Shown here in pieces: positions 1 through 64,000 of a DNA stretch of 64,000 bases (positions are counted from its first letter, which is position 1; each line of letters starts with the position of its first letter). The stretch comes from a bacterium (GTDB taxonomy: Bacteria; J088; JAWLBW01). The notes under the pieces were generated by a model, which had not been told where the DNA came from, ran no database searches, and saw only the letters and a list, made by a program, of their open reading frames with translations. Location of the stretch: assembly GCA_041687475.1 (NCBI GenBank), contig JAWLBW010000001.1:4703-68702 (forward strand). Reading direction: 5' to 3'. The translations under genes were made by a program, and so were the position numbers.

Positions 1-252
1 GGGGCCGAGCTGCGGGTCGTCGGCCTTGACGAGCTTGGACACGTCGACCTGGGGCGGCTCTTCGGGTTCTTCGCCGGCACCGAGGGGTGGGCCATCCTGC
101 AGGGCAACCGCAACGGCACGGTCCAGTACGTTGAGTCGATTTCCGATGTAACCCGTCGAGGCGGCGACGGTCGCAATGATTACGAGCGTAGCGATAACAA
201 TCGCGGTAACGACGCCCTTCTGACTACCCGTGTTCGGGCTCTGCTCACTCAT
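1..252 (-). CDS. Hypothetical membrane-anchored protein; only the N-terminal 84 codons are in the window and the gene runs off the 5' edge
   Basis: ATG at 252-250 on the minus strand, preceded by an AGGAGA RBS 7 nt upstream. The frame stays open to position 1. The N-terminus MSEQSPNTGSQKGVVTAIVIATLVIIATVAAS has a single TM helix. Confidence 0.5.
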   Translation of the reverse strand, partial: MSEQSPNTGSQKGVVTAIVIATLVIIATVAASTGYIGNRLNVLDRAVAVALQDGPPLGAGEEPEEPPQVDVSKLVKADDPQLGP

Positions 253-345
253 GGATGGCTGTCTCCTGGAAAAGTCTTACTATACCCCGCCGCCGGTGCC
301 GCTCGCAATCGCGGTTGCGCTCTTCCTTGCCACCGCCTGCTTTGT

Positions 346-1164
346 TCAGCTTTCGGGAGCGTCGCCCAGCGGGTACTGGTAGCCGGCGACTCCGACGAAT
401 CGTTTCTGTTCTTCGGAGTAGTGCCTGTGTTCGATATGCAGCCGGGCGCCGTCGGCTTCAATCACGTTGAGACTGTTCATGCCGTGTTCGGCATGGCGCC
501 CCCTGGTGCTCATGGTCGTGCCCGAATGCACCACCAGGGTACGGTGCCTGAGCCGGGGATAGTGGTCGCGTACCTGCACGACGAACGAGTGGTGCAGATG
601 GCCCGAAAGCAGAACGTCGACACCGGCTTCGTTCAGGGCGTACGCAGCCGCGCGGGCGCGGCTTGCCACCGGATCGTACACCTGACCCGGGGCCGGCAGC
701 AGATGGTGGTGGGCGGTCGCGACACGCAGCGTTCCCCGAGGTGCGTCGGCAAAAAATGCTTTCATTGCCTGCAGCGACGATGCACGAAAAACGCCGTTCT
801 TGAGAGTGAAGCCCTTCGCGGTGTTGAGGCCGTATATCCACACGCCGTCGAGTCGAAGCGTCGGCTCGAGCTCGTCGGATAAATGGGTCCGATAGCGGCC
901 GAAGGGATCGCCGAGCCTTTCGTGCACGGCCCAGAGCGGTACGTCATGGTTGCCCGGTATGACCACCTGCGGTACCCTGAGACTCGCCAACCAATTACGG
1001 GCTTCGGTAAACTGCTCGGGTCGCGCGCGCTGGGTCAGATCTCCGCTGACGACGAGGGCATCGGGCTGTTCGTCTTCAACCAGCTTGCGCACGACTGTGT
1101 CCATCTCGGCACGGTGCGGAGGACCGAAGTGGATATCGGAAATATGCAACAGACGGACAGACAA
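346..1164 (-). CDS. Calcineurin-like metallophosphoesterase
   Basis: Motifs LLHISDIHFG, VVSGDLT and GNHD. The upstream ORF extension to 1800 is antisense to bioD and is rejected. The start is chosen as TTG near 1164, giving (M)SVRLLHISD; the exact start is uncertain. Confidence 0.65.
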   Translation of the reverse strand: MSVRLLHISDIHFGPPHRAEMDTVVRKLVEDEQPDALVVSGDLTQRARPEQFTEARNWLASLRVPQVVIPGNHDVPLWAVHERLGDPFGRYRTHLSDELEPTLRLDGVWIYGLNTAKGFTLKNGVFRASSLQAMKAFFADAPRGTLRVATAHHHLLPAPGQVYDPVASRARAAAYALNEAGVDVLLSGHLHHSFVVQVRDHYPRLRHRTLVVHSGTTMSTRGRHAEHGMNSLNVIEADGARLHIEHRHYSEEQKRFVGVAGYQYPLGDAPES

Positions 1165-1842
1165 GATATTCTCCAACACAAGGCTTTCTTCGTTACCGGT
1201 ACCGACACCGAAGTCGGTAAGACCTGGGTAGCGGCGGCCATCGCGGCTTCGGCCGAGGCGGCCGGGCTTCCGTGGCACTATTTCAAACCTGCCGAAAGCG
1301 GCGAAAACGAGCAGGACTCCGACGGCGCTCGCGTTCGCGAGTGGGCCGGCGAGCGCGTGACCGTAGGTTATCATCTCGATACGCCGCTTGCCCCGCTGTT
1401 TGCTGCCGAGGCCGCCGGCCTTTCCATCGACGTCGCCCGACTCGACGCGCAAATGGCCGAACTGCGCAACGCGCACCGACCCCTCATCGTCGAAGGCGCG
1501 GGCGGGTTGCTCACACCCTACAATGAGAATACCACGGCCCTCGACCTCATATGCCGGTGGAAGCTGCCCGCATTGGTCGTGGCCGGTAACAGACTCGGCT
1601 GCCTCAATCACACCCTGTTGACGCTTCAGGCCCTTGCGGCGGCAAATGTGCCCGTGCTGGGTGTTGTTTTCAACGATGTGGGAAGCGGGCAGAGCATGGC
1701 CCGGAACCCCCTCGACTTCCGTCGCTTCAGCGATGTTCCGGTCATTGCCTGGCTGCAAAGGCTGGCGCCTGACGCACGCCCCGACGCGACCTGGTGGCAC
1801 GCGGGCGTTGCCCGGGCCCGGGCCTTGAAGGCGACGCGCTGA
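1144..1842 (+). CDS. bioD: Dethiobiotin synthetase
   Basis: N-terminal P-loop FFVTGTDTEVGKT with typical BioD length and spacing. ATG at 1144 is chosen inside the longer ORF 883-1842. Confidence 0.8.
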   Translation: MQQTDRQDILQHKAFFVTGTDTEVGKTWVAAAIAASAEAAGLPWHYFKPAESGENEQDSDGARVREWAGERVTVGYHLDTPLAPLFAAEAAGLSIDVARLDAQMAELRNAHRPLIVEGAGGLLTPYNENTTALDLICRWKLPALVVAGNRLGCLNHTLLTLQALAAANVPVLGVVFNDVGSGQSMARNPLDFRRFSDVPVIAWLQRLAPDARPDATWWHAGVARARALKATR

Positions 1843-1910
1843 AGCCGGTGTTACCGAACACCCGGCCTCCGAAGGCAGCGAATTAAAACAGAAGCAGCGG
1901 AAACAAAAAA

Positions 1911-1942
1911 GAAGCCCCGGTACCTGTCGTACCAGGGCTTCT
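1911..1942. terminator. Bidirectional rho-independent terminator between convergent bioD and the DUF362 gene
   Basis: Hairpin GAAGCCCCGGTAC-ctgtc-GTACCAGGGCTTC with one mismatch. It is flanked by an A-run at 1901-1910 and T-containing sequence after. Confidence 0.5.
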
Positions 1943-1965
1943 CGGTATGATTGGCCTTTCAGCCG

Positions 1966-2871
1966 TCAGGCGGCAGGCAGTTGCATGGACTGCATGCGCT
2001 TGTGCGGCTGGAAGTCGACCCGTACCTCGTCGATGCTCAGCCCGCGGAACGACTCGTCTTCATAGGCATCGAGCTGTTCCGCGCGCGCCAGCTGCAGGTA
2101 AGGAATGTCGTCCGGCTCGAACCCCATCGCCTGCGCGGCGGCGAAGTCGGCGCTGAGCGCGTCATCGGAACCCAGCACCAGGTCGGTCGACTTCGGGGTA
2201 CCCCGAACGGGACCGTTGCCTTCCTGACCGTTGCCGTCAATGATGGCAAGGTCGGGCTCGATGAGGTTGTACAGACTCAGCAGGTTGCTGCTGTAGGCCC
2301 GCGCGCTCTGCGAAAGCTCGCCGTCGTTCATCTCATTGGGCTTGCGGCCGGCAAACCCGTGCAGCCGCAGCTTGTTGTCGGTGCCGACCACGCAACCGGC
2401 GAGGTTCTGAACGGCACCGGCCATGGCCACGTGGTCGTGGGTTTTCAGCAGGCTCAGGCTGATGACGAAGTCGGCATCGATGACCGTTGCCGAAACAGGC
2501 AGCGTCATGCGCTCGCCGCGCGCATCGGTGAACTCGATGTCGTAGCCCTTGTCGCGATTGCAGTCGAGAAGCTCGACCTTCGCGTCCTTCATGTTCTGTG
2601 CGAAGTCGCCGTAACCCAGCGAGCGAAAGGTTTCCCAGGTATCGCCGTGGTCATTGCTTTCGGCAATGATGATGCGGCGGGGGTTACCCCGTTCACGCAC
2701 CCAATCGATAACGGCGCGAACAAAGGAAATCTGCGTGAAGGCACCGTTGCCGGCGTCGGGGCCCGGCAGGTCGGGCTTGATGACGACAGTGCCGACGATG
2801 ACCGGGTTCAAATCGGTCAACGCATCTTTCACCGCCTGGTAACGGTCTTCATTCTTTCCAACGTAAATCAT
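1966..2871 (-). CDS. DUF362-family protein
   Basis: The overall sequence pattern resembles the DUF362 family (for example the LKTHDHV region). The start is chosen at the internal Met MIYVGKNE. Confidence 0.5.
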   Translation of the reverse strand: MIYVGKNEDRYQAVKDALTDLNPVIVGTVVIKPDLPGPDAGNGAFTQISFVRAVIDWVRERGNPRRIIIAESNDHGDTWETFRSLGYGDFAQNMKDAKVELLDCNRDKGYDIEFTDARGERMTLPVSATVIDADFVISLSLLKTHDHVAMAGAVQNLAGCVVGTDNKLRLHGFAGRKPNEMNDGELSQSARAYSSNLLSLYNLIEPDLAIIDGNGQEGNGPVRGTPKSTDLVLGSDDALSADFAAAQAMGFEPDDIPYLQLARAEQLDAYEDESFRGLSIDEVRVDFQPHKRMQSMQLPAA

Positions 2872-3045
2872 AGCTCGCACCCGTCTCCTTGATGTGTCCA
2901 TTATAACGGCGCATTTTTACAGCCTTCAATAGGCTTTGTGCATAGAAACCAAAAAAATTTGGCCCACTTGCGTGGTAACCGATACGATGTATGGACCGCC
3001 GTCACGACGCCGGCCGTCGCTTCATCTGCGGGCCGCTTCCCATTC

Positions 3046-4197
3046 ATGTTTTTCGTCTCGGCTTTTCTCTTCTTCGCCTCGTCCTACCTGCTGCTTCCGA
3101 CGCTGCCGGTCATTCTTCAGCAACGGGGCGCGACCCCCTCTGAAGTCGGCCTGGTCATGGGAGCCTTTACGGCAGCGGCCGTGCTTCTTCGCGGCCCGGT
3201 CGGCAGCCTCGTCGACGCGGTTACCCCCCGTCGCATGCTGCGCGTCGGCCTTGCGCTCACGGCCCTGGGGTTCCTGCCGTACTTTCTTCCCGGCGTGTTC
3301 GCCATGGTGCCGGGGCGAATTCTGCAGGGCCTGGGTCTCGCCGCGTTCAGCACCGCCTCGTACCTTTATCTCGACAGCCTGGGGGGCCCCGCCCGCCGGG
3401 CCGAACTCATCAGCCTGTACGGCCTCAGCGCGAACGTAGCCATGTCGATTGCGCCGGCGTTCGGCTCGTTGCTCGTCGAGCATGGAAACGAGGCGGCGCT
3501 GTACGTCACGGGCGTCGTACTGGCCCTGGGCAGCCTGTCGGTCGTACCGGTACTGCGCAAGCACGCGTCCGTCGAGCCGGTGAGCCGCGAAAGTGTCAGT
3601 GCGTCTGAAGCCGGACGCCGCGACTGGCGCGTCTGGCGCCCCGCGCTGGCCATGCTGGGGCTTGCCGTTGCCTACGGCAGCATCATGGTTTTCGTGCCCA
3701 TTGCCATCGAGCGGCAAGGCGCCGAAGATGGATGGGTTTTCTTTTCGACCTACGGCGCCGCCATCATGACAACCCGCATCTCGCTTCGCCGGCGCATCAA
3801 CGCCGGCAGCCGGTATCCGTGGATCTGGGGCGGCTGCGCAGCCATTGTATTGGCGCTGGTGTGGCTCATCTTCGCCCGGTCGCTCTTCATGTTCGCCGTC
3901 GCCGCAGTGTTCTTCGGTGCGGGGGTGGGCCTTGCCCACCCCACGCTCATGGCCCTGTGCATGGAATGGGTATCGCAGCGGGCCCGCGCACATGCCACCG
4001 CCATCGCGACCGCCGCCTTCGACGGAGGCATTGCCGGCGGCGCCGCGTTCAGCGGCTGGATAGCCGGTCTTGGCGGCGTGCGCGCGGCTTTCGTCGCCGT
4101 GGCGATACTCTTCGTTCTCGGCCTTCTGCCGCTGTTGCAGCGCGCGAAAAGACTTTACGAAGGCTCGCCCTTGCCCGGCGATGCGCCGCCGAAATAG
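3046..4197 (+). CDS. MFS transporter
   Basis: Twelve hydrophobic segments, with an MFS loop 2-3 motif region VGSLVDAVTPRRML. The ORF opens at 2938, but the first TM helix begins at MFFVSAFLFF, so 3046 is preferred. Stop codon is TAG at 4195-4197. Confidence 0.65.
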   Translation: MFFVSAFLFFASSYLLLPTLPVILQQRGATPSEVGLVMGAFTAAAVLLRGPVGSLVDAVTPRRMLRVGLALTALGFLPYFLPGVFAMVPGRILQGLGLAAFSTASYLYLDSLGGPARRAELISLYGLSANVAMSIAPAFGSLLVEHGNEAALYVTGVVLALGSLSVVPVLRKHASVEPVSRESVSASEAGRRDWRVWRPALAMLGLAVAYGSIMVFVPIAIERQGAEDGWVFFSTYGAAIMTTRISLRRRINAGSRYPWIWGGCAAIVLALVWLIFARSLFMFAVAAVFFGAGVGLAHPTLMALCMEWVSQRARAHATAIATAAFDGGIAGGAAFSGWIAGLGGVRAAFVAVAILFVLGLLPLLQRAKRLYEGSPLPGDAPPK

Positions 4198-4721
4198 CTC
4201 TCCATGAGCGTGACCAGGTCTTCGGCGTGTTCCTCTTCGTCGGCCAGCACCTGCTCCATGAGACGGCGCGTTGTCGGGTCGTTGTCGCCGATGTAGCGAA
4301 TGACTTCGCCATAGGACTCGATGGCCACGCGCTCGGCAACGAGGTTTTCACGCAGCATGTCGACGATGGTGTCGCCCTCGACATACTCGGCGTGGCTGCG
4401 CTTGCTCAGTACGTCGGGGTTGAAGTCGGGTTCGCCGCCGATCTGTACGATGCGGGCCGCAATGGCGTCGGCGTGGGCCTGTTCCTGTTCTGCGTGCTCG
4501 AGAAACTCGGCCTGTACGGCCTGGGCGTGAATGCCTTTGGCCATGTAGTAATGCCGCTTGTATCGCAAGGTACAGACCAATTCGGTGGCCAGGGCTTCAT
4601 TCAGCAGGCGAATGATCGTTTCACGGTCGCCCTGATAGTTCTCGGTTACGGCGCCCTGCTCGATGTGACGGCGAGCGCGTTCGCGCAGCTCCTGCACGCT
4701 CGAAAGAAATTCTCCAGCCAT
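4155..4721 (-). CDS. Bacterioferritin-like ferritin-family protein with an N-terminal extension of about 30 aa
   Basis: Di-iron ligand spacing typical of Bfr (EHAEQEQAHAD...RIV and DEEEHAEDLV), and LNEALATELV matches the Bfr N-terminus. Confidence 0.6.
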   Translation of the reverse strand: MAGEFLSSVQELRERARRHIEQGAVTENYQGDRETIIRLLNEALATELVCTLRYKRHYYMAKGIHAQAVQAEFLEHAEQEQAHADAIAARIVQIGGEPDFNPDVLSKRSHAEYVEGDTIVDMLRENLVAERVAIESYGEVIRYIGDNDPTTRRLMEQVLADEEEHAEDLVTLMESYFGGASPGKGEPS

Positions 4722-4867
4722 TTGTTCCTCCCTCCGGAATTTCTACCCGCGGCTTCACGCAAACCGTAGGAATGTTCTTTTCCCATTATGGGGCAACCCC
4801 CTGTCTTGGGGAACCGTATTTCTTTCCGGAAAAAATTCTCGGGAATGCGCGCTTGTCATCGCCGCCG

Positions 4868-4903
4868 AAAAGAAAAAGGCTCCGCAGATTTCTCTGCGGA
4901 GCC
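4868..4903 (-). terminator. Rho-independent terminator after the ppiD-like gene
   Basis: 10 bp stem GGCTCCGCAG/CTGCGGAGCC with a 6 nt loop, followed on the minus strand by a T-rich run. Confidence 0.55.
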
Positions 4904-4930
4904 TTGAGGTGTTGTAGCCGAAGGCCGTGC

Positions 4931-6880
4931 TCAGCCACCGAGGGGGAAACCCTGGCCCTGGGCCGCGGCGGGCTGCTGCGGCGTGATGAAGGTTTCGACC
5001 TTGGCGCGGTTGCGGGCCGTCTGAATCCACGAGGTGAAGACGGCCTCGCGCTTCGACGAGAGAAGCTCGTTCGTCAGACCCTCGCGTTCCTGGTCGAATT
5101 GCTTCATGTCGGGCGCCGAGCGGTCTTTCAGCGCGACCACGTAGTAGGTGCCGTCGACCTTGAAGAGGCGGTCGGGAAGCGGGTTTGCAGGCGTCAGGCG
5201 GAAGGCCGCCGTCAGCAGGTCGGCATCCTGGCCGATTTCGGGAACTTCACCGCCCAGGCGGTTGAATGCTCCGGTTTCCTGCACCGTCAGCCGGGTGGCG
5301 GCCTTGAGTGAACCCTTCTCGCGGGCTGCGTCGAGAATGTCGGCGGCGCGGCTGGCCGCTACCACATCGGCACGCTCGTCGCGCAGCGCCTTTTCAACGT
5401 CGGCGCGAACTTCGTTCAAGGCACGGTCGCGGGCGGGTTCGACGGCGTCGACCCGCACGGCCACCTTGGTGGCGCCGGCGTCGATGAGCTTCGAGCTCTT
5501 GCCGCTTTCGAGTCCGAAGCCGGCCTCGAGCACCTTCTGGCCTTCGAGCACGCCGGGGAAGCGGCCGTTGCGGTTGAGCTGTCCGGTCTTCTGCACCTGA
5601 ATGCCGTACGCTTCGGCGACAGCGGTCAGGTCTTCACCCTTCGCGAGGCGATCGGCAATGTCCGACTGCGCTTCTTCGAAAGCCTTGGCGCCCTTCTGCT
5701 GCTTGAGCTCCGATTCGAGAACGGCACGCACCTGTTCGAGCGGCTTGACGCCCGCTTCACGGCGGTCGGTAACCTTGATGACGTGCCAACCGAACTGCGA
5801 GCGAACAGGCGCCGAAACGTCGTTCTTCGGCAGTGAGAAAGCCGCATCTTCAAAAGGTTTCACCATGCGGCCCCGGCCGAAGAAGCCCAGGTCGCCGCCC
5901 GACGAGGCGCTTCCGTCCTGCGAGTTCTTACGGGCCAGTTCGGCGAAGTCGGCACCCGAGCGGGCCTGTTCGGCAATGCCCTCGGCCTTTTTGCGTGCGT
6001 CTTCCCAGGCGGCTTCGTCGTCGCCTTCGACCTTGAAGAGAATGTGGCTCGCGCGAACCTCTTCGTCCTGCTGGAATTCATCACGGCGGGCTTCGTAAGC
6101 GGCCTGCAGTTCTGCGTCGCTCACGGTCTGCGTCTGGGCGAACTTTGCCGGCGAGAAAACGGCGTACGAGAAGGTACGACGCTCGGGCAGGGCGTACTCC
6201 GACTTGTGCGTTTCGTAGTACTCGCCGAGGTCGGCGTCGGTAAGCTTGACATCCTTACGCACGTCATCGGCCGATACGCCGACGAAGGCAAGGTTTGCCT
6301 TGTCGTTGCGGGCGATGAAGAGTTCGCGCAGCTGTTCGTCGGTAACCAGCACCGAGCTCTCGATCATCTGACGCAGGCGATCGATGGTCAGCGATTCGCG
6401 CACTTCCTGCTCGAAAATGGTCGGGGTCAGACCCGTGCCCGCACCCATGAGCGCGCGCTTGTAAATGTCGGGGTCGAACTGCCCGTTCGCATTGCGAAAG
6501 GCTTCGATGGAAAGAATGTAGTCGCGCACTTCCTGATCGGAAACGCGAATGCCCGCTTTGGCGGCCTCGGCCAGGAGAACCTCGCGTTGAACGAGATTTT
6601 CGAGGGCAAGTTGTTCAATCGGCAGTCGATCGAGCATTGCCTGATCGATCTGGCCGCCGAACTGCTGTTTATAGCCCTCGATCATGTTGTTCATGGCGAC
6701 GGCAAGATCGCGGCGATAGATCGGCTCGCCTTCGACGCGGGCGACAATCGAAGCGGTGGCAGAAGAATCGTCCTGCACGCTCGAGAGCACGCCAAAGCCG
6801 ATAAAGAAGCTGGCCGCGATGGCAATCAGCACCACCTTCGCGCCGACGCTGTTCCGGTAACGACGGATTTCGTTCAGCAT
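4931..6880 (-). CDS. ppiD: Periplasmic chaperone/peptidyl-prolyl isomerase of the PpiD/SurA family
   Basis: N-terminal TM anchor, long SurA-like chaperone region and a parvulin domain (ASHILFKV...GGDLGFFGRGRMVKPFEDAAF). Confidence 0.75.
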   Translation of the reverse strand: MLNEIRRYRNSVGAKVVLIAIAASFFIGFGVLSSVQDDSSATASIVARVEGEPIYRRDLAVAMNNMIEGYKQQFGGQIDQAMLDRLPIEQLALENLVQREVLLAEAAKAGIRVSDQEVRDYILSIEAFRNANGQFDPDIYKRALMGAGTGLTPTIFEQEVRESLTIDRLRQMIESSVLVTDEQLRELFIARNDKANLAFVGVSADDVRKDVKLTDADLGEYYETHKSEYALPERRTFSYAVFSPAKFAQTQTVSDAELQAAYEARRDEFQQDEEVRASHILFKVEGDDEAAWEDARKKAEGIAEQARSGADFAELARKNSQDGSASSGGDLGFFGRGRMVKPFEDAAFSLPKNDVSAPVRSQFGWHVIKVTDRREAGVKPLEQVRAVLESELKQQKGAKAFEEAQSDIADRLAKGEDLTAVAEAYGIQVQKTGQLNRNGRFPGVLEGQKVLEAGFGLESGKSSKLIDAGATKVAVRVDAVEPARDRALNEVRADVEKALRDERADVVAASRAADILDAAREKGSLKAATRLTVQETGAFNRLGGEVPEIGQDADLLTAAFRLTPANPLPDRLFKVDGTYYVVALKDRSAPDMKQFDQEREGLTNELLSSKREAVFTSWIQTARNRAKVETFITPQQPAAAQGQGFPLGG

Positions 6881-7099
6881 ACTGGCTCAGTTACCCCAAA
6901 GTGACAAGCAGAAAAAAGCATCCGGCCTTCCGGATGCATGAAAAGAACATAAGTATACTCAACCGCACAGGGGTTTTCCACAGGCGCAGAGCGGCGGCAG
7001 GCCGCGGGCTCGGGAGGGCGGCTCCGGGCGACCGAAGAAAAAGGCCTGACCGGCACGCAATCATTTGAAATCGCCCGAGGCCTCTGCTACCTTGGCTTC

Positions 7100-7513
7100 A
7101 TGAGTTCTGAGCGAACCGCCCATGTTGAATTAAGCGGCGACAGTGCCTTCTCAACCGTCTCTACCGTCGGCCCCCACAAGGTGCTGAACGATGTGCCGGA
7201 AAACGTAGGCGGTCGCGATCTGGGTATCACCCCCGAAGAAATGGTCATTTCGGCCTACGGCAGCTGCACCTCGATGACGGTGTTGATGTACGCCAGGCGC
7301 AAGGAATGGCCGGTCGAAAGGGTCGACGTCGACGTCAGCATGGAGCGGCGTCCGGGTCAGACGGCCAAGCTGACACGCCGCATTCGCCTGGTGGGACCTC
7401 TCGACGAGGAACAGCGTGCGCGCCTGCTGCAGATTGCCGACAAGTGCCCCGTGCATCGCATTCTCTCGCATAACGAATTGAATACGGTTCTGGAGGAAGT
7501 CGAACATGGCTGA
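7100..7513 (+). CDS. OsmC/Ohr-family peroxiredoxin-like protein
   Basis: 137 aa, OsmC-like fold with conserved Cys pair (SAYGSCTSMT...DKCPV). Confidence 0.75.
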   Translation: MSSERTAHVELSGDSAFSTVSTVGPHKVLNDVPENVGGRDLGITPEEMVISAYGSCTSMTVLMYARRKEWPVERVDVDVSMERRPGQTAKLTRRIRLVGPLDEEQRARLLQIADKCPVHRILSHNELNTVLEEVEHG

Positions 7514-7669
7514 AGCCACTGAAAACAACCGCGGACTGACGATCAAGCCCGTACACTTTCCCATGGTGGTCAAGGTAACCGCCGCCACCGTGTGGGGCCT
7601 TGGCGTCGTCGGCTCCGTTCTGGAAATTCTTTTCCAGGCGCACTGACGAAAAGCTGATGCTGAAGAGTG

Positions 7670-7697
7670 AAAAAAGGGCGCGCAGGCGCCCTTTTTT
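7670..7697. terminator. Bidirectional terminator between osmC and the ACC-deaminase-family gene
   Basis: AAAAAA-GGGCGC-gcag-GCGCCC-TTTTTT near-perfect palindrome. Confidence 0.55.
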
Positions 7698-7772
7698 CGT
7701 TCCGGGTTTTCTTGCTTCCGTGACGCAGAGCTGTCTGCACGTCGAAGATCGTCTGCTTCAGGGTCGTGTGTT

Positions 7773-8996
7773 TCAGGCCGACGCCGAAACCAGCGCGCGC
7801 AGCTCGGGCGGCAGATCGGCGGGGTCGCCCTGGGCAACCGGAGCCGAGTTGAAGGTGTTCCAGAAGAGCAGGGCGCCGCTGCGCTCGCGTGCCCACGCGA
7901 GAAAGGCGGCCATGGCTTTGGCCGTATAGGTCTGCTCGAGGGGAAAGTGCGGCGAGGCCCACTCTGCGGCGGCCAGGCCCTCGGGGGTCGGCTTGCCATA
8001 GCCCCCGCCGTAGAACCGATTCTCGACCACCAGGTCGTCGCTTTCGAGCGGAACGTCGGGCACGCTCGGGTCAAGGCTGCGCAACGCGCCCAGGGTGCGG
8101 TTTGCAAGGCGAAGAATGTTCCACCGGTTGGCAACGATGGGTTCGGTAATGCGCACGGCGACGATGCGCGACGGCAGGCCGGCAAGACGCAGGCCCACGA
8201 GCAGGCCGGCTGCCGTACCGCAGCTGCCCGACGCGACAAACACATAATCAGGCTGCTCGATGACGCCGGCCCGTACCTGTTCGGCGAGCTCGAGGCCGGC
8301 GTTGATGTGGCCGATATTGCCGAGCGACGTCGTGGCCCCCGCCGGAATGTAGTACGGTTTTTGCTCGTTCTGCAGCGAAATGTACGAGCGCAGCCCGCGA
8401 GCCACCGACGAAACGTAACCCCCGCCGTAGGTAATGTTTGCGCCTGCCGCCACATCGGCCAGCAGGTTACGGCGCACATGCGCGGTAACGGGCTGTTCGA
8501 AGAGGCAGACATCGACCCGCATGCCCAGTCGCCCCCCGTGAATGGCCGAGGCAAGGCACTGGTTCGAACCGAGGCCGCCCACGGTAAACAGGGCGTCGTA
8601 GCCCCCGAGCCGTGCTTCGGCCAGAAGGTGTTCGAGCTTGCGAACCTTGTTTCCCCCGTAAACCGGCGAAGTCATGTCGTCGCGCTTGACGTACAGGCGC
8701 GCGTCGCGCGAAGCCCCGGTGGGCAGCGGCAGGTCGTGGGCGGGGGTGGGGTAGGTGCCCAGCGGCATCCACGCCAGTCGGCCGCGCAGGCGCGGAAAAC
8801 GGTCAAGTAGTTCGCTACTTCGGCCTTCATACAGGGCCTCGACCCGTTCAGCCGGAAACCGCAGCAGCTTGTCGACTTCGTGGTTGTACCATGCGACACC
8901 GCCCACGCCCGCGCAGGCGGCGGCGCCGAGCCCCGTGCCGATGAACGCCCGCCGCGAGATGCTGCGCCCGTGGACCTGGTTCTCTCCATCGCTCAT
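7773..8996 (-). CDS. PLP-dependent ACC deaminase/D-cysteine desulfhydrase-family enzyme with a twin-arginine signal peptide
   Basis: 407 aa. Fold-type II PLP family pattern (YGGNKVRKLE, SGSCGTAAGL). The N-terminus SRRAFIGTGLGAAACAG is Tat-like. ATG at 8996 was verified by codon counting back from the stop. Confidence 0.7.
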   Translation of the reverse strand: MSDGENQVHGRSISRRAFIGTGLGAAACAGVGGVAWYNHEVDKLLRFPAERVEALYEGRSSELLDRFPRLRGRLAWMPLGTYPTPAHDLPLPTGASRDARLYVKRDDMTSPVYGGNKVRKLEHLLAEARLGGYDALFTVGGLGSNQCLASAIHGGRLGMRVDVCLFEQPVTAHVRRNLLADVAAGANITYGGGYVSSVARGLRSYISLQNEQKPYYIPAGATTSLGNIGHINAGLELAEQVRAGVIEQPDYVFVASGSCGTAAGLLVGLRLAGLPSRIVAVRITEPIVANRWNILRLANRTLGALRSLDPSVPDVPLESDDLVVENRFYGGGYGKPTPEGLAAAEWASPHFPLEQTYTAKAMAAFLAWARERSGALLFWNTFNSAPVAQGDPADLPPELRALVSASA

Positions 8997-9100
8997 AATC
9001 GATCTCTCCCGGCCAAAGTATAGCAGGTACGAGGGATCGGTGTCGGCAATCGGAGTCGGGTTACGGCTGGCCGGCGAACTTGGGCGAATGGCTGTCGGCT

Positions 9101-10093
9101 TCAGCGAATGGCTGTCGAAGGTTCGGCGGCCGCCTGCATGGTTCCCAGGGTCTGCACCATGCCGTCGGACTCTCTTTCCCAGACGAGCACGGTGCCCGCC
9201 TGCCGTCGCAGGCGCAGAAGGTCGCCGGCCGGCAATACGGCCACCCGGCGCGACAGCGGCGACCCCATGATTTCGTCGGCCAGCCAACTCATGGGTTCGT
9301 TGGGATCTGCGGGCGACTGCCAGAAGGCGCCGTAGTGTATGGGCACCATGACCCGCGCACCCAGCATGCGAAAGGCGGCCAGAGCCTGGGGCGGGTTGAT
9401 GTGGTGTCTCTCCCAACGGGGGCTGGGCTCCCTTCCCCTGACAGGTCCGATGGGAAGCAATGCCAGATCTATATGAGGAAACCGCTTGCCGATTTCCACG
9501 AACATGTCCGGGTTGTATCCGGTATCGCCGGCGAAATAGACGGTGAAGCCTTCGGCTTCGACAATCCAACCGCCGAAGGTGCCGCTCCACAGACCGTCGA
9601 ATCCAAGGTAGCCGCCCCAATGCTGCGCGGGCACGGCGGTAATGCGCGCCGCACGACCCTCGCGGTTGATGACCAGGCGCGATTGCCACCAGTCGAAGCC
9701 GAAGGTCGGTCGGGGCGAAAGCCAGGCCTGAAATCGTTTGCTGTCGGGGGGAAAGAAGACGGGCACCCCGGGGGCGAGTTTACTCAAGCTCCACGGATCG
9801 AAGTGATCCATGTGCGAATGCGAAATGAGCGCTACGTCGATGGGGGGAAGCGCTTCCGGGTCGAGCCCCAGGGCCTCCTTCCGCAAAAAGACGCCGCCCA
9901 GCTTGTGCGTGAAGAGTGGGTCGGTAAGAAAGCGGAACCCCTTGATGTCGACCCATACCGTGGCGTGCCCGGCTCGCACGACCCGCACGCCCTCGACGGG
10001 ACTCTGGGGTATCTGCGGACGAATGATCGGATGGCTGAGGCATGCCGCGAACATCACGGCAAAGACTAGCGGAATCAGTCGCACCCCCGGCAT
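9101..10093 (-). CDS. Secreted MBL-fold metallo-hydrolase
   Basis: HxHxDH motif (SHSHMDHFD) and a signal peptide MPGVRLIPLVFAVMFAAC. Confidence 0.7.
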   Translation of the reverse strand: MPGVRLIPLVFAVMFAACLSHPIIRPQIPQSPVEGVRVVRAGHATVWVDIKGFRFLTDPLFTHKLGGVFLRKEALGLDPEALPPIDVALISHSHMDHFDPWSLSKLAPGVPVFFPPDSKRFQAWLSPRPTFGFDWWQSRLVINREGRAARITAVPAQHWGGYLGFDGLWSGTFGGWIVEAEGFTVYFAGDTGYNPDMFVEIGKRFPHIDLALLPIGPVRGREPSPRWERHHINPPQALAAFRMLGARVMVPIHYGAFWQSPADPNEPMSWLADEIMGSPLSRRVAVLPAGDLLRLRRQAGTVLVWERESDGMVQTLGTMQAAAEPSTAIR

Positions 10094-10123
10094 ACGGCTC
10101 CTCCCTTTCGCCCCAGTATGGCA

Positions 10124-10155
10124 TGAAAAAAGGCCGCCGGGTACCCGGTGGCCTT
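10124..10155 (-). terminator. Rho-independent terminator after the membrane protein gene 10181-10774
   Basis: GC-rich hairpin GGCCGCCGGGTACCCGGTGGCC followed on the minus strand by T7. Confidence 0.45.
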
Positions 10156-10180
10156 GCTTGAAAACCGATTGTCCTGCGCT

Positions 10181-10774
10181 TCAGGGCCGCACGGGCGGCA
10201 AGAGGCCGGCCCCGCTTTCGCGTAGATTGCGAATCACAAGAAACAGCAGCGGCACACCGACGAAGACCCCCATGCCCAGCATGGTAAGCACCCAGGTCGT
10301 ATCGTGCCAGACCCATGGCTTATCGCCCAGCGCGCGTGTCGCCGCTTCGGGATAATCGGCATGGCGTACCAGCACGAGAAAGCGCTGCAGCGCCGCTGCC
10401 GTGACGCCCACGAGCAAGACTGCCCCGACGGCCGGTACGGCCAGGGCCGACCGCGGCGTGTCGCCACGCACCAACGCCGCCGTGAGGCCGAACCCGAACA
10501 GAACGGCGAGGGGATACGACAACATGGTCAGCGCCGCCGCCCAGCCGGGCACCTGCGATGCATCCACATAGTACAGCCATGACCAGTCGGGCCACTGGGT
10601 GTAGAAGAACACCCCGGTGGGCAGAAAGATCAGAAAGGCGAAGAGCGCCGTCTCACGAAACCAGCGGTTCAGCCAGAGCGATCCGGCGCCGGCAAGCTGC
10701 CGGTGCGCGCTCAGGGCAAGAACGGCCCCACAGATGAGGCAAAGTGGTAAATCCTGGAAGACTGTGGGAATCAC
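10181..10774 (-). CDS. Hypothetical polytopic membrane protein
   Basis: Four or five hydrophobic helices. No motif recognised. Confidence 0.45.
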   Translation of the reverse strand: MIPTVFQDLPLCLICGAVLALSAHRQLAGAGSLWLNRWFRETALFAFLIFLPTGVFFYTQWPDWSWLYYVDASQVPGWAAALTMLSYPLAVLFGFGLTAALVRGDTPRSALAVPAVGAVLLVGVTAAALQRFLVLVRHADYPEAATRALGDKPWVWHDTTWVLTMLGMGVFVGVPLLFLVIRNLRESGAGLLPPVRP

Positions 10775-10858
10775 CCCCCGGCGTGACGGAGCGAACCGTC
10801 GTCAAACGTTGCGGAAATGAGGGGAAGGGCTGAGTCGGGCCTCTTCCCCGTTGAAAAA

Positions 10859-11722
10859 TCAGGCCGAGACTTCGGCCACGCCGTCCTTGACGACCTCTTC
10901 GCCCTGGTCGTTGAGCACGACGAAGTCGTACACCGTGTTGCCGTTTTCGGTGCCGGTTTTCCAGCCCTTGACGGTAACGGTCTGCTCGGGAAGCACGGGC
11001 TTCGAGAAGCGAACCTTGAAGCGCTTGAGTTTTGTCGGATCGCCGCCGGCGGCCTTGTCGATGAAGCCCTTGCTGGCGATGGCCATGGTGCACAGGCCGT
11101 GAACGATAATGCCGGGCAGGCCGGCCATCTGGGCCATGTTGGGGTCGGTGTGAATCGGGTTGTGATCGCCCGAGGCTTCGGCGTAGCGATGGGTCTGGTC
11201 GGGGTCGATCTTCTGCGAGTATACGAGGTCGGGCTCGCCGCGCTGCGGAGCTTCGGCTTCGGGCTTCTTTTCGCCGCCGGGGCCTTTGCTCTTGCCGCGA
11301 ATGAACATGGTGCCCGAACCGTCGAGTACCGTTTCGCCGTTCTGATTCACGCTCTTGAGGCCGATTTTGAGAATGTCGCCGCTTTCCTTTTCCTCAATGG
11401 TGGCCACGCTGGCGGTGGTGCTGATAGTATCGCCCGGACGCACCGGCACACCGTAGCGCATGTCCTGCTCGCCGTGCAGCAGGCGCATCAGGTTGCGGCC
11501 CTGCGCCTCTTCGCTGCCGTGTACGTCGACGTCGAACATCGGCTGACCGAGGGCCATCCACGCGTACACGACCCCGAACTGCGGCGGCGCGATGGCGTTC
11601 TCGCCGAAGAAGGCCGGGTTGTCTTCATTGTATGAGCGGGCGTACTTTTCGGTTGCCTCGGCCGTGACATTGTATTCCTGCGACGGATAACTTTTGCCGA
11701 CCACTGCCGTATTCAGCGCCAT
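10859..11722 (-). CDS. Double-hotdog MaoC-like (R)-specific enoyl-CoA hydratase/dehydratase
   Basis: C-terminal MaoC motif GDHNPIHTD...IVHGL. The N-terminal half is a second hotdog-like domain. Confidence 0.7.
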   Translation of the reverse strand: MALNTAVVGKSYPSQEYNVTAEATEKYARSYNEDNPAFFGENAIAPPQFGVVYAWMALGQPMFDVDVHGSEEAQGRNLMRLLHGEQDMRYGVPVRPGDTISTTASVATIEEKESGDILKIGLKSVNQNGETVLDGSGTMFIRGKSKGPGGEKKPEAEAPQRGEPDLVYSQKIDPDQTHRYAEASGDHNPIHTDPNMAQMAGLPGIIVHGLCTMAIASKGFIDKAAGGDPTKLKRFKVRFSKPVLPEQTVTVKGWKTGTENGNTVYDFVVLNDQGEEVVKDGVAEVSA

Positions 11723-11956
11723 GAGGTACCTCTCTGGAGTAAAGTATCCTTATAGCGGAAGAAGCGCCATCTTCGCAAGCGCCTGCCTACCGTAAGGTCG
11801 GTAATCAGGGGTCTGCTTGCCGGGCCCCCCGATACCCTAAGCGGAAACCAAAAAGTGCCCTTGTATCCGTTATTTATCCTGCCTGCCGCATTTGACACGG
11901 ACGCCCGCCCTTCGGTATTCTGAGTGCGTTTTCGCTCTCACGAAGGAACCCGGCAC

Positions 11957-12598
11957 ATGGCGAAGAAAAAGAAGCGGGCAGCAGGTGCGCGCCAGGACAA
12001 GGTAACGCTTTCCGAACCACATCGGCCGCTCGGCACCGGCATTCTATGGTCGACGGCGGCAGCCGGGCTGCTCGTGTTCCTGCTCTTTCTCGCCATGCCC
12101 TGGGTAAACGTGCAGGGCGCGTCGAAGTCGGCGCTCACGCTTGTCGGCGAGGCCTTCGCGAACCGCAGCTGGTTCGTTGCCGGTTCGCTCTTGTTCCTGC
12201 TTGTGCCCGCTCTGCTTGCCATCGGCCTGGCTTTTCTGCCGCCGCGATTGTGGATGCGCGACCTCTTCGCCACCGCGACCGCCCTGTCGGGTGGGTTTGC
12301 CCTGCTCGTCGCGAACATTCTGACCCGCAGCACGCGCAATCTGCTGGTCTTCGGCAGCGGCCGCCAGAGCGCCGAGGCCGGCGTGGCCGCCATTTACTTC
12401 GGTCTGCTGGCCGTTACCGTGGGGGCGCTTGCATGGCTGGTGCGCTTCGACACGCAGGTTCAGCGTCGCAGCGAACAGTTCGAATGGTTCGGCGCCTTTG
12501 TGTTCATCCTGCTTCTGGTGCTCTTCTTCAACTACCAGGTCATTCCCCACTCGATCGTTCCCCCGCCTGAAGTCATCAGGCAGCGGCTGGGATGGTAA
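11957..12598 (+). CDS. Hypothetical membrane protein
   Basis: MAKKKKRAAG N-terminus followed by four or five TM segments. ATG at 11957. Confidence 0.45.
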   Translation: MAKKKKRAAGARQDKVTLSEPHRPLGTGILWSTAAAGLLVFLLFLAMPWVNVQGASKSALTLVGEAFANRSWFVAGSLLFLLVPALLAIGLAFLPPRLWMRDLFATATALSGGFALLVANILTRSTRNLLVFGSGRQSAEAGVAAIYFGLLAVTVGALAWLVRFDTQVQRRSEQFEWFGAFVFILLLVLFFNYQVIPHSIVPPPEVIRQRLGW

Positions 12599-12615
12599 TC
12601 GCGCAGCGTTCGCCA

Positions 12616-13152
12616 ATGCGGTGGTTGCCGGCATTACTGCTCGTCCTTGCGCTTCTTCCCGCCGGAAAGGTGTTTGCCTGGGAACCGCCCATGAAGGTCG
12701 AGCAGAGTATTCTCGGCAATGTCATCGTTTACCGTGACGGCGAACAGCAGCCCTATTGGGCAATGACCGGCTATAAGCTCGACCGTGCTTTCGAGGGTTC
12801 GCCTCGCGCGGTGGCGCTGGCAAAGCAATACCAGTTCTGGTCTACCGTGGGGTTGGCGTCTACGGCCGTAGGAAACGCCCTGTTTCTCGGTGGAGTCTAC
12901 TACCGGTTGGCACATGAATACCGGCGCAACGATCACCCCGCGTCGTGGGCGTTCGTGATCAGCGGCGGCTTGCTGAGCATGGGTGGTTCGTTCATCAACA
13001 TGAATTCGAAGCGTCTGATCTTTCAGGCGGTCAACGCTTTCAATGAAGACTACGACCCCCAACAGATACCGAAGCTTCGTATCGAAGCCGGTTGGGAAGC
13101 CGCGCCCGAAGGCCGGCTGGTTCTGGATTTTCCGCTGGGAGGAATACGGTGA
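12616..13152 (+). CDS. Hypothetical exported/membrane protein
   Basis: Signal-like N-terminus MRWLPALLLVLALLPAG and two further hydrophobic stretches. Its stop overlaps the next gene's GTG start (GTGA). Confidence 0.4.
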   Translation: MRWLPALLLVLALLPAGKVFAWEPPMKVEQSILGNVIVYRDGEQQPYWAMTGYKLDRAFEGSPRAVALAKQYQFWSTVGLASTAVGNALFLGGVYYRLAHEYRRNDHPASWAFVISGGLLSMGGSFINMNSKRLIFQAVNAFNEDYDPQQIPKLRIEAGWEAAPEGRLVLDFPLGGIR

Positions 13153-14642
13153 GGAGGCGCGTACCGACATATCTGGCCGCGCAGCGGCAACGACGCAAGC
13201 AGCGTGCCCGCAGGCGGCTGGCATTGATTGTGACCTCGATTGTCGGCGTACTGCTTCTGGTCGTCGGAGTCGCCCGCCTGCTCGAATCGGATTCCGATGA
13301 TGCGTTTTCGGCGCGTGTCGCCGACGAAACGCCTGCCGAGCATGAAGATGCGGCTTCCGAAGAGTCGGTCGACGCCGAAACGCCTGCCGCCGAACCAGCG
13401 CCTGTTGCCGCCGATTCACCTGCCGAAGTGCCCGAAGAAGACTTTGAAGAGAGCGAGATTTCGCGAGGGGCCACCCAGGAGCCCGTTGTCGAAGCCGAAC
13501 TCTGGGGGCCGCCCGACCCGTTTGTGCGTTATGTCGGTAGCATCAAGCCGGGCGATGCATTCGGCACGGCGCTCGACACCGTGGGCGTGCCGCCCGATAT
13601 TTCTCAACAGATCATACGCACGCTGCGCGGAACGCTCGACTTCCGGCGCATACGTCCGCACGATGCGTTTTCTGCCCTGGTATCGCGAGAAGGCGAGTTG
13701 CTCGAGTTTACCTACGAGCGGGGTTCGGCCGAAGTCTATTCCATCGAAGTCGTCGACGGCAAGTGGATTCCTCTGAAAAAGCAGAAGGAATACGAGCGGC
13801 GCCTTGCGCTGGTACAGGGCGAGGTGTCGTCGACGCTTTTCGAGGCTGTCGTTGCCGCCGGCGAGTCGCCCGAGCTCATCATGAACTTCGTCGATATCTT
13901 CGCCTGGGAAATCGACTTCTCCATCATGACGCGAAAGGGCGACCGATTTCTCGTCCTTGTCGAAAAGCTTTTCGACCGTGGGTCGTTCTTCGGTTACGGC
14001 CGCATCTACCACGCCCGCTATGTGAACCAGGGCCAGGAGCACGCCGCCACGTACTTCGAGGCGCCCGACGGGTTTTCGGGCTACTTCGACCGTGAAGGGC
14101 GTAACCTGCGCAAAGCCTTCCTGCGCGCGCCCCTCAACTTCCGTTACATCTCTTCGGGCTTTACTTCGAGCCGGTTTCACCCGGTGCTCGGCAAGAAGCG
14201 TTCGCACCGGGCCATCGATTACGCCGCGCCCACCGGCACGCCGATCTGGTCGGTGGCCGACGGCGTGATTACCGATATCGGGTGGATGGGCGGCGCCGGT
14301 CGAGCCATTCGCATTCGCCACGCCAACGGCTATACCACGAGCTACAGCCACCTTTCCCGCTTCGCCAAGGGAATGCGCAAGGGCACGAAGGTGCGCCAGC
14401 AGCAGATCATCGGCTACGTGGGCGCCACGGGGCTGGCCACCGGCCCCCACCTGCATTACGTGCTCAAGGTAAACGGTACGCCCGTGAACCCGGCCAGGGT
14501 AAAGCTGCCTGCCGGCGATCCGGTTCCGCGTAAGTACCTGACACGCTTCCAGGAAGAGCGTGGACAGTGGGAAAACGAAGTGGTACGCCGGCTTGAGGGC
14601 ACGCAGCCGCAGGTTCTTCCGGCGGCGGCCACGGCCGACTGA
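13149..14642 (+). CDS. M23-family metallopeptidase (MepM/EnvC-like)
   Basis: C-terminal LytM motifs HRAIDYAAPTGTP and GATGLATGPHLHYV. N-terminal TM anchor plus an acidic low-complexity linker. GTG start chosen at 13149. Confidence 0.7.
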   Translation: MRRRVPTYLAAQRQRRKQRARRRLALIVTSIVGVLLLVVGVARLLESDSDDAFSARVADETPAEHEDAASEESVDAETPAAEPAPVAADSPAEVPEEDFEESEISRGATQEPVVEAELWGPPDPFVRYVGSIKPGDAFGTALDTVGVPPDISQQIIRTLRGTLDFRRIRPHDAFSALVSREGELLEFTYERGSAEVYSIEVVDGKWIPLKKQKEYERRLALVQGEVSSTLFEAVVAAGESPELIMNFVDIFAWEIDFSIMTRKGDRFLVLVEKLFDRGSFFGYGRIYHARYVNQGQEHAATYFEAPDGFSGYFDREGRNLRKAFLRAPLNFRYISSGFTSSRFHPVLGKKRSHRAIDYAAPTGTPIWSVADGVITDIGWMGGAGRAIRIRHANGYTTSYSHLSRFAKGMRKGTKVRQQQIIGYVGATGLATGPHLHYVLKVNGTPVNPARVKLPAGDPVPRKYLTRFQEERGQWENEVVRRLEGTQPQVLPAAATAD

Positions 14643-14723
14643 TCCCGTTTTTCGTTGGACGGGCGTGCTTCGGCTGCTATGATGGAGCTTTTCGGCCCCA
14701 TCATCGCCTACGGAAGCAACAGC

Positions 14724-15794
14724 ATGAAAGAGCCCATTCTACTGCTTGGAGCCACCGGGTTTACCGGAAGGATGACGGCGGCGGCCATGTGCCGGCGCGG
14801 TCTTCCGTTCGCCATCGCCGGCCGCAATGCGGGCAGGCTCGAAGAGCTTGCGCGCGCGCTGCCCTGGCGTCCCTCCATCGTAACGGTCGATGTCGAGAAC
14901 GACGACAGCCTGCGCCACGCCTTCGAAGGCCGAAAGGCCATCGTCAACTGCGTCGGGCCGTTCATGCGCTACGGCATCAGGGTGGTGCGGGCTGCCGTCG
15001 CGTGCGGCGCCCATTATGTCGACTCGACCGGCGAGGTACCCTACATGCGTGACGTGGCCGTGCGCTTCGATCGTGCGGCCAGGGAGGCCGGGGTGTCCAT
15101 CACGCCCGCCACCGCCTACGAGGTCGCGTTGGCCGACTGCGCGGCCGGAAGGCTTGCTTCAGAATTGGGCGGCGCCGACGAGGTCGAAGTGCTTTACAGT
15201 CTCGACAAGGTGCGGATATCGGCCGGAACGGCGCTCTCGGCGCTCGAGGTGCTCAGGCACGGCGGTCTGGCCTATGAGAACAGCCGGTGGATCACCGAAC
15301 GGGCCTTCCGTGAAATGCGCCGCATTCCCCTGCCCGGGGGCAAGGTAACCGGCCTGGGCTTTCCGTCGGGCGAGATTGCTTCCATTCCCCTGCACGTGCA
15401 GACCCCCAGCGTGAAAACCTTCATGGCGCTTCCGCTGCCGCTTGCCTTGGGCGGGTTTGCAAGCGGGCCCGCCATCGACCTGCTGTCGAAACGCATTGCC
15501 CGCGCGCTCGAAAAGACCGCCGGCCGGCTCGCGCCCGACGAACGGCAGACCCGTCGCACCGAGTTCGTGATATCGGTACGCTTCCGGCGACAGCGGCGGT
15601 ACGTGCAGTCGGTGGTGCAGGGGCGCGACATGTACGGCGTTACGGCGTGGATTCTCGCTTACGCGGCCGACCGGTTGCTGAACGGCGACCGTCTCCCGGC
15701 GGGCGTGCTTGCGCCGTCGCAGCTGCTCGACCCGGTACGCTTCTTCCAGGACATTCGCTCGCAATGGATTACCGAGTTCGAGCGCAGTCTGTAG
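14724..15794 (+). CDS. Saccharopine-dehydrogenase-like NAD(P)-binding protein
   Basis: Rossmann motif LLLGATGFTGR at the N-terminus and the family's overall length. Confidence 0.6.
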   Translation: MKEPILLLGATGFTGRMTAAAMCRRGLPFAIAGRNAGRLEELARALPWRPSIVTVDVENDDSLRHAFEGRKAIVNCVGPFMRYGIRVVRAAVACGAHYVDSTGEVPYMRDVAVRFDRAAREAGVSITPATAYEVALADCAAGRLASELGGADEVEVLYSLDKVRISAGTALSALEVLRHGGLAYENSRWITERAFREMRRIPLPGGKVTGLGFPSGEIASIPLHVQTPSVKTFMALPLPLALGGFASGPAIDLLSKRIARALEKTAGRLAPDERQTRRTEFVISVRFRRQRRYVQSVVQGRDMYGVTAWILAYAADRLLNGDRLPAGVLAPSQLLDPVRFFQDIRSQWITEFERSL

Positions 15795-15805
15795 CCGTCT
15801 GCATC

Positions 15806-16516
15806 GTGGGCGACGTGGCGCCCGAAGCCGACCCCGAGGCGCTTGCAGCCTTCGCCCTTCGTGTCGGCGCCGACGGTATCGACCTGCGAACCGGGTTGGG
15901 GCTGCCGCAGGCCCTTGTTCCCGGCAACGTGTCACGCTGGCGCCGGATATTGCAAACGACCGGACTTACGGCGCCGATTCTCGCGTCGCAATTCGAGTTG
16001 ACCGAAGCAGCACCCGACCCGAAGGCCGTAGAGGCGCTGGTTGGCTTGGCCGATGGCGTGGGTATCACAGCGGTCAGGCTCATTCCCCTGACGCGCGATA
16101 CGGCCGCCTTGGCGGTGCACGTGAGGCACTTGCGCGAGCGTTTTCCCCATGTGGGGTGGATGATTGAAACCACCGGCGCCTGGGCGGGCGAGACCGGTGG
16201 TCTCGAAGGTGCCTGGCCCTCGGGTGCCTCGGAATGGCTGTGGGATATGGCGCATACCCTGGCGGCAGGCGAGACGGCGGTCGAGACGCTCGATCGCCTG
16301 GGACTTCCCCGTCACGTTCACGTCGGACATTTTGACGCGGCGCCGCTGGGGCGTCGGATGCTTCCCCCCGAGATGGTGCAGGAAGCCGTGCAGGAGCTTC
16401 TGCGGCGAGGTTACGACGGGGCGTTTTCGGGCGAGTGGCTGGGTTGGCCCGAGAGTCGTCGCGAGACCGAAGTCGGACGCAGCATCGCCGCTCTGCGGGC
16501 GTTCGTCGGCTCGTAG
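15806..16516 (+). CDS. Possible TIM-barrel sugar-phosphate isomerase/epimerase-like protein
   Basis: Weak resemblance only. The start is uncertain; the ORF opens at 15647 and overlaps the upstream gene. Confidence 0.35.
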   Translation: MGDVAPEADPEALAAFALRVGADGIDLRTGLGLPQALVPGNVSRWRRILQTTGLTAPILASQFELTEAAPDPKAVEALVGLADGVGITAVRLIPLTRDTAALAVHVRHLRERFPHVGWMIETTGAWAGETGGLEGAWPSGASEWLWDMAHTLAAGETAVETLDRLGLPRHVHVGHFDAAPLGRRMLPPEMVQEAVQELLRRGYDGAFSGEWLGWPESRRETEVGRSIAALRAFVGS

Positions 16517-16563
16517 GGTCGGGCAACCTTCGGCGAAGGGGCGCCGCCCGCCTTCCCCCGTAT

Positions 16564-17223
16564 TCAGAGCGACAGATTCTGTTTCGCCGGCATGCCGAGG
16601 GCGCGGGCAATGTCGGTGAACACCTGGTCGTAGGCCAGCTCGGGTTCGCTGAACATTTCGCGCAGATCGTCGAATACGATCAGCGAACGGTGAGCGTGCG
16701 CGCGTTCTCCCAGCAATGTCAGGTCGGGAATGAAGGGAATGTCGTTTTCGCGCAGGATGTCTTTGATCTCGGCCGGGTCTTCGGTAATGACGCGCAGGGT
16801 CTTGTGCTCGTCAATGAAGACTTCGCGAAAGAAGCCGGTGTCGTCGTTACGGCCGGCCAGCCCGGCCCCCAGCATGCCGTCGTTCTGAATCTGGAAGGCA
16901 TGTTTCTGGAAAAGGGCCATGATGTCGTGGCGTTTCATGTAACGCCCGAGCGAGGCGTAACGCCCCTGCGGCCATGCCGGCAGATCCTCGCCTTCTTCGG
17001 GCGGTCGTTCCATAACCGGATAGACCATGTCCGACAGGTGCTCGGTCAGGCTGCGAAAGACGTTAAACAGCTCGGGAACCGGCAGCGAGAGTTCGAAGAA
17101 GTAAGGCGAACGGCTGTGACGGTAAATCGTGAGTCGAAAACCACGCTCGGGCTGAAACGGTGGTTCGTCGTCGCCGGCGATGGGAATGACACCGAGAGGG
17201 GTACGGAAGCTTTGCATACCCAC
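16564..17223 (-). CDS. Hypothetical cytoplasmic protein
   Basis: 219 aa ORF downstream of the large lipoprotein gene. No recognisable motif. Confidence 0.4.
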   Translation of the reverse strand: MGMQSFRTPLGVIPIAGDDEPPFQPERGFRLTIYRHSRSPYFFELSLPVPELFNVFRSLTEHLSDMVYPVMERPPEEGEDLPAWPQGRYASLGRYMKRHDIMALFQKHAFQIQNDGMLGAGLAGRNDDTGFFREVFIDEHKTLRVITEDPAEIKDILRENDIPFIPDLTLLGERAHAHRSLIVFDDLREMFSEPELAYDQVFTDIARALGMPAKQNLSL

Positions 17224-17334
17224 CCATGCTAGCCGTCGATGCGACTCAGCCGCAAGATACGATAGGCTCTGCTTACCGGAGCGCTTGTAAACGATACGAC
17301 TCCCGCGCGACTTCCGGGCGACAGGGCCCGTGTG

Positions 17335-19626
17335 CTACCAGGTCGAAAGCGGGCGGAATGAACCGCGACCGTCGTATTCGAAGAGCATGTCGTCACGATG
17401 GTCGAACGAGAGAATGGCGTCGTAATTTCCGTCGAGCGTGTTCTGGTCGCCGGTGGGGTGGCGCAGACGATGCGAAATGAGCAGCCGGTCGCCGGCTTCC
17501 CACTCGCGATAGGCCTGCGCGCGAAGATCGTCGCTCGTGCCGCAGATACCGTCGGCGCCCGGTTTCACGGCCGTACGGTCGGTCGAGGGCGGCGAGACGA
17601 GCACGAGGGTCGTGGGCTGACGATCGTAGTGCGCGCCGTTGCGGAAGAGGTCAAGTTGTATCGTCACACCGGTAACCGCTGCGGCGAGGGCATGCGGCTC
17701 GCCGTTTTCCAGGCGAACGATAGAAAGATTCGAATCGTTCACCGACGCGGCGTCGAGCAACTCGTCGCGACCGATGGCGCCGGTGGTGCCGTCGGGTGTC
17801 GCGAACACCAGGCCCAGTTCCTCGTATCGGCTGACCGGCTTACCGGCTTCGCAGCGGGTGACGGAGCGGGCGTATATGCCGTGCGAGAGATGGGTGAAGG
17901 TGCCGTACGGCATGAAGGAAACCGTCTGCCCCGGCGTCGGCGGCTCGGGCGTGAGCTGGTACCACCGGCCGTCGTTCAGCTGCAGCGTGGGCGGAATGGG
18001 CATGGTCGAAATATCGCCGCCGGGCACGAGCCCGCTCCAGCGATCGTCGGCCTCACCGGTCTGCTCGTTTCCGTCTTCACGACCGTCGACTAGGGGAAAG
18101 CCGTGCTCGTCTACGATCAGCTCTTCGCCGATGTTGAGGCGCACGGAATACACCTGCCCGTCGGGACGCCGATCGGTCGTGATGTAGACATGTTCGGGTA
18201 CGATCTCGAAGGGCGCGTTTTCAAGGCCCATCTTCACGAGATCGACGTGAACGGAATAGTCGCAGGTCTTCGCTTTCCAGTAAGCGGCACAGTTGATGAC
18301 GCCTGTTTCGATGTTGACCTGCTGGCCGCGGTTGCTGCCGACGGTAAGCACTTCATCCCAGACGCCGCTTGTGGTTATCTTGAGCCCCACGAGTTCATTC
18401 GGGCGGAAAGCGCCGTTGTGAAAAACGAGAGCCTTGAATTTGTCAGGCTGCGCATCTTCGGCGCCGCCCGCGGCCGGATCGGTGAAGTAGATTTCGGAAA
18501 CCGTTACCGTGCCCGCCGTTCCGTTGTTGTCGACGATGGGCAGGCTGTAGCGATAGCCGTTCGAAGACAGGGCCACCAGCCAGGCCCCGGTAAGGCTGCC
18601 GTCGGGAATGCCCTTGAGAGCGTCGGCCGTAAGTATCGTTGCCGTGGCCGAGCCGGCCGTACCCACCAGGGGGGCGGGAATGCGCAGTCGATTGTCGAGA
18701 AACAACCGGCCGTTGAAGCTGCGTTCGTTTTCGTCGAACACGTCGAAAGCATTGACCAGCCTCGAGGGGGCAACCGGAATGGAACCCCAGCGTTGACCGA
18801 AGCCATGGGTGGGTGCGGTGTTGGGGGCCGCCACGCGCATACGCAGAACGCCCTTGGCCGGAAGCGGCAACGTTACCCGATAATCGCCGTCGGTAACAGC
18901 ATAGCTGTAGACGTCGCTGCCGGTACCGGGCAGGTATCGGGGCGGGTTTTCGTTATTCGGCATGACGCCGATGAGTTCGAGCACCCGCGGACGTGCGTTG
19001 TTGAGGGGCGTGCGCCAGATAGCCGGCGAGAAACGGTCGTCGCAGGCGAAAACGGGCAAGGACAGAAAGGGCACGGGCTTGGCTATGAAGTCGTTGTCGA
19101 CGCGCGCGTACTGATGCTCGTCCCGGGAAATATCGACGATGCCGTCGCCGTCGATGTCGGCCCCCACCAGGCCGTCGAGACCGCGCCCAAGTTCATCCGT
19201 TACCGTTTCAGGAAGTTGCAGTACGTACTGGGTATGATCGGGCAGGGCAACGCTGAAACTCACGAGGCGGTTACCGTCTTCCCAGCGAAAAGAGCCGGGT
19301 TGCGGTTCGACCGGGCTTTCGCGATTCAGGGGAACGTCATAGCCGACCGCGTCGCCCATGACTTCGTAGAAGGCGAGTCCGGCTTCGACATTGCCGCGGT
19401 TCATCGGGCGCGTGAAGCGCAGCGTAAAGCTCAAATCCGTATTCCTGTCGCACGACGAGCGGCGAAGATCGGACACGGCAGGAAGCAGACCCTCGCCCCC
19501 GGTCGTGATGGAAACCGGTTGCGGCTCGTACGACTGAGCCGAGGGTAATTCGCACGCAGCCAGCCCCAGTGCCGCCGAAAACGCGATGTGCGCTCTACGT
19601 TGCAGCCCCTTGCGTGTCATGCGCAT
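17335..19626 (-). CDS. Large lipoprotein (763 aa) with an Ig-like (Big_5/SbsA-type) N-terminal domain
   Basis: Lipobox AALGLAAC. Ig-like pattern LSFTLRFTRPM...FRWEDGNRLVSFSV...YVLQLPETVTDELGRGLDG and a Ca-binding-like DIDGDGIVD. There is a 9 nt gap from the upstream outer-membrane gene, and an AGGAGA RBS. Confidence 0.6.
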   Translation of the reverse strand: MRMTRKGLQRRAHIAFSAALGLAACELPSAQSYEPQPVSITTGGEGLLPAVSDLRRSSCDRNTDLSFTLRFTRPMNRGNVEAGLAFYEVMGDAVGYDVPLNRESPVEPQPGSFRWEDGNRLVSFSVALPDHTQYVLQLPETVTDELGRGLDGLVGADIDGDGIVDISRDEHQYARVDNDFIAKPVPFLSLPVFACDDRFSPAIWRTPLNNARPRVLELIGVMPNNENPPRYLPGTGSDVYSYAVTDGDYRVTLPLPAKGVLRMRVAAPNTAPTHGFGQRWGSIPVAPSRLVNAFDVFDENERSFNGRLFLDNRLRIPAPLVGTAGSATATILTADALKGIPDGSLTGAWLVALSSNGYRYSLPIVDNNGTAGTVTVSEIYFTDPAAGGAEDAQPDKFKALVFHNGAFRPNELVGLKITTSGVWDEVLTVGSNRGQQVNIETGVINCAAYWKAKTCDYSVHVDLVKMGLENAPFEIVPEHVYITTDRRPDGQVYSVRLNIGEELIVDEHGFPLVDGREDGNEQTGEADDRWSGLVPGGDISTMPIPPTLQLNDGRWYQLTPEPPTPGQTVSFMPYGTFTHLSHGIYARSVTRCEAGKPVSRYEELGLVFATPDGTTGAIGRDELLDAASVNDSNLSIVRLENGEPHALAAAVTGVTIQLDLFRNGAHYDRQPTTLVLVSPPSTDRTAVKPGADGICGTSDDLRAQAYREWEAGDRLLISHRLRHPTGDQNTLDGNYDAILSFDHRDDMLFEYDGRGSFRPLSTW

Positions 19627-19635
19627 TCTTTTCTC

Positions 19636-21318
19636 CTAGAATACAAGAAGCGCCGAAACCCCGAAGGCCGGGTCGGAAAGGTCTATGAACCCTTCGCCGG
19701 CAGGTTCGGCCGAGAGTATGAAGTCGATTTTTGCGCTGCGGGTAAACCAGTAGCCCGCGCCGGCCCGAAGCGTGGCGGTAACGCCGATTTCACGGACCTC
19801 GTCGACTCCGCCCGCCGGCAGAAGCGCGTTGCCGTAGCGCGTGGGCGACGATTCGCCGCTACCGGAGAAGGAGCGTCCCGAGGGCACCACCACACCCGAT
19901 AGCTCTTCGGTCTGCCGATACCAGAGGTTGCGGTAACGCAGTTCGCTGCCGAGCCGCCATTCGAGACCGGCGTTACCTTCGCTCAGCATCGTGAATGCAA
20001 GCGGAAGCCTGATGTCGAGGTCGCGCATGGCGGTTTCACGCAGGAATCGGGTCTGACCCCGGGCCTGCGAACGAACGTCGCCGTCGCTGAAGGTACCGTC
20101 GCCGTCGGCGTCGAAAAATTCGGTCACTTCATAACTCGAGGCCAGCGTTCGGGTGTCGGTGGCCTGGCGCCAGGTTACGTTGAGGCCCCATCCGAGTTGC
20201 AGCAGCGTATCGATCTGCGAGATGTGACGAAAGCCGGCCGTCGCTCGCAGCCGCTCGCCTACCGTGCCTGTCTGTACGTCGACACGCCTTTCTTCACGCT
20301 GGTAGGAGCGGTCGATACCGCCGGTGGTAACGGTTACATTGCGTGTGCCCGTGGTATCGCCGCCGAGCTCCGACAACCCGATGCCCGGCGAATACTCGCC
20401 GCCCAGGTCGAAGTAGGTGAGGCCGCTGCCCAATCGCATGAGCGTCAGGGCGATGCCGCCGAAAGGACTGGTACCCGACCATTCGCTGCGTCCCTGGAAC
20501 GTGGTCTCGGCGGTGCCGCCGGCCACGCTGGTCGACTCGACGGTTGAGACCTTGCTCAGTTTCTAGAGACGCTCGACGCCGCCGAGAACGTCGACCCCCC
20601 AACCCCACCCCGGCTCGCGGGGTGCCTTGAGGTAGCCGGTAACAAGGCCGGCCCGCAGCGATTCGCTGTCGGTACGTGGGTCGCTTGTCAGGCTGACGGT
20701 CTGGCTGCCGCCGTCACGCTCGATGAGGCTCGATAATTCTGTGCTTTCGGCCGCGCCGCCCGCCGGCGACGTAAAGGTGAACAGCCCCGGACCCACCGAA
20801 GCATCGCCCACTGAAACATCGGACCAGAGCGCCTGCAGACCGATGCCGAACTGCCCCCCGCCAAGCTCGGAACCCAGTCCGACGGCAAGCCGGGCTTCAC
20901 CTTCGCTGCGGGGGGTCGCGCCGGGTAGCCGTGTGCTCTGCTGGGTCTGAAGCAGTCCGTTGTCGGTTTCGAGAAGGCGCAGGCTGTCGACCCGCTCGCC
21001 GGAGTTCTCATATCGGTAGCCGCCCGAGCCCAGCACGGTCAACGACCAGGCGTCCGTCGAAGCATTGCCGTAGCCCAGTGCGGCGTTTCCTTCCGGCGCC
21101 AGGTTGGCCAGTTGGGTGATCATGCGGTCGGCATCCCACCGTGTGCTCCTGCGCGGTTGAATGAAACCTTCATAATCGTCGGCGAACAGACCGAAGCTGG
21201 TCTGGTAGCGCAGGCTTCGTTCGGGCAGCAGCACGGCTTCGTACTGTGCGGCCGAGGCAGGTGCGGCCAGAGGCAACAGGCCCGCCAACAGAATAGGTAT
21301 GGCTGTCAAACGTCTCAT
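19636..21318 (-). pseudogene. Outer-membrane beta-barrel protein interrupted by one in-frame TAG at 20563-20565
   Basis: ORFs 20563-21378 and 19636-20526 are in the same frame and 12 sense codons apart. The N-terminal half has a signal peptide MRRLTAIPILLAGLLPLAAPASA. The C-terminal half has none and ends in the beta-barrel signature LLVF. Confidence 0.5.
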
Positions 21319-21412
21319 AACGGCCCGAACATTGTTGCAAGTACCCTGCGACCTGTCAACGATGGACCGCCAACCCACCGAAGCACTCGTTGCAGAGAAA
21401 ACCTATCGCAGA

Positions 21413-22651
21413 TCAATGGCGGCTGAGTATGGCCAGGGTTTCGACATGATGCGTCTGCGGAAACATATCAAAACAGCCGACCTGCGCGAGACGGTAGCCG
21501 GCTTGGGCAAGCGTACGCAGATCGCGCGCCAGCGTCGAGGGCTCGCAGCTTACGTACACGATACGATCGGGCAAAAGACCGTCGGCAAGCATACCCTCGA
21601 TAAATCGGCGTGCGCCTGCGCGTGGCGGGTCGAGAAGGAGAACGGCATTCGGTGAAAAGCCTTTCTCACGCCACACCCGCATCATGGCGACCTCGTCGGC
21701 AACTTCCCACGCGGCTTCGATGCCGAGACGAGCGGCGTTGCTGCGGGCGTCGGCGATGGCGGCGGCGTTTCCTTCCATACCCAGCACACGGCAACCCCGG
21801 TGCATGGCAAGGGGAAGCGAAAAGTTGCCCATTCCACAGAAGGCGTCGACGACTTCGGCGTTTTCAGGAACCGCCGAAAGCACGCTTCGGACAAGCAGAT
21901 CGTTGATCGCCAGGTTTATCTGCACGAAGGACCAGGGGCCTGCCTCGAGCGGAACATCGGCGGCTTCGAAGGGCAGGGTGCAATCGCCCACGGTCTCACG
22001 GTTGGCCGCCACGCCCCGCGCCCAGTCAAGCCGGGGCAGGGGGCCCTTGCCCTTTCCCCGCAGAATGGCGATGGGTTTCTCGTCGGAGTCTGTGGCACGC
22101 AGTTCGACTTCGGTGTACCCCGCGGTGGTGAGGCCAGGCAGGTCGGCGCGCAGCGAACCGATGGCTCGGCTTATTGCGCCGGCGGCGACAAGACATTCGG
22201 TAATGGGCACGAAGTCATGGGTGCCTGCCGCGAAGTATCCGACATTCCGCTTCTTGAGCTTCAGGCTGACCCGGCAACGGTATGCCGCGTTCTCGGGCGA
22301 GGGCACCGGATCTTGCCACCAGCCTTCCTTCGCGTCGGGAAATCCGCGCTCGAGCTCGCGCTTTACGAGCGCTGACTTGGCGTGCAAGGCTTCGTCGGGG
22401 CGCCAGCGCATCCAGTCACAACCGCCGCAGGCTTCGGCATGGATGCAGGGCGCTTTGCCGTGCAGAGACGCGAGACGCTCGACAACCCGGGCTTCGTCGA
22501 AGCTCTTGTGCCTGCGTGTGATTTCGACGAGCACACGTTCGCCCGGCAATGCGCCGCCGATGAAGGTGGCTTTTCCGTTGATACGGGCAAAGCCCCGGCC
22601 ACCCTGGGCAACGGACTCGACCGTCAATTCGAGTTGGTCGGGCGCGGCCAT
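21413..22651 (-). CDS. rlmD: 23S rRNA (uracil-C5)-methyltransferase, RlmD/RumA family
   Basis: TRAM-like N-terminus, 4-Cys cluster (CIHAEACGGCDW) and SAM-MTase motifs (DAFCGMGNFSLPLA, LLLDPPRAG). Confidence 0.7.
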   Translation of the reverse strand: MAAPDQLELTVESVAQGGRGFARINGKATFIGGALPGERVLVEITRRHKSFDEARVVERLASLHGKAPCIHAEACGGCDWMRWRPDEALHAKSALVKRELERGFPDAKEGWWQDPVPSPENAAYRCRVSLKLKKRNVGYFAAGTHDFVPITECLVAAGAISRAIGSLRADLPGLTTAGYTEVELRATDSDEKPIAILRGKGKGPLPRLDWARGVAANRETVGDCTLPFEAADVPLEAGPWSFVQINLAINDLLVRSVLSAVPENAEVVDAFCGMGNFSLPLAMHRGCRVLGMEGNAAAIADARSNAARLGIEAAWEVADEVAMMRVWREKGFSPNAVLLLDPPRAGARRFIEGMLADGLLPDRIVYVSCEPSTLARDLRTLAQAGYRLAQVGCFDMFPQTHHVETLAILSRH

Positions 22652-22656
22652 GGGCG

Positions 22657-23346
22657 TTACCGATGGGTCGTTACGCCGCGGCGGGGGCACAGGTCGGCCA
22701 CCGGGCAGCGTGAGCAGAGCGGAGAGATGGGTTTGCAGATGGTCTGCCCCAGCGCCACCAGGTGCGAGTTGAAGAGCTTCCAGTACTCCTGGGGCAGCTT
22801 GGCCCGCAGCTGCATTTCGGTTTCTTCGGGCGTCTCGGTACGTAGGTAATCCCAGCGATTGGAGATACGATGCACGTGCGTATCGACACAGATGGCCGGC
22901 TTACCGAACCCCTCGCCGACGACAAGGTTGGCCGTCTTGCGTCCCACTCCGGGCAGACTGAGCAGCGTATCGAGATCGTCGGGCACCTGCCCACCGAAGC
23001 GCTCGACCAGCTCACGACAGACCGCGCGAATGGTCTTCGCCTTGTTGCGATAGAAGCCGGCCGGATAAATGAGCTTGGCGATTTCTTCTTCAGGCAACGC
23101 AAGCATGGCATCGGGTGTCTCGGCACGTGCGAACAGGCGCTGCGAGGCAGGCCCGGTCGTTTCGTCTTTCGTGCGCAGGCTGATCAGGGTCGCGATCAGC
23201 AGGTGAAACGGCGTCTGGCCTGCCTGGGCCATGAAGGTGATGACCGGCGCATTCCAATTGGGAAAGTCGGCGGCGAGGCGACGCACGATTTCATGAATGC
23301 GTTCATCGCCTTTGGGGGCTTGGGTTTCCTTCACGGGGGCCGGCAT
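22657..23346 (-). CDS. nth: Endonuclease III
   Basis: HhH-GPD motif [12 protein letters not shown] and C-terminal 4Fe-4S Cys cluster [17 protein letters not shown]. Confidence 0.8.
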
Positions 23347-23370
23347 CAGACGAATCGGGGAAAAAAGGGT

Positions 23371-24141
23371 TCAGGATGCAAGCTCGTACGCGACGATGCC
23401 TGCGGTAATGCCTACGTTCAGCGACTCGGCCGGCCCCGGCATGGGAATGTGAAAGGCATCGTCGACGAGTTGGCCGAGTTCGCCGCGCACCCCGTGCGCT
23501 TCGTTGCCGAGCACAACGGCCACCCGCTCGCGTTCGGTAAGATTGTATACAGGTGTGCCCTGGCCGGCTTCGGCGCGCAGAATCGTGAACCCTTCGTCTC
23601 GGAGCAGGCCGACGGCCTCGGCTACGCCGCCATAGACAAGCGGCACGCGGAAGAGGCTGCCCATCGCCCCACGAATCACTTTCTGATTATAGGCGTCGAC
23701 CGTATCGTCGGTGGCGATGACGCCGCCCAGGTCGAAGGCGTCGGCAATGCGTAGAATGGTGCCCAGGTTGCCGGGGTCGCGCACGCCGTCGAGAATAAAG
23801 ACCGGGTGACCGGGCGAGATGATGTCTTCCAGCGTCCACCCGAGTTTCGGCACTACGGCGATCACGCCCTGGTCCTGCTCGGTTGCCGTTACCTTTCCGA
23901 GCGCCGACTCGGAAACGTGCACCTTTTCGGCCCCCCGGCGCACCAGGCTGTCGAGCAGGGTAAGACCCCGCGGTGTAGCCTCGAGGCGGTCGGAGTAGAA
24001 GACCGATTCGACGCGAACGCCGGCACGTACGGCTTCTTCCAGGGCGCGTACGCCTTCAACGGCGAAGACCGGCCACTCGCGCGGCTCGCGAATTACCTTC
24101 CGCAGATTCTGTATCCGGGTGTTCGAGGGGCTCGTAATCAT
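23371..24141 (-). CDS. SpoU/TrmH-family RNA 2'-O-methyltransferase
   Basis: SPOUT motifs ILDGVRDPGNLGTILR and LGNEAHGV. Confidence 0.7.
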   Translation of the reverse strand: MITSPSNTRIQNLRKVIREPREWPVFAVEGVRALEEAVRAGVRVESVFYSDRLEATPRGLTLLDSLVRRGAEKVHVSESALGKVTATEQDQGVIAVVPKLGWTLEDIISPGHPVFILDGVRDPGNLGTILRIADAFDLGGVIATDDTVDAYNQKVIRGAMGSLFRVPLVYGGVAEAVGLLRDEGFTILRAEAGQGTPVYNLTERERVAVVLGNEAHGVRGELGQLVDDAFHIPMPGPAESLNVGITAGIVAYELAS

Positions 24142-24286
24142 TTCTATACTGTAGCAGACCATGGCCGCCACGCGCCGCAGGGCGAGTCAGTGAGAAAGCC
24201 CCTCGGTTACCTCGAGGAGGCCGGCCCTTCGCCCACAGGGGCTTTCGGTGACAGGCTGTACGGAAAATCTTTCTGCGAAAAAAGAA

Positions 24287-24306
24287 AAGCGGGTCGGAAC
24301 CCGCTT
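24287..24306 (-). terminator. Rho-independent terminator after lon
   Basis: AAGCGGG-tcggaa-CCCGCTT hairpin followed on the minus strand by TTTTCTTTTTT. Confidence 0.5.
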
Positions 24307-24328
24307 TTCTGCATCTGCATTCTTCTTG

Positions 24329-26812
24329 TCAGTGCGCCGCTGTCGGCGCCCGGTGCCCGAAGATGTTGATGTCGAGGTAGTTTTCACGGGGTCGGGTTTT
24401 ACCGCCACCCGAGGTTTTGGCTACCTTGGTCGACTTCGGCGCCGCCTTCTTGTCGAGGGCGATGTTGAGCACCTCGTCCATGCGGTTGACGAAGTGGAAG
24501 GTCACACCCTTGATGACTTCCTTGGGAATTTCGTCGACGTGCGCCTTGTTTCGCTCGGGCAGGATGATGGTCTTCACTCCGGCCCGCTTGGCCGCAATGA
24601 CTTTCTCCTTGATGCCGCCGACGGGCAGAACCGCGCCACGCAGGGTAATTTCACCCGTCATGGCCAGTTTCTCGCGCACCGGAATACCCGACAGCAGGCT
24701 CGTCAGGGCCGTGAGCAGGGTCACGCCGGCACTCGGGCCGTCCTTGGGAATGGCGCCGGCAGGCACGTGAATGTGCAGGTCGATGTCGTCGAAAATGTCT
24801 TCGTTGACATGAAACTCACGTGCCTTGCTCTTGATGTAGCTCATGGCGGCCTGGGCGCTTTCCTTCATGACGTCGCCGAGCTGGCCCGTGAGCTGCAGGT
24901 TGCCCTTGCCCTTCATCTTGGTGGCCTCGATGAAGAGAATGTCGCCGCCCACCGGTGTCCACGCAAGGCCCACGGCCACGCCGGGCACCTGCACCCGGTC
25001 GACAATGTCGGGGTGATACTTGCGGGGGCCCAGGTAATTCGGCACGTCATCGGCCGATACCTTGGTGCGGCCACGCTTGCCTTCGGCCACCCGCTTGGCG
25101 ACGCCGCGGCAAATGGCGGCGATTTCGCGCTTCAGCCCGCGTACGCCGCTTTCCTTGCTGTAGCCGTCGATGATGGCGGCAAGCGCGTCGTCGGTGAGGT
25201 CGAGGTTCTTGGGCACCAGACCATGCTCGTCGAGCTGTTCGGGCAGCAGGAATTCGCGTGCGATACGCATCTTCTCTTCCTGCGTGTAGCCGGGCACTTC
25301 GATGATTTCCATACGGTCGCGCAGGGGCGACGGAATGGTGTCGAGCTGGTTGGCCGTGGCGATGAAGAGAACCTTGGAAAGGTCGTACGGCACCTCGAGG
25401 TAATGGTCCTGGAAGGTGTTGTTCTGTTCCGGATCGAGCACTTCGAGCATGGCCGAGCTGGGGTCGCCGCGGAAGTCGCTGCCCAGCTTGTCGATTTCGT
25501 CGAGCATGAACACGGGGTTGCCGCTGCCGGCGCGCTTCATGCCCTGCACGATGCGACCGGGCAAGGCGCCTACGTATGTGCGGCGATGTCCGCGCACTTC
25601 GGCTTCGTCACGTACGCCGCCGAGACTCATGCGAACAAACTTGCGCCCCAGGGCGCGGGCCACGCTTTTTCCAAGCGAGGTCTTGCCCACTCCGGGTGGA
25701 CCCACCAGACACAGAATCGGACCCTTGAGGTCGTTCTTGAGTTTGAGTACGGCAAGGTACTCGAGAATGCGTTTCTTGACTTTTTCCAGACCGTAGTGGT
25801 CTTCATTGAGAATCGCCTCGGCGGCCGCAATGTCGAGCTGATCCTCGGTATACGATTCCCAGGGAAGCTCGACAATCCAATCGAGGTACGTGCGGGTGAT
25901 CGCATGTTCCGGCGAGTGAGGCGAGATGCGTTCGAGGCGGTTGAGCTCCTTGAAGGCGACCTTCTTTGCCGTTTCCGGCATCGGTTTGTCGTCAATGGCC
26001 CGCCGCAGCTCTTCCATCTCATCGGCTTCGTCTTCGCTGTCGCCGAGTTCCTTTTTGATGACCTTCAGCTGTTCGCGCAGGTAATACTCACGGTGGCTCT
26101 TGTCGATTTCGCCCTTGACCTGACTCTGAATCTTGTTCGAGAGTTCGAGAACGTGAATTTCCTTGAGCAGGTGATCGGTGACCCGCTTCAGCCGTTCATT
26201 GGTCGACAGAGTTTCGAGAATATCCTGCTTTTCGGCGACCCCCAGCTTCAGATTACTGGCGATGAGATCGGCCAGAATGCTGGGGTTGTCGAGATTCTGC
26301 ACGACGAAGGCGGCCTCTTCGGGCACGGCCGGCGACAGGTCTATGGCCCGCTTCGCCATGTTTTTCAGATTGACCATCAGGGCTTCGGCCTCGATGGTGT
26401 TCTCCGTCGTTTCGTCGAGAGGGTCGACAGCGACCTTGACGTACGGCTCCTTGTGCAGGAGCTCGCGAATGCGGAAGCGGGTGAAACCCTGCACCACGAT
26501 ATTCTGCGAGCCGTCGGGCAGCTTGATGAGCTTCAGAATCTTGGCAATGACACCGATATCATATAAATCTTCGTGATCGGGGTCTTCGGTTTCCGGATCC
26601 CGCTGGGTCACAATGCCGACGACCTTGTTGTTGAGCAGGGCCTCTTCCAGGGCGGCCAGGCTCTTCTCGCGGCCAACGGTGAGCGGAATCGTCAGAACCG
26701 GGAAGACGACCGTGTTGCGCAGCGGTATGATCGGAATCTCACGGGGGAAATCGCCCGCGAATTCGCCGCGCAGGTCACGTTCAATCATTTCCTTGTTGAC
26801 TTTCTCATCCAT
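24329..26812 (-). CDS. lon: ATP-dependent Lon protease
   Basis: LON N-terminal domain, Walker A GPPGVGKTS, and Ser-Lys protease dyad region DGPSAGVTLLTAL...K. Confidence 0.95.
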   Translation of the reverse strand: MDEKVNKEMIERDLRGEFAGDFPREIPIIPLRNTVVFPVLTIPLTVGREKSLAALEEALLNNKVVGIVTQRDPETEDPDHEDLYDIGVIAKILKLIKLPDGSQNIVVQGFTRFRIRELLHKEPYVKVAVDPLDETTENTIEAEALMVNLKNMAKRAIDLSPAVPEEAAFVVQNLDNPSILADLIASNLKLGVAEKQDILETLSTNERLKRVTDHLLKEIHVLELSNKIQSQVKGEIDKSHREYYLREQLKVIKKELGDSEDEADEMEELRRAIDDKPMPETAKKVAFKELNRLERISPHSPEHAITRTYLDWIVELPWESYTEDQLDIAAAEAILNEDHYGLEKVKKRILEYLAVLKLKNDLKGPILCLVGPPGVGKTSLGKSVARALGRKFVRMSLGGVRDEAEVRGHRRTYVGALPGRIVQGMKRAGSGNPVFMLDEIDKLGSDFRGDPSSAMLEVLDPEQNNTFQDHYLEVPYDLSKVLFIATANQLDTIPSPLRDRMEIIEVPGYTQEEKMRIAREFLLPEQLDEHGLVPKNLDLTDDALAAIIDGYSKESGVRGLKREIAAICRGVAKRVAEGKRGRTKVSADDVPNYLGPRKYHPDIVDRVQVPGVAVGLAWTPVGGDILFIEATKMKGKGNLQLTGQLGDVMKESAQAAMSYIKSKAREFHVNEDIFDDIDLHIHVPAGAIPKDGPSAGVTLLTALTSLLSGIPVREKLAMTGEITLRGAVLPVGGIKEKVIAAKRAGVKTIILPERNKAHVDEIPKEVIKGVTFHFVNRMDEVLNIALDKKAAPKSTKVAKTSGGGKTRPRENYLDINIFGHRAPTAAH

Positions 26813-26842
26813 TAAGACAGTACTCCTTCTTATCCGATCTTC

Positions 26843-26871
26843 AATCTAATACCTGCCCATCGGCTTTGCAA
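26843..26871 (-). promoter_or_regulatory. Candidate sigma70-type promoter of lon
   Basis: On the minus strand: TTGCAA, then 17 nt, then TAGATT, about 25 nt upstream of the AAGGAG RBS and ATG. Not a sigma32 consensus. Confidence 0.25.
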
Positions 26872-27022
26872 GGATGATAGGCTCACTTTTCCCCTCGTGA
26901 CGGTCTTTTCGCCGATTTGGCCGAAAAACTCATCAAAAGCCCGTCCTTTCGCCGGTTTCGACGAGAACCCGCGCCACAACGGCGATTTGCCCGGATTCAC
27001 CCGCGCGTGATAGTTTGAGTGC

Positions 27023-27793
27023 ATGGCCGATGCGCCCACCATAAGCCCCGGCGAAAAGGGAGTCCGGCCCCGCCGTGAGCTGAAGGGCGACCTGGGTGAC
27101 GTTCCTCTTGCGGTAATCCTGCAGGCGGTCAAGGAACGCCACCTCACGGGTAGTCTGTTTTTCCGTAGAGGTGCCGACGAAGTTACCGTCGAGGTCGCCA
27201 ACGGCGAAGTTGTTTTCGCCCACTCGACCGATCCAGCCACTCGCCTCGGCGAGTGGCTGCTCATGCGGGGGGCCATATCCGTTTCCCAGTATGAAGAAAG
27301 CGTGCGACGACTACGCGAATCGGGCAAGCGGCAGGGAACCATTCTGCTCGAGATGGGGTGTATTCCTCCGCTCGAGCTTGAACGGGCCGTCCGACAGCAG
27401 GTGGCCGACATCATCATGGACCTGTTTTCGTGGAGCACCGGCGAATACCGTTTCAGCCCCAAGGAAACCAGCGACGAGGCCATCACGCTCGATCTGAGCA
27501 TTTCCGAGGTCATCATTAAAGGAATCGGTCGCGTGCGCAACTGGCCCCTGATTCAGCGCGGCCTGCAGCCCTTTACCGAAGTGCTGCAGATTAACCGGGC
27601 GTTCGATCTCACCGAAGCCCGACGGGTGAGACTCAGTCGCGAAGAAGATTCCGTTCTCCAGCTTGTCGACGGCAAGCGAAGCATCGAACAGATTGCCGCG
27701 GCCTCGCCTTTCCGGGCATACGCAACCTATCGTACGCTATACGCCTTCAAGGCCGCCCACGTACTCGTTCGCGCGCAACCTCCCGGAAGATAG
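27023..27793 (+). CDS. DUF4388 (PATAN-like) plus MshEN-type (GspE-N-like) putative c-di-GMP-binding protein
   Basis: N-terminal DUF4388 pattern LKGDLGDVPLAVILQAV...TGSLFF...GEVVFA. Residues 74-126 carry two 24-residue RLGxxLLxxG(L/I)Ixxxx(L)xxx(L)xxQ motifs separated by exactly 5 residues. Confidence 0.6.
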   Translation: MADAPTISPGEKGVRPRRELKGDLGDVPLAVILQAVKERHLTGSLFFRRGADEVTVEVANGEVVFAHSTDPATRLGEWLLMRGAISVSQYEESVRRLRESGKRQGTILLEMGCIPPLELERAVRQQVADIIMDLFSWSTGEYRFSPKETSDEAITLDLSISEVIIKGIGRVRNWPLIQRGLQPFTEVLQINRAFDLTEARRVRLSREEDSVLQLVDGKRSIEQIAAASPFRAYATYRTLYAFKAAHVLVRAQPPGR

Positions 27794-27907
27794 CCATAGC
27801 CCATTCGATTGCGCGTAATTCCGGCCCCGACTCTTTGCGGGGCGTAGCCGGGTGGCCCCACGCAAGACGGCAGAGCCTGCGCAAACGGTCATTTCTCGGC
27901 TCGGCAA

Positions 27908-27942
27908 ACAAAAAAGGGCCGCCCTGATGGCGGCCCCGAATC
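27908..27942 (-). terminator. Rho-independent terminator ending the polysaccharide-export operon
   Basis: 8 bp GC stem GGGCCGCC/GGCGGCCC with a 5 nt loop, preceded on the plus strand by A6 (T6 on the transcribed strand). Confidence 0.5.
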
Positions 27943-27956
27943 GACGGCGCGCGTTT

Positions 27957-30047
27957 TCACGCCGCAGGCTCCTCGTCGTCGGAACCATAATAGTACTGGT
28001 ACTGGTAGGCATATGCCCCGTCGGTGACGTCGAGGCCGTTCAGAACGACGCCCAGCACATTGGTGTCGACCTCGACCAGACGCCGCCGGGCTTCGGCCAC
28101 CAGGTCGCGGCTGACCTTGCCGGACTTGACCACGTATAGTACGCCGTCTACCTTTCGGCCGAGTACGATGGCATCGGTCACCGGAATCACCGGGGGACTG
28201 TCGAAGACCACCCGATCGAATTCCTGTTCGAGCATCTTGAGCACTTCGTCCATGCGGGCGCTCGTCAACAGTTCGCTGGGATTCGGCGGCAATGGACCGC
28301 TGGGAATGACCCACAGATTGGGTATGTCGGTGGGCAGCATGACCGATGCGACGTCGTTCGAACCCAGAAGAAGCGTCGAGAAGCCTGCGTCGTTACGAAG
28401 GCCGAAGGTCTTGTGCAGCCTGCTTCGGCGCAGATCGGCGTCGACCAGGACCACGCGCTGTCCGGCCTGGGCCAGGGTGATACCCAGGTTGCAGGTGGTC
28501 GTCGATTTGCCCTCGAGCGGGGTCGCACTCGTGACGATGAAGGAGTGCAGCGGTTTTTCAGCCCCCAGGAACATGAGGTTCGTACGGATCGAACGGCAGC
28601 TTTCGGCGATCGTGCTCTTTGGGTGAGTGTGCACGAACAGGTCACGGTCGGTCGATTCTTCGTTAGCGTCGGCCATGTCCGGAATGACGCCGAGTAGCGG
28701 CAGCTGAACGTGACGTTCGATATCTTCGGTAGTCTTGATCGTGTTGTCGACGTACTCGAAGAAGAAGGCAAGGCCGATACCTCCGACGAGTCCCACGAGA
28801 ACGGCCAGGGCCATGTTGACCTGCACCCGCGGCTTCACGGGCCGGCTGGGTTCGAGCGCGCTGTCGATGATGCGCAGGTTGTTGGCGCGCAGCGAGCTTG
28901 TGAGATCGGCCTCCTTCAGCCGACCGAGCAGAATGTCGTACAGCTGCTGGTTTTTTTCGGCATCTTGTTGAATGGCCATGTGGCTGATGAATTTCTTGTG
29001 CAACTCGAGGGCTTCCTGTTTGGCGGTTTCGAGCTCGGCGCCCAGCGAGTTTTCTTCGGCACGCTTGAGCACGTACTCGGTACGGGCCGCTTCCAGAATC
29101 TTGGTTATCTCGCCCTCGATGCGCTGATTCACGAAGGAAATCTGGTCGTGCAGTCGGCGCATTTTCGGATGCTCGGGCAGGTAACGGGCCGAAAGCTGGC
29201 TGTGTTCGCGTTGCATGTCGATGAGTTGCTGCTTGAGATTCTGCACGAGCTGGCTCGAAAGAACCTCGACCAGTGCCTCTCGGTCGGTACCCGCCCGCAC
29301 GAGGCGGTCAAGGCGCTTCCAGCGTGCTTCTACCTCGATGCGTTCGGCCCGGGCGCGTGAATAGGCGGTGTTCAGATCGACCAGCTTCTGCAGCATCAGG
29401 TTCTGCTTGTCGTCGAGCCCCACAAGCCTGTTCTTGTTCTTGAACTCGAACATCTTCTGCTCGCTTTCGACGACCTGGTTTTTCAATTCGGCCAATCGCT
29501 CGCTCAGCCAGTCAACCGCCTGCTTGGTAAGACTCAGGCGCTGTTCGAGGTTATCTTCGATATATACTTCGGCAATTGCGTTGGCCACCCGGGTGGCTTC
29601 GGCAGGATCCGGATGATTGTAGGAAATCTTGACCAGCTGGCTTTCCTTGATTGGTGTGACCTCCAGGTGCGCAAGGAAGTAGCCCGGAGTCATGGTGACC
29701 TCCTTACCCTCCTTGCCTTCCTGCTTGAGCCCGAGCCGATCGATAACCCGGCGTGCGATGTGGTTGCTCTGGATAATGCGGTTCTGGGTGTTGTAGTAGT
29801 CCTGGTACATGTAGTAGTTGCCCGAACCGAAATCGTCGATGGACTGAAAGTTCAGTACCTTCGGCGTATCGGGCAGAATGGCGATGGTCGTCGTCGCACG
29901 ATAGATCGGCGTCTGGCTCAGGGTACCGATGAGTACGACCGTAACCAGAACGACGAAGAAGGTGGCAACGACCCAGCGTCGCTTGCGAATGACCTCCCAG
30001 AGGTCCTTGAGATGAAATGCGTTCTGCTGTGTTCCTTCCTGGCCCAC
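27957..30047 (-). CDS. wzc: Polysaccharide co-polymerase/bacterial tyrosine autokinase (Wzc/BY-kinase family)
   Basis: Two TM segments flanking a long coiled-coil periplasmic domain. Walker A GKSTTT, A' VVLVDADLRR, B VVFDSPPV. Tyr-rich tail YAYQYQYYYG. Confidence 0.85.
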   Translation of the reverse strand: MGQEGTQQNAFHLKDLWEVIRKRRWVVATFFVVLVTVVLIGTLSQTPIYRATTTIAILPDTPKVLNFQSIDDFGSGNYYMYQDYYNTQNRIIQSNHIARRVIDRLGLKQEGKEGKEVTMTPGYFLAHLEVTPIKESQLVKISYNHPDPAEATRVANAIAEVYIEDNLEQRLSLTKQAVDWLSERLAELKNQVVESEQKMFEFKNKNRLVGLDDKQNLMLQKLVDLNTAYSRARAERIEVEARWKRLDRLVRAGTDREALVEVLSSQLVQNLKQQLIDMQREHSQLSARYLPEHPKMRRLHDQISFVNQRIEGEITKILEAARTEYVLKRAEENSLGAELETAKQEALELHKKFISHMAIQQDAEKNQQLYDILLGRLKEADLTSSLRANNLRIIDSALEPSRPVKPRVQVNMALAVLVGLVGGIGLAFFFEYVDNTIKTTEDIERHVQLPLLGVIPDMADANEESTDRDLFVHTHPKSTIAESCRSIRTNLMFLGAEKPLHSFIVTSATPLEGKSTTTCNLGITLAQAGQRVVLVDADLRRSRLHKTFGLRNDAGFSTLLLGSNDVASVMLPTDIPNLWVIPSGPLPPNPSELLTSARMDEVLKMLEQEFDRVVFDSPPVIPVTDAIVLGRKVDGVLYVVKSGKVSRDLVAEARRRLVEVDTNVLGVVLNGLDVTDGAYAYQYQYYYGSDDEEPAA

Positions 30048-30059
30048 CGTTACCCCCTG

Positions 30060-30899
30060 TCAGAAGAAGCTTTGCGGAACTACGACGATATCTTCGGGCT
30101 GCAGGCGCAGGTCGCTTTCCTTGTTGTCGACGACCTTGCCCAGATTGATACGCATCTTGCGCTCTTTGCCGTTCTGCGAGCGTATTACCTGAACCTTGCC
30201 GTCGTTGGCCTTGTTGGTGAGACCTTCTGCCAGACTGACCGCCTGAAGAACGGTCAGGCCCTCGCGGTAGGGAACGACCCCCGGTTTTTTCACCTCGCCG
30301 TACACGTAGACGCCGTCGGAGCGCGGAACGAACAGAATGTCGCCGTCGCCCACGACGAGATTCAGGGTCGCTTCTCCGAAGCGCAGAAGTCGGTGGGCGT
30401 CAATGAGCACAGGTTCGGTTTCACTGGTGATGGCCGGGGGACCCGAGGTGCGATTTCCGCCCCGCACGAGAACAAGGCTCCGGGCCGCGTTCTCGAGAAC
30501 GCCACCGGCCTGCGAAACCAGATCGAGCACCGTGGTTCTACCGCTTAGCGAGTAGGGCCCGGGTTCCTTCACCATGCCGAGTACCACGGCCTTCCGGCTG
30601 CGGTATTCCTTGACCTGAACGAACACCTGCGGGTCGACGAGATAGCGCTCGGCCAACCGCGTGCGAATCAACTGCTCGATTTCGGCCGACGTATGTCCCG
30701 TGACCGCTACGGCCCCGATTAGAGGAAACCCGATGGTGCCGTTTTCGTGAACGACCGCTTCCTTGCTCAGGTCTTCTTCATCGAATACGCGAATTTCGAG
30801 CACGTCTCGTGCTCCGACCCGGTATTCGTCTGCCGCCTCGGAAATCGACGGCAACAGCATCAAGGCAATCAGGCTGCAGGTAAGCGCTATCAGTCGCAT
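30060..30899 (-). CDS. wza: Short outer-membrane polysaccharide export (OPX/Wza-family) protein lacking the C-terminal OM-spanning helix
   Basis: Signal peptide. Poly_export motif YRVGARDVLEIRVF...NGTIGFPLIG plus SLBB-like repeats. Only 279 aa, ending right after the last SLBB repeat. Confidence 0.8.
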   Translation of the reverse strand: MRLIALTCSLIALMLLPSISEAADEYRVGARDVLEIRVFDEEDLSKEAVVHENGTIGFPLIGAVAVTGHTSAEIEQLIRTRLAERYLVDPQVFVQVKEYRSRKAVVLGMVKEPGPYSLSGRTTVLDLVSQAGGVLENAARSLVLVRGGNRTSGPPAITSETEPVLIDAHRLLRFGEATLNLVVGDGDILFVPRSDGVYVYGEVKKPGVVPYREGLTVLQAVSLAEGLTNKANDGKVQVIRSQNGKERKMRINLGKVVDNKESDLRLQPEDIVVVPQSFF

Positions 30900-32161
30900 C
30901 AGAGCATTGCCTCCACTTCAAGAAAGACCTGATTGGTTTCGTAGCTGAACCAGTCGAAATCACTCTCGCGCTGCTCGCGGTTGTACCCGAGGTTTACCTT
31001 GAGCCAGTCTTCGCTTAGGGGCCGGAACTCTCCCTTTACCGAAGCGAGAAACCCCCAGTCGGTACGCGCATACGGCTCGGAATAGCGGTTGCTGAAGACA
31101 TTGCCGCCTACCGCCGCAGCCACGATGGGGGTGAAGGCGTGCCAGAATTCGGCGTAGCCCCGGTTGGAAACATAGTAGCTTGTGCTGTATGAATCGTAGA
31201 GTTCACGGGCGCCGCCGACGGTGAGGCGCGTGCGTTCACTGAATTTTTCGTTGAACTCCAGCTTGCCCAGCCAGGTGCTGGCGCGGGCGGCTGAGTTCTC
31301 GTAATCGAGGCGGCCCCACCCCAGGGCGAGAATGGCCGTCATGCGGCTCGTTACCGCACCCTGAGCGCCCAGCCAGGCTTTCCACCCGTCGGCGTCATTC
31401 TTCTGAATGGTCGAGGCGGCTTCCGAATCGAGATAACGAACGAAGTAGCCTTCACCCTCGACAAAAGCAGCCGTTTTGGGAAAGAAGCGATACGAAATGC
31501 GCCCGCGAGGGGCATGAATGTTCTTGTCGAGATACGTATAGGTCTGGGCCGAAAAACGCTCGCTGCTGAGTATGTAGCCGGCGTCGAACTGCAGGTTGCT
31601 GTCTTCCAGGTTATAGACGAGGGTCGGTTTGAATTCGTTGTGAACCAACCCGATGGGTCGGAGGTCGGCCTGCTCGTCGAAGGTGAGCTCGGTGGCCGTT
31701 ACGAAGAGGTTTTTTCGCACCAGATCGTCGCGCAGGCCAATACCGAAACCGTTGTTGAGCCGGAGGCTGAACTCGCCGAATACTTCGTGGTTGTTGAAGG
31801 TATCCCAGATGGTGGTATCGATGTTGCCATCGAAACCACCGGTGTATTTGACGCCCTGCCATGCATAGCCGGCTGACGCATGACTGTTCGTACCGAAAGG
31901 CAGGCGCAGGTTGAGCTGTGGGTTCAGCGTGAAGTAGATGTCTTCTACGGGGTCGACGCTGAAGCTGCCCGAGTCGTTTACCTTGAATACGTTGTCGTCG
32001 TAGATGGCCGAAAACGTGACCGATGGCCTTACCTCGACAGGTCCGGCCTGAAGCCGTGCCGGGCCGTCGGCCGCCTGGCTCGCGCCCGGAATAAGCGCTG
32101 CTAACAGCGCGCCTGCCGCGGCTGCAGTGATGATCCTGCTCACGATGTTCCCCCCAAACAA
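30899..32161 (-). CDS. Outer-membrane beta-barrel protein, candidate translocon partner of the short OPX
   Basis: Signal peptide IITAAAAGALLAALIPGASQA and alternating amphipathic beta-strand pattern rich in aromatic residues. It overlaps the wza start by 1 nt. Confidence 0.6.
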   Translation of the reverse strand: MFGGNIVSRIITAAAAGALLAALIPGASQAADGPARLQAGPVEVRPSVTFSAIYDDNVFKVNDSGSFSVDPVEDIYFTLNPQLNLRLPFGTNSHASAGYAWQGVKYTGGFDGNIDTTIWDTFNNHEVFGEFSLRLNNGFGIGLRDDLVRKNLFVTATELTFDEQADLRPIGLVHNEFKPTLVYNLEDSNLQFDAGYILSSERFSAQTYTYLDKNIHAPRGRISYRFFPKTAAFVEGEGYFVRYLDSEAASTIQKNDADGWKAWLGAQGAVTSRMTAILALGWGRLDYENSAARASTWLGKLEFNEKFSERTRLTVGGARELYDSYSTSYYVSNRGYAEFWHAFTPIVAAAVGGNVFSNRYSEPYARTDWGFLASVKGEFRPLSEDWLKVNLGYNREQRESDFDWFSYETNQVFLEVEAML

Positions 32162-32192
32162 GTAAGTGACCCGCCGAAGCGAGCCGGTGCGC

Positions 32193-32762
32193 TTAGCGCA
32201 CCGGCGTCGCCGGCTTTTTCGGCACGATATGATCGGCCGGTTTGTCCTTCGGCTCTACCGTTTCACCCGGTTCGATGTCGCCGTCGAGATTCTTTTCCGA
32301 GACCAGTTGTCCCGAATTGATGCGCACACAGGCGCGGGCCTGGGTAGCGAGATCGCGTACGCGTTCGGTCGCCGCCGACAGGGTTTTGGCCTCGATGTTC
32401 AGCGACTCGATATCGCCCGTGGGAATCGAAGACAGCCGCTTGGCGGCCTGACTGGCCGCATTGCGAAGATTCTGCGCCGGAACGAGCTTCTGCTCGACGC
32501 ACGAAGCGGCAAGGGAATCATTGCGTCGGCGGGCGTCGGTACGCAGCCGCGTCATGGACTCGATATGGCCGGCGATATTGTCGAGGTACTGTGTTTCTAC
32601 CTCCTGGATCCGACCCGCCAGGATCTGGCTCATCAGGGTTTCGACCCCACCAATGGCCGCCTGGGCCTGGTTCGGGTGCGCGTGCGTGAACCCGAGTTCG
32701 TGCGCGTGCGCGACACCGGGCGCAAGGCTTGCGGCCAGTATAAACATAAGCATCCGTGTCAT
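32193..32762 (-). CDS. Hypothetical secreted protein
   Basis: Signal peptide MTRMLMFILAASLAPGVAHA. His-rich HELGFTHAHPN, then a helical region. Confidence 0.45.
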   Translation of the reverse strand: MTRMLMFILAASLAPGVAHAHELGFTHAHPNQAQAAIGGVETLMSQILAGRIQEVETQYLDNIAGHIESMTRLRTDARRRNDSLAASCVEQKLVPAQNLRNAASQAAKRLSSIPTGDIESLNIEAKTLSAATERVRDLATQARACVRINSGQLVSEKNLDGDIEPGETVEPKDKPADHIVPKKPATPVR

Positions 32763-32874
32763 AAGTCACCCCAAAGACAAAAGCGTCTATCTCCAGCCTA
32801 GGAACCCGGAAGCAAACGGTCAACGGCCCGTCTCTGCAGACCTGGAACCCTCTTGCACAACCACCGCGCCTGTG

Positions 32875-33135
32875 TCACTGCGCCGTCGACCGGGTGTCGC
32901 GTTCTGCCAGCTTTACGGCGTCTTTCACAATCTCGTCGAGCAGGGGCGAGCGCAGGCGTTCTACGCCGGGTGTCGGTGGCCCTTTCTGACTTCGCTCCAG
33001 GATGAACATGACCTCGGGCTTGTGAATCTCACCCTCGACGGCCAACTGATCCATACGTATGGTCTCTGCGGCCGCCGTAATGCCGAGGAGCGACAAAAAT
33101 GCCACTGCCAGTCCCAGGAAAATGGATAGACGCAT
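32875..33135 (-). CDS. Small hypothetical secreted protein (86 aa)
   Basis: Signal peptide MRLSIFLGLAVAFLSLLGITAAA. Sits within the operon. Confidence 0.4.
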   Translation of the reverse strand: MRLSIFLGLAVAFLSLLGITAAAETIRMDQLAVEGEIHKPEVMFILERSQKGPPTPGVERLRSPLLDEIVKDAVKLAERDTRSTAQ

Positions 33136-33137
33136 GA

Positions 33138-34511
33138 TTACTTCACCGATGGTAGATAACGTTCGAGTTCACTGGGTTGTTCCCGTCGAGAAGAGCCGTT
33201 GCGCTCGTCGTCTGCAGGCGCGGAAGCCGGAGGTGATTCGGGCGCGGGTCGAATATGGTCGGAGTCTGCCTGTTCGCCGGCTCCGTCGTTGTTGCCAGCA
33301 GCCGAGTCGCCACTTTCCGTTTCAACGTCGGTCACGGGAATCGAGCCGCCTGTCTCGATGGGTGCCGGCAGTGATTTCAGCTTTTCGATGGCCCGTTGCA
33401 CCTCACCGCGTTTTCCATGCGTCAATAAATCGAGCGCTTTCTCGAGATAGGCCAATGCTCTGGCCCTTCCCGTAGAGGTCGAGGCATCCAGGGCGTAGTA
33501 CCTTCCGGCTGCGAGGGCATACGCGGGCTCCTCGACGCCGGAAGCGGCTGCCTCCTTGAGTGACGGCAATGCCTGCGACGCGAGATCGCGGTCAATGAGT
33601 AAGTTCGCCAGGTTGAGATGGGCTTCGCCGAGGCGAGGGGCGCTGGCAGCGGCCGAACGGAAATCTGTTTCGGCTTCGTCCCAGCGTTGCAGCACGGCAA
33701 ATACGTAACCTCTATCGTTGAGGGCAGGTGCGAACGTCGAACGCATTTCGAGCGATTCATTCAGGTGTTCAAGGGCAAGCGCCCATTCCTCTTTCTCCAA
33801 AGCCAGTCGAGCCAGTTGCCAGAAGACAACCCCCTTATCTACGGTGGGCGAATCGGTAAGGGTGGTCAGCAACTCTTCGGCGAGGGTGGTGTTGCCCTGT
33901 TGTGCGTGCACGCGGGCAACGACCAGGCGGGCCTCATCCTGGCGTTGATCGAGCAGCAGCGCGCGGCTCGCCGACTCGAGCGCCTTGTCGAAGTCGTCGG
34001 CGCGACGGGATACCTCGGCGAGAAACACCCACCGGCTGGCGTCGGATGGTCGGTCGTCGACGAGTTGGACGGCGAGTTTAGCCGCTTCGTCTGCACGACC
34101 CGACCGAATCAGGGCATCGGCCAGGACGGCCACGGCCGCAGGGTGGCCCGGTCGTAGAAACAGGGCATCGCGCACGGGGGCGATGGCAAGCGCCGGGTAG
34201 CCGTGATTCAGCAGCAGGCGCCCCAACTCGACCCGCAGTTCGACATCATCGGGCACCCGGCCCAGGCGTTCGATCAGGTGCCTTGCCTTCTCGTGCACGT
34301 CGGTATCGTCGAGGCCGCGTAGGGCTTCGGCGTAAAGGTTTGTCCTCTCGCTTTCAGGACCGGTCGCCCGCGTCACCGCGTCGGCATGGTTCTCCATGGC
34401 AACGGGTGCTTCCGGCGCCGGCTTTGTGACTTCGGCAACATCGAGCTTTCGCGAGGGCGATGAGGTGGCGCAGCCGGCTGCCGCCAGACAGAGGACTATG
34501 AGTTTTTTCAC
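33138..34511 (-). CDS. TPR-repeat lipoprotein (457 aa) with an acidic, Pro-rich C-terminal tail
   Basis: GTG start overlapping the upstream stop (GTGA). Lipobox LCLAAAGC. At least 8 TPR-like 34-residue units. Confidence 0.65.
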   Translation of the reverse strand: MKKLIVLCLAAAGCATSSPSRKLDVAEVTKPAPEAPVAMENHADAVTRATGPESERTNLYAEALRGLDDTDVHEKARHLIERLGRVPDDVELRVELGRLLLNHGYPALAIAPVRDALFLRPGHPAAVAVLADALIRSGRADEAAKLAVQLVDDRPSDASRWVFLAEVSRRADDFDKALESASRALLLDQRQDEARLVVARVHAQQGNTTLAEELLTTLTDSPTVDKGVVFWQLARLALEKEEWALALEHLNESLEMRSTFAPALNDRGYVFAVLQRWDEAETDFRSAAASAPRLGEAHLNLANLLIDRDLASQALPSLKEAAASGVEEPAYALAAGRYYALDASTSTGRARALAYLEKALDLLTHGKRGEVQRAIEKLKSLPAPIETGGSIPVTDVETESGDSAAGNNDGAGEQADSDHIRPAPESPPASAPADDERNGSSRREQPSELERYLPSVK

Positions 34512-37500
34512 TGGAGCGCCTCCCTGCCTTCTGCCGTGCGAAATACCAGATCGTCGTCATGAAAGAAGGTATGCTGCTCGCGAAGGACCTTTCCGAGAAG
34601 GCCGCGCAGGCGTTTGGTGCCGACCATGTTTCCGTCGAGGCCGTCGGCGGCAACCTCTTCCGAGCTTGTGCGTACTGCCGCAATCATGGGCACCGGCTCG
34701 TGACCCTTGTCTTTTGCAGCCAACAGATGTGGCGACAGTCCGTCGGTAAGCAGGCGTACGCGGCTGGGTTGGGTACTGAGGGCCGCTCTGATGCGGCCTG
34801 TCCACTCGTTTTCCATCTTGAGGTCGCCGGCCCGTTCAAGGGCGAGGTTCCAGGCTTCGAAAGCTTTGTCCTCGACGGGCAGCGCCTTTTCTTCAAGTTC
34901 GAATTTGTAGATTTCGGCTTCCTCGGAACTCAGGCCGTCTGGCGTGGGGGCCGAAAAGAGCGACTCGGCAAAGTGGGCGTACGCCTCGCCTATACGGAAA
35001 AGCGCCGCGACGGCCCAGTGTGGGTGACCGGCCTCTACGACACGCGTATACGACGCCTGTAGATTCTTGAGACGTGTGGCCTTGTTCTCGAGAATGCTCG
35101 CCAGACGGTCCATATTGCGTGGGAGCACGATGGCGCGGTATCGCTCACGCTCGAGTTCGGCAAGAGCGAAGCGGGCAGCCCCCGCCGTCCAGAGGTCGGG
35201 TTCGCCCTGATCACGCAGCCGGTTTTCAAGAGCGACCGCCTGCTGTAGAAGCCGCTTTTGTTCGCCCCCCTTTACCAGCATGGCCGCGCTGTAGGCTGCA
35301 AAGGGGGCCTTTTTGTCGTCTGAGCGACTGGCAGCGAACGATTTATAGCGCTCGACCGCCTGAGCGGTTTCTCCGGCCGCTTCCCACTGCACGGCGGCAC
35401 GAAGCAGGGTGTCGCTGGCCTCGGTCGCCGACCTTCCGTAGTTGTTCCAATGCTGTTCGAAAAACCTGGCCGCTTGCCTGTGTTCTCCGATCAGACCGCT
35501 CAGCGAGGCCACGTTGAAGAGGGCGTCTGCCGCCTCTTCGGAACGCGGATACTTTTCTACGACGAGAGCGTAGGCCGCGATGGCGCGCCGGTGATCGAGT
35601 GCGTTCTGCAGAATATGCCCGCGGCGAAAGGCGGCGCGGGAAGCGAATTTTTCCTTGCCGTGTCGTTCCAGTATTGACGCGTACAAATCGAGTGCCTTGA
35701 TCGTGTGACCGGCCTTTTCGTAGTTATAGGCTGCGTTGAACAGAGCCGCCACGCCGGCGGGTGTCGCAGGATACCGTCGGTAAACGGCAAGGTACCTGGT
35801 TGCTGCTTCCTCGGCGTCGCCCAGTCTGTCCTTGGCATGCGCTTCCCTGAACATGGCGCCACCCACCATGTCAAGCACGTATCGCCGGGCGACCTTGTCG
35901 GCGGGTAGACCCCTTTCGAGAAGCCGGTCGGCCCAATCGGCGAGATCTCCGTAGCGTTCTTCCTTCGCATAAGAGTCAATGACCGTTCGGATGGCATCGA
36001 GCACGAGGGGCGAATAAGGGTACGATTCGATCATGGCCGACAGGCTGCCGCGACAGGCGTCCTCCAGACCTTGCCTGCAAAGCTCGTGCCCTGCGTGATA
36101 GAGCACCCGTGGCGTATTCTCATCCGTCGGCAGCAAGTCGGCATACTGTCGACTGACTTCGACCAGTCGGTCGATGTTGGTCGGGTTCTGCTCGTAGAGC
36201 CGCCGGGCTGCAAGGACCGAGTTGTAGGCGGCGGTGTGCGCGATACCGGTCGTCGGGTCGGGGGCCGTTCGTGCGACCAGTGTATAGTGGCTCAGGGCAT
36301 CGGCGTAGGCTTTGCGATCATACAGAAGTTCGGCCAGATAGAAATTGATCTGACCTGCCCGGGCGTGCTCGGGAAAGTGTGCCAGATACAGCCGGTAACC
36401 CTCTTCGGCGGGCTTGCGGCTGGCATCGTTTCCATCACCCCATTGCTCGTGATGAAAGGTCGAGTACTCGAACAGATAGCGCTCGACCAGTGCATCGGCT
36501 TTTTCACGCAGGGTCGCCCGGGTGGCATTGGCAGCGTACCAGGCCGAGCCCGGAAGGAACTGCGTGGCAAGCCGTCGGCGTTCATTGACGGCCGTTACCT
36601 TTTCCCGCATCTGATGAAGCGATTGAACCTTGCGGCCTGCAGCACGTAGGTTTTCGGGGGCTTCGGGCCACCGTGCTTGTGCAACGGTGTAGGCGCTTAC
36701 CGCCGACATGAAGTCGGTGCTCTCGTAGAAAATGTCGGCTATGCGTCGCAGCAGCCTGTCGTCGTAGGACCGCTGCCCCCGATTTTCCATATCTTCAAGA
36801 GCCTGGGATAACCCCATGCCTTCAACGTAGCTGATGGCAAGGTACTGCATGGCCTCGTTCAACAGATCGGGGCGTTCACGGCCCATGTCGGCCAGCCGGG
36901 TAAAGGTCGAAATTGCCTCTGCATAAGCGTTCTGGCGATAGAGAGACCAGGCCAGCTTGTAGATGGCGCGATCCATCCAGGGGCCCTCTTCGGCAAGGGC
37001 GGCTTCATAGAAACGCGCGGCAGAGGCAATCCGGTGTCGGTCGAAGTGATAGTCGCCGATTCGAACGAGAATTTCTGCTCGCAGCCTGCTTTCTGCCGAC
37101 TCGGCCAGGAGCTCTTCGAAAGCGAGTACGGCTCTTCGTTCCTCGCCCATTTCCTGTAGTGCGTAGCCCTTCAGGTACCATGCAATCGCGCGGTTGTCTG
37201 CACCGCCCTTTCCGGCTAGCAAGCGCTCAAGGGTGGCGAGGGCAGTGCCGTAGTTCTTGCGGGGCTGCCTCTTCTCCGTTTCATCGGGAAGGGCCAGGTA
37301 ACGATTCATCTGCTCGGCGTAATGTTGATCGGCAGACTCCATTTGAAGCACCGCGAGGCGCAACAAGGCTTCAGAAACCTGGGGTGAGTCTGCGTGATTG
37401 GAGACGAAGCTTTCGAGGCGTGCCTCGGCCACCCGGCGCTGCTTCGCGGTTTCCGTTTCCAGCGGTACCCTTAGTGCCTCATAGCGCTTTTCTATCGCGT

Positions 37501-37696
37501 TGCGGCTTTGCGTGTGTTGCTTCGTCAGAACTGCGCCAATCTGCTTCTCGGCCGCATCAAGGTTACGCTCGGTAAGCAGCAATCTGAGCTCGGTTTCATC
37601 GTACGAAATCCGTGCCGAAGGTTCGTAGGCGGCGAGCCGTAGTGGCGGAGATGCCAGGAAAATCGCTACGCTCAAGAAGACACGGCGCACGATCAT
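34508..37696 (-). CDS. Large TPR-repeat protein (1062 aa), exported
   Basis: N-terminal signal/anchor MIVRRVFLSVAIFLASPPLRLAA. TPR-like repeats throughout (W/Y-L-G-A-Y-A spacing). ATGA overlap with the upstream gene. Confidence 0.65.
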   Translation of the reverse strand: MIVRRVFLSVAIFLASPPLRLAAYEPSARISYDETELRLLLTERNLDAAEKQIGAVLTKQHTQSRNAIEKRYEALRVPLETETAKQRRVAEARLESFVSNHADSPQVSEALLRLAVLQMESADQHYAEQMNRYLALPDETEKRQPRKNYGTALATLERLLAGKGGADNRAIAWYLKGYALQEMGEERRAVLAFEELLAESAESRLRAEILVRIGDYHFDRHRIASAARFYEAALAEEGPWMDRAIYKLAWSLYRQNAYAEAISTFTRLADMGRERPDLLNEAMQYLAISYVEGMGLSQALEDMENRGQRSYDDRLLRRIADIFYESTDFMSAVSAYTVAQARWPEAPENLRAAGRKVQSLHQMREKVTAVNERRRLATQFLPGSAWYAANATRATLREKADALVERYLFEYSTFHHEQWGDGNDASRKPAEEGYRLYLAHFPEHARAGQINFYLAELLYDRKAYADALSHYTLVARTAPDPTTGIAHTAAYNSVLAARRLYEQNPTNIDRLVEVSRQYADLLPTDENTPRVLYHAGHELCRQGLEDACRGSLSAMIESYPYSPLVLDAIRTVIDSYAKEERYGDLADWADRLLERGLPADKVARRYVLDMVGGAMFREAHAKDRLGDAEEAATRYLAVYRRYPATPAGVAALFNAAYNYEKAGHTIKALDLYASILERHGKEKFASRAAFRRGHILQNALDHRRAIAAYALVVEKYPRSEEAADALFNVASLSGLIGEHRQAARFFEQHWNNYGRSATEASDTLLRAAVQWEAAGETAQAVERYKSFAASRSDDKKAPFAAYSAAMLVKGGEQKRLLQQAVALENRLRDQGEPDLWTAGAARFALAELERERYRAIVLPRNMDRLASILENKATRLKNLQASYTRVVEAGHPHWAVAALFRIGEAYAHFAESLFSAPTPDGLSSEEAEIYKFELEEKALPVEDKAFEAWNLALERAGDLKMENEWTGRIRAALSTQPSRVRLLTDGLSPHLLAAKDKGHEPVPMIAAVRTSSEEVAADGLDGNMVGTKRLRGLLGKVLREQHTFFHDDDLVFRTAEGREALQ

Positions 37697-40269
37697 TGCT
37701 TTCCTCCCTCGACTGCGATACCGAATGCCGGCGCCCCCTGGTCATCGGTTTTCAGGTCCAGCCGATAGCGGCGACCACGTACGAATTCGTAATACAACGA
37801 CCCGGCCACCCGCACTTCTTCGGCTCCGTCGTCGAAGACGAGTAGAATGTTGACCGTGTGTGGACCAGGTTGGAGGAACGTCGCCTCTGCGACCCCTCGC
37901 TCTACTGTGAGGGGGCGGTGGTCTACCGTTATCCGCGCTCCCGTGAGATTGCCCCAGGGTGCATCTGCAGGCGCGTAAAAACGGAGGGCGGTTGCGTCGT
38001 GCCTGGCCATGTCGCGGTCCATCTCCAGTGCATTCCGGAGATGTCGGTTCAGGCGGGCCTGAAAAATGCGCTGTTCCGACAGGGCCTGCGCCTGTGCCGA
38101 TGCGCGTCGATCGGCGGCCTCGATGCGGGGTTGCAGTCGAGACGGCGCTTCCGTTTCGCCCGAAACGGAAGCAGGACTCCGTATGGCGGCCTGAAGCTCA
38201 CGGTGTGTCTCGCCAATCGCCTCCAGGTCATTCTGCTCGAGTGCCGAGAGGGCCCTTACCCGCTCGACCGACTGTTCGCGTGCCTTCCAGGCTACGTCTA
38301 CGCTGCCGAGTTTGGCGTCGGCCACAAGACTACCGACCGCATCGTTGATGGCGAGCGCGGCGGCCAGAGTCATTTCGCCTCGAAGTTCCTGCGCATCGAC
38401 GGAGAGCGTGGCGGCCTGCCCACGCATTTCCTGCAGTTCGGCATACATTCTGACGACATGCGGGCGCATCTGCTCGGCCGATGCACGACGCCGGGTCTCG
38501 AGAGTGGCCCGGACCGCTCCCAACTCATAGTGCGCACTCTGCAGCTGGTTGTGCAGTTTACGCAGACCGGCTATTTGGGCCCGGCTGTACGCCTGTTCGA
38601 GAACATCGAGCAGGGTGCCGATTACCTGCATCGAACTACCCGCCAGCGCGCGCCGAGCATCGTTGATTCGCACTTCGTTGCTGTCCATCTGTGAGAATAT
38701 GGCATTGACGGCATCGGCGGCAGGCATGCCGTCTCGACCGGAACGGCCGGTTTCCATGGTCAGGGCCTGCATGTATCGACTTCCTTCGGCGTATTGCAGA
38801 AGATGGATCAGGTCGCGCCGCTTCTCGGTCGTTTTCTCGCCCAGATGCGCCAGCTCGGCTCGCTGGATGTCGAGGTCGGACAACAAGGTCAATGCCTCCT
38901 GGAATCGCAGTGCATCGCGACCGCCCAGCCTTGCTCCGAGCCGTTTGGCGGTGCGCACCAATTCGCTCTCCATGCCGGACACCGAGCGGGAAAGCTCTTG
39001 CTGACGCGCCAGTAGACGTTGCGCGCTCTTCGGCTCACCCCAGGTGTTTTCGGCAAGGAGCTGCACGGCGTGCAATGTCGTCATAACGTCGAAGAGCTGC
39101 CGGTTCAGGTTGTCCATGCCGCGAACGAGTCTGTCGGCTTCCTGAACCTGCGGCTGCTCACGCAGCCAGGCCAGCAGTTCGATGTCCTGCCGTGCCTCTT
39201 CCGAAAAGTCTCCCGTGAGGTTGTCGAGCAGCATGTCGTAGATTTCGGCCGGCCGTTCGTGGGCCTGCAGATCGACAATGCGGTCGTTCACGGCTCCGTA
39301 GTGGGCGATGTAGGACGCGAATCTCTGTTGTGCCTGGGTGAAGGCTTCACCCTCGAGCAGAAGGTACCCATACAGAAGGCGTGCCTTCGGCAGAAGTCGG
39401 CTGAGCGGTCTGTCGAGCGCGAGCCGCAGTAGTTGTGTCTGGGCTCTTTCCGTCTCGCCGCGTGCCAGTTCGACCCATGCTCCTTCGTAAAGCGCACGAT
39501 CGTAGTAGGGAGATTTTTCTTCAAGAGTCGAGTACCACGCATGGGCCTGAGCGTAATCGCCCGCTTTGAAATACAGCCTGCCCAGAGCCAATACCGAAAG
39601 GTCGAAGAGGTCTGAATTGGGTGCGGTTTTTTGGGTAACCGTCGTGAAACGGTCTGCGGCGGCTTGCGCCGATCCGTCGAGCAGGGCTAAAACGCCCAGG
39701 AAGTATTCGGCTTCGGCATCGGCATCGGCGCTGGCCAGCTCGGCGAATACGGTCTGGGCATGTTCCGTCGCACCGTGGGAAAAAGCGGTACGGGCTGCCT
39801 CCAGAAGAAGGGAGCGCTCCGTTTCGTCGGTGGCCTGCCTGCGATACGCAGCCAACGCTTCGAATGCCGGTTCGATTCTTCCGGTGCGCAGTTCGAGCCT
39901 CGTCAGTGCCGCCAGGGCCTGGAGCCTGAGGGGGCCACTTGCGAGCGACAGGTCTTCGAGCAGTCTTCGGGCGCTGCCGTAAAGGCCGCTTTCGAGGTAG
40001 GCCTGCGCAAGCGTCCAGCGGGCAGTTTCTCCGGTGGCCGTTCCGGCGTAGGTAGATTCCCGCAACACGTTCAGCAGCGGCGCGATGGCCTGCACGGGTT
40101 CTCCGCCGGCGAGGTAGCTTCGCGCAAGACGAATCTGGTCATCGCCGTAATATGGTGGCGGAGCAGCCTTCGTGTGCCCCGGGAACACGAGTACTCCAGC
40201 CAGTGAGATGGCGACGGCAGCCAGAAAGTATGTCACTCTTTGCCTTCGCGACATGCTGCATCTCCACAT
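37693..40269 (-). CDS. TPR plus long coiled-coil plus C-terminal beta-domain protein (858 aa)
   Basis: N-terminal TM/signal. About 350 aa of TPR, then about 350 aa of heptad-rich Q/E/R/A/L sequence. The last ~100 aa are beta-rich with LQPGPHTVNILLVF...YRLDL. Confidence 0.6.
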   Translation of the reverse strand: MWRCSMSRRQRVTYFLAAVAISLAGVLVFPGHTKAAPPPYYGDDQIRLARSYLAGGEPVQAIAPLLNVLRESTYAGTATGETARWTLAQAYLESGLYGSARRLLEDLSLASGPLRLQALAALTRLELRTGRIEPAFEALAAYRRQATDETERSLLLEAARTAFSHGATEHAQTVFAELASADADAEAEYFLGVLALLDGSAQAAADRFTTVTQKTAPNSDLFDLSVLALGRLYFKAGDYAQAHAWYSTLEEKSPYYDRALYEGAWVELARGETERAQTQLLRLALDRPLSRLLPKARLLYGYLLLEGEAFTQAQQRFASYIAHYGAVNDRIVDLQAHERPAEIYDMLLDNLTGDFSEEARQDIELLAWLREQPQVQEADRLVRGMDNLNRQLFDVMTTLHAVQLLAENTWGEPKSAQRLLARQQELSRSVSGMESELVRTAKRLGARLGGRDALRFQEALTLLSDLDIQRAELAHLGEKTTEKRRDLIHLLQYAEGSRYMQALTMETGRSGRDGMPAADAVNAIFSQMDSNEVRINDARRALAGSSMQVIGTLLDVLEQAYSRAQIAGLRKLHNQLQSAHYELGAVRATLETRRRASAEQMRPHVVRMYAELQEMRGQAATLSVDAQELRGEMTLAAALAINDAVGSLVADAKLGSVDVAWKAREQSVERVRALSALEQNDLEAIGETHRELQAAIRSPASVSGETEAPSRLQPRIEAADRRASAQAQALSEQRIFQARLNRHLRNALEMDRDMARHDATALRFYAPADAPWGNLTGARITVDHRPLTVERGVAEATFLQPGPHTVNILLVFDDGAEEVRVAGSLYYEFVRGRRYRLDLKTDDQGAPAFGIAVEGGKQ

Positions 40270-40272
40270 GGG

Positions 40273-40953
40273 TCACTGCACCGCAAACCTGAGAACGGGG
40301 CGTTCCCGCAGGTTCTTGCTTCCGCCCTGATCGACGGCTTCGACGCTCAGTTCGACCGCTTTTCCGCGGGGCGTCGAAAAGTGATACTGGCTTCGCATGT
40401 CGAAAGAGTACTGTTCCATATAGGTGAAGACGCCGTAACCGGTGGCCCTGAGGGTGTAGATGGCGTCAATGGTATGGTTACCGGGTAGCACGCTCGCATC
40501 GAAAACGACGAACTGTGGGTTGGCGCCGATACGCTTGGGGTCGTTGTTCGTGTATACGGTAAAGCCGTCAAGCTTGTATTCGATGCTTTCGATTTCGAAG
40601 GCGCCGCCGAGTTGGTTGTCGTGCACGATCAGAAGTTTGGTGCCCGTGACGAAACCCTGAGAGATGTCTTCTCCCAGGGTCAGAATTCGGCTCTTCAAAT
40701 CCTGAATCTGGCCCTGCAGGGCATGCATGCGCTCTTCGACGTTTTCGAGTCTGGGATGCGAGTCTCGTTTCTTCACGCTCTCGCCCAGCTCGGAACTGAC
40801 CCTGACATTCTCCAGCCCGGCCGTTTCAGGATCGCTCGTCGACGTGACGCCCGCAGAGTGCGGCTCGGCGCGGGCGCTGTCGGGAATACGGGCTCCAAGG
40901 CTCAGGAGAACGGCAAGAACGGCCAGAATGAAAATGCTACGGCTGAAAGTCAT
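40273..40953 (-). CDS. Membrane-anchored coiled-coil protein whose C-terminal beta-domain is related to that of the 858 aa protein
   Basis: TM anchor MTFSRSIFILAVLAVLLSLG. Coiled coil ENVEERMHALQGQIQDLKSRIL. C-terminal LPGNHTIDAIYTL...YHFST. First gene of the operon. Confidence 0.5.
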   Translation of the reverse strand: MTFSRSIFILAVLAVLLSLGARIPDSARAEPHSAGVTSTSDPETAGLENVRVSSELGESVKKRDSHPRLENVEERMHALQGQIQDLKSRILTLGEDISQGFVTGTKLLIVHDNQLGGAFEIESIEYKLDGFTVYTNNDPKRIGANPQFVVFDASVLPGNHTIDAIYTLRATGYGVFTYMEQYSFDMRSQYHFSTPRGKAVELSVEAVDQGGSKNLRERPVLRFAVQ

Positions 40954-41099
40954 GAATCCCCCCCAGAGACTAACCCGGCGGCCACCCATAAGGCAGCCAC
41001 ACACTCTCCAGCTTACGCCCGGCTTGCCGTTTCGTCAATAACTTGACCGATGACGGGGCGTCGTTTTAAGCTGGCTGAAGATAAGACTTTGGAGGAAGC

Positions 41100-42047
41100 A
41101 TGCATCTGGTAACAGGCGGGGCGGGATTCATAGGCTCGCATCTGGTAGAGGCGCTCCTGAAGGAAGGAAAGCGGGTCAGGGTGGTCGACAACTTCTCCAG
41201 CGGTCGTGTCGAGAACCTGCGGCCTTTCCTCAAGGACATTGAATTGCTGACAGGCGACGTTTCCGATGAAAGCGCGGCACGTGCGGCGGCTAAGGGAGTC
41301 GAGGTGGTGTTTCACCAGGCGGCTCTGCCCTCGGTACCTCGGTCCATTCAGCAACCCGTGGCTTCGCACCAGGCCAATGCCACCGGCACGCTGCAGATGC
41401 TGCAGGCCGCAACGCAGGCCGGGGTACGGCGTTTCGTCTATGCAGCCAGCTCGTCGGCCTACGGCGACACGCCCACGCTTCCGAAAATCGAAACCATGCC
41501 GCCCCGGCCCCGCTCGCCCTATGTGGCCGCCAAGCTTACGGGCGAACTCTACTGCCAGTCCTATTATCATGTGCACGGTCTGGAAACAGTCTGCCTGCGC
41601 TACTTCAACATCTTCGGGCCGAGACAAGATCCGGAATCGCCTTATGCCGCCGTAATTCCGCGTTTTCTCGAAGCTCTGCTGTCGGGGCACTCACCCGTCA
41701 TCTTCGGCGACGGAAACCAGACGCGTGATTTCACCTTTATCGAAAATGCCGTCCAGGCCAACCTGCGGGCGGCCGAAGCCGAAGGGGTTGGCGGAGAGGT
41801 ATTCAACGTCGCATGCGGAAAGCGGGTGTCATTGAACCACTTGCTCGAAATGCTTCAGGTTGAAACCGGCGTTCGCATCTCGGCCACCTTCGGCGAGCCG
41901 CGCCCGGGCGACGTTCGAGACTCCCTGGCTTCGATCGACAAGGCCCGCGAAAGGTTGGGCTACCGGCCTTCCATTGATGTCAAAGAAGGCATTGCCCGCA
42001 CGGTTGCGTGGTTCACGCAGACCACGGGGCTGCGCAGGGCTGCTTGA
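41100..42047 (+). CDS. NAD-dependent sugar epimerase/dehydratase (UDP-hexose 4-epimerase-like)
   Basis: GGAGFIGSHL Rossmann motif, catalytic S..YxxxK (YVAAK), 315 aa. Confidence 0.8.
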   Translation: MHLVTGGAGFIGSHLVEALLKEGKRVRVVDNFSSGRVENLRPFLKDIELLTGDVSDESAARAAAKGVEVVFHQAALPSVPRSIQQPVASHQANATGTLQMLQAATQAGVRRFVYAASSSAYGDTPTLPKIETMPPRPRSPYVAAKLTGELYCQSYYHVHGLETVCLRYFNIFGPRQDPESPYAAVIPRFLEALLSGHSPVIFGDGNQTRDFTFIENAVQANLRAAEAEGVGGEVFNVACGKRVSLNHLLEMLQVETGVRISATFGEPRPGDVRDSLASIDKARERLGYRPSIDVKEGIARTVAWFTQTTGLRRAA

Positions 42048-42071
42048 GGCCTTGCCTTTCGACTCGGAGTC

Positions 42072-42108
42072 AATCCGGCCGCCGGGATAGCCCGGGGCCG
42101 GATTTTCA
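42072..42108. terminator. GC-rich hairpin between the convergent epimerase and MshEN genes
   Basis: AATCCGGCCGCCGGG-atag-CCCGGGGCCGGATT followed by TTT. Confidence 0.4.
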
Positions 42109-43128
42109 GGCTTGAACGGCGGCCTTCATCGGGTAATGACGCTCGATGAGGGTACGCACGATGGCGCGGGGGCTCACAATAGGCATGATGTTGTAGCCGC
42201 TTTCCCTGCCCGCGACCTGGGAGACGAGCCTGTTTTCCGGGTCGGCCGTGAGTACGAGCAGGTTGCCTTCGTGAATCGCCAGCGGAAGAATGAGCAGTTT
42301 ACGCGCCGTGCCCGGAAGAATCAGCTTCAGAATGTCCGGTGAAACCGCGATCGGGTGATACGGATCAACAGTCGCGCACTGTGCATGACGGCTGAGGTAA
42401 CGCGACACCGTTCTCGCGTCGATAAGGTTGTCTTCCATCAGCGCTTCGCCTACATGCATGCGAGGGTGCTTCGCCCGGGCGTTTTCGATCTCGGCCTGGG
42501 TGACCAGGCCATCTTCGATCAGCATGTCGCCGAGACGTTCGGCACTCGAGCCCTTGCGCCGACGCACGTACGCGAGGGTGATGCCTCCGGCGGTGAAGAG
42601 AATCAGGTCGCGGCCGACCTCATCCTTGAACCCTTCAAGAAAAGGCCGTTCCTCGACCTTGGAGGGGTCGACATGGTTCGAGAAGAAGTCGGTCGGAACC
42701 TGCAGAAGATCGCGGCGATACTGGTGATACAGCGACTCGGGAAGAATGCGCACAATGACTTCCTTGCGCATCAGGTCGGCAACGTCGCTGACGGTTGAGG
42801 CCTGAGGAAGGTCCATCGCGCCGATCAGAAGCCGCTTGGGAGACGCCGCTATGGGCACGATGTTCTTCTGCAGGGCAAACTGACGGGGAAACATGGCGAC
42901 TACGTTGAGTCGGGCGTTGATTTCCTCACCCATGCGCAGCAGGGGCAAGCCATGAGCGCGATTCAGAAGGTTTGCCAGCGTATAGCGGCTGATCACACCC
43001 ATGTCGAACAGGTGGGTTCCAAGGCGTCCGCCGATTTCGCGCTGACGGGCAAGGGCCTGTTGAAGAACATCATCGGTAATGAGGTTCTGTGAGAGAAGCC
43101 GTTCTCCGGTTTTCAACGCGTATCCCAT
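42106..43128 (-). CDS. Protein built from tandem GspE-N/MshEN-type modules, a putative c-di-GMP receptor
   Basis: Residues 6-58: KTGERLLSQNLITDDVLQQALARQ, REIGG, then RLGTHLFDMGVISRYTLANLLNRA (24+5+24). A second, more degenerate module follows at 198-248 (RLGDMLIEDGLVTQAEIENARAKH ... HVGEALMEDNLIDARTVSRYLSRH). Confidence 0.6.
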   Translation of the reverse strand: MGYALKTGERLLSQNLITDDVLQQALARQREIGGRLGTHLFDMGVISRYTLANLLNRAHGLPLLRMGEEINARLNVVAMFPRQFALQKNIVPIAASPKRLLIGAMDLPQASTVSDVADLMRKEVIVRILPESLYHQYRRDLLQVPTDFFSNHVDPSKVEERPFLEGFKDEVGRDLILFTAGGITLAYVRRRKGSSAERLGDMLIEDGLVTQAEIENARAKHPRMHVGEALMEDNLIDARTVSRYLSRHAQCATVDPYHPIAVSPDILKLILPGTARKLLILPLAIHEGNLLVLTADPENRLVSQVAGRESGYNIMPIVSPRAIVRTLIERHYPMKAAVQA

Positions 43129-43146
43129 TCCTAACCTCCCCTGTTC

Positions 43147-43908
43147 TTACCTTGCCGTCTGGCCGCCGTCGATGAGCAGGACTTCACCGGTCATGTAGTC
43201 GCTTGCCTGCGAGGCGAGGTAAACTGCAAGAGGGCCGAGTTCCGCGTCGCGCCCGAACCTTCTGGCCGGAATCTTTCGCAGCATCGCCGTTGAAACGGCT
43301 TCGCTTTCCCGACCCTCTGCCGTCATCTCGGTTTCAAAGTAGCCTGGTGCGATGGCGTTTACCTGAATGTTATACCTGGCCCATTCAATTGCCAAGGTAC
43401 GGGTGAGTTGAATCAGGCCGCCTTTGGTGGCACAGTAGGCGGCGAGTCCGGGCTCGCCCACGGTTCCGAACATCGAGGCGACCTGAATGATCTTGCCCCT
43501 GCCTGCCTGGCGCATCGGCTTGAATGCCGCCTGGCTGAAAAGGAACGGAGCCGTCAGATTGACTCCGAGGGTGCGTTCCCATTCTGTAAGAGGCATTTCA
43601 TGCGAGGGTGCGGTTACCGCAATTCCCGCATTATTGACGAGAACGTCCAGGGCCCCGAAGGCTTGAAGACAGGCTGAAACCGCCTTCTCAGGAAAAGACG
43701 TATCGGCGACGTCTCCGGTCACAAATTCGGCGGTGCTACCCCGTGCGCGTATTTCCCGGGCCGTTTCCTCGAGCCCCTCGCTGCTCCGGGCGACAAGAAA
43801 AAGGCGGGCGCCCGCTTCGGCAAGGGAAAGGGCCATGCTTTTTCCGAGACCGCGGCTGGCCCCGGTAACAAGCGCCGTCTTACCCGATAAATCGATTGTA
43901 AAAGCCAT
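43147..43908 (-). CDS. Short-chain dehydrogenase/reductase (KduD/FabG-like)
   Basis: TGASRGLGKS glycine motif, NNAG, catalytic YxxxK (YCATK). Confidence 0.75.
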   Translation of the reverse strand: MAFTIDLSGKTALVTGASRGLGKSMALSLAEAGARLFLVARSSEGLEETAREIRARGSTAEFVTGDVADTSFPEKAVSACLQAFGALDVLVNNAGIAVTAPSHEMPLTEWERTLGVNLTAPFLFSQAAFKPMRQAGRGKIIQVASMFGTVGEPGLAAYCATKGGLIQLTRTLAIEWARYNIQVNAIAPGYFETEMTAEGRESEAVSTAMLRKIPARRFGRDAELGPLAVYLASQASDYMTGEVLLIDGGQTAR

Positions 43909-43954
43909 CGACGAGAGTATAGCCGAAAGCAGGAGCGGGTGAAACCCGAGCGGG

Positions 43955-44347
43955 TCAGTTCGAAGCCGGCTCGGCCTCGGCAAGGTGGCGCCGAATCGTA
44001 GCAAGGAACTGATCGATGTCGATGGGCTTGGTTACGTAGTCGTTGGCGCCGCAGGCGAGTCCCGCCTCAATTTCTTCCGGACTGTTGCGTACGGATACGA
44101 AAACGACGGGTATGCGACGATATTCGGGGTGCGCCTTGATGGCCTTGCAGAGTTCGTAGCCGTCGACCCAGGGCAGCATGATGTCGAGCAGAATCAGGTC
44201 GGGACGGTCGACGCGTATGCGCGAGATGAGCTTGATGCCGTTGGCGGCCGTAAGCACGTCGTATTGCTCACTCTCGAGGGTGGCCCGCAGAAATTCGCGC
44301 ACGTCCGGGTCGTCTTCGACCAGCAATATTTTTTTGGGGTTCGACAT
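43955..44347 (-). CDS. Stand-alone response-regulator receiver domain protein
   Basis: 130 aa REC domain: acidic pocket LLVEDD, phospho-acceptor LILLDIMLP, S/T FVSV, K in VTKP. ATG at 44347 verified. Confidence 0.75.
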   Translation of the reverse strand: MSNPKKILLVEDDPDVREFLRATLESEQYDVLTAANGIKLISRIRVDRPDLILLDIMLPWVDGYELCKAIKAHPEYRRIPVVFVSVRNSPEEIEAGLACGANDYVTKPIDIDQFLATIRRHLAEAEPASN

Positions 44348-44631
44348 TATCCTGCAATCTGCCCTGACGAAAGATAGAACAACATAGTCTCTGCCTTTCC
44401 CTTTGTCAACCGGAATCGCCGAAACCTCGACGGCGATGCCGATGAAGGCTGTTGTATTCCGCCCCGCAAGCGGGTAGAATTCACCTGCAGAGACGATACC
44501 TCGGGCAATCGGGCCCGGCTGCCCGGCGGGCAGGTGCAAGGGGGCCGGGCGGCCATGAGCGCAATGGGGTCATCGTCACTCGTCAGTACCCTATAATGCA
44601 CTTAGGTGGGGAAACCCGCAGGAGACGACCG

Positions 44632-45180
44632 ATGGAATGGGTCATGCTCGCAATCATCGCTTTCGGTGTCATCGCCGTGGTTGTCATGTACAACCGCCTG
44701 GTGGCAGCTCGGAATCAGGTGCGGAATCTCTGGCGTCAGATTGATGTGCAGCTCAAGCGACGCTACGACCTGATTCCCAATCTGGTCAACGCCGTTCGCG
44801 ACGTCATGTCATTCGAGCAGGACACGCTTACGCAGGTCATCGAAGCGCGCGGCAAGGCGGTGCAGGCCCGGAACCCGGGCGAAAAGGCGCAAGCCGATTC
44901 GTTGGTGACCCAGGCCCTCGGAAGTCTGCTTGCGGTGGTAGAACGGTATCCCGAACTCAAGAGCCATCAGAACGTGCAGCAACTGACGGCCGAACTCTCG
45001 ACCACGGAAAACCTCATTGCAGGCGTACGGGTGCAATACAACAACGCGGTGCGCGATTACACGAACATGCGTGAGGTTGTTCCCTCGAACTTCGTGGCCG
45101 CCCTCTTCAAGTTCGAGCCCGAAGCCTACTTCGAGGCAAGTGAACAGGATAAAGCGACGCCGAGAGTGGCTCTGCGCTGA
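44632..45180 (+). CDS. lemA: LemA-family membrane protein
   Basis: N-terminal TM followed by LemA pattern YNRLV..RNQV...W.QIDVQLKRRYDLIPNLV. Confidence 0.75.
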   Translation: MEWVMLAIIAFGVIAVVVMYNRLVAARNQVRNLWRQIDVQLKRRYDLIPNLVNAVRDVMSFEQDTLTQVIEARGKAVQARNPGEKAQADSLVTQALGSLLAVVERYPELKSHQNVQQLTAELSTTENLIAGVRVQYNNAVRDYTNMREVVPSNFVAALFKFEPEAYFEASEQDKATPRVALR

Positions 45181-45237
45181 GTTTCGCGCCGTTCGCACCC
45201 CGCCCTGGCCTTACAGGACTACGGGTAGCGACATCGA

Positions 45238-45924
45238 ATGATTGAATCGGGGCTGGGTGAACTCTATGAGTTCTGGGGTATTGTCGTCTCGACACTTTTG
45301 CTGGGCATCGGACGCCTGCACGGTCAGAAATCGAGCGGCAACGGCGAAGCCGATGAAGATGCCCTGCTGGTCGAGCGGGCGCGAGAGGGCGATCAGTATG
45401 CGTTCGACCGCCTGATACATAAGTACCAGAGCCGTATCTATCAGTTCTGCTATCGCATGCTGAGCGATCCTGATGAAGCCGAAGAGCTGACGCAGGACGT
45501 CTTCGTCAAGCTGTATCGCAACCTCAAGCGATTCCGGTACGAGTCCAAGTTCAGCACCTGGCTCTTTCAGATTGCCAAGAACCTCACTCTCAATAAGCTT
45601 AAATACCTGAAGCGCAGGCACTTTTTCGCCAACCAGAGTCTCGATGAACCTCGCCGAACCGGCGACGGCGAAATCAGGTTCGAGGTGGCCGACGAAACCT
45701 GCGATCTCGAGGCGGCTTATGAAAACCTCGAGTTGCAGCAGCTGGTACAGACAAAAATCGCACAGTTGCGGCCCGAGCACAGGGTCGCACTGGTCCTTCG
45801 CGACATGGAGGGCCTGCGCTATGATGAGATAGCGCGAATCCTCAACCTTGCCGAGGGTACGGTCAAGAGCCGGATTCACCGGGCGCGCCTCGAGCTACGC
45901 GACAGCCTCGAAGGGCACATTTAG
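45238..45924 (+). CDS. ECF-type RNA polymerase sigma factor
   Basis: Region 2 (LTQDVFVKLYRNLKRF) and region 4 HTH (LRDMEGLRYDEIARILNLAEGTVKSRIHRAR). The true start may be downstream of 45238. Confidence 0.75.
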   Translation: MIESGLGELYEFWGIVVSTLLLGIGRLHGQKSSGNGEADEDALLVERAREGDQYAFDRLIHKYQSRIYQFCYRMLSDPDEAEELTQDVFVKLYRNLKRFRYESKFSTWLFQIAKNLTLNKLKYLKRRHFFANQSLDEPRRTGDGEIRFEVADETCDLEAAYENLELQQLVQTKIAQLRPEHRVALVLRDMEGLRYDEIARILNLAEGTVKSRIHRARLELRDSLEGHI

Positions 45925-45936
45925 GGAGGAGTCGGA

Positions 45937-46620
45937 GTGGATTGCCGAACCGTTCGGGAAATCTTTTTCGAGCAGCTGGACGACCCTGCCGCCTCTCGCC
46001 CCGCGCTTGCCGCTCATCTGCAGCGCTGTGCGGGCTGTCGCCGTGAGTGGGAAGCTTACCGGCAAACCGTGAAGCTTCTCGGCCGGATACCTGCTCCTGC
46101 CTTGTCGCGCGATCTCAGCGATGGGATACACCAGAGACTTAGCGCGACGACGCCCCTGCGAGAGCTGCTTCGTCCCCTGCATGCGGGAATTCTCGCCGCC
46201 GCGGGGCTGGCTGTTATTCTGCTCCTGGTTGCGCTGCCTCTTCCGGGCGAGGGGCTCGTGTCTGTCTGGCCCAGGGCCTTCGTCGACCGCGATGCCGACG
46301 TGACGGTTCTCGCCGACCCGTCTTCCGACGTTTTCTCTCTCGTTACGTGGAAGCCGGTGGCTTCACGGAAAGAGCTCCTGGCCGAATTGGGCGCTGACCG
46401 CCTGGAATCGTGGCCGAAGCAGGCGGGCGAACTCGATGCATGGCCCGCCCTGCTTCTCGTTCCGGTAGAGGGCGCCGGTGGGTTGCCTGATGCTGCAGAA
46501 ACCGCGTTTCTCATGGCAATGGCCCGGAGTCTGTTTCAGGCAGACGGCAACAGGGTGATGGTCGGCGATGCCGAAACGGGAGCCGAAGACGGTGTGCGGC
46601 TTTACGGGCTTGCTTATTGA
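45937..46620 (+). CDS. Putative anti-sigma factor (zf-HC2 type, single TM)
   Basis: GTG start 9 nt after the sigma factor stop. HLQRCAGCRREW zinc-finger-like motif and TM helix GILAAAGLAVILLLVAL. Confidence 0.55.
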   Translation: MDCRTVREIFFEQLDDPAASRPALAAHLQRCAGCRREWEAYRQTVKLLGRIPAPALSRDLSDGIHQRLSATTPLRELLRPLHAGILAAAGLAVILLLVALPLPGEGLVSVWPRAFVDRDADVTVLADPSSDVFSLVTWKPVASRKELLAELGADRLESWPKQAGELDAWPALLLVPVEGAGGLPDAAETAFLMAMARSLFQADGNRVMVGDAETGAEDGVRLYGLAY

Positions 46621-47675
46621 CTGAGGGCCGAGCGACGGGCGGTATCGGCAAGATCGCGCAGCATGCGCCGGACCACGACCTGCCCGTTGCCTTCATAGGC
46701 CGTAAACCGAACGGTACTGGCGTCGTCTGCGCTTCCAACCCACTCGCCGCGAATCTGAACGACGCCGTACTCGTTCGGCAGCATCAGTTTCAGATGCACG
46801 GGGGTGCCGGGTTCGGGCTTGCGTGCCGGAACGAAGCGCAGGCGTGCGCCCAGGGCGTGCAGGCTGGCAAGACGGGTTTGAAACTCACCCTGGCCGCCGA
46901 TTCGAATCGTCGCCGGCAGAGCCAGGCTCAGCGTCAACGGGTTCTCGGCGATATCTTCGATGAGTGTCTGCAGCGTCTGGGTTGATACCGGGCGCTCGAG
47001 TACTTTGTTGGCGCCTGCCCTGAGAAACTTCTCGGAAAGGTGGGCATCGTCGGCCGAAAGCAGGGCGATGGCCTGGGTTGCCTTGAGCCGCCCCACTTTC
47101 TTGAGCTGTTCGAGCAGGCCGAGGTCGCGCGGGTTACCGTCGAGCATGACGATTTCCGGCAGTTCGAGACGGCAGGTTTCGAGCAGATTGGCCGCGCTTA
47201 CCGAGCGAACGGCAAAAACCCCGTTGTCGAGCAGACGTGCAAGCGCGCCGGCTTCTTCTTCGTCCAGCGCCGTAACGACGAGCAGGCGTGCGGGCAGCAT
47301 GTTCGTGGTGCGAATGACGATGCGAAAACGTGTGTCGCCCGCCTGAAAACTGTCGCCGTCTTTCATGTTGGCCACGGTGACCCAGCGACCGCGGAAAATC
47401 GTGCCGTTGGCGCTTGCCAGATCGTGCAGCACGACACCGCCGCGCACCACTTCGACCTGGAAGTGCTTCCGGCTCATCGTCGGATCTTCGACGACCACGT
47501 CGGCGTCGCCGCGACCGAAAATGGTGCGCCGACGCTGGAGCGTCACGATTTCCTGGCGCCCGGCATGCTGCACGACCACCTGCACGTCGATTTCCTGCGG
47601 CAGGGTATCGAGGTCGGGGCGTGCTGCTTTCAGGGCAGTGGTATAGTCACCGGCCATAAGTTCGTATTCTACCAA
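46614..47675 (-). CDS. FHA domain plus receiver-like domain protein with an uncharacterised C-terminal domain
   Basis: FHA signature TIFGRGDADVVVEDPTMSRKHFQV...ASANGT. The middle segment is REC-like (LLVVTALDEEE...IVMLD...ALLSADD...K). Confidence 0.6.
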   Translation of the reverse strand: MVEYELMAGDYTTALKAARPDLDTLPQEIDVQVVVQHAGRQEIVTLQRRRTIFGRGDADVVVEDPTMSRKHFQVEVVRGGVVLHDLASANGTIFRGRWVTVANMKDGDSFQAGDTRFRIVIRTTNMLPARLLVVTALDEEEAGALARLLDNGVFAVRSVSAANLLETCRLELPEIVMLDGNPRDLGLLEQLKKVGRLKATQAIALLSADDAHLSEKFLRAGANKVLERPVSTQTLQTLIEDIAENPLTLSLALPATIRIGGQGEFQTRLASLHALGARLRFVPARKPEPGTPVHLKLMLPNEYGVVQIRGEWVGSADDASTVRFTAYEGNGQVVVRRMLRDLADTARRSALSQ

Positions 47676-47723
47676 TCAGCCGTGACGGGCCACAAGCGGC
47701 GAAGCGCTCTGCCCGGCGGCAAC

Positions 47724-48428
47724 TCACGCGACGAAGGAGCGTACCCTCTGCGCCGCCGCCGCCACGCGTTGCGCTTCGCGGCCTTCGATGGTGATGCGCA
47801 CCTGGCTGCGGTCATCGTCACCGGTTCCCGGATAGGAGCCGATTGCGACCTGCGGAAACTCATCCTGCACACGGCGAAGAAAGCCGGCGATTTCTCCCTC
47901 GTCGCGATTGCAGACGACTTCTTCGAGATACACAGGGTCGCCTCGGAATAGCTTGGCCAGGTGTTCCAGCGCGATCTGAAACAGGGCCGGAATCCCGGGA
48001 AGCACGTAGACGTTCTCGACCGAGGCGATGGGAATGGGCAGGTCGGGGTCCAGGTGGACATGGGTGTTTTCAGGAAAGCGGGCCATTCGCAGGTGGTCGT
48101 CGGTCAGGCGTTCGCCGAAATAGCGCTCGAGAAGCGATGCCACGTGGGTATCTTCGGTCAGGGCGGTCCCGAAGGCCTGCGACACTCCCTCGTAGGTCAC
48201 ATCGTCATGGGTCGGGCCCACGCCCCCCGAGGTGATGACGACGTCGAAATTCCGCGCGCAGGCGCGTACCTCATCGGCAATAAGGTTTACCTCGTCTGGT
48301 ACGATGGCAACGCGACGAAGGTCGGCTCCGACGCGGCGCAGCAGGCCGATGGCGAACTGCGCATTCCGTTCCTGCACCTTTCCGCTGAGAATTTCGTTTC
48401 CGATAACGACGATGGCGACACTGGGCAT
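47724..48428 (-). CDS. CinA N-terminal-like/MoCF-binding (molybdopterin-binding fold) protein
   Basis: VAIVVIGNEILSGKVQERNAQF and ITSGGVGPTHDDVT motifs of the MoaB/MogA/CinA fold. Confidence 0.6.
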   Translation of the reverse strand: MPSVAIVVIGNEILSGKVQERNAQFAIGLLRRVGADLRRVAIVPDEVNLIADEVRACARNFDVVITSGGVGPTHDDVTYEGVSQAFGTALTEDTHVASLLERYFGERLTDDHLRMARFPENTHVHLDPDLPIPIASVENVYVLPGIPALFQIALEHLAKLFRGDPVYLEEVVCNRDEGEIAGFLRRVQDEFPQVAIGSYPGTGDDDRSQVRITIEGREAQRVAAAAQRVRSFVA

Positions 48429-48530
48429 GGTGCACTCATTCTACCAAGCACGCGAACGGGCCGAAACGGTGGGGCGGCAAAGGTGAAGCAAGACCGGCCG
48501 ACAAGAATGCTGCGACGCGGTGGCGCTGCT

Positions 48531-48539
48531 TGTTATAAT
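48531..48539 (+). promoter_or_regulatory. Extended -10 promoter element TGTTATAAT upstream of rng
   Basis: A perfect TGnTATAAT on the plus strand about 200 nt upstream of the rng ATG, in an otherwise GC-rich intergenic region. Confidence 0.35.
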
Positions 48540-48741
48540 GGTCGTTTCGGGCTTTCTAGGCCCAACAGTTTTCATATTTTGCGGTATTCGGTATGGCCTG
48601 CCGAACGCAGCCGAATGTCAGCAGGCCACCGGGTAGAAGCCGCACCGCTTTGACGCCAGTTCGTCATTCTGCAAGCGGATACAGCCTCCCGAATCTGCCG
48701 ACTCCTGCGTGCGGTCGCTCGTGCAGTTTGCAGAGGACATC

Positions 48742-50247
48742 ATGACCCCCAGTGAAATCATTATCAACGCCAACCCGATCGAGACGCGCGTCGCCTTGAT
48801 GGAAGGCGGTGCCGTAGTCGAGCTTTTTGTCGAGCGTCCCGGCGAGGCGGGCGGCTCGGTCATCGGCAACATTTACAAGGGCCGCGTTTCACGCGTGTTG
48901 CCGGGCATGCAGGCCGCCTTCGTCGACATCGGGCTCGAGCGGGCGGCCTTTCTGTACGTGAGCGACATTCTGGAGGAACTCGAGCGTTACAAGGACGACG
49001 ACGCCGAGAGCAGCCAGGTCATGGAGCGCGAAAAGGACAAGGAAAAAGAGCGCATTCAGGATCTGCTGAAGGAAGGTCAGGAAGTGCTCGTTCAGATTGC
49101 CAAGGATCCGATCAGCACGAAGGGTGCCCGCATCACGAGCTACCTTTCGATACCCGGTCGGTACCTGGTGCTGATGCCCACGGTCAACCACGTCGGTGTC
49201 AGCCGGCGAATCGACGACCCGCAGGAGCGCGGACGGCTGAAGAGCATCGTAAACCGACACCGTGAAGACGGCATCGGGTTCATCGTGCGCACTGCCGCCG
49301 AAGGTCGACCCGAAGAAGACATTCGCAGCGATGTCGAGTACCTGACCCGCACCTGGCACACCATTCAGGAAAAGTTCCAGCGTCAGAAGGCGCCCAGCGT
49401 GATTTTCAGCGATCTCGATCTCTCGCTGCGCGCCGTGCGTGATCTTTTCGGGCCCGATGTGGCGCGAATCGTAATCGACGACGATCGTGAGTATGCAAAG
49501 GTGAAGGGCTTTGTCGATCGCATGCTGCCTCATCGCTCGGCCGACATCATTCACTATCAGGGACGCGAGCCCATTTACGAGAAATACCAGATCGAACCGG
49601 CTCTGAACGAAGCGCTGGGCACCAAGGTCTGGCTGAAGAGCGGCGGTTACCTCATCATCGAGCAGGCCGAGGCGCTGACGGCCATCGACGTCAATACCGG
49701 CAAGTTCGTCGGCAAGCGAAATCTTGAAGAAACCATTCTCAAGACGAACCTCGAAGCAGCCAAGGAAGTCGTATACCAGCTGCGCCTGCGTAACATGGGC
49801 GGCCTCATCATCATCGACTTCATCGACATGAACAAGGCCGCCAACCGCGACAAGGTGTACGGCGCGCTGCGCGATGCCCTTCGTCGCGACAAGGCCAAGA
49901 GCAACATTCTCAAGATCAGCGAGCTCGGGCTTGTCGAAATGACCCGCAAGCGCACGCGTGAAAGCCTCATGCGCACGCTTGCCGATGCATGCCCGTATTG
50001 TGACGGTAAGGGTTACGTCAAGAGCGAGAAAACGGTATGCGCCGACATTTTCAGGGCGCTGGCGAAGGAGTTGCCTACGTTGCGCGACCGTAAGGTGACC
50101 GTGAACGTCAATCCGGCCATTGCCGACCGCCTGTACGACGAAGAACGCCGTGCGATTGAAGAGCTCGAGAAACGGTTCAACAAACGAATAACCGTGCGAA
50201 AGAAGGAGCTGCATCGCGAACAGTTCGAAATCGAGAACCTTCTCTGA
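48742..50247 (+). CDS. rng: Ribonuclease G (RNase E/G family catalytic domain)
   Basis: S1 domain, RNase E/G family catalytic domain with conserved acidic residues, and the Zn-link-like CPYCDGKG. Confidence 0.85.
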   Translation: MTPSEIIINANPIETRVALMEGGAVVELFVERPGEAGGSVIGNIYKGRVSRVLPGMQAAFVDIGLERAAFLYVSDILEELERYKDDDAESSQVMEREKDKEKERIQDLLKEGQEVLVQIAKDPISTKGARITSYLSIPGRYLVLMPTVNHVGVSRRIDDPQERGRLKSIVNRHREDGIGFIVRTAAEGRPEEDIRSDVEYLTRTWHTIQEKFQRQKAPSVIFSDLDLSLRAVRDLFGPDVARIVIDDDREYAKVKGFVDRMLPHRSADIIHYQGREPIYEKYQIEPALNEALGTKVWLKSGGYLIIEQAEALTAIDVNTGKFVGKRNLEETILKTNLEAAKEVVYQLRLRNMGGLIIIDFIDMNKAANRDKVYGALRDALRRDKAKSNILKISELGLVEMTRKRTRESLMRTLADACPYCDGKGYVKSEKTVCADIFRALAKELPTLRDRKVTVNVNPAIADRLYDEERRAIEELEKRFNKRITVRKKELHREQFEIENLL

Positions 50248-50267
50248 AGTCTCGGGAGATTCATCGC

Positions 50268-50894
50268 ATGCTGCTGCTTGATCTCGACGGAACGCTTGTC
50301 GACTCGTTGCACGACCTTGCCGTCTCGCTGAACCATACCCTGCACACCTTCGGCCTGCCCGAACGCAGCCTGGCCGAGGTGCGTGCCTTCATCGGCGAAG
50401 GCGTAACCGTTCTTCTCGGGCGCGCGTTGGCAACCGAAGATGCCGCCACGCTGGAAGAGGGTCGAAGGCGGTTTTTCGAACACTACCGTGAACATTGCCT
50501 CGACGACACACGTGTCTTTGCCGGTTGGGAGCCGGTTCTCGAAAGCGATCTGCCCCTGGCGGTGCTGACGAATAAACCCGAAAGGTTCGCCCGGCGAATT
50601 CTCGAAGGGCTTGGGCTGCACAAGCGGCTGGCCATGATCGTCGGCGGCGACACGCTTCCGGTACGCAAGCCCGACCTGGGGGTGCTCGACCACATGACCG
50701 AGGCCCTGGGTGTGGCGCGTGAGCGCTGCATCATGGTAGGCGACGGTCTACCCGATGGACGCATCGCGCAGGCTGCAGGCATTCCGTTCTGGGCCGTTCG
50801 CTGGGGTTACGGAAGTGAAGAGAGCCTCGCTCCGTATGCCACGCGATGGCTCGCTGATCCGCGGGAGATCATCGAACTCACGGAAACCCGCTGA
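50268..50894 (+). CDS. HAD-superfamily hydrolase (phosphoglycolate phosphatase-like)
   Basis: Motif I LLLDLDGTLVDS, motif II LTNK, motif IV GDGLPD. Confidence 0.7.
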   Translation: MLLLDLDGTLVDSLHDLAVSLNHTLHTFGLPERSLAEVRAFIGEGVTVLLGRALATEDAATLEEGRRRFFEHYREHCLDDTRVFAGWEPVLESDLPLAVLTNKPERFARRILEGLGLHKRLAMIVGGDTLPVRKPDLGVLDHMTEALGVARERCIMVGDGLPDGRIAQAAGIPFWAVRWGYGSEESLAPYATRWLADPREIIELTETR

Positions 50895-52250
50895 ATGTTT
50901 CGACCTCGATCGGTACCGATTGCCTCGGCCCTGCGCCGAGTCATTGCCTCGGGCGATCGCAGCCGCCTCGAAAAGGCCCTGGCGATACTGCACCCCGCCG
51001 ACCTTGCGCAGATTGTTCCCGAGCTTGCGGCCGACCAGCGCAAAAACGTCATCGAGGTTTTGCTGAAGCTTCGGAAGGCGGGAGCCACGCTGAGCGAGCT
51101 TCCCGAGGGCTGCCTGCACGACATTCTCGAAGAACTCGACGACGCGGTCGTACTCGAGGTCGTCAAGCGGCTTCCTCCCGACGATGCGGTCGACCTGATT
51201 CAGGACCTGCCCGAAGAGCGCTCGCTGCGCATTCTCAACGGACTCAATATCGGAGCAGCCAGAGAGCTGCGCGAATTGCTGGTCTATTCGCCGGAAACAG
51301 CCGGCGGCATCATGACCACCAAGTTTTTCGCGCTGCGCGAAGCCGACACCGCCGGTCATGCCGTCGCGGCACTGCGTGGTTCACGACAGGAAAGCGGCCT
51401 GTATTATCTTTATGTGCTCGACGAAGAGGGGCGGTTACGCGGTATTCTCTCGTTGCACCAGTTGCTGCTGGCCGAAGAAGATACGCGCGTATCCGAGCTG
51501 ATGAACGAGCGGGTGACCACCATTCATCCCCGAGCCTCGCAGGAAGAGGCCGCCCGCCTCATCGCCAGATACAACCTGCTGGCGTTGCCGGTCGTAGACG
51601 ATGCCGGTTACATGCTCGGGGTAATCACGGTCGACGACGTGGTCGATGTCATTCAGGAAGAGGCCACCGAAGACATTTACCGCATGGCCGGTATTTCCGA
51701 GGGCGACAATGTCTTCACCGGCTGGAACGAGTCGGTTCGCCTCAGACTACCCTGGCTGACGCTGAACCTGGCCACCGCAGTGCTCGCCAGTCGCGTCGTG
51801 GCCCTGTTTGAGCCGGCGCTCGAGGCCGTCGCGGCCTTGGCGGTCTTCATGCCCATCGTCGCCGGCATGGGTGGCAATGCGGCAACCCAGACAATCACCA
51901 TCGTTGTGCGTGCCATTGCCCTTGGCCAGCTTGACTCAGGCGTGCGGCGCACGGTAGCGAAGGAAGTTCTCGTCGGTCTGGTCAACGGTGTGTTTGTAGG
52001 CATCGCGGGGGGAATCATCGCGTGGCTGTTGACCGATAAAATCATCTTCGGAGTGGTTCTCTGCCTGGCGATGATTGTGAACACCCTGGTGGCGGCCCTG
52101 GCCGGAACGCTCATTCCCTTCACCCTGCGCGCGCTGCGCCTTGATCCGGCCATTGCCAGCAGTATTTTCGTAACCACCTTGACCGACATTTTCGGCTTTT
52201 TCGCCTTTCTCGGCCTGGCCACGGTTTTCCTGCAATATCTGACGGGGTAG
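50895..52250 (+). CDS. mgtE: Magnesium transporter MgtE
   Basis: MgtE N-domain, tandem CBS domains, C-terminal 5-TM MgtE domain. Confidence 0.85.
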   Translation: MFRPRSVPIASALRRVIASGDRSRLEKALAILHPADLAQIVPELAADQRKNVIEVLLKLRKAGATLSELPEGCLHDILEELDDAVVLEVVKRLPPDDAVDLIQDLPEERSLRILNGLNIGAARELRELLVYSPETAGGIMTTKFFALREADTAGHAVAALRGSRQESGLYYLYVLDEEGRLRGILSLHQLLLAEEDTRVSELMNERVTTIHPRASQEEAARLIARYNLLALPVVDDAGYMLGVITVDDVVDVIQEEATEDIYRMAGISEGDNVFTGWNESVRLRLPWLTLNLATAVLASRVVALFEPALEAVAALAVFMPIVAGMGGNAATQTITIVVRAIALGQLDSGVRRTVAKEVLVGLVNGVFVGIAGGIIAWLLTDKIIFGVVLCLAMIVNTLVAALAGTLIPFTLRALRLDPAIASSIFVTTLTDIFGFFAFLGLATVFLQYLTG

Positions 52251-52306
52251 GCGCCGAAAGTGCCGCGCCGTACCCGCCCGTGCCAGAATGGTCAAGAGGT
52301 ACGTCG

Positions 52307-52549
52307 ATGTTTCTGGAAGTCGTCATTTTTGTCACGGCGCTTCTCGGCCTTGCCCTGGTGGCCTGGTTTCTGTGGCAGCCCTGGCGGCGGGGCGAAGAAG
52401 ACCTGCCCGAAACCTTTCTGCGACCGCATTCGCAGGAAGGCTTTGAGAACCTGTCTGCAGGCGATCTGCATCAGGTCGAAGACGAAGACAACGAGAGATT
52501 GCGCGAAGCAGGGCATACGCCTGCATCGCCGCCGACCGCCGAGCCTTGA
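52307..52549 (+). CDS. Small single-TM protein (80 aa) with an acidic tail
   Basis: MFLEVVIFVTALLGLALVAWFLW followed by an acidic C-terminus. Weak call. Confidence 0.3.
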   Translation: MFLEVVIFVTALLGLALVAWFLWQPWRRGEEDLPETFLRPHSQEGFENLSAGDLHQVEDEDNERLREAGHTPASPPTAEP

Positions 52550-52597
52550 GGCTTCGTTCCCTTGCGGCTGTGCGGGGCAGGCGGTACTCTGACTTGA

Positions 52598-53473
52598 ATG
52601 GCAGCCTACCGCTCGGTTTACCTCGAATCACCCCAAGGCCGTTACCACGCTCTGCAATCGGAATCGTTGCCGGCGCGGTTACTCATGCTGCACGCCAACG
52701 GCTTCAACGGTGGAACGTACCTTCCTCTGCTGCAGCGCATAGCGCCTGAAGGCGACTGGGTTGCGCCCGACTTTCGCGGCCACGGCGCCTCGTTCACGCC
52801 TCGCCGGCTACGTAACTGGAATGCTTTCGTCGACGACGTGCTTACCTGGAAGGACGCAGGCTGGTTCGAGAAACCGGTTGTAATGGGGCATTCCTTCGGC
52901 GGCGTAACGGCCATACAGACCGAGGCGGCGGCGCCGGGCACCTTCCGGGCCATCGTGCTGCTCGACCCGGTGGTGTTTCATCCGCGCATGCTGCCGGTGC
53001 TTTCCCTTGCCGTCTTCCCGTTCATGGCGCGCCGGGTGCCCATCGTCAAAGGGGCGATGGCGCGGCGCATGGAATTTCCCAGTCGCGAGGCCATCGTGGC
53101 ATCGTATGCGCGCAAGCGCACCTTCGCCGCATGGCAGCGGGAGTTTCTTGAAGCCTACGTCGAATGGGGCACGCGTGAGATAGACGACGGCGTGCGTCTT
53201 TCGTGCGACAAACGAATCGAGGCCCGGATTTTTTCAACCTGGCCGCTTCTGTTCTGGACGCGCCTGCGGCGGGTACGCTGCCCCGTGCTCATCCTGCGCG
53301 GAGAAACCAGCGATGCCTTCTCTCGCGATACGGCACGGCTTCTTGCCCGGCGTCTGCCAACGGCAAGGCTCATCGAGATTCCGCAATCGGGGCATTTTCT
53401 TCCCATGGAACAACCCCAGGCGGTGGTGGAAGAAGTACAGCGCTTTTTCCGCGAACTGGATCCGGCCGCCTGA
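52598..53473 (+). CDS. Alpha/beta-fold hydrolase
   Basis: Nucleophile elbow GHSFGG, acid D and His (GHF) in canonical order. Confidence 0.7.
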   Translation: MAAYRSVYLESPQGRYHALQSESLPARLLMLHANGFNGGTYLPLLQRIAPEGDWVAPDFRGHGASFTPRRLRNWNAFVDDVLTWKDAGWFEKPVVMGHSFGGVTAIQTEAAAPGTFRAIVLLDPVVFHPRMLPVLSLAVFPFMARRVPIVKGAMARRMEFPSREAIVASYARKRTFAAWQREFLEAYVEWGTREIDDGVRLSCDKRIEARIFSTWPLLFWTRLRRVRCPVLILRGETSDAFSRDTARLLARRLPTARLIEIPQSGHFLPMEQPQAVVEEVQRFFRELDPAA

Positions 53474-53503
53474 GGCGGCTTCGATTTCTTAAAGGAGTAC
53501 CCA

Positions 53504-54274
53504 ATGAATCTGAAAGATACGGTTGCCATCGTTACCGGCGGCGCCTCCGGACTCGGTCAGGCGACGGTTCGTCGCATCGTGCAGGAAGGCGGACGCGTCG
53601 GCATTCTCGACCGCGAAAATTCCGACGGCGCCAAGCTTGCAGAGGAACTGGGCGATGCCGCCCGTTTCGTGCCGGCCGACGTTACCGATCCCGCCGCTGT
53701 CGAAAAGGCCGTCGATGCCGTGGTCGAAGCTTTCGGAAAGCTTACCGCAGCCGTGAACTGCGCCGGCGTGGGCATGGCCGGCCGCGTACTCTCACGCGAC
53801 GGAGCGCCGCATGATTTCAACGTCTTCACGACGGTCATCCAGATCAATCTGATCGGTACCTTCAACGTACTTCGTATTGCCGCTTCGCGTATGGCCCGGA
53901 ATGAGCCCGACGCCAACGGTGAACGGGGCGTGGTCGTGAACACGGCATCCATTGCCGCGTACGACGGCCAGATTGGCCAGGTTGCCTATGCCGCTTCGAA
54001 AGGCGGTGTCGTGTCCATGACCCTGCCCATTGCCCGTGACCTTGCCAAGTGGGGCATTCGCTGCTGCACCGTGGCCCCGGGCACCTTCAGCACGCCGATG
54101 ATGGCCATGGTGACCGATGAGTTCAAGAAGGAGCTCGAGGGCAACATTCCCTTTCCCAGTCGCATGGGCGATCCGGCCGAATTCGGCCATCTGGTTTCAC
54201 ACATTATCGCGAACCCGTACATCAACGGCGAAACCATTCGCATCGACGGCGCTCTGCGCATGCCGCCGAAATAA
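53504..54274 (+). CDS. SDR, 3-hydroxyacyl-CoA dehydrogenase type-2-like
   Basis: TGGASGLG, NCAG, catalytic YAASK. The overall pattern resembles HSD10/FadB2-type enzymes. Confidence 0.75.
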   Translation: MNLKDTVAIVTGGASGLGQATVRRIVQEGGRVGILDRENSDGAKLAEELGDAARFVPADVTDPAAVEKAVDAVVEAFGKLTAAVNCAGVGMAGRVLSRDGAPHDFNVFTTVIQINLIGTFNVLRIAASRMARNEPDANGERGVVVNTASIAAYDGQIGQVAYAASKGGVVSMTLPIARDLAKWGIRCCTVAPGTFSTPMMAMVTDEFKKELEGNIPFPSRMGDPAEFGHLVSHIIANPYINGETIRIDGALRMPPK

Positions 54275-54345
54275 AAATGCAGTATCCGGGGGGAAGCCGA
54301 AAATGCTTCCCCCTTTTTGTATCCCTCCCGCCTTCAGAGGCTGCC

Positions 54346-55110
54346 ATGGTCAGAGTAGAAAAGAGCGGACCGGTGACGACCGTCATTCTGCACCGGCCCG
54401 AACATCGCAATGCCGTCGACGGACCTACGGCGCAGGCGCTGGCCGATTCCTTTCGCTCCTTTGAAAACGACGGTGACGCAAGGGTTGCCGTACTCTGGGG
54501 CGAGGGCGGCACCTTCTGTGCCGGCGCCGATCTCAAGGCTTTCGGCACGGAGAGAATGAACCGTATCGACGCCGACGCAGACGGGCCCATGGGGCCTTCA
54601 CGCATGCTTCTCTCGAAGCCGGTTATCGCTGCCGTTTCGGGGCATGCCGTGGCGGGGGGACTCGAGCTGGCCGCCTGGTGCGATCTGCGCGTCGTCGAAG
54701 AAGACGCGGTCATGGGGGTCTTTTGCCGCCGATGGGGCGTGCCTCTCATCGATGGGGGAACCGTTCGGTTACCACGCTTGATCGGTCTTTCGCGTGCGCT
54801 CGACCTCATTCTTACCGGGCGCCCTGTCACGGCACGCGAGGCCGAGGCCATGGGCCTTGCCAATCGTGTGGTTCCGCAGGGGCGGTCGCGTCAGGTCGCC
54901 GAAGAGTTGGCCGCCGAAATCGCGTCGTTTCCGCAGACATGCCTGCGCAACGATCGTCGCTCGGCGTGGGAACAGGATGGGCGAGACCTTTCCGCCGCGC
55001 TGGAACGCGAATTCGAGCTGGGACTCGATTCGCTCAACAGCCCCGAGATTCAGGAAGGCGTGGGTCGTTTCCGCCAAGGGGCGGGTCGCCACGGAAAGTT
55101 CAGCGAGTGA
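54346..55110 (+). CDS. Enoyl-CoA hydratase/isomerase (crotonase fold)
   Basis: Oxyanion-hole region FCAGADL and AAVSGHAVAGGLELA. Confidence 0.75.
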   Translation: MVRVEKSGPVTTVILHRPEHRNAVDGPTAQALADSFRSFENDGDARVAVLWGEGGTFCAGADLKAFGTERMNRIDADADGPMGPSRMLLSKPVIAAVSGHAVAGGLELAAWCDLRVVEEDAVMGVFCRRWGVPLIDGGTVRLPRLIGLSRALDLILTGRPVTAREAEAMGLANRVVPQGRSRQVAEELAAEIASFPQTCLRNDRRSAWEQDGRDLSAALEREFELGLDSLNSPEIQEGVGRFRQGAGRHGKFSE

Positions 55111-55119
55111 GAACCGGGC

Positions 55120-55764
55120 TCAGCGGGTGAGCCGTGAGAACCGGTAAATGACACCCGGTTCATTGCAGTCGAGCGCCCGCAGAGTGCCGTCGGCGACTTC
55201 TTCAACGCTGCGCAGGCAGCTGACTTCCGGACCCTCGGTGGTCTGTGCTCGGAAAACCGCCACGTCGCCGAATCGCCAACAGCGAACGTCTGTATAGCGA
55301 TACTCTTCTCCGGGCCTCACGAGAAAGCCCTGCACGCCTTCTTCGGCTTCGCACCAACGCAGGCGCATCGGTTCTTCGGTCAACGTCAGGGTGTCGAGGC
55401 GAATTCCCTCGAGAATGTCGTCTGTCCGGGGCTGGGGCGGGCGCCGTGCCTCACGCAGCTTCTTACGCACATCTTGAAGATCGTTCTGTACGCGCCGTCC
55501 CAGGTTCTCGACGTCGGCAACCCGAACATCCTGTTCCTGCACGGTGTCGGCCAGTACATTGAAACCGTCGCCCATTGCATCGAACCCGGTCTGCAGCAGG
55601 CGGGTTTCGTGGGTGTTTTCTTCAACGCGGGCCTCTGTTACGGTTTGGCGCCGCTCGACGGTGTCGACCTTACGCGACAGGGCTTCGACCCGCTCGGCGG
55701 GGGCATAGTCGCAGGCAAGCAGAAAAACGACGGTGACGACGGCAGGGCGCATGCCCGTCAGCAT
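55120..55764 (-). CDS. Hypothetical lipoprotein
   Basis: Lipobox VVFLLAC followed by a coiled-coil-like segment. The start is at 55764 or 55752. Confidence 0.45.
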   Translation of the reverse strand: MLTGMRPAVVTVVFLLACDYAPAERVEALSRKVDTVERRQTVTEARVEENTHETRLLQTGFDAMGDGFNVLADTVQEQDVRVADVENLGRRVQNDLQDVRKKLREARRPPQPRTDDILEGIRLDTLTLTEEPMRLRWCEAEEGVQGFLVRPGEEYRYTDVRCWRFGDVAVFRAQTTEGPEVSCLRSVEEVADGTLRALDCNEPGVIYRFSRLTR

Positions 55765-55814
55765 ACCGCTTCGTGGGCGAACAGCGCAACGATACCCCCG
55801 GGCAGTACCGGCTC

Positions 55815-56504
55815 TCAGTGATTGATGAAAATGCGGTCGGCCGAAACCCCGTGGTCTGCGAGGCAACGACCTACCTTTTCGACCATGCCCGGATGGCCGC
55901 ATAGAAAAACGGAAAGGCGTTCGGGCGATTCGAGATAGGTGGGCACGGCATCCTGCACATAACCCCGAAAGCCCTGCCAGCTCTTGCGGGGCCGGCTCAG
56001 ACAGAGGCACAACTCGACATCCATGCCCTGCCAGTCGTCGTATTCGTCGCGAAAGGCCAACGACTCTTCGTCTACCGAACCGTACACCAGCGATATTCGG
56101 CCGAAACGGGTACGGTCGGCGGAGATCTGACGCAGAACGACGCGCAGCGGGGCGATGCCCGTACCGGTGGCGACCATGAGCAGGTCGCGACCTTCCTGCT
56201 CGAAGACCGGGTAGCCTGGCCCGCTTGCGCGGCTCATGAGAACAGTGTCGCCCGGCTGCAGTTCGGCCAGAGGGCCGGTCTTGGCCTTGTGAGGCTGATG
56301 CCTGATGAGAAACCGCAGCACCGGTTCGCCCGGCTGCGAGGCAATACTGAAGTAACCGGGCGCCGAATGCTCGGTCGACAGGGTCACGTACTGGCCGGCC
56401 CGCTCATAGGAGGCGGCAATGGGCGTGTCCCGCGTATCGACCGACAGCAGAATGAGCTCTCGGCCGACATGTTCGACGCCGATGACTCTCGTGCTGAAGG
56501 TCAT
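55815..56504 (-). CDS. FNR-type FAD/NAD(P)-binding oxidoreductase
   Basis: RxYS-like FAD motif (QYVTLS...YFSIAS) and NAD(P) motif MVATGTGIAP. Confidence 0.6.
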   Translation of the reverse strand: MTFSTRVIGVEHVGRELILLSVDTRDTPIAASYERAGQYVTLSTEHSAPGYFSIASQPGEPVLRFLIRHQPHKAKTGPLAELQPGDTVLMSRASGPGYPVFEQEGRDLLMVATGTGIAPLRVVLRQISADRTRFGRISLVYGSVDEESLAFRDEYDDWQGMDVELCLCLSRPRKSWQGFRGYVQDAVPTYLESPERLSVFLCGHPGMVEKVGRCLADHGVSADRIFINH

Positions 56505-58000
56505 GTAGGCGTCGATTCAGAATCGGGAGTCGACTTTTCCTGTGATTTCTCGGAAGCACCGGCCTCTTGCTTCGGCTTTCGCGAGCGGCGGCGCGAGGGG
56601 CGGCGACGTTTTCGGGGCTCACCTTCGACAGGTGCGGCTTCGGACGACATCGGTCGGCTATCGGGCCGCTTGGCTTCTTCGTCGCCGGCGGTCGTTTCGG
56701 CTCGCCGAGGGGGCCGGTCTCTGCGGTCTTCGCTGCGCGGGCCGCGGCGGTCTGAACGTTCGCCGCGTCCACGACCGCGACCATCACGTTCTCCGCGACC
56801 CCGACCGCGGCCGTCACGTTCGTCACGGTACTGTCGAGGGCGTCGGGGGGCCGGTACTTCCTCGACTTCAGGAAGTTCGTCGGCCCAGATAACGGGAATT
56901 TCCTGGTCGATGTACTTCTGCACGCCCTCGAGATTGAAGGCCGAGTCTTCATCGACCAGAGCGAAGGCTTTACCGGTGGCGCCGGCGCGGGCCGTGCGGC
57001 CGATGCGATGCACGTAGTCTTCGGAGTCTGCCGGCAGGTCGTAATTGACGACGTGTGAAATGTCGTCGACGTGAAGGCCGCGCGAGGCGACATCGGTTGC
57101 CACGAGTATCTGCAGATCGCCCTGGGCGAACTCGACCACCATTTTCAAGCGTTTGCGCTGCGGCACATCGCCCGACAGTACGCCGACCTTGTAGCCGTTG
57201 GCTTCAAGCCTGCGCGCCACCATTTCGACCGCGCCCTTGGTGTTGGCGAAGATGATGGTACGCTCGGGCTTTTCCTGCGCCAGCAGCCGCAGCAGGGTGT
57301 GAAATTTCTGGGTACCTTCGACGTGAAAGAGAAACTGCTCGACACCTTCCGCCGTGATTTTCTCGGGTGTGACCGAGACCTCGGTGGGGGCGTTCATATG
57401 TTCGTAGGCCAGCTCGAGTACGTCAAAGCTCATCGTCGCGCTGAAGAGCATGCTCTGACGTTTGTCCCACGAGGGCAATCGCTTGAGAATGAAGCGAATG
57501 TCCTTGATGAAGCCCATGTCGAACATGCGGTCGGCCTCGTCGACCACCACAATTTCGATATTCTTCAGAATGAGAATTTTCTGACGATAATAATCCATCA
57601 GGCGGCCGGGCGTCGCGATGACGATGTCGGCGCCGGTGCGAATCGATTCTTTCTGCTTCTGGTAGTCCATGCCGCCGAAAATGACGGTCATGTTGAGGCC
57701 CACATGCTTGCCGAGAAGCTCGGCGTCGCGGTGAATCTGAAGCGCCAACTCTCGCGTGGGCGCCAGAACCAGCGCTCGCGGCAGGCCGTCGCCTTTCGAG
57801 GGATTACGCAGCAGTCGGCTGAAGATTGCTATGAGAAAGGCTGCCGTCTTGCCCGTGCCGGTCTGGGCCTGGCCGGCCACATCCTGCCCCCCGAGGGCGA
57901 TGGGAAGGGTCTTTTCCTGAATGGGGGTGGGGTTTACGAAGCCGGCTTCGCGTACGCCGGCCCGAACTGCTTCGGGAAGATCGAGATCATCAAATGTCAT
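56501..58000 (-). CDS. DEAD-box ATP-dependent RNA helicase with an RG-rich C-terminal tail
   Basis: Q motif, AQTGTGKT, DEAD, SAT, HRIGRTARAG. Tail ERDGRGRGRGERDGRGRGRGERSDRR. Confidence 0.9.
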   Translation of the reverse strand: MTFDDLDLPEAVRAGVREAGFVNPTPIQEKTLPIALGGQDVAGQAQTGTGKTAAFLIAIFSRLLRNPSKGDGLPRALVLAPTRELALQIHRDAELLGKHVGLNMTVIFGGMDYQKQKESIRTGADIVIATPGRLMDYYRQKILILKNIEIVVVDEADRMFDMGFIKDIRFILKRLPSWDKRQSMLFSATMSFDVLELAYEHMNAPTEVSVTPEKITAEGVEQFLFHVEGTQKFHTLLRLLAQEKPERTIIFANTKGAVEMVARRLEANGYKVGVLSGDVPQRKRLKMVVEFAQGDLQILVATDVASRGLHVDDISHVVNYDLPADSEDYVHRIGRTARAGATGKAFALVDEDSAFNLEGVQKYIDQEIPVIWADELPEVEEVPAPRRPRQYRDERDGRGRGRGERDGRGRGRGERSDRRGPRSEDRRDRPPRRAETTAGDEEAKRPDSRPMSSEAAPVEGEPRKRRRPSRRRSRKPKQEAGASEKSQEKSTPDSESTPT

Positions 58001-58099
58001 ATTTATTTTTTTCCTAATGCAACATTCTACATAACGATACCACCGGTAACAATCGGTTTTCGGCCCCCGAGCGCCCTTGCGAATGGACGGTTCGACAGT

Positions 58100-59695
58100 C
58101 TAGCGCTTCGATGAAAACCCGGCTTCGACGAGACCGCGGTAGTCTCCGCCGGGGTATAGAACGAAGTTTACGAGGCGGCTATCGTAAACGGCGATGTCGT
58201 CCTGATGCCAGAGGGTGATGTAGGGTAATTCCGTTGCGAGGGTCTGTTGTATATCGGCGTAAAGCCTGTTGCGCCGGTCTTCGTCTGTCTCGCTTCGGGC
58301 CTGTTCCAGCCAGCCGTCGACCTGGGGGGCGGCAAATCTTCCACGGTTGGCTCCCGCGGGCGGAACACTTGCCGAGTGAAAAATCTGGTACAGCACATCG
58401 GGCTCGACGATACCGACCCAGGTCAGGCTGAAGAGTTGAAAGTTTCCCTTTCTGATGTCTTCGAAAAAGGTGGCGAACTCGTAGGAGCGTACGTTGACGC
58501 CGATGCCGACCTGGCCGAGTTGCGCGGCAAAGGCCTCGGCCATACGCCGGCGCAGCGGGTTGGTCGACGTCTTGTATTCGATTTCGAAACGGACGCGTGG
58601 CCCCTCGTCATCGGGGTCCGGAAATCCGCCTTCGTCTAGCAGGCGACGGGCCAGAGCCTGGTCATGTCGATGGGGGGCAAGGCCCGAGGCATGGGCGGCC
58701 AGAAGCGGTGAGAGAATGGTTTCGGTCGGTGTTGCCGTTCCCCCCAGAAGGTGTCGGATGATTGCTTCCCGGTCTATCGCGTAGGCAATGGCCCGTCTCA
58801 CTCTGCGATGCGCCAGCACGGGGTCTTGGAGGTTGAATCCCAGGTAGGTCGCGTTCAGGCCGGGCTGCCGTACGACCTGCAACCGGTCGATGCCGGCGAG
58901 CGACGGCAGCGCATCGGGCGGAATGCTGTTGATCAACAGCTGCACGCTGCCCTTTCGAAGCTCGAGTAGCCGGGTAACGTCGTTGGGCACGGCTTTGATG
59001 ACGAGGCGTTCAATCCGGGCCCGCGTGCCGTGATATTGATTCCATGCGCCGAGTGTCGTTCGGGCGCCCGGTTCGAAATCGATGAGGCGATAGGGACCGG
59101 CGCCCACGGGCCGGCGTGAGAGTGCGCGCCCGCTGCCGTGGGGAACGATGCCCAGGGTAAGCGACTGCAGGAAGGGGGCGAAGGGCCGCTTCAGGTAGAA
59201 GCGAACGGTGTGGCTGTCGACGGCTTCGAGGCCGACCAGATGTTTGAATTGTTCACGCTTGGGGCTGCGAACCGTGGGGTCGGTTATTGAGCGGTAGGTA
59301 AAGACGACGTCTTCGGCCGTAAGCGGACGGCCGTCGTGAAATCGTGCATCGGTGCGCAGCCTGAACTCCCAGGTGCGGTCATCGCGCCGGCGCCACGACC
59401 GCGCGATGTCGGGACGAATGCGTAATTGCGCGTCGCGGGAAACAAGGCCCGCATACAGCAACCCGTTGATCCGCTCGGAGTAGGCATCGAGGGCAAAGCG
59501 AGGGTCGAAGTCGGAGGGCGCGCCCTCTTCGGCCAGTACGAGCGTACCCGGTGTGGCGCGGGGCGTGCACCCGTTGGTCCCTGCAATCGCAATCGCCAGG
59601 AAAAGTGCACTCGCGAGGCGGCCGAGTACACGCCATTTTCCCCTGACGGAGCCGATCGGCAGCCGGCCGTCAGATGGAGAGGGCCGCTTCGGCAT
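58100..59695 (-). CDS. ABC transporter substrate-binding lipoprotein, family 5 (peptide/nickel type)
   Basis: Cluster C SBP pattern across about 520 aa and lipobox IAGTNGC. The start is uncertain (59695 or 59761). Confidence 0.6.
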   Translation of the reverse strand: MPKRPSPSDGRLPIGSVRGKWRVLGRLASALFLAIAIAGTNGCTPRATPGTLVLAEEGAPSDFDPRFALDAYSERINGLLYAGLVSRDAQLRIRPDIARSWRRRDDRTWEFRLRTDARFHDGRPLTAEDVVFTYRSITDPTVRSPKREQFKHLVGLEAVDSHTVRFYLKRPFAPFLQSLTLGIVPHGSGRALSRRPVGAGPYRLIDFEPGARTTLGAWNQYHGTRARIERLVIKAVPNDVTRLLELRKGSVQLLINSIPPDALPSLAGIDRLQVVRQPGLNATYLGFNLQDPVLAHRRVRRAIAYAIDREAIIRHLLGGTATPTETILSPLLAAHASGLAPHRHDQALARRLLDEGGFPDPDDEGPRVRFEIEYKTSTNPLRRRMAEAFAAQLGQVGIGVNVRSYEFATFFEDIRKGNFQLFSLTWVGIVEPDVLYQIFHSASVPPAGANRGRFAAPQVDGWLEQARSETDEDRRNRLYADIQQTLATELPYITLWHQDDIAVYDSRLVNFVLYPGGDYRGLVEAGFSSKR

Positions 59696-60347
59696 TACGC
59701 CGCAGGGCTCCGATGGTTTCCCGGTAATTCTTGCTGTTGAAGACCGCCGAACCGGCAACAATCATGCTGGCGCCGGCTTTGGCGACATCGGCAATGTTGT
59801 CGACCTTCACGCCGCCGTCGACTTCGATGGGCACGTCACTGCGCCCCCGGCTGTCGAGCAATTGCCGCACGGCGCGAATTTTGCCCAGCGCAGAGGGAAT
59901 GAAGGCCTGGCCGCCGAAACCCGGATTCACGCTCATGATAAGTACGTAGTCGAGGTCGTCGATAACGTATTCGATGGCGTCTACCGGCGTTGCCGGATTG
60001 AGAACCACGCCGGCCCTGGCGCCGTTGTCCTTGATGAGGTGCAGGGTACGATGCAGGTGAAAACCGGCTTCGGGATGCACGGAAATCATGGCGGCGCCCT
60101 GTTTCGCAAACTCGGGAATAAGCAAATCTGGCTCGACCATCATAAGATGACAATCGATTGGAAGCGTGGTCGAGCGGCGCACGGCGTCGACCAGCATGGG
60201 GCCGATGGTCAGGTTCGGAACGAAGCGACCGTCCATCACGTCGAAATGAATGATATCGGCGCCTGCTTCTTCACAGGCCTTCACTTCCTCGCCCAGGCGC
60301 GAGAAGTCGGCAGAAAGAATACTTGGTGCAATCTTGATGGGGTGCAT
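59670..60347 (-). CDS. rpe: Ribulose-phosphate 3-epimerase
   Basis: Canonical PSILSADF N-terminus, HFDVMDGRFVPN, and Rpe C-terminal pattern. Confidence 0.85.
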   Translation of the reverse strand: MHPIKIAPSILSADFSRLGEEVKACEEAGADIIHFDVMDGRFVPNLTIGPMLVDAVRRSTTLPIDCHLMMVEPDLLIPEFAKQGAAMISVHPEAGFHLHRTLHLIKDNGARAGVVLNPATPVDAIEYVIDDLDYVLIMSVNPGFGGQAFIPSALGKIRAVRQLLDSRGRSDVPIEVDGGVKVDNIADVAKAGASMIVAGSAVFNSKNYRETIGALRRNAEAALSI

Positions 60348-60402
60348 CGCTAACCTGAAAGTTTACAGTGTAACCGTGTCGCCGCGCCCGTACCACCACG
60401 GG

Positions 60403-61089
60403 CTACGTCTCGCGTTGTCCGAAGATGGCCGTGCCGACCCTGACCCAGGTGGCTCCTTCGGCAATGGCCGTCTCGAAATCGCCGCTCATGCCCATGGACA
60501 GGTCGGGCAGGGCAACATGGAATTCACCGGCAAGCCTGTCGCGAAGCAGGCGCAGTTCACGAAACCAGTGCCGTGTTTCTTTGGGAGATCCCTCGGGCGG
60601 AATGGTCATGAGCCCGCGCCATGCAAGGCCCTGCGAATCGTGCAGCAGCGTGCCCAGGCGTGTTGCCTCGGCAACCGAAGCCCCCGACTTCGAAGCTTCG
60701 CCGGCAATGTTGATCTGCAGAAAAACATCGAGCTTTGCCTGGCGGGCGTCGGCCGCCGCCTGCAAACGGCGGATGGAAGATTCGGAGTCGACCCCGTGAA
60801 CCCATGCGCGACGCCGGCTCAGCTCGTTGGCCTTGCGAGACTGCACGTGGCCGATGAAATGCCAGGTAATGTCGTCGAGATCGGCGAGGGCTTCCTGCTT
60901 TCCGGCCAGCTCCTGCAGGTAGTTTTCGCCGAAGTGGCGCTGCCCGGCCATGTAAGCTTCGCGAATGGCCTCGACCGGTTGTCGCTTGCTCACGGCAATG
61001 AGGTGCACGTCGGCGGGGTCACGACCGGCAGCCGTCGCGGCGGTGGCCATGCGATGCCTGATTGCTTCAAGTCGCTCGGCGGTATTCAT
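60403..61089 (-). CDS. yggS: YggS-family pyridoxal-phosphate homeostasis protein
   Basis: AVSKRQP (PLP lysine), HFIGHVQSRK. ATG at 61089 verified. Confidence 0.8.
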   Translation of the reverse strand: MNTAERLEAIRHRMATAATAAGRDPADVHLIAVSKRQPVEAIREAYMAGQRHFGENYLQELAGKQEALADLDDITWHFIGHVQSRKANELSRRRAWVHGVDSESSIRRLQAAADARQAKLDVFLQINIAGEASKSGASVAEATRLGTLLHDSQGLAWRGLMTIPPEGSPKETRHWFRELRLLRDRLAGEFHVALPDLSMGMSGDFETAIAEGATWVRVGTAIFGQRET

Positions 61090-61679
61090 GCCGTCACGCC
61101 CCGGGTGGCGACGGGCAGCCCGAATACACGAAGCAACTGCACCACTTCGGACAGGGGTAGACCGATGACATTGGTTACCGACCCCTCGATACGTGGAATG
61201 AAGTGTGCCGCCCGTCCCTGAATGGCGTAACCGCCGGCCTTGTCGAACGGCTCGCCCGTACCGACATACCACTCGATTTCATCGAGCGAAAGCTCGCGAA
61301 AGGTCACGTTTGTGGTCACGCTACCGGTCACGACCCTCCCACCCGGCGTGGCAAGCGCATAGCCTGTGGTCACCGCGTGTTCCCCACCCGAAAGTCTGCG
61401 AAGCATGAAGACCGCCTCGTCGTGATCGGCCGGTTTTCCGAAGATGTGGCCGTGTATGCTCACGGTAGTGTCGGCTCCCAGTACGAACGCGTCGAGGTTA
61501 CGACGGGCGGCGACCGCCGACGCTTTTGCCTGCGCGAGGCGGCGTACGTAGATTTCGGGCTCTTCTCCCGGACGCACCGATTCGTCGACGTCTGCCGCAT
61601 CGACGTCGAATGTCAGTGCTACCGAATCGAGCAGCTCGCGCCGTCGCGGCGATTGGGATGCAAGTATGAAAAGCGCCAT
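61086..61679 (-). CDS. maf: Maf-like nucleoside triphosphate pyrophosphatase
   Basis: LILASQSPRRREL N-terminus and GADTTV. ATGA overlap with yggS. Confidence 0.8.
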   Translation of the reverse strand: MALFILASQSPRRRELLDSVALTFDVDAADVDESVRPGEEPEIYVRRLAQAKASAVAARRNLDAFVLGADTTVSIHGHIFGKPADHDEAVFMLRRLSGGEHAVTTGYALATPGGRVVTGSVTTNVTFRELSLDEIEWYVGTGEPFDKAGGYAIQGRAAHFIPRIEGSVTNVIGLPLSEVVQLLRVFGLPVATRGVTA

Positions 61680-61904
61680 GGGCCGTCGAGGAAAGAGGTC
61701 ATGCCGAAAAGGTTCATTATACAAAACGCGGTGCGGTGGGCCCAGCAGCCCGACAATCATGTGTCCTCTCAGCGCCCGCAAGGCGCACGCCCGCCTCCAA
61801 TGCGGCTTCCGGAGTTGGTGCGCGTATTCTCGACCGATACCGAGGCGGCTGGAATTCTGGGATGTCTGCCGATAGAATGACGAGATCCCATTTCGTACAT
61901 TCTG

Positions 61905-64000
61905 GTGAAAAAAGCAGGAGACAAGAAAACCAGCCGCACGCAGGCGGCTTCGCGGCGCAAGAAGGCCGGCAAGCCCAAACGGTCACGCAGGCCACAGGCG
62001 CCAGGGGCGCTGTGGCTGGCATCGGCCGTCGTCGGGCTTACCTTGCTTGTTGCGGGCGTCTTTTACCTGTGGACGCTGGACCGGAGTGTGGTGCGCCGTT
62101 TCGAGAGCAACCGCTTCTCAATTCCCTCGTCTGTTTTCAGCCGCCCGGTCGAGTATTTTCGCGGCAGCACGATCGAGCGCGACCAGGTGGTCGCCCTGTT
62201 GCGTGAACTCGATTACGCCTCGACGCGTGAACGCCGGGTGCGTACCGGCGAATACAGACTCGATGCGGGCGAGCGCATCGTGGTTCGAACGCACGAGTTC
62301 GTTCTGCCGGGTGAGCCGACCTTCGACAGCCGCACCTATCAGCTCGACTTCGTCGACGGCAAGCTCACCCGCATTCGGAATGCAGACACCGGCGAATTGC
62401 TCGAGGTGGCGCGATTCGAGCCTCTTCTGCTCGGGCGTTTCTACGGCCCCGACAGAGAAACCCGCGAACTCGTCAGTTTCGCCGATGTGAGCGAGCGTTT
62501 CGTGCCGGCTCTTCTGGCCGCCGAAGATGCGCGGTTCTTCGACCATCCGGGCATCGATATTCTCGGCCTCATGCGGGCAGCCATCGTCAACCTGCGCCAC
62601 GGAGGCGTGCGGCAGGGCGGCAGCACGATTACGCAGCAGCTGGTCAAGAATCTCTGGTTGACGCCCGAGCGCACCTTCCGGCGAAAATTCAATGAAATAC
62701 TCATGTCGCTGCTGCTCGAGCGGCATTACGAGAAGAGCCAGATTCTCGAAACCTATGCCAACGCCATTTATCTCGGGCAGCGGGGCAGCGTTTCCATCAT
62801 TGGAGTAGGCCAGGCTTCTCGCTACTATTTCGGAAAGCCGGTAAACGAGTTGACCTGGGGTGAAGCCGCAACGTTGGCGGGTCTCATCCGTTCTCCGGCA
62901 AGGTACAACCCCTTTTCCGCGCCCGAACGCTCACGCGGAAGGCGTGACGATGTTCTGTCTGCGCTTCACCAGATGGGCTTTCTCGACCAGGACGCTCTGG
63001 CAAAGGCCAAAGCCGAGACCCTTCGCACCGAGCCGCCTGCTGAAAAATCGCGTCGCGCAGCCTACTTCGTCGATCACCTCTCGAAGACCATCGCCGATGA
63101 ATTCGACGCCGAAGAGTTGCAGACGGCGGGCCTCGAGGTCTACACCACAGTCTCGGCGCCGCTGCAGCTAGCCGCCGAACAGGCGGTCTACAACGGGCTT
63201 GCGTATCTGACAAAACGCTACGATTTGCAGAATCTGAATCTCCAGGCTGCGCTCGTTTCCGTCGAACCCCGTTCCGGGCGAATCGTGGCTTACGTGGGCG
63301 GGCGCAATTATGCCGAGTCGCAGTTTGATCGGGTGTCGCAGGCCAAGCGCCAGATAGGCTCACTCATCAAACCCTTTGTTTTCTATGCGGCGGTGCGTAA
63401 CGGTTACCCCGTGACCTCGAAACTGAGCAATGAGCCGCTCGAGATTCCGACGAGCCAGGGTATCTGGAAACCTCAGAACTACGACAACAAATCAGGCGGC
63501 ATGGTTACCGTGCGCGATGCCCTGACCCGCTCGCTCAACCTTCCGACCGTGCGCATTGCCATGGAAGTCGGGCTGCAGGAGATTCGCACGGTACTCGAAG
63601 ACGCCGGCTTTGATTCGACCATTCCGCTGTACCCGGCGCTGGCCCTGGGCGCCCTTGAAGCCTCTCCGCTGGAAGTGGCGCAGGCCTACGCATCGCTTGC
63701 CGCTCTTGGCGAAAGATTCGAACCGTCGGGCCTCGATCTTATCGCCGATCAGGAACGGAAGGTTCTCAAGTCCGTGGTTCGCGACGGCCGGCTCATGCTT
63801 GATCCGGCCTCGGTCTATGTACTCGAGCAACTGCTCGTTGGTGTCGTGAACGAGGGTACCGGGCAGGAGGCGCTACGCATCGGGTACGAGGGCGATCTTG
63901 CCGGCAAGACAGGTACGACCAGCGACTACCGCGACGCCTGGTTTGCCGGCTTCACGCCGAATCTCGTAACCGTGGTCTGGGTGGGAACCGACGACAACAA
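61905..64000 (+). CDS. Class-A penicillin-binding protein (GT51 transglycosylase plus transpeptidase); the 5' part only, running off the window
   Basis: GTG at 61905, N-terminal TM, GT51 motifs EDARFFDHPGID, GGSTITQQL, RKFNEIL. The frame is open to 64000. Confidence 0.8.
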   Translation, partial: MKKAGDKKTSRTQAASRRKKAGKPKRSRRPQAPGALWLASAVVGLTLLVAGVFYLWTLDRSVVRRFESNRFSIPSSVFSRPVEYFRGSTIERDQVVALLRELDYASTRERRVRTGEYRLDAGERIVVRTHEFVLPGEPTFDSRTYQLDFVDGKLTRIRNADTGELLEVARFEPLLLGRFYGPDRETRELVSFADVSERFVPALLAAEDARFFDHPGIDILGLMRAAIVNLRHGGVRQGGSTITQQLVKNLWLTPERTFRRKFNEILMSLLLERHYEKSQILETYANAIYLGQRGSVSIIGVGQASRYYFGKPVNELTWGEAATLAGLIRSPARYNPFSAPERSRGRRDDVLSALHQMGFLDQDALAKAKAETLRTEPPAEKSRRAAYFVDHLSKTIADEFDAEELQTAGLEVYTTVSAPLQLAAEQAVYNGLAYLTKRYDLQNLNLQAALVSVEPRSGRIVAYVGGRNYAESQFDRVSQAKRQIGSLIKPFVFYAAVRNGYPVTSKLSNEPLEIPTSQGIWKPQNYDNKSGGMVTVRDALTRSLNLPTVRIAMEVGLQEIRTVLEDAGFDSTIPLYPALALGALEASPLEVAQAYASLAALGERFEPSGLDLIADQERKVLKSVVRDGRLMLDPASVYVLEQLLVGVVNEGTGQEALRIGYEGDLAGKTGTTSDYRDAWFAGFTPNLVTVVWVGTDDN

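Follow-up and report, generated by a model that had tools for sequence, protein, structure and literature searches.

We propose that the 407-residue product of a gene in the window (the whole 64-kb stretch of DNA analyzed) is probably a PLP enzyme of the DcyD family that is folded with its cofactor, exported by the Tat pathway and active in a beta-elimination outside the cytoplasm, with a lipoprotein of the metallo-beta-lactamase (MBL) fold alongside. Below we present the gene and its active site, the conserved N-terminal segment on which the proposal turns, the alternatives for the location of the enzyme and its genomic neighborhood.

The PLP enzyme gene and its start codon

The PLP enzyme gene (7773..8996, minus strand), a DcyD/ACC-deaminase family member recognized from its ORF, start codon and Pfam PALP match, begins with an ATG at 8996..8994 (minus strand). 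Direct reading of the sequence places a Shine-Dalgarno element, GGGAGAG (9004..9010, minus strand), 7 nt 5' of this ATG. The encoded N-terminus is MSDGENQVHGRSISRRAFIGTGLGAAACAGVGGVAWYNHE, identical to the earlier reading. A spacer of 104 nt separates this start from the MBL-fold hydrolase gene upstream (9101..10093, minus strand), and both genes were found at the positions that the original prediction had given, on the minus strand. The spacer between them contains a sigma-70-like promoter match, CCGACA-18-TATACT with a TG element (9017..9046, minus strand), which is a weak match to the consensus. On the other side of the PLP gene, a GC-rich hairpin of 17 bp with A- and T-runs on its flanks (7665..7702, unstranded) is a probable bidirectional terminator, ending both the PLP gene on the minus strand and an OsmC/small-ORF unit on the plus strand.

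Two other gene models were considered and rejected. One, a 638-aa ORF with a GTG start at 9689, runs into the MBL gene in a different reading frame. A start codon 3' of the twin arginines, one of the events that the original prediction had named as a refutation, is ruled out because the RR segment is kept at the protein level among homologs across phyla; the ATG also has a good Shine-Dalgarno sequence.

Fold and predicted active site

The PLP enzyme matches Pfam PALP (PF00291) at 4e-25 (89.1 bits, cutoff 35), and its AF2 model has a pLDDT of 92. The top Foldseek matches of this model are the DcyD structures 7ysk and 4d8t (target TM 0.85), and the best PDB matches by both sequence and fold are D-cysteine desulfhydrases and ACC deaminases. 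Modeling thus indicates a fold-type II enzyme with a tryptophan-synthase-beta-like fold, in agreement with the family originally assigned to it.

Identity to the DcyD proteins of Salmonella (StDCyD, 4D8T) and Pectobacterium (7YSK) is 27-28%, and the predicted catalytic set (Lys117, Asn116, Ser144, Tyr333, Tyr357-Thr358 and Thr381) is conserved. In a HMMER alignment to 4d8t/4d97, the predicted PLP Schiff-base lysine, Lys117 (codon 8646..8648, minus strand; within GGNKVRKLE), corresponds to Lys51 of StDCyD in an invariant column. StDCyD residues Ser78, Tyr261, Tyr287, Thr288 and Thr315 correspond to Ser144, Tyr333, Tyr357, Thr358 and Thr381, and the equivalents of Asn50 and Asn79 are likewise common to both enzymes; the roles of the DcyD catalytic residues have been described (PMC3344862).

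The Pseudomonas ACC deaminase AcdS (1RQX/1TYZ) shares the fold family and a Lys/Ser/Tyr core with the window enzyme. The signature of ACC deaminases is Glu295 plus Leu322 (PMC4048297), whereas the window enzyme has Thr at both positions, as desulfhydrases do. Its Thr358 pairs with Glu295 when aligned to 1rqx, and Thr381 was placed by way of StDCyD Thr315, which the design of a T288E/T315L mutant treats as equivalent to Leu322. We therefore reject an identity as ACC deaminase, and ACC as its substrate; the active site predicted from sequence is DcyD-like (Lys, Tyr-Thr, Thr) and not ACC-deaminase-like.

The enzyme also differs from DcyD within the pocket, where His80 is replaced by Gln and Gln77 by Gly143, a Gly that is invariant in the homolog alignment. 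As Gln77 is a determinant of D-Cys specificity in StDCyD and its exchange in Q77H abolishes activity on D-Cys (PMC3344862), canonical D-Cys specificity is doubtful. Scores against named subfamilies fall below their cutoffs throughout: 103 bits for the ACC deaminase model TIGR01274 (cutoff 392), 117 and 104 bits for the DcyD equivalogs NF003030 and NF003032 (429 and 469), and 130 bits for TIGR01275 (289). The best NCBIfam matches, to the cysteate sulfo-lyase CuyA (155 bits) and to XcbE of bacterial coenzyme M biosynthesis (134 bits), are also far under the 450-bit cutoffs of those models. CuyA and XcbE belong to the same DcyD-like superfamily and act on sulfur-containing amino acids, and neither is known to have an export signal. 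In the window enzyme, Tyr357 would most likely initiate abstraction of the alpha-proton of a D-configured or D-Cys-like amino acid, followed by beta-elimination and deamination to a 2-oxo acid, ammonia and the leaving group.

A conserved Tat-type segment at the N-terminus

DcyD is cytoplasmic, whereas the window enzyme carries an additional N-terminal extension of 60 residues, composed of a Tat-type signal and two helices, and is predicted to be exported. HMM scores and conservation support a signal at residues 1-33 (8898..8996, minus strand), comprising an n-region, the motif S14-R15-R16-A-F-I-G20 (8937..8957, minus strand) and a Gly/Ala-rich h-region; an uncharged stretch of 22 residues follows the twin arginines. 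The motif fits the Tat consensus S-R-R-x-F-L-K, and Tat h-regions are characteristically glycine-rich and leucine-poor (PMC7317946). The N-terminus scores 21.5 bits against TIGR01409, above its cutoff of 16.7, and 16.7 bits against Pfam TAT_signal (PF10518), below the gathering score of 22.7.

Among the 120 best homologs, 57 carry twin arginines and, after them, an uncharged stretch, at constant spacing from the catalytic GGNK (median 100 residues). The homolog consensus is [ST]-R-R-x-F-[LIV]; of 48 scored RR matches, 36 have S or T at -1, 44 have F or L at +3 and 41 have L, I or V at +4. The h-regions of the 57 RR-type homologs consist of 29% Gly, 28% Ala and 14.5% Leu, and in every one of these proteins a basic residue is found no more than 12 residues after the h-region. 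The twin-arginine motif first noted in this one protein is therefore no chance occurrence, and at the level of sequence we consider the Tat-type motif confirmed as real and well conserved.

In the family tree, RR-bearing forms predominate in one large clade, with short forms that lack the extension nested among them. In a small number of long-form homologs, the N-terminus is hydrophobic but contains no RR. Classical Tat-plus-lipobox signals occur independently in other DcyD-like lineages (P0276, P0283, P0308 and P0340). The window enzyme itself contains G-A-A-A-C28, and the possibility that it is a Tat lipoprotein was rejected as a family feature, as this Cys is not conserved. A scan of genome contigs recovered mostly short homologs of cytoplasmic type and no close relative. 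No Tat machinery genes, including tatA, were found within the 64-kb window, and the literature on Tat together with DcyD or ACC deaminase yielded incidental co-mentions only.

Cleaved signal or signal-anchor

In the explanation we favor, the PLP enzyme would be made, folded and loaded with PLP in the cytoplasm, and the Tat pathway would translocate it in folded form by means of S-R-R-A-F-I-G and the Gly/Ala-rich segment. Once across the cytoplasmic membrane, the enzyme would be either freed by signal peptidase or tethered at the outer face by the uncleaved segment. A sub-variant of this explanation, differing in the fate of the signal, holds that the RR segment is always an uncleaved, Tat-dependent signal-anchor of the Rieske type, with the PLP domain tethered in the periplasm; we regard this as a serious but less than even prospect.

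The closest relatives of the enzyme bear directly on this point. In eight full-length fusion proteins and the truncated P0003, the RR/hydrophobic segment is internal and follows a 185-aa SelL-like redox domain (CxxC) that has no signal of its own; this domain was not found in the window by tblastn. Since the N-terminal domain is signal-less, the fusions would have an N-in/C-out orientation with the PLP domain outside and, under the signal-anchor reading, the SelL-like domain on the opposite, cytoplasmic side. In these proteins the segment must be an internal signal or an anchor, and cleavage there would part the fused domains; one can therefore not take for granted that the enzyme is cleaved and soluble in the periplasm. 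Internal Tat-dependent segments have been documented (PMC5449189, PMC3471235). Against the anchor, however, those described come after Sec-inserted helices and not after a soluble domain.

Features of the segment itself point in both directions. No canonical, conserved A-x-A cleavage site follows the h-region in the aligned RR-type homologs, nor is there a variable linker, and the spacing from RR to GGNK is fixed at about 100 residues. Residues 1-29 of the AF2 model have a pLDDT below 50, and a helix starting at residue 29 continues directly into the folded PLP domain. Together, the missing A-x-A site, this helix and the fixed RR distance fit an anchor equally well as a cleaved signal. A conserved Y-x-x-H/R-x-V/L-N/D after the h-region, modeled confidently inside the fold, and weak similarity of the segment to UCR_Fe-S_N, the Rieske Tat-signal model (17.1 bits, below the gathering score of 24), argue for the anchor. 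Against it, only ~14-17 very Gly/Ala-rich residues of h-region precede the folded domain, and a simple Hessa sum over a 19-mer, ~+3.4 kcal/mol, is poor for a stable transmembrane helix. The small residues A27-C28-A29 before G30 could also suit signal peptidase I, although this possible site is not conserved in homologs.

Possible cytoplasmic location or Sec export

PLP enzymes in the periplasm are unusual, as the original prediction stated, yet they are known. Broad-spectrum racemases of the periplasm have also been described. Tat export has been documented so far for PvdN and PtaA, two PLP enzymes of pyoverdine tailoring. These have a type I aminotransferase-like fold, are not homologous to the window enzyme and differ from it in chemistry and genomic context, but they provide a mechanistic precedent. 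Both are exported folded with PLP, and binding of the cofactor is needed for transport competence (PMC6206403), a direct precedent for the suggestion that cofactor loading comes before Tat export.

A cytoplasmic location, in which the N-terminal segment is a peripheral or N-out tether or a vestigial motif and the substrates are those of DcyD-like cytoplasmic enzymes, appears improbable. It would agree with the cytoplasmic location of canonical family members, with the short forms nested in the RR clade and with the sub-threshold Pfam TAT_signal score; and the positive-inside rule by itself does not settle the orientation, since basic residues are found after the hydrophobic stretch as well. 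However, conservation of the full [ST]-R-R-x-F-[LIV] motif exceeds what a simple anchor needs, the fusions put the N-terminal side in the cytoplasm and the PLP domain outside, and other members of this enzyme family independently have Tat-plus-lipobox signals. The neighbors, described below, are also extracytoplasmic: a lipoprotein MBL in the window, and a Tat small subunit with a GMC protein in relatives.

Periplasmic PLP racemases generally use Sec-type signals. The hydrophobicity ranges of Tat and Sec signals overlap (PMC7317946). Export of the PLP enzyme in unfolded form by Sec, with PLP acquired in the periplasm, is nevertheless the least probable of the alternatives: many Tat signals do engage Sec (PMC7317946), but here the RR consensus shows strong conservation, the h-region has much Gly and little Leu, the basic residue in 57/57 RR-type homologs stands where Sec avoidance would require one (PMC7317946) and PvdN needs bound PLP for transport competence.

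The predicted MBL lipoprotein and the neighborhood in relatives

The 330-aa MBL protein matches Pfam Lactamase_B_2 (PF12706) at 8e-29 (101 bits, cutoff 27), and its best PDB match is human NAPE-PLD (4qn9; 6e-26 over residues 32-260). It shares the Lactamase_B_2 architecture and a metal motif of the HxHxDH type (HSHMDH, at residue 92) with NAPE-PLD- and UPF0173-type hydrolases, and differs from them as a predicted bacterial lipoprotein. Its signal ends in the lipobox MFAAC, with Cys18 at 10040..10042 (minus strand), as judged against the pattern [LVI][ASTVI][GAS]C. Those MBL orthologs whose N-terminus is complete (P0121-P0134) keep the lipobox, in most cases as L-[TAS]-A-C-APR. The hydrolase that the original prediction called secreted does have an export signal, but because the lipobox is conserved, it is predicted to be a lipoprotein and not merely a secreted protein. 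Close MBL orthologs number 16 at 47% identity or above, after which scores drop sharply. Directly upstream of the MBL gene lies a gene for a polytopic membrane protein of 197 aa (10181..10774, minus strand) with no Pfam or NCBIfam match, orthologs of which (44-59% identity) occupy the same position at loci L081, L082, L090 and L091.

The MBL and PLP genes are syntenic only within one narrow clade, and it is from this synteny only that a shared pathway of their products may be proposed. At L091, the locus of the MBL ortholog P0133, the MBL gene is kept with no PLP gene downstream, which weakens an obligatory pairing. No shared neighbors were found among more distant RR-type homologs (loci L084-L087).

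At 4/4 loci of sister genomes, a gene for a GMC flavoprotein lies directly upstream of the PLP gene, with a 4-nt overlap in L082, L083 and L088 and an 18-nt gap in L089. The best PDB match of this flavoprotein is the catalytic subunit of B. cepacia FAD-GDH. Upstream of the GMC gene in L082 and L083, the only two of these loci that extend far enough to show a GMC partner (L088 and L089 cover the GMC-PLP junction only), is a protein of ~200 aa with a Tat signal and a lipobox. These two loci thus hold a Tat-signal protein and a GMC protein with a Cys-rich motif, comparable to B. cepacia FAD-GDH gamma-alpha; the cytochrome c subunit of FAD-dependent dehydrogenase complexes was not seen in the relatives' loci. 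The pairing of a GMC protein with a Tat small subunit corresponds to the hitchhiker arrangement known from periplasmic dehydrogenases (PMC6719666), and this context supports an extracytoplasmic setting for the PLP enzyme. Neither the GMC dehydrogenase nor its small subunit was found in the window by tblastn.

Discussion

Taken together, our analyses indicate that the PLP enzyme is most likely active outside the cytoplasm. The predicted lipid-anchored MBL protein would share its compartment and may provide or further convert a related substrate. As such, it is an uncharacterized variant of a known theme, that of Tat-exported PLP enzymes.

A broader and more speculative proposal, which we consider rather unlikely in this full form, is that RR-type DcyD-like proteins are a widespread, uncharacterized family of extracytoplasmic beta-lyases of the D-amino-acid type. 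In the window clade, they may be part of a periplasmic catabolic module of MBL protein, Tat-hitchhiker GMC protein and PLP enzyme, and possible substrates include amino-sugar acids (D-glucosaminate, for example), the amine of a lipid head group or D-cysteine with an S-substituent. The fusions would be two-compartment proteins, with a SelL-like CxxC domain in the cytoplasm and, beyond an internal Tat signal-anchor, the exported PLP domain. We know of no described Tat substrate with such a combination of cytoplasmic domain, internal Tat anchor and exported PLP domain, and the fusion relatives would show whether a signal preceded by a folded domain in the cytoplasm can still be inserted by Tat.

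For annotation, the names DcyD and ACC deaminase should not be transferred to RR-type proteins. A conserved Tat signal on the DcyD/ACC-deaminase fold would mean that extracytoplasmic PLP lyases loaded with cofactor occur more often than the two Pseudomonas examples imply, and D-amino acids or sulfur compounds of the periplasm are possible substrates of the RR-type family.

Fold and active site of the PLP enzyme

ORF analysis placed the PLP enzyme gene at 7773..8996 on the minus strand (407 aa), with an ATG start at 8996 that has GGGAGAG upstream at a 7-nt spacer, as read from the sequence. The N-terminal sequence reported previously for this protein, MSDGENQVHGRSISRRAFIGTGLGAAACAGVGGVAWYNHEVDKLL, was identical on re-reading. 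A 638-aa frame from GTG 9689 in a mechanical ORF list was rejected as the PLP gene, as it traverses the upstream gene. Between the convergent PLP gene and OsmC/small-ORF unit lies a strong hairpin of 17 GC-rich base pairs (7665..7702), bordered by A- and T-runs, which is likely a bidirectional intrinsic terminator that ends the PLP gene.

The original prediction of an ACC deaminase/D-cysteine desulfhydrase (DcyD) fold was borne out. The protein matches Pfam PALP (4e-25), and its NCBIfam matches (XcbE, CuyA, the D-cysteine desulfhydrase subfamily and ACC deaminase) are all far under curated cutoffs. Sequence comparison with solved structures places it closest to the D-cysteine desulfhydrases of Salmonella and Pectobacterium and the ACC deaminase of Pseudomonas, in alignments that start only at query residue ~58-77. 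An AlphaFold2 model built with 39 homologs as input (mean pLDDT 92; residues 1-29 below 50) has confident structure from near residue 35, and in a Foldseek search of the PDB its top-ranking matches were DcyD and ACC deaminase, with target TM-scores reaching 0.85. Therefore, the 407-aa protein is a DcyD/ACCD-fold enzyme with ~60 additional N-terminal residues.

Using HMMER alignments to Salmonella D-cysteine desulfhydrase (StDCyD) and Pseudomonas ACC deaminase, with residue roles taken from PMC3344862 and PMC4048297, we matched reference residues Lys51, Asn50, Ser78, Asn79, Tyr261, Tyr287-Thr288 and Thr315 to Lys117, Asn116, Ser144, Asn145, Tyr333, Tyr357-Thr358 and Thr381, respectively. The catalytic machinery by which a Tyr would remove the alpha-proton of a D-configured substrate, and that for beta-elimination, is intact. 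An identity as ACC deaminase was excluded because Thr358 and Thr381 stand in place of its signature Glu295 and Leu322. Reference His80 corresponds to Gln146, and Gln77, whose mutation in StDCyD causes loss of D-Cys turnover (PMC3344862), corresponds to Gly143, which is invariant in the family alignment. Given this difference in the specificity pocket, the enzyme probably acts on something other than plain D-cysteine.

A conserved twin-arginine segment

Residues 14-20 of the PLP enzyme read S-R-R-A-F-I-G and are followed by 22 uncharged, Gly/Ala-rich residues; Tat signals have the consensus S-R-R-x-F-L-K and a Gly-rich, Leu-poor h-region (PMC7317946). On residues 1-52, TIGR01409 scored 21.5 bits (cutoff 16.7), while Pfam TAT_signal (16.7, cutoff 22.7) and a Rieske Tat-signal model (17.1, cutoff 24) scored below their cutoffs.

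We consider conservation the decisive line of evidence that the motif is real. Among the 120 top-scoring database homologs, 57 have paired arginines (RR) followed by an uncharged stretch; the spacing to the catalytic GGNK motif hardly varies (median 100 residues), and all 57 have a basic residue at most 12 residues after the h-region. Their h-regions contain 29% Gly, 28% Ala and 14.5% Leu. Among 48 scored RR matches, position -1 is S/T in 36, +3 is F/L in 44 and +4 is L/I/V in 41. In a neighbor-joining tree of catalytic domains, one large clade consists mostly of RR forms, and short forms are nested in it as small groups. Because the RR segment is conserved, a true start codon downstream of it, a concern raised originally, is ruled out. 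Together, the consensus match, the HMM scores (one of three above its cutoff) and the homologs confirm the twin-arginine motif and its Ala/Gly-rich stretch, and we judge Tat targeting of the PLP enzyme to be probable.

In a database of 1.8 billion cluster representatives, 1,212 family members were recovered at E<=1e-30. Among the best 150 of these, further lineages carry classical Tat-plus-lipobox signals (e.g., FSRRQFVKLAATATVATPLAQGC), indicating that export of the DcyD-like family may well have arisen or been retained repeatedly, in several lineages and in different forms. A classical Tat signal ending in a lipobox was seen in the more distant DcyD-like representatives P0276, P0283, P0308, P0340 and P0278.

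Cleaved signal or membrane anchor

The closest PLP relatives (50-56% identity, ~590 aa) begin with an additional 185-aa SelL-related/AhpC-TSA redox domain, which contains a GCPICR motif and lacks a signal peptide; after it come the same SRRxFL plus Gly/Ala stretch, here internal, and the PLP domain. These fusion relatives are P0004, P0005, P0008-P0012 and P0015 (loci L083, L088 and L089), and their CxxC domain scores 111.9 bits against NF040769 (cutoff 120). As the RR segment is internal, the predicted orientation is fixed: the redox domain must be cytoplasmic and the PLP domain across the membrane, which argues for an anchor-like role of the segment. Internal Tat-dependent segments are described for actinobacterial Rieske and related proteins (PMC3471235, PMC5449189), but those come after Sec-inserted helices.

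For the PLP enzyme, we regard an uncleaved anchor as possible but somewhat doubtful. Cleavage is favored by the shortness and weak hydrophobicity of the free h-region (simple 19-mer Hessa sum ~ +3.4 kcal/mol) and by small residues such as A27-C28-A29, with G30 after the cut, that could serve signal peptidase I. An anchor is favored by the homolog alignment, which has neither a variable linker nor a conserved A-x-A site, and by a Y-x-x-H/R-x-V/L-N/D motif that is conserved directly after the h-region and lies inside the modelled fold.

Genomic context

The upstream gene (9101..10093, minus strand; 330 aa) encodes an MBL-fold hydrolase (Lactamase_B_2, 8e-29) with an HSHMDH motif, whose best solved relative is human NAPE-PLD (6e-26); a weak promoter-like match lies inside the 104-nt MBL-PLP spacer. 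The original prediction of a signal-bearing, secreted hydrolase holds for the fold and the export signal, but the N-terminus, MPGVRLIPLVFAVMFAAC, terminates in a lipobox, and close orthologs with complete N-termini mostly have L-[TAS]-A-C-APR, so we predict a lipoprotein, not an enzyme released in free form. The ortholog search yielded just 16 proteins of at least 47% identity, after which scores fall steeply.

Two loci of relatives, L081 (PLP enzyme 60% identical) and L090 (52%), contain genes for a MaoC dehydratase, a ~190-aa membrane protein, the MBL lipoprotein and the PLP enzyme, then a small ORF on the opposite strand; L081 also has OsmC, and the L090 contig ends before it. At L081 6001..7326, the database call P0002 (441 aa) overlaps the MBL gene end by 59 nt; its true start is likely the internal MADESHSPQLSRRRFLG, giving an N-terminus like that of the window protein. 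In the window, a 197-aa polytopic membrane protein (10181..10774, minus strand), with no match in Pfam and NCBIfam searches, is encoded between the MaoC dehydratase and MBL lipoprotein genes; it keeps this position across five loci, one of which, L091, has no PLP gene. A conserved 46-aa ORF (7506..7646, plus strand; MAEATENNRGLTIKPVHFPMVVKVTAATVWGLGVVGSVLEILFQAH) overlaps the OsmC gene end (7100..7513) by 8 nt, and its product resembles a membrane peptide with a single pass; L081, L082 and L089 have an ortholog after OsmC, and L090 has one at the corresponding position.

In L082 and L083, genes for a ~200-aa protein and a GMC flavoprotein lie between the MBL and PLP genes. GMC-related spans are L082 3871..6004, L083 3864..6004, L088 1..1089 and L089 2..406, and the GMC stop and PLP start overlap by 4 nt in the first three and are 18 nt apart in L089. 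The flavoprotein has a Cys-rich C-x6-C-x3-C stretch, and its best PDB match, the catalytic subunit of B. cepacia FAD-GDH, hitchhikes to the periplasm on a Tat-signal small subunit (PMC6719666). The ~200-aa proteins start ...SRREFLRRSFGGSLLLAAGGLLPAGC, a Tat signal with a lipobox, and this gene order is similar to that of hitchhiker-type periplasmic FAD dehydrogenases. It provides independent support for an extracytoplasmic module. A tblastn search of the window found no GMC, ~200-aa small subunit or SelL-like domain.

The proposal that the MBL and PLP proteins form one route is consistent with their linkage within the clade, but more distant RR-type homologs have unrelated neighbors, and L091 keeps the MBL ortholog together with MaoC and the membrane protein while no PLP gene follows. 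The MBL-PLP link is therefore suggestive, but confined to one clade and not obligatory. At L085 5836..9759, a distant RR-type homolog has a second PALP-family gene directly upstream and an overlapping M20/M28 peptidase gene downstream, a context unlike that of the window's clade. From the lipoproteins and an adjoining PpiD/SurA-like chaperone, we infer a diderm host.

Relation to known Tat-exported PLP enzymes

PvdN and PtaA are fold-type I enzymes, unrelated in sequence to the PLP enzyme here, and periplasmic PLP racemases use Sec signals. In fluorescent pseudomonads, PvdN and PtaA are exported folded, with PLP bound, via Tat, and PvdN with a mutated active-site lysine stalls in the membrane (PMC6206403). 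With these precedents and the periplasmic racemases described in the literature, the original view of periplasmic PLP enzymes as unusual needs tempering. Our literature search found no paper connecting Tat export with the DcyD/ACC-deaminase family. Therefore, Tat export of PLP enzymes is already known as a mechanism, to which this case adds variations in enzyme family, in gene context and, among relatives, in the fusion to a cytoplasmic redox domain. For a Tat substrate, the fusion relatives' order of redox domain, internal RR segment and PLP domain would be unusual.

Follow-up and report, generated by a model that had tools for sequence, protein, structure and literature searches.

On the minus strand of the 64,000-nt stretch of bacterial DNA analysed here (the window), two adjacent open reading frames (ORFs) at 20563–21378 and 19636–20526 raise the question whether an outer-membrane β-barrel is encoded there as two genes, as one gene whose internal TAG is read as sense, or as one gene broken by a single base. 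Translation of the window shows that the minus strand from 21318 down to 19636 forms one frame of 561 codons with a single internal TAG, and no frameshift is present in the barrel gene. Exactly 12 sense codons (20527–20562) lie between the TAG at 20563–20565 and the GTG at 20526 that opens the second ORF. An initial interpretation made from the letters of the window (the sequence-only reading) had placed both ORFs in the same frame, separated by a TAG plus 12 sense codons, and this arrangement holds base for base. It had further put the joined protein at about 580 residues; counted from the ATG at 21318, the intact product has 560, matching orthologues of 557–561 aa.

The complete frame of the barrel gene (19636–21318, minus strand; 561 codons including the internal TAG) is composed of four elements, all in the same orientation: (i) an N-terminal part at 20566–21318, whose product as translated has 251 aa and includes a signal peptide (residues 1–23), a candidate plug and approximately the first nine strands of the wall; (ii) the premature TAG at codon 252 (20563–20565), which together with its flanks reads TCTAGA at 20562–20567; (iii) a C-terminal part 3′ of the stop at 19639–20562, consisting of the 12 sense codons and the 296-codon ORF from GTG 20526, with the remaining wall strands and a terminal SALLVF motif; and (iv) the normal TAG terminator at 19636–19638, directly after the C-terminal Phe. 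Judged by eye, the N-terminus, MRRLTAIPILLAGLLPLAAPASA followed by AQYEA, is a typical Sec signal peptide with an AxA cleavage site for signal peptidase I between the two segments, and equivalent signal peptides are found in all orthologues. At the other end the protein closes with FGVSALLVF before the TAG, a β-signal that ends in Phe; this Phe is invariant in 18/18 family members, and in two of them a single additional residue follows it. The second ORF has no signal peptide of its own, and no Shine–Dalgarno-like sequence precedes its GTG.

Two start codons can be considered for the barrel gene. Initiation at GTG 21378 would add 20 residues that are present in no orthologue, and this extension overlaps a promoter-like site, TTGACA-17-AACAAT, on the minus strand at 21331–21359 (10/12 match plus a TG extension; a consensus match only), located ~12 nt upstream of ATG 21318. 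Orthologue lengths and the promoter-like site favour ATG 21318 as the start, before which no Shine–Dalgarno sequence is evident. Given the short gap of ~12 nt between the near-consensus σ70-type match and the ATG, the leader of the barrel mRNA may be very short.

We searched for relatives of the joined sequence in a collection of 5.8 billion proteins and obtained four of them, with lengths of 557–560 aa, identities of 41–45% and query coverages of 97–100%. A profile search run exhaustively against 1.84 billion cluster representatives returned 18 hits, which include three further full-length orthologues (P0005–P0007, 557–561 aa), ten distant relatives (547–647 aa) and one 92-aa fragment (P0010). 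The same search recovered the N-terminal ORF (P0009, 251 aa) and the C-terminal ORF (P0008, 296 aa) of the window itself, both identical and both publicly called as separate proteins. The word-indexed search of the 5.8 billion proteins missed P0008 and P0009 even with both in its collection, so its negatives need care. Altogether, seven full-length orthologues of 557–561 aa with 35–45% identity to the window barrel are available. A scan of genome and metagenome contig collections with the family alignment yielded no related locus, and exact look-ups of the window's lipoprotein (described below) and N-terminal ORF found neither on record. The two barrel ORFs, and likewise the lipoprotein, form singleton clusters from one NCBI contig of 69,560 bp, and no independent copy was found.

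All seven orthologues and all ten distant relatives are one uninterrupted protein each across the junction. The alignment runs collinearly over the stop, which is flanked on either side by invariant residues, among them GWGW..D.LGG.E immediately before it, and for this reason the shared frame of the two halves is not a matter of chance. In the column of the stop the seven orthologues have S, S, D, R, R, S and S, that is, Ser in 4/7, and the codon of P0001 at this position is TCG. The sequence-only reading had proposed two comparisons with orthologues, and both came out in favour of a single gene: a sense codon for S, D or R occupies the stop position in every full-length orthologue, and separate proteins with their own signal peptides, which would have spoken against one gene, were looked for and not seen. 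Collinear alignment with intact full-length orthologues, together with conserved synteny, is a pattern expected of a nonsense-mutation pseudogene.

The model of the protein leads to the same picture. The AlphaFold prediction of the barrel, calculated from an 18-sequence alignment, reaches a mean pLDDT of 85.3 and a pTM of 0.80. Short helices at residues 36–60 precede more than 20 β-strands, several of great length, which form an all-β, closed antiparallel barrel with a sheet that is continuous through the junction. Codon 252 is located in a 3-residue turn between strands 237–250 and 254–265 in the middle of the modelled barrel wall. Two true genes at this locus would require each half to function as a protein of its own, as in a barrel that two polypeptides form together. 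Public gene calling does list a 251-aa and a 296-aa protein, and beyond these calls we found no other support. Against two genes, the product of the second ORF would have no route to the outer membrane, since this ORF has neither signal peptide nor ribosome-binding site; the stretch of 12 codons from TAG to GTG can still be aligned with the orthologues; no relative is split; and the modelled sheet does not break at the junction. We therefore give two genes next to no weight. The earlier expectations of one signal peptide and one C-terminal β-signal for the joined barrel, with neither half viable alone, agree with these data: the relatives are all built this way, each is a single protein of about the joined length, and the model is one barrel through the junction.

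The predicted fold supports the assignment of the protein as an outer-membrane β-barrel of the type that is a substrate of BAM. A conserved N-terminal segment, QYEAxLLxERSLRYQTSFGLF, contains short helices and is also the part common to the distant relatives; in the model it is a candidate for a plug. Profile searches gave no match of the barrel in Pfam, NCBIfam or PDB sequences, and the protein appears to belong to a rare family that no Pfam or NCBIfam model describes, with a modelled fold that appears closest to PopA and FadL-type barrels. Sequence does not place it within either group: the window protein has no Pfam hit, and only one of the 18 relatives touches Toluene_X, at an E value of 0.018 that is below threshold. 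PopA (Bd0427) of Bdellovibrio bacteriovorus (PDB 9gf0) has 16 strands in its barrel and a helical plug like that of FadL (PMC12228718). The window barrel differs from it in length (560 versus 331 aa), in its larger number of strands and in sequence (12% identity over the aligned part). Moreover, no pairing with a large lipoprotein is described for PopA, whereas the window barrel gene is so paired.

The partner gene (17335–19626, minus strand) is intact and encodes a predicted lipoprotein of 763 aa with an LAAC lipobox and Cys25. Its ATG begins 9 nt after the barrel stop, with which its AGGAG overlaps. In 4/4 orthologous loci the barrel is followed by a gene at a distance of 0–28 nt; this gene is complete (758–776 aa) in three of them, and its start is cut by the contig end in L085. 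The pair of barrel and lipoprotein thus extends over 17335–21318 on the minus strand of the window, 6001–10038 in L001, 6001–9953 in L083 and 188–4143 in L084. The three complete partners are 43–47% identical to the window lipoprotein and Cys25 is invariant. In Pfam and NCBIfam the partner has no match except for a weak Big_5 hit at an E value of 0.24, PDB sequences likewise gave none, and its structure model, with only one usable homologue sequence, has a pLDDT of 30.8 and is unusable.

Gene order around the pair is conserved as well, being shared by three of the four orthologous loci examined. In L001 and L083, genes for Lon, a SpoU-type methylase, an EndoIII-like glycosylase and RlmD precede the barrel, which is followed by the 758–776-aa gene and a gene of ~215 aa. 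From 26812 down to 16564 the window shows this order too, L002 shares it in part, and in L084 and L085 only the barrel and the next gene are visible. The last gene of this series in the window, 16564–17223 on the minus strand, encodes a protein of 219 aa that lacks a signal peptide and matches no Pfam family; its counterparts in L001 and L083, at 65% identity, directly follow the lipoprotein gene, and in the window the gap between these two genes is ~110 nt. Judged by Lon (24329–26812 in the window), the nearest genome is L003, the metagenome-assembled genome (MAG) ‘bacterium isolate 30dZY2.bin.61’, at 87% amino-acid identity, and its contig stops inside RlmD, before the barrel. The next-best Lon matches, from uncultured bacteria and a Myxococcota MAG, reach only 59%; from the Lon matches, the source organism appears to represent a deep lineage. 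Between the Lon and SpoU methylase genes, L003 has an additional ~2.2 kb that is absent from the window. Adjoining the Lon region, an intact cluster resembling those for exopolysaccharide export (27957–37696, minus strand) is syntenic with L003; on that strand it comprises a Wzz/GNVR/P-loop tyrosine-kinase-like protein (27957–30047), a Poly_export/SLBB Wza-like protein (30060–30899), a BBP2_2 β-barrel porin (30899–32161) and two TPR proteins (33138–34511 and 34508–37696).

The comparison with related loci also bears on the genetic code. If TAG were a sense codon throughout the organism, the frame would be read through as a matter of course, and nothing beyond the single in-frame TAG speaks for such a code. 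TAG closes 4/16 homology-backed genes at C-termini that match those of orthologues. Among these four are the barrel, which it terminates after the invariant Phe, and the partner lipoprotein; termination of these genes by TAG excludes a code with TAG as sense. An in-frame TAG occurs in no other gene compared, and we rate an alternative code as practically nil. The sequence-only reading had likewise considered it unlikely, and both stops that it named as examples are correct: the ORF ending at 4195–4197 ends in TAG, and 19636–19638 is the TAG terminator of the barrel gene itself.

We then considered how old the disruption may be. Identity to the orthologues is 41–45% in the N-terminal part and 43–47% in the C-terminal part, and GC3 is 0.74 and 0.75, respectively. 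In tblastn comparisons of the window with ORFs from three related loci, the barrel alone among ~17 syntenic genes had an internal stop, the 16 neighbours being intact. Equal conservation and equal GC3 of the two halves, the lack of a frameshift and the intact neighbours show that the disruption is isolated and recent. With the barrel as the sole interrupted gene, it also follows that the assembly is not generally error-ridden and that the region is not degrading.

Other apparent interruptions in the window did not hold. The tblastn alignments that contain a stop symbol at 30060–30959 and 33147–34595 place it in the 5′ leader, upstream of the start. A same-frame ORF pair at 50013–50747 and 50748–51380 (minus strand), a candidate for a second split gene, is the antisense shadow of plus-strand genes; those over 50013–51380 are RNase E/G-like, HAD-like and MgtE-like, names that we read from the translations.

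Regarding the base that changed, TCG is one transversion away from TAG, and among the Ser codons in 16 genes of the window it is used most often (155/421). The ancestral codon 252 was most plausibly Ser TCG, altered by a C-to-A transversion; this assignment is a guess, because even the nearest orthologue shares just 45% identity. With the stop, a CTAG arises, and with it the only TCTAGA of the window. CTAG is strongly avoided here, with 11 occurrences compared to 34 expected from a Markov model and 223 expected from base composition. The creation of such a site fits a young change that has not been purged, and would do so alike if the change arose in the cell or in the sequencer. TTAA is also rare in the window, with 9 occurrences.

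Programmed or tolerated read-through would offer a different account of the same features, in which a suppressor or near-cognate tRNA, or pyrrolysine insertion, decodes the TAG in part and yields a regulated, low amount of full-length barrel. Past the stop, the frame is fully intact and its conservation equals that of the first half, and the partner lipoprotein gene is intact as well; a preserved frame is, however, equally expected from a very recent mutation. The base after the stop is A, and a purine after UAG favours suppression, as known from amber-suppression studies in E. coli. Yet a stop at or near this column is present in 0/17 relatives, all of which are at most 45% identical, and the column belongs to a variable turn occupied by S, D or R. 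Within the 64-kb window we detected 0 tRNA genes and 0 Rfam hits, and the 140 nt surrounding and following the stop show no better folding than shuffled sequence (z −0.92). Furthermore, TAG truly terminates this same gene 309 codons further on, as it does the gene after it. In bacteria, UAG is usually read through at a background rate well below 1%, too low to count as a programme. The locus resembles pyrrolysine decoding and phages recoded by suppressor tRNAs in that an in-frame UAG is followed by an open, conserved frame; unlike these systems, it has no conserved stop, no nearby tRNA, no recoding element and no downstream structure, and TAG terminates the very same gene.

We thus regard read-through as very unlikely. 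Slightly less likely again is a TAG kept in the lineage as a leaky stop, with a small and perhaps condition-dependent fraction of ribosomes continuing to the full barrel. If true, the leaky TAG would throttle the barrel and, by polarity, its lipoprotein partner, and would be a natural example of amber read-through that regulates an outer-membrane protein gene on a bacterial chromosome.

Taken together, the locus very probably contains a normal barrel gene in which a single recent base substitution has produced a TAG, either as a loss-of-function allele or as a base error. Three causes had been offered before: programmed read-through, for which no support was found, and a pseudogene or a sequencing error, which sequence cannot separate. 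Because only one assembly holds the sequence, a true nonsense allele looks no different from an error of the consensus or of strain mixing.

The loss of a normal barrel gene by one substitution would have the following consequences. Conversion of the sense codon 252 of a single-copy barrel gene into TAG would end translation at residue 251, leaving a secreted product that consists of the signal peptide, the putative plug and about nine strands. A truncated protein of this kind could not close a barrel and would be devoid of the C-terminal Phe signal for insertion by BAM; from established knowledge, it would be expected to be degraded in the periplasm. The 309 codons downstream would be neither made nor exported, because they come with no signal peptide and no ribosome-binding site. 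The resulting ~930 nt of untranslated mRNA may, also from established knowledge, lower the expression of the lipoprotein partner by Rho-dependent polarity. The allele would be either fixed or a strain variant caught in the consensus; otherwise, it would be a base error in the single assembly.

Under pressure from phages, antibiotics or the immune system, nonsense substitutions often knock out porin and receptor genes, ompF, ompC and oprD among them. The window allele resembles known nonsense pseudogenes of this kind, with one premature stop in a conserved and otherwise intact outer-membrane gene, intact neighbours and a product predicted to be non-functional. It differs from the ompF, ompC and oprD cases in that it comes from an uncultured lineage, for which no selective agent can be named.

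As a genetic event, the substitution carries little weight, since single nonsense changes in genes for surface proteins are routine. For annotation, the public 251-aa and 296-aa ORF calls should be joined into a single gene that is marked as disrupted. A modestly more interesting by-product is the pairing of the barrel with a lipoprotein of ~760 aa, and it is this pair, not the stop codon, that is the thing to study.

Follow-up and report, generated by a model that had tools for sequence, protein, structure and literature searches.

A nine-gene operon uniting a short-OPX/barrel/Wzc exporter with relatives of the Myxococcus Glt/Nfs periplasmic proteins

We analysed a 64-kb window (the whole stretch of 64,000 nucleotides, whose numbering is used here) and found that one operon in it unites a known exporter, made of a short OPX protein, an outer-membrane barrel and a Wzc protein, with relatives of the periplasmic proteins of gliding and the spore coat (Glt/Nfs) in Myxococcus. 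The parts were identified, and they are colinear with the Glt set. We consider it probable, though well short of certain, that the operon encodes, in two modules, the part of a Wzx/Wzy-type polysaccharide pathway that serves export. The features, with the evidence used for each, are listed below.

40273-41004, minus: g1, 243 aa, with a signal sequence, a short coiled coil and a C-terminal domain rich in beta structure (hhalign, phmmer)
37693-40269, minus: g2, 858 aa, GltC-like, with signal peptide, N-terminal TPR, long coiled coil and beta-rich C-terminus (hhalign)
34508-37696, minus: g3, 1062 aa, GltD-like central TPR protein (TIGR02795 99 bits, gene neighbourhood, NJ tree)
33138-34511, minus: g4, 457 aa, GltE-like TPR lipoprotein with a disordered acidic tail (lipobox LAAAGC, NCBIfam, hhalign)
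32875-33135, minus: g5, 86 aa, small secreted protein in the GltF (CglF) position (hhalign)
32193-32762, minus: g6, 189 aa, helical and secreted, with a pair of conserved Cys and a tail rich in Pro and Lys (hhalign)
30899-32161, minus: g7, 420 aa, predicted 18-stranded outer-membrane beta-barrel, OPX porin partner of the Wzp/EpsX type (Pfam, AlphaFold2, hhalign)
30060-30899, minus: g8, 279 aa, Class-3 (D1-D2-D3) OPX without the outer-membrane helix (Pfam, Wza/WzaB alignment)
27957-30047, minus: g9, 696 aa, PCP-2a (Wzc-type) co-polymerase with fused BY-kinase (Wzz, GNVR, AAA_31)
27915-27937, minus: intrinsic terminator at the operon end, a stem of 9 bp (8 of them G-C) and a loop of 5 nt, followed by TTTTTTGTTTG
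41100-42047, plus: NAD-dependent sugar-nucleotide epimerase, TviC/GalE-like, divergent (Pfam Epimerase 215 bits)

The nine ORFs all lie on the minus strand (27957-41004), each at the coordinates of the first-pass annotation, and its proposal of a tight operon was borne out by these coordinates, the junctions and the terminator. The overlaps that it had claimed were read in the sequence as ATGA at g2/g3, GTGA at g3/g4 and TGATG (1 nt) at g7/g8. The remaining gaps are 3, 2, 112, 31 and 12 nt; the 112-nt gap is that of g5/g6, where an internal promoter could sit and split the two modules. The terminator lies about 20 nt past the final stop codon and is strong. Direct reading of the translations revealed N-terminal signal sequences in eight of the nine products. 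A scan of the window ORFs, a few of which gave no match at all, turned up no glycosyltransferase, Wzx or Wzy gene, in line with the first-pass annotation.

Four further genomes also have the nine-gene set, with the epimerase upstream and PatA_N and Lon genes downstream, their proteins being 45-65% identical to those of the window; in one of these, L074, the contig end cuts inside the second gene. Such a recurrence of the set with its flanks is far beyond chance. The epimerase, which scored 240 bits against NCBIfam TviC, under the cut-off of 760, adjoins the operon in L001, L002 and L073 and was found in the P0013 locus too. It is the sole sugar-metabolism gene near the operon.

The products of g7, g8 and g9 make up the export module. 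The g7 protein scored 42.5 bits against Pfam BBP2_2 (cut-off 23.7), and its AlphaFold2 model has 18 long strands (pLDDT 79.2, pTM 0.71), which bears out the earlier proposal of a beta-barrel abutting the OPX. Its best Foldseek PDB matches were the 18-stranded OccK/OpdK porins and AlgE (TM about 0.5), and hhalign matched it to the barrel encoded 5' of WzaB-like OPX genes (98.6%, E 1.4e-15, 339 columns). The g8 protein has a Poly_export domain (84 bits), two SLBB domains and a type-I signal peptide, and it ends after the second SLBB with the motif VPQSFF. Against Wza chains its alignment covered residues 61-324 of 359 and went no further; thus it was correctly annotated as lacking the C-terminal helix of Wza, since the alignment runs through D1-D3 only and the protein stops just short of the D4 helix. 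The last 86 residues matched M. xanthus WzaB (PDB 9n9a) end-to-end, including the terminal S-F-F, a motif that WzaB requires to bind the WzpB porin (PMC12819527). Of 25 OPX genes that neighbour Glt-like clusters, 22 share a C-terminus of VP(E/Q)S plus two hydrophobic residues. The g9 protein passed the TIGR01007 cut-off of 108 bits with 190.6 bits and scored 297 bits on TIGR01005; it has two hydrophobic segments (about residues 25-45 and 410-430), a P-loop kinase domain and a Tyr-rich C-terminal tail, YAYQYQYYY.

A composite OPX/barrel/Wzc translocon of this kind has already been described in Myxococcus, and the earlier assignment to a "third" export route holds as far as this type is concerned. 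The PEP-CTERM link (TIGR03027/TIGR03016-type) that was drawn with it is not supported: all such NCBIfam matches were under their cut-offs, and the NCBIfam scan found no exosortase. With the M. xanthus BPS proteins WzcB/WzaB/WzpB (Saidi 2022, Schwabe 2022, Nat Commun 2026) the module shares a short OPX without the Wza_C helix, the terminal S-F-F, an abutting 18-stranded barrel and a PCP-2a with fused kinase, and g7 is homologous to the barrels encoded beside WzaB orthologues. Unlike WzaB (204 aa, with a lipobox), g8 retains a second SLBB (D1-D2-D3, 279 aa), carries a type-I signal peptide and is without the twin-arginine PCP contact (YLVDPQV vs YVRRPQV). The PCP gene adjoins the OPX gene here, whereas it is 1 Mbp off in M. 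xanthus.

The large TPR proteins had been suggested to form a split BcsC/PgaA/AlgK-like scaffold. As a family assignment this, like one to PrsT, is not supported: homology and colinearity point to GltC, GltD, the lipoprotein GltE and GltF, of which the set appears to consist of colinear homologues, all Glt model matches being far under the NCBIfam equivalog cut-offs. Within the Agl-Glt/Nfs "core complex", these four form the periplasmic part. TPRs were found in all three large proteins, as stated earlier, but those detectable span just part of the 2,377 aa. A scaffold-like role for the Glt-like TPR proteins is possible.

The g2 protein scored 30 bits against gliding_GltC (E 1.9e-7), far under the cut-off of 450, and hhalign matched it to 780-830-aa proteins of the loci that we call type B (99.9%, E 1.4e-37, 620 columns) and to Polyangiales GltC-like proteins (99.6%, E 5e-24); the GltC model gives these relatives 69-129 bits. 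In the g3 protein, a TPR block of the YbgF/CpoB type spans residues 614-758 or so, and homologues of this protein (24-30% identity) occupy the place of gltD in glt-like clusters: next to GltE/GltG/CglE-like genes in L004, after a GltC-like gene in L003, and beside ExbB-ExbD-ExbD-TonB_C genes in L037, L075 and L076. The g4 protein gave 47.9 bits on gliding_GltE (cut-off 225), in an alignment starting at the N-terminus, and 70 bits on PrsT (cut-off 312); its hhalign matches to the GltE-like families of type-B loci (99.7%) and Polyangiales (99.6%) are of a TPR-to-TPR kind that is partly generic, so that its assignment leans largely on colinear position. The g5 protein matched a 77-115-aa type-B family (97.2%, 27 columns), which in turn matched the Polyangiales GltF-position proteins (96.7%) and scored 24.7 bits on gliding_CglF; this hints weakly that g5 may itself be a GltF homologue.

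Two further genes accompany this set. The g1 protein had no Pfam or NCBIfam family match, and hhalign matched it to the family of its counterparts in type-B loci (99.8%, E 2.6e-30) and to an approximately 260-aa protein encoded 5' of Polyangiales GltC-like genes (96%, E 3.8e-9); phmmer matched it to L037 6346-7014 (54 bits). In Glt-like clusters linked to an OPX, a conserved gene of the g1 type comes first. The earlier description of g1 as a membrane coiled-coil protein stands for the coiled coil, but the protein is rather secreted or signal-anchored, with a beta-rich part; its real start may be an internal Met. For g6, no Pfam or NCBIfam match and, by hhalign, no likeness to TonB or GltG was found. 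In 20 type-B loci, the ORF directly 5' of the barrel gene was its match (89%, E 2.3e-6, 97 columns); a gene of about 180-210 aa precedes the barrel in such loci, as g6 does here.

We then compared Glt-like loci more widely. Among metagenome loci with at least 8.5 kb 3' of the GltD-like gene, 18 of 19 had an OPX gene, 4.4-8.9 kb downstream of it. In Polyangiales/Sandaracinaceae genomes, only 1 of 35 Glt-like clusters did. The OPX-linked GltD-like proteins, the window clade included, form one clade in the NJ tree. The refuting case named in the first-pass annotation, TPR genes that form an operon of their own elsewhere, is thus borne out by half: it fits the clusters of Polyangiales/Sandaracinaceae, but in the operon's own clade Glt-like genes nearly always precede the barrel/OPX pair. 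The linkage of the Glt clade to a homologous barrel/OPX pair is conserved across distant myxobacterial lineages. Related loci include a TonB-like GltG gene, in some cases with ExbB-ExbD-ExbD; the sister loci L037, L123, L141 and P0013 have the full core set plus ExbB-ExbD-ExbD. The window lineage is without GltG, ExbB and ExbD in 64 kb and has gained the Wzc gene. Motor coupling cannot thus be argued from the window sequence.

In M. xanthus, MXAN_1919-1923 (447, 91, 490, 1111 and 809 aa) are listed as Glt paralogues, the G4 cluster, and MXAN_1925 as mglA (195 aa) (Luciano 2011, supplement); MXAN_1915 is WzaB and MXAN_1916 is WzpB (Saidi 2022). In an Archangium sp. MAG locus (L152), GltC/D/E/F/G-like genes are followed by two small genes, a barrel gene and then an OPX 62% identical to WzaB. 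From locus-tag order, gene sizes and this related MAG, the type-B loci seem to match the M. xanthus region mglA, G4, wzpB-wzaB, and the Glt-like module probably belongs to the paralogue group of G4. It shares with G4 the order g1-like, GltC-, GltD-, GltE-, GltF-like, small gene, barrel, OPX, and similar gene sizes, the GltD-like proteins (the gltD paralogue is MXAN_1922) falling in the type-B clade. The window differs in having no GltG-like TonB-domain gene, no gene in the MXAN_1918 position and no upstream mglA, and in its added Wzc gene; identity is just about 25-28%. The pairing offers a testable role for G4, a Glt cluster without an assigned function.

We infer that the export and Glt-like modules work together. 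In the first module (g7-g9), a composite translocon like those for BPS and EPS in Myxococcus, the Wzc-like PCP-2a tyrosine kinase would sit in the inner membrane, and the helix-less periplasmic Class-3 OPX would reach the 18-stranded porin through its C-terminal S-F-F tail. The second module (g1-g5, probably g6) would be the periplasmic part of a Glt/Nfs-type transducer plus the conserved extra first gene. The GltC-like protein may dock beneath the porin, as GltC is modelled beneath the GltA/B/H barrels, and the GltD/E/F-like proteins may build, in the periplasm, a shaft or platform to position the translocon or to handle the polymer as it emerges; the analogy is Agl-Nfs, which handles the Exo polysaccharide on spores. 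Because related loci have GltG and sometimes ExbB-ExbD-ExbD, their set is probably driven by a proton-powered motor; in the window lineage the motor may be encoded elsewhere, or the set may be a passive scaffold with the PCP as its inner-membrane partner. In M. xanthus, Agl-Nfs acts on an OPX-exported polymer (PMC3858216), and Agl-Glt/Nfs was concluded to be needed for post-export handling of its polymers, not for their synthesis or export (Wartel 2013). We counted that limit, the generic TPR matches, the sub-cut-off Glt scores, the lack of GltG, ExbB and ExbD in the window, the 112-nt gap, the MXAN_1922 mutant described below and the indirect match to the M. xanthus region against our explanation.

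It is unlikely, but deserves serious weight, that history alone has placed two independent systems on one transcript: a G4-type apparatus for a separate cargo (protein, lipid or unknown) and a self-sufficient Class-3 OPX/porin/PCP exporter. Protein or lipid cargo has been suggested as possible for other Glt-like systems (Wartel 2013), WzaB pairs with a WzcB encoded 1.016 Mbp away and is called orphan-like, OPX genes are rare in classical Glt-like loci, and the 112-nt gap separates g5 from g6. With a polar insertion in MXAN_1922, motility showed no appreciable defect, in gliding or in soft-agar insets (PMC3169522), while BPS mutants show swarm phenotypes (PMC7310880); given this difference, wzpB/wzaB may act or be expressed independently of G4. 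On the other hand, adjacency is kept in 18 of 19 loci plus 5 genomes even though identity among the GltD-like proteins is only about 25%, the OPX-linked GltD-like proteins are one clade, and genes on either side of the g5/g6 gap are translationally coupled. GltA/B/H-type barrels are also absent from these loci, leaving the porin as the only barrel, with no other outer-membrane component.

A motor-free chaperone or scaffold like AlgK or the TPR parts of BcsC and PgaA, guiding the polymer and recruiting modifying enzymes, seems quite improbable to us. The large TPR content, the weak NCBIfam matches to PgaA, BcsC and PrsT, the AlgE-like barrel fold, the absence of TonB-like and ExbB/ExbD genes from the window, and the occurrence of OPX genes near TPR-bearing PgaA/BcsC homologues (Saidi 2022) would all fit it. 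Yet the homology to GltC/D/E/F is colinear and AlgK/BcsC-type scores are far under cut-off, and the GltG-like TonB-domain protein of sister loci, with ExbB-ExbD-ExbD in some, points to an energised family function. Systems of the AlgK/BcsC/PgaA and PEP-CTERM PrsT/EpsL/TIGR03016 kinds likewise combine TPR proteins with a 16-18-stranded barrel for polysaccharide export, but the window has no above-cut-off homology to them, no synthase, no exosortase and no TPR-barrel fusion. We give very little credence to a gliding (Agl-Glt-like) machine using secreted slime polysaccharide, in spite of the Glt homology and the MglA-size GTPase gene directly 5' in type-B loci: the window is without GltA/B/H/K, CglB, GltG, GltI, GltJ and motor genes, the M. 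xanthus G4 mutant glides normally, and the core set alone was argued to be insufficient for motility (Luciano 2011).

The two-module export reading can also be set beside the Agl-Glt "core complex" (GltC, D, E, G and AglRQS) of non-gliding bacteria (Luciano 2011). The window shares GltC/GltD/GltE homologues in one operon with it and, without GltG and the motor, encodes an incomplete core complex. Agl-Nfs with Exo (Wza/Wzc-type) (Wartel 2013) likewise ties a Glt-type periplasmic set to a Class-3 OPX/porin polymer. Nfs has the small barrels NfsA/B/H, NfsG and the AglRQS motor, whereas the window has the porin only and no motor adaptor; and nfs and exo are separate loci, whereas the window genes form one operon.

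The nine minus-strand genes (g1 to g9, from 41004 down to 27957) were recovered in an ORF read-out at exactly the boundaries that the first-pass annotation had assigned to them. The g2/g3 junction is ATGA, the g3/g4 junction is GTGA and the g7/g8 junction is TGATG, where the barrel gene g7 overlaps the start of the OPX gene g8 by 1 nt, and the other intergenic gaps are 3, 2, 112, 31 and 12 nt. A terminator, consisting of a 9-bp hairpin with 8 G-C pairs and then TTTTTTGTTTG, lies about 20 nt past the last stop codon. Direct reading showed a signal sequence at the N-terminus of all products from g1 to g8, g9 excepted; the lipobox of g4 is LAAAGC, and g9 has two hydrophobic segments at residues ~25-45 and ~410-430. 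The same nine-gene set was found in four other assemblies (loci L001, L002, L073 and L074; L001 is on the same contig as L005, and L074 ends inside the second gene at a contig end) with 45-65% protein identity, and the flanks were kept there as well, with a divergently oriented epimerase gene on the upstream side and PatA_N (DUF4388) and Lon genes downstream. The nine-gene feature is real and conserved.

Several smaller signals were seen in the operon. The gap of 112 nt between g5 and g6 (32763-32874) is its sole sizeable gap and divides the Glt-like genes from the g6, barrel, OPX and PCP genes; a gap of 56-109 nt stands at this position in all relatives, and an internal promoter or attenuator may be present there. 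A weak hairpin with no good T-run is located at 32168-32185 in the g6-g7 gap. The sequence TTGACG-N17-TAAGCT (~41011-41040, minus strand) lies just 5' of the annotated GTG start of g1, and the true start of g1 may be an internal Met (MTFSRS...), giving a short leader. g1 (40273-41004) and the C-terminal part of g2 (37693-38100) have a common layout, a coiled coil and then a beta-rich domain of ~100 aa with LPGxHT, and BLASTP found no significant similarity between the two (E 0.5).

We then analyzed g7 to g9, which had been read as a polysaccharide export module of short OPX, barrel and Wzc, a reading that stands. g8 (279 aa) scored 84 bits on Pfam Poly_export and matched SLBB and SLBB_2 twice each, and the Pfam scan gave no Wza_C (D4) helix, no GfcC and no other domain. 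g8 aligns to residues 61-324 of the 359 residues of the E. coli-type Wza chain and stops five residues beyond this stretch, which leaves no D4 outer-membrane helix; the view of g8 as a Wza homologue without this helix is thus borne out by alignment to solved Wza structures. The last 86 residues of g8 align end-to-end with M. xanthus WzaB (PDB 9n9a), terminal S-F-F included, VPQSFF being aligned to VPESFF. In WzaB, the S-F-F tail contacts the porin WzpB and is needed for secretion (2026 WzaB study, PMC12819527), and g8, judged by its sequence, would carry a porin-binding tail motif of the WzaB type. A C-terminus of VP(E/Q)S plus two hydrophobic residues was present in 22 of the 25 OPX genes located by Glt-like clusters. 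Unlike WzaB, which is lipidated at the N-terminus, g8 has no lipobox and has a likely signal-peptidase I site (SEA/AD); the WzcB-contact loop YVRRPQV of WzaB, with its twin arginine (Arg106-Arg107), reads YLVDPQV in g8, as in E. coli Wza. With PES and SLBB domains, neither D4 nor GfcC, and a barrel gene paired with it, g8 is a Class-3 OPX (Saidi 2022), or D1D2(D2) OPX (Schwabe 2022), and the barrel/OPX gene pairing is kept in all four of the other nine-gene loci.

g7 (420 aa) has a signal peptide and matched Pfam BBP2_2 above the cut-off, and a sequence search of the PDB returned no match. AlphaFold2 predicted an 18-stranded barrel (11-sequence alignment; best model pLDDT 79.2, pTM 0.71, the other four models being poorer), in support of the proposal that this protein is an outer-membrane beta-barrel. 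The top Foldseek matches were the 18-stranded OccK/OpdK porins and the alginate porin AlgE (TM ~0.5), and the fold agrees with the report on EpsX (Schwabe 2022). Comparison of g7 with the barrels encoded beside WzaB orthologues in what we call type-B loci, Glt-like clusters with a barrel and a short OPX downstream, gave hhalign 98.6% (E 1.4e-15), a profile match that identifies the two barrels as homologous and would link g7 indirectly to M. xanthus WzpB, EpsX or ExoB. In g9, a Wzz plus GNVR periplasmic region is flanked by two TM helices; a P-loop kinase and the C-terminal tail YAYQYQYYY are also present, and g9 scored 190.6 bits on TIGR01007 (cut-off 108), as a PCP-2a/BY-kinase (Wzc). Its periplasmic region, ~365 aa as judged from the hydrophobic segments, looks like that of an ordinary Wzc, which fits an OPX that retains D3. 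The export module is of an already described kind (PMC9601211, PMC9603273).

The label of PEP-CTERM type (TIGR03027/TIGR03016), which had also been suggested, did not hold. We rejected a PEP-CTERM, XrtA or PrsT identity because every NCBIfam score was below its cut-off (PrsT, 70.5 vs 312; TIGR03016, 16.9 vs 90.9; EpsL, 24 vs 275; TIGR03027, 135.6 vs 180), and the window ORFs scanned yielded no exosortase. Membership of the TPR proteins in the AlgK, BcsC or PgaA families was rejected as well: they showed no family-level homology (25.9 bits on the PgaA model vs a cut-off of 367, and no BcsC-level match), and no synthase is encoded in the window. The TPR proteins, once proposed to be a split scaffold of the BcsC/PgaA/AlgK kind, are Glt paralogues instead.

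The identity of g3 (1062 aa) as a GltD-like protein was settled by the gene neighbourhoods of its relatives, which comprised a small number of close ones (45-50% identity) and distant ones (24-30%), the latter mostly from Sandaracinaceae and Polyangiales. At L004, the g3 relative is followed by proteins matching the GltE (90 bits), GltG (105 bits) and CglE models; at L003, a GltC-like protein (129 bits) precedes it; and at L037 the order is g1-like, GltC-like, GltD-like, GltE-like, an 84-aa gene, ExbB, ExbD, ExbD and a TonB_C protein, a gene logic that L075 (Ca. Manganitrophus) and L076 resemble. Clusters of this type are the Agl-Glt "core complex", GltC, D, E and G plus AglRQS, whose function outside gliders is unknown (Luciano 2011). 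In the window, the GltC, GltD and GltE homologues are encoded together and are colinear with those of L037, L076, L085 and L152. The profile comparisons of the other genes were as follows.

Profile comparisons of the window genes and related families (hhalign)
g2 with the GltC-like families: 99.6-99.9%
g4 with the GltE-like families: 99.6-99.7%
g5 with the type-B 80-aa family: 97.2%
type-B 80-aa family with the GltF-position proteins: 96.7%
g1 with the conserved first gene of type-B loci: 99.8%
g1 with a ~260-aa protein upstream of GltC-like genes in Polyangiales: 96%

The type-B 80-aa family also scored 24.7 bits on the CglF model, and g6 is probably homologous to the small gene before the type-B barrel (hhalign 89%, E 2.3e-6). 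The TPR genes belong to a known family. Because their NCBIfam Glt scores are far below the equivalog cut-offs, the window proteins are paralogues of the motility proteins rather than those proteins as such. With the L037 proteins (ExbB, ExbD, TonB_C/GltG and MglA-like) as queries, every window ORF of 50 aa or more was searched. No AglRQS-type motor (ExbB/TolQ plus two ExbD/TolR) was found in the 64-kb window, no window ORF matched the TonB-like GltG, that is, the GltG-like, TonB_C or FHA proteins of L037, L075 and L076, and none matched the L037 MglA-like GTPase; g6 was unrelated to GltG-like proteins by hhalign. A minimal Glt-like set outside Myxococcota was seen at L075 (Nitrospirota; 10001-16574), with a GltD-like gene (1217 aa), a 120-aa gene, ExbB, ExbD, ExbD and TonB_C, and no GltC-like, GltE-like or OPX gene annotated nearby.

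When metagenomes were scanned with the window clade and P0013, a further Glt-like locus, as seeds, 74 loci were returned (a 19-sequence GltD alignment was too divergent as a seed). Most of them share the type-B architecture, in the following order.

Gene order of the type-B loci
small GTPase, 195-197 aa
g1-like gene
GltC-like gene, ~780-830 aa
GltD-like gene, ~1110-1160 aa
GltE-like gene, ~490-570 aa
small gene, ~80-90 aa
GltG-like gene
one or two small genes
barrel gene, ~410-440 aa
OPX gene, ~200 aa

The type-B GltG-like protein scored 163 bits on the GltG model, with an AgmX/PglI C-terminal domain above cut-off, and L123, L141 and P0013 additionally carry ExbB-ExbD-ExbD. Among the 19 metagenome loci with at least 8.5 kb of downstream sequence, an OPX gene lies 4.4-8.9 kb downstream of the GltD-like gene in 18, and a PCP gene is within reach in none. 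Only one of 35 Polyangiales and Sandaracinaceae genome loci is OPX-linked, and that one is L005, the sister of the window. The synteny check proposed in the first-pass annotation, whether the TPR genes always travel with the OPX/barrel pair, came out positive for nearly all loci of the OPX-linked clade and negative in Polyangiales and Sandaracinaceae. In a rough neighbour-joining tree that carries no support values, the OPX-linked GltD-like proteins, those of the window clade included, form one group, to which neither the classical Polyangiales forms nor the Bdellovibrio-like and Manganitrophus forms belong. P0011, considered as an OPX-linked relative, was dropped, being a classical Polyangiales glt-like locus without an OPX gene.

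The window is colinear with this order (g1-like, GltC, GltD, GltE, GltF, small gene, barrel, short OPX) save for the missing GltG-like gene and the gene at the position of MXAN_1918, and its lineage lacks the GTPase gene as well; upstream of g1 it has the divergent epimerase gene, whereas the type-B loci have an mglA-type GTPase gene. The OPX of the window carries one more SLBB domain and is directly followed by a Wzc gene, whereas no PCP gene is near the type-B OPX. The closest relatives of the window g1 are those of L141, L147 and L148, loci that carry a motor and/or a TonB-like gene.

Where named, the organisms with type-B barrels are Myxococcaceae or Archangium. The operon of L152 (Archangium sp. 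MAG) ends in an OPX that shares 62% full-length identity with M. xanthus WzaB, RRPQV and VPESF(F) included, and unrelated genes follow. In M. xanthus, WzaB is MXAN_1915 and WzpB is MXAN_1916; the Glt paralogues MXAN_1919 (447 aa), 1920 (91 aa), 1921 (490 aa, TPR), 1922 (1111 aa, TPR) and 1923 (809 aa) and MXAN_1925, which is mglA (195 aa), are listed in the supplement of Luciano 2011 (PMC3169522), and MXAN_1919-1923 are described in its main text as the G4 cluster, of unknown function. As sizes and order match gene for gene, and given the WzaB match at L152, we infer that type B is the mglA-G4-wzpB-wzaB region of M. xanthus. In supplementary file 5 of PMC3169522, the column 'closest M. xanthus homologue' gives, for MXAN_1919-1923, the entries 2541, 4870, 4869, 4868 and 4867, and, judged by protein sizes, appears to be in reverse order. 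An MglA-size GTPase gene (195-197 aa) is found immediately 5' of the g1-like gene at L085 (6069-6662), at L037 (5608-6195) and in most of L077-L150, so that, MXAN_1925 being mglA, a polarity GTPase gene apparently accompanies the G4-type cluster as a conserved neighbour. At L152, a gene for a 140-aa cyclic-nucleotide-binding protein (8804-9226) lies between the GltG-like gene and the barrel, a position held in other type-B loci by a 320-340-aa gene of unknown function.

Taken together, the operon and about two dozen related loci define one Glt-like clade that is regularly encoded with a WzpB/WzaB-type pair, here with a Wzc gene as well. So far, the Glt/Nfs transducer has been studied apart from the composite OPX/porin translocon, wzaB of M. 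xanthus has been treated as an orphan gene, and neither the G4 cluster nor the wider Glt "core complex" has been assigned a function in the literature. Full-text searches found no paper that has WzaB or WzpB together with GltD, and found MXAN_1917-1924 mentioned only in Luciano 2011. Within the literature searched, the regular physical Glt-OPX linkage appears to be new, especially the motor-less, Wzc-attached nine-gene form. The linkage makes the role of the G4 branch experimentally addressable in a tractable organism.

The identity of the parts and their conserved linkage are near-certain, and a joint function of the two modules is moderately likely. As a combined statement, that the Glt-like scaffold and the composite exporter work together is the best explanation and, in our judgement, probably correct. 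The parts, export signals, colinearity and linkage were read from the loci, and for the mechanism we drew on the M. xanthus literature. PCP, OPX and porin would form a polymer conduit. Structural models give GltC the role of organising the periplasmic segments of GltA/B/H and make GltD a central pillar that binds GltE, GltF and TonB-like domains (PMC11761067); by analogy, docking of the GltC-like protein under the barrel is probable. In M. xanthus, the closest Glt paralogue, Agl-Nfs, acts on the Exo polymer once a Class-3 OPX system has exported it, moving and packing it, and needs proton-motive force, and the G4-type set might similarly position the translocon or handle the emerging polymer, driven by a motor where GltG and ExbBD are present. 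In the window lineage, the motor could be encoded elsewhere, like the shared AglRQS of M. xanthus, or the set could be a passive scaffold with the adjacent PCP as its inner-membrane end. A broader and more tentative proposal is that the G4 branch, and possibly also the ancestral Glt "core complex", serves Class-3 OPX/porin translocons as an accessory, with a periplasmic TPR shaft docked under the porin and, where present, GltG and a Tol/Exb-type motor energising or directing export or deposition. This operon would then be a motor-less version hard-wired to Wzc, and gliding and spore-coat assembly would have arisen later as specialised forms of a device for polysaccharide secretion.

The main rival, that the two modules are adjacent by history with no coupling, is rather doubtful and has several points in its favour. 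A polar insertion in MXAN_1922 caused no appreciable motility defect (Luciano 2011); a defect would be expected if wzpB/wzaB expression or BPS export were abolished, and this counts against a joint function. Polymers are still exported without Agl-Nfs/Glt (Wartel 2013), and the gap before g6 may carry a promoter. The regular linkage in the OPX-linked clade fits cooperation of the modules. A passive scaffold like AlgK would suit an operon with no motor gene in the window, and we regard it as improbable for proteins that have no family-level homology to AlgK. That the operon encodes a gliding machine is very improbable.

A common origin of capsule assembly, spore-coat assembly and gliding was reportedly proposed by Agrebi in 2015. 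If the two modules cooperate, this idea would gain support and the most common OPX class would have a new accessory layer; if they do not, the operon is an ordinary Class-3 export module beside a paralogous Glt set.

The statement that the window has no biosynthesis genes agrees with Pfam scans of its plausible ORFs, in which no glycosyltransferase, Wzx flippase or Wzy polymerase was found in the 64 kb; what the scans turned up were housekeeping and regulatory genes. The sole sugar enzyme is the conserved divergent epimerase (41100-42047, plus strand), whose best match is a TviC-type UDP-GlcNAcA 4-epimerase (240 bits vs a cut-off of 760) and which may point to an amino-uronic-acid polymer. An epimerase gene also follows the OPX gene at P0013. 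Split polysaccharide clusters are normal in this group: the clusters for EPS, MASC and BPS in M. xanthus are interrupted by 18 kb to 1 Mb.

Elsewhere in the window, four consecutive ORFs of 219, 763, 296 and 271 aa (16564-21378, minus strand) have gene-like codon bias and gave no Pfam or NCBIfam match. Upstream of the operon, 43955-47675 is a regulatory cluster with a response regulator, LemA, an ECF sigma factor (45238-45924), a weak anti-sigma match (45937-46620) and an FHA-domain protein (46614-47675), and synteny with L002 covers part of the cluster (FHA, LemA, response regulator, SDR, MshEN). Both operon flanks encode proteins with MshEN-type cyclic-di-GMP-binding motifs: a 340-aa protein (42106-43128, minus strand) with a Pfam MshEN match and 78 bits on NF053729 (two copies), and the DUF4388/PatA_N protein (27023-27793, plus strand) with 32.7 bits, just under the cut-off of 38. 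PatA_N and Lon adjoin the operon in all related genomes, and this, together with the MshEN-type flanks, hints at control of the operon by c-di-GMP.

Follow-up and report, generated by a model that had tools for sequence, protein, structure and literature searches.

A GltC-like protein with a beta-sandwich tail, probably copied from its upstream neighbour, in an operon with polysaccharide export genes

Two adjacent envelope proteins, one small and one large, appear to end in similar domains, which raises the question of whether these ends share ancestry and what such a pair would do in the operon that encodes it. The locus lies in a 64,000-nt stretch of DNA (the window). A sequence-only reading had described both proteins as ending in a coiled coil followed by a PEGA-type beta domain. 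Both ORFs (243 and 858 aa) were confirmed on the minus strand where that reading had placed them (Table 1), and all of the peptides quoted from them are present in the translations. They are genes 1 and 2 (g1 and g2) of a nine-gene envelope operon, so that the smaller gene heads the operon as proposed. The operon encodes secreted products, and its genes are coupled in translation, with 4-nt overlaps between g3 and g2 and between g4 and g3.

Table 1. Coordinates of genes and protein features in the window, with the evidence for each
Feature	Coordinates	Strand	Evidence or remarks
g1, small secreted protein, 243-aa ORF	40273..41004	-	15 close homologues; ~979 family clusters at 50% identity
g1 predicted Sec signal peptide, residues 18-46, MTFSRSIFILAVLAVLLSLGARIPDSARA followed by EP	40867..40953	-	read from sequence; cleavage inferred
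g1 coiled-coil helix, residues 85-115, heptad signal to ~125	40660..40752	-	AF2 helix 85-115; heptad a/d score
g1 C-terminal eight-stranded beta-sandwich, residues 122-242	40279..40641	-	AF2 pLDDT 86-95; homologue alignment
g2, GltC-like periplasmic protein, 858 aa	37693..40269	-	Pfam TPR; NCBIfam GltC 30 bits, below cutoff; BLASTP to gene 2 of L008-L010
g2 clade-specific C-terminal extension, residues ~696-858	37696..38184	-	absent from GltC-like proteins of L008-L012 and P0019
g2 tail beta-sandwich, residues 760-853	37711..37992	-	AF2, hhalign, reciprocal HMM
g3, GltD-like TPR protein, 1062 aa, several YbgF/CpoB-type TPR units	34508..37696	-	NCBIfam tol_pal_ybgF; BLASTP
g4, GltE-like TPR lipoprotein, 457 aa, lipobox LAAAGC	33138..34511	-	NCBIfam GltE 48 bits, below cutoff; N-terminus read
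g5, CglF/GltF-like secreted protein, 86 aa, fifth cassette gene	32875..33135	-	found by translation; IEGxIQKPEV alignment
189-aa secreted helical protein, clade-specific	32193..32762	-	no Pfam/NCBIfam match; conserved in L001-L003
Outer-membrane beta-barrel porin, BBP2_2 family	30899..32161	-	Pfam PF10082, E 5e-11
OPX (Wza-like), 279 aa: Poly_export + two SLBB	30060..30899	-	Pfam; PDB sequence matches
PCP-2a-type co-polymerase with fused tyrosine-kinase-type ATPase (Wzz, GNVR, AAA_31)	27957..30047	-	Pfam

Architecture of the two proteins

The g1 product is a secreted periplasmic protein in which a signal peptide and a disordered spacer lead into a coiled coil, with an eight-stranded beta-sandwich at the C-terminus. 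Its likely start is M18 (at 40953), after a GGGGGG ribosome-binding-like run, and the AF2 model shows a helix at residues 20-36 followed by a disordered stretch. The protein had been called TM-anchored; with its 15-residue h-region and ARA/EP junction, the N-terminal hydrophobic stretch is more likely to be a cleavable signal peptide than a membrane anchor. The coiled coil spans 4-5 heptads, with a heptad a/d score of 0.95 against a shuffle 95th percentile of 0.725 (residues 85-125), and Pfam and PDB give weak matches of coiled-coil type. An LPGNH turn sits between strands 4 and 5 of the beta-sandwich, which is the founding domain of an unnamed family.

The g2 product comprises a signal peptide (TKA/AP), TPR repeats (~45-330), a long helical region (~340-695) with a conserved VDVAW motif at residues 657-661, and a C-terminal extension composed of a Pro/Ser-rich linker, a helix (716-757) and a beta-sandwich whose LQPGPH turn likewise sits between strands 4 and 5. 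The GltC-like proteins of the five distant loci with motor genes (L008-L012), together with P0019, have no such extension and stop 35-40 aa past VDVAW. Heptad scoring found no clear heptad pattern in helix 716-757. Of the layout ascribed to both proteins, the beta domain is retained in each, in profile comparisons only, and a clear coiled coil in g1 alone; the proposed length of about 90 aa suits the g2 domain (~95 aa) but not that of g1 (~120 aa).

Relationship between the two beta domains

Pairwise comparison does not by itself relate the two proteins (BLASTP E = 0.5, 21% identity over 165 aa, not significant alone), and identity between the two domains is 11%-14%. The shared C-terminal domain emerged instead from profiles and predicted structure. 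When 15 close g1 homologues were compared with seven g2-type tails by hhalign, the probability was 46%-53%; with a profile of 171 family domains it reached 94.7% (E 6e-8, score 48.6, 75 columns), a result unchanged after the window's own clade was removed (94.8%). Background scores were far lower, with a mean of 11.6 for 100 column shuffles (sd 2.4, max 19.1), 11.8 for a reversed-alignment control, and at most 13.2 for all other 120-column windows of g2. In the reciprocal direction, an HMM built from the seven tails alone matched 57 of 162 family proteins at E <= 0.01, against 0 in the reversed control. Strand order was identical in separate AF2 models of g1 and of the g2 tail (the latter with pLDDT ~75 from a 3-sequence alignment), with the PGxH turn between strands 4 and 5 in both. 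The C-terminal modules are thus very probably paralogous, as had been suggested, and the window's clade has gained, in the g2 tail, a diverged copy of the g1 beta-sandwich. An Asp at H+3 is common to g1 proteins of the clade (14 of 15) and the tails (six of seven) and rare in distant family domains (9 of 156), which favours descent of the tail from the g1 of this same clade.

Neither Pfam nor NCBIfam has a model for the g1/g2 beta domain, the family of which numbers 979 clusters at 50% identity (E <= 1e-3). Its PGxH motif is near-invariant (P in 138, G in 150 and H in 152 of 156 domains), and P0020 and P0021 carry the domain as autonomous units in tandem. In 12/12 loci examined, the GltC-like gene is directly preceded by a g1-family gene, often with a 4-nt overlap; the Glt papers cited here (among them PMC3169522 and PMC11761067) name no g1-family gene.

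Convergence could produce a similar picture if unrelated small beta-sandwiches had independently arrived at a PG-x-H turn and alternating strand patterns, with no paralogy involved. Such an origin would fit the pairwise BLASTP result, the generic fold neighbours of the domain, and the 0.6-9.6 bits that the family profile HMM gives on single tails. The PGxH block also contributes ~40% of the hhalign profile score, and block shuffles that keep the motif score as high as 40.5 (8-column maximum) and 44.8 (12-column maximum). Nonetheless, the real score exceeds all 220 shuffles, and with PGxH masked a score of 28.8 is retained over the same 75 columns, against the background of 11.6 ± 2.4. The best family-HMM match falls at the equivalent position in five of the seven tails, and the reciprocal detection, the identical strand order and the clade-specific Asp all speak for common descent, as does the readiness with which the domain duplicates in these loci (tandem repeats, doubled genes). 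We therefore regard convergence as quite improbable. A third possibility, that both tails are PEGA-type surface domains on coiled coils and that the two proteins form a hetero-oligomeric stalk, draws on some likenesses: PEGA (PF08308) is also a small all-beta domain of envelope proteins with a loosely similar 'DG ... G-H-x-hydrophobic' pattern, '...vDG...' and 'L.PG.H.v.v' align with VDG and L..G.H.L.V of the one PEGA domain available, and g1 has a true heptad coiled coil. However, the Pfam PEGA model matches neither protein and none of the 25 family members scanned; no match came from 15 close homologues, with the threshold relaxed to E <= 10, or from nine distant members. In P0121, residues 339-400 form a true PEGA domain (43 bits) beside a g1-family domain (424-588), each a separate unit, and hhalign scores against this PEGA segment (14.5 and 17.6) lie within the shuffle background. 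The PEGA model has ~70 positions, whereas the g1 domain has ~120 residues and eight strands, and the helix preceding the g2 domain is without clear heptads. A PEGA identity is accordingly not supported, and this combined reading is very unlikely; a g1-g2 hetero-oligomeric stalk as such would be plausible, with indirect support from the constant place of the g1-family gene just ahead of the GltC-like gene.

A Glt-like cassette across loci

In the 12 loci, a g1-family gene is followed by gliding-machinery-like (Glt-like) genes in the order GltC-like, GltD-like, GltE-like and CglF/GltF-like. In L008-L012, the cassette is followed by a MotA/ExbB gene and two ExbD genes, and the GltC-like protein there lacks the beta tail. 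The window's clade instead has genes for the 189-aa protein, a porin, a helix-less OPX and a PCP-kinase in place of the motor genes, with the 189-aa protein gene occupying the MotA/ExbB slot; the same exporter genes follow the cassette in L001-L003. Counterparts of g1-g4 were linked gene by gene by collinearity and BLASTP (4e-11 to 4e-20 for g2 against the second gene of L008-L010; 7e-50 to 1e-79, full-length, for g3 against the third), and g5 aligns with the fifth gene of eight other loci through the IEGxIQKPEV motif. GltC is the top NCBIfam match of the second gene in L008 and L009 (76-78 bits), the g4 equivalents there match GltE over the full length (94-121 bits), and CglF is the top match of the L008 g5 equivalent (23.7 bits). 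In the window, g3 matches tol_pal_ybgF in four stretches (99 bits).

The Agl/Glt core complex of Myxococcus xanthus and its relatives consists of GltC, D, E and G with AglRQS (Luciano et al. 2011, PMC3169522). Judged by gene content, the cassette with MotA/ExbB and two ExbD genes in L008-L012 matches this type. The window's operon shares with it the order of a GltC-like protein of ~800 aa, a GltD-like protein of ~1100 aa, a GltE-like TPR lipoprotein and a small CglF/GltF-like protein, all secreted and encoded by coupled genes, and related loci carry the MotA/ExbB and ExbD genes further on. In contrast, the window's operon has a porin, OPX and PCP, no motor gene and no TonB-like GltG gene; it starts with a g1-family gene, an additional beta-sandwich tail extends its GltC-like protein, and its proteins score far under the NCBIfam cutoffs (GltC 30 against 450 bits; GltE 48 against 225 bits). 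This secreted, coupled operon, collinear with GltC/GltD/GltE/CglF-like clusters, agrees with the sequence-only reading that its products are something other than ordinary TPR chaperones. CpoB/YbgF of the Tol-Pal system, an N-terminal trimeric coiled coil joined to TPRs, offers another comparison, given the periplasmic coiled coil and YbgF-type TPR units of the operon and the weak TolA_bind_tri matches of two g1 homologues. However, these matches are weak, coiled coil and TPR units are here on separate proteins, and the g1 coiled coil bears a beta-sandwich, not a TPR domain.

The TPR proteins could also be ordinary exopolysaccharide-secretion scaffolds of the AlgK/PelB/BcsC/PgaA or PEP-CTERM PrsT kind, with no meaningful Glt relation and with the shared domain as an incidental accessory. 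The best NCBIfam match of g4 is indeed PrsT (70 bits), Glt model scores are low for the window's proteins, and the operon closes with porin, OPX and PCP genes in the absence of a motor. However, the PrsT match is far below its cutoff of 312 bits and covers TPR repeats only, and g1-g5 are collinear with, and linked by BLASTP to, loci carrying two ExbD genes besides MotA/ExbB. There, GltC and CglF are top matches, as above, and GltE is top in L009 and just behind PrsT in L008 (94 against 95 bits). Further, the 64,000-nt window showed no exosortase or PEP-CTERM gene. We consider this explanation unlikely.

A proposed scaffold beside a polysaccharide exporter

The window's OPX matches Wza domains D1-D3 in PDB sequences, and 9n9a_A as far as the C-terminus; it lacks a C-terminal membrane helix (the D4 helix) and ends in ...SFF. 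A porin and a PCP are the partners of class-3 OPX proteins (PMC9603273, PMC12819527), as in WzaB-WzpB-WzcB and WzaS/ExoA-WzpS/ExoB (PMC9603273, PMC9601211, PMC12819527). The window's OPX resembles these in having no outer-membrane helix and two Phe at its end, and in being encoded beside a beta-barrel porin and a PCP-2a with fused kinase. It differs in having three domains (WzaB has two) and in being encoded in the same operon as g1 and four Glt-like scaffold genes; the account of the class-3 OPX mechanism in PMC12819527 mentions neither a TPR nor a Glt partner. No Wzx, Wzy or glycosyltransferase genes were found in the window.

Taken together, we favour, at a probability of roughly 60%, the view that a Glt-core-like scaffold in the periplasm has been rewired to a polysaccharide exporter of class-3 type and that the g2 tail was probably copied from the upstream gene. 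The tail would have arisen by copying of the C-terminal module of the adjacent g1. The g1 protein may oligomerise through its coiled coil and associate with the GltC-like protein; from gene order, we infer that g1 and g2 may interact physically. The four TPR/scaffold proteins could build a periplasmic frame, in the way that GltC, D, E and F have been modelled as scaffolds in Myxococcus (PMC11761067). In the window's clade, this frame would hold or position the porin-OPX-PCP conduit, and the two beta-sandwiches may serve as docking modules for each other, for the outer-membrane porin/OPX or for the polymer. As the tail and the exporter genes are linked in a single clade, their association counts as one evolutionary event.

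A parallel for such an arrangement would be the Glt paralogue Nfs, which acts together with the Exo exporter on the spore coat of Myxococcus. Paralogous Agl/Glt clusters comprise G3 (Nfs), G4 (MXAN_1919-1923) and G5. The G4 cluster of M. xanthus is uncharacterised, and, judged by locus-tag numbers in the literature, wzpB and wzaB (MXAN_1916 and MXAN_1915) adjoin it. The presence of a Glt-like scaffold and a polysaccharide export pore in one operon hints that such scaffolds may have a role outside motility.

The Glt-like cassette and its relatives

On the minus strand of the window, genes for a small secreted protein and four Glt-like proteins are followed by genes for a 189-aa protein, a porin, an OPX protein and a PCP within one operon, and the peptides quoted in the sequence-only reading do occur in its ORFs at 37693-41004. 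The gene pairs 858/1062 and 1062/457 each overlap by 4 nt, and all operon products carry an N-terminal signal sequence except the PCP, which has a membrane segment instead. The small protein had been taken as TM-anchored; however, its hydrophobic stretch comprises 15 residues followed by ARA and, across the predicted cleavage site, EP, and is probably a cleavable signal peptide, not a membrane anchor, with translation most likely starting at M18, downstream of a GGGGGG run.

Table. Genes of the operon, listed from its first gene
Product	Position	Strand	Basis
Small secreted protein (243-aa ORF)	40273-41004	-	ORF reading
GltC-like protein, 858 aa	37693-40269	-	ORF reading
GltD-like protein, 1062 aa	34508-37696	-	ORF reading
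GltE-like TPR lipoprotein, 457 aa	33138-34511	-	ORF reading; lipobox LAAAGC
CglF/GltF-like secreted protein (86-aa ORF between the 457-aa and 189-aa genes)	32875-33135	-	homologous to fifth gene of related loci
Secreted, mostly helical protein, 189 aa	32193-32762	-	no family match
BBP2_2 beta-barrel porin	30899-32161	-	Pfam
OPX protein, 279 aa	30060-30899	-	Pfam Poly_export and two SLBB
Wzz/GNVR/AAA_31 co-polymerase-kinase (PCP-2a)	27957-30047	-	Pfam

The genome-collection scan returned one related locus, and the metagenome scan none. Gene order in seven close loci (L001-L007) is the same as in the window. Five distant loci (L008-L012) open with one or two members of the small protein's family, followed directly, and frequently with a 4-nt overlap, by a TPR gene (753-817 aa), then by a second TPR gene (1118-1439 aa), usually a third (450-570 aa), a gene for a protein of 73-103 aa and, after this cassette, MotA/ExbB, ExbD and ExbD. 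BLASTP between the window's proteins and their positional counterparts gave E values of 1e-30 to 1e-35 for the small protein, 4e-11 to 4e-20 for the GltC-like, 7e-50 to 1e-79 for the GltD-like and 1e-8 to 7e-5 for the GltE-like protein, and an IEGxIQKPEV motif allows the 86-aa product to be aligned to the fifth-gene products of all related loci.

NCBIfam matches of the cassette to Glt models all lie below the curated cutoffs. In two of the distant loci (L008 and L009), the second gene has GltC as its best match (76-78 bits) the fourth gene a full-length GltE match (94-121 bits), and the fifth gene a weak match to CglF (GltF); the window's own proteins reach 30 bits for GltC (cutoff 450) and 48 bits for GltE (cutoff 225), and no GltD model is among the NCBIfam matches. 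The gene set of the distant loci can be likened to the Agl/Glt "core complex" described by Luciano et al., consisting of GltC, GltD, GltE and GltG with AglRQS (PMC3169522); these authors also mention an "additional gene" of the complex, a candidate counterpart of the small-protein gene. Neither the window's operon nor L001-L003 has AglR/Q/S-type motor genes (MotA/ExbB and two ExbD), and no operon product matches a TonB-like GltG in Pfam or NCBIfam. A PEP-CTERM/PrsT system was rejected as an identity for the operon, given a partial TPR match only and no exosortase seen in the window. On one distant contig (L012), a second Glt/Nfs-like set (1857-9113), comprising TPR proteins of 1215 and 387 aa, proteins of 86 and 471 aa and an OMP beta-barrel, immediately precedes the core-type cluster.

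Several features flank the operon. A plus-strand gene located between lon and the PCP gene encodes a protein (27023-27793) with a DUF4388 (PATAN) domain; a 236-aa ORF at 26830-27540 was discarded as a gene, being an Arg/Ser-rich nonsense translation with the DUF4388 protein on the opposite strand. Upstream of the operon, positions 41100-47675 encode an epimerase/dehydratase, an MshEN-domain protein, an SDR, a response regulator, LemA, an ECF sigma factor with a probable anti-sigma factor, and an FHA protein, and much of this neighbour set recurs in L003-L007, suggesting shared regulation or simply close genome relatedness. Three consecutive minus-strand ORFs of 763, 296 and 271 aa (17335-21378) have coding-like GC3 and no Pfam match at E ≤ 0.01.

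A beta-sandwich shared by the small protein and the GltC-like tail

The C-terminal domains of the small protein and the GltC-like protein are very probably homologous, as judged from profile comparison. The shared C-terminal module proposed in the sequence-only reading is borne out at the level of profiles, but not by direct BLASTP of the two proteins, which gave a non-significant alignment (21% identity across 165 aa, with an E value of 0.5). With hhalign, a profile of 15 close homologues of the small protein matched seven orthologous tails of the GltC-like protein at 46-53% probability, and a profile of 171 domains from the whole small-protein family matched them at 94.7% (E 6e-8, score 48.6, 75 columns), aligning residues ~131-224 of the small protein with 769-842 of the large one. 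The probability was still 94.8% once the window's own clade had been removed from the family profile. Scores from column shuffles (n = 100) averaged 11.6 ± 2.4 (maximum 19.1), the reversed alignment scored 11.8, and none of the seven other 120-column windows taken from the large protein scored above 13.2. Block shuffles that preserve the motif reached 40.5 (8-column) and 44.8 (12-column), and masking of the six PGxH columns left a score of 28.8 over the same columns; these shuffling and masking controls indicate that around 40% of the profile signal comes from the PGxH motif and that the collinear remainder also exceeds background. The G and H of this motif are invariant in 7/7 tails. With an HMM derived solely from the seven tails, 57 of the 162 family proteins were recovered at E ≤ 0.01 (none in the reversed control); a homologue search with the same seven-tail alignment returned nothing, its 8000 candidates probably having been swamped by low-complexity helical words.

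Predicted structures are consistent with a common fold. The AF2 model of the small protein (15 sequences) consists of a helix (20-36), a disordered stretch, a second helix (85-115) and an eight-stranded sandwich (122-242; pLDDT 86-95), and that of the last 144 residues of the GltC-like protein (3 sequences, pLDDT ~75) of a 42-residue helix followed by a sandwich spanning model residues 46-139, corresponding to 760-853 of the full-length protein. Strands of the two models match one to one in length and order, and both place a PG turn between strands 4 and 5, read as LPGNH after strand 164-172 in the small protein and as LQPGPH after strand 79-85 of the tail model. Foldseek against the PDB gave no match below E 0.01, and PDB sequence searches found no relative of the beta domain, returning coiled-coil and TPR noise only.

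Two further elements of the sequence-only reading, a coiled coil preceding both domains and a PEGA-like identity for them, fared differently. In the small protein, the canonical heptad segment at 85-125 has an a/d score of 0.95 vs a shuffle 95th percentile of 0.725, in agreement with a coiled coil. In the large protein, heptad segments are borderline only, between residues 374 and 639, and the 42-residue helix ahead of the tail sandwich lacks a significant heptad pattern. Family members with tandem repeats of the domain have no heptad coiled coil between repeats. PEGA belongs to a clan with a transthyretin-like beta-sandwich fold. The Pfam PEGA model (PF08308) matches neither window protein, no part of the family domain in nine distant members and, even with the threshold relaxed to E ≤ 10, none of 15 close homologues. 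In one family protein (P0121), a true PEGA domain (339-400) sits beside the family domain (424-588) as a separate unit; hhalign against this PEGA segment lays its G-H motif on PGxH, but the scores of 14.5 and 17.6 are background. PEGA membership was therefore rejected, and the resemblance is one of motif only.

Extent of the small-protein family and origin of the tail

An exhaustive profile search placed 979 clusters (at 50% identity) in the small-protein family at E ≤ 1e-3; a stricter cutoff of E ≤ 1e-10 left 556. Most members are 210-350 aa long and carry the ~120-aa domain at the C-terminus, and conservation of the PGxH turn among family domains is high (P in 138/156, G in 150/156, H in 152/156). 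Neither Pfam nor NCBIfam holds a model of the family, which is tied to GltC-like genes: a member stands ahead of the GltC-like gene in 12/12 inspected loci. Based on its size (~980 clusters), the lack of a library model and this association, the family merits naming and should be included when such machines are modelled.

The beta domain is prone to duplication across these loci generally, with five tandem copies in one family protein (P0020), three in another (P0021), and two family genes in succession in a Myxococcota MAG (L011, 9230-12589). These two precede the GltC-like gene and encode a canonical 249-aa member (207 bits) and an 862-aa protein with five tandem beta domains.

The tail of the GltC-like protein is specific to the window's clade. 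GltC-like proteins of the distant loci, and the individual protein P0019, end 35-40 residues past a conserved (V/I)D(V/I)AW motif and have no beta domain, whereas those of the clade continue for ~165 more residues through a linker rich in Pro and Ser, then a helix and finally the beta-sandwich. The presence of the tail coincides with a swap of motor for exporter genes: in 4/4 clade loci with enough sequence, the motor genes are replaced by those for the 189-aa protein, porin, OPX and PCP, and the 189-aa protein, kept only in this clade, occupies the exact MotA/ExbB position of the distant loci. Three positions past the His of PGxH, an Asp occurs in 6/7 tails and 14/15 small proteins of the clade vs 9/156 distant family domains, which points to the tail being a copy of the neighbouring small-protein module.

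The exporter and a possible scaffold for polymer transit

The OPX gene is immediately flanked by the BBP2_2 porin gene on its upstream side and the Wzz/GNVR/AAA_31 gene on its downstream side, and together the three products fit the class-3 OPX arrangement of Myxococcus (PMC9603273, PMC12819527). Pfam domains of the OPX protein stop at residue 274 of 279, and it has no C-terminal membrane-spanning D4 helix: the alignment with Wza stops before D4, and that with 9n9a_A reaches the C-terminus. It ends in VVVPQSFF, sharing a two-Phe ending with M. xanthus WzaB, in which the two terminal Phe residues are oriented to the outer membrane (PMC12819527), but unlike WzaB no lipobox was seen. Among the window ORFs scanned, there was no Wzx flippase, Wzy polymerase or glycosyltransferase, and the one sugar-related gene adjoining the operon encodes a nucleotide-sugar epimerase/dehydratase; by analogy with the split M. 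xanthus BPS pathway, these genes may be located elsewhere in the genome.

How a polymer passes over the wide periplasm to the porin is still unexplained for class-3 OPX systems (PMC9603273, PMC12819527), and the function of Glt-like core clusters, which are widespread in non-gliding bacteria, has been open since 2011 (PMC3169522). A structural model of the Glt machinery places GltC beneath outer-membrane barrels, with GltD as a central pillar, GltE on GltD and GltF bridging (PMC11761067). In the arrangement we propose for the window's operon, the small protein would oligomerise and bind the GltC-like protein, the TPR proteins would build a frame in the periplasm that surrounds or flanks the porin-OPX-PCP conduit, and the beta-sandwiches of the small protein and the GltC-like tail would act as docking modules. 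The partnership of Nfs and Exo in Myxococcus would be a functional precedent for a Glt-like scaffold working with an exporter. More broadly, the cassette of small protein and GltC-, GltD-, GltE- and GltF-like proteins could be a general scaffold in the periplasm for polymer transit through the envelope, which in this clade would be firmly coupled to a class-3 OPX-porin-PCP exporter, bridging the periplasm that the short OPX cannot span, with PGxH sandwiches docking at the outer-membrane end; we regard this reading as tentative and give it a probability of about one in four. Overall, the observation of the sequence-only reading is confirmed in part and its interpretation supported in part; a hetero-oligomeric stalk would be plausible.

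The operon leads back to M. xanthus, where the uncharacterised Glt-like cluster G4 (MXAN_1919-1923; products of 447, 91, 490, 1111 and 809 aa) would be a neighbour of wzpB (MXAN_1916) and wzaB (MXAN_1915), the latter described as an orphan separated by 1 Mbp from the other genes of its pathway. By locus-tag numbers combined from two papers, G4 is three genes away from wzpB and wzaB, which parallels the window's operon, and no discussion of MXAN_1917-1924 was found in the literature searched; this neighbourhood is a lead taken from locus tags.

By joining both gene sets, a single operon offers a concrete, testable link between Glt-like proteins and exporters, and directs attention to an unexamined neighbourhood in a model organism, G4 beside wzaB and wzpB. 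If the proposed scaffold is real, the Glt "core complex" and G4 of M. xanthus would have a non-motility role in polysaccharide export, and gliding and spore-coat assembly would be later specialisations.
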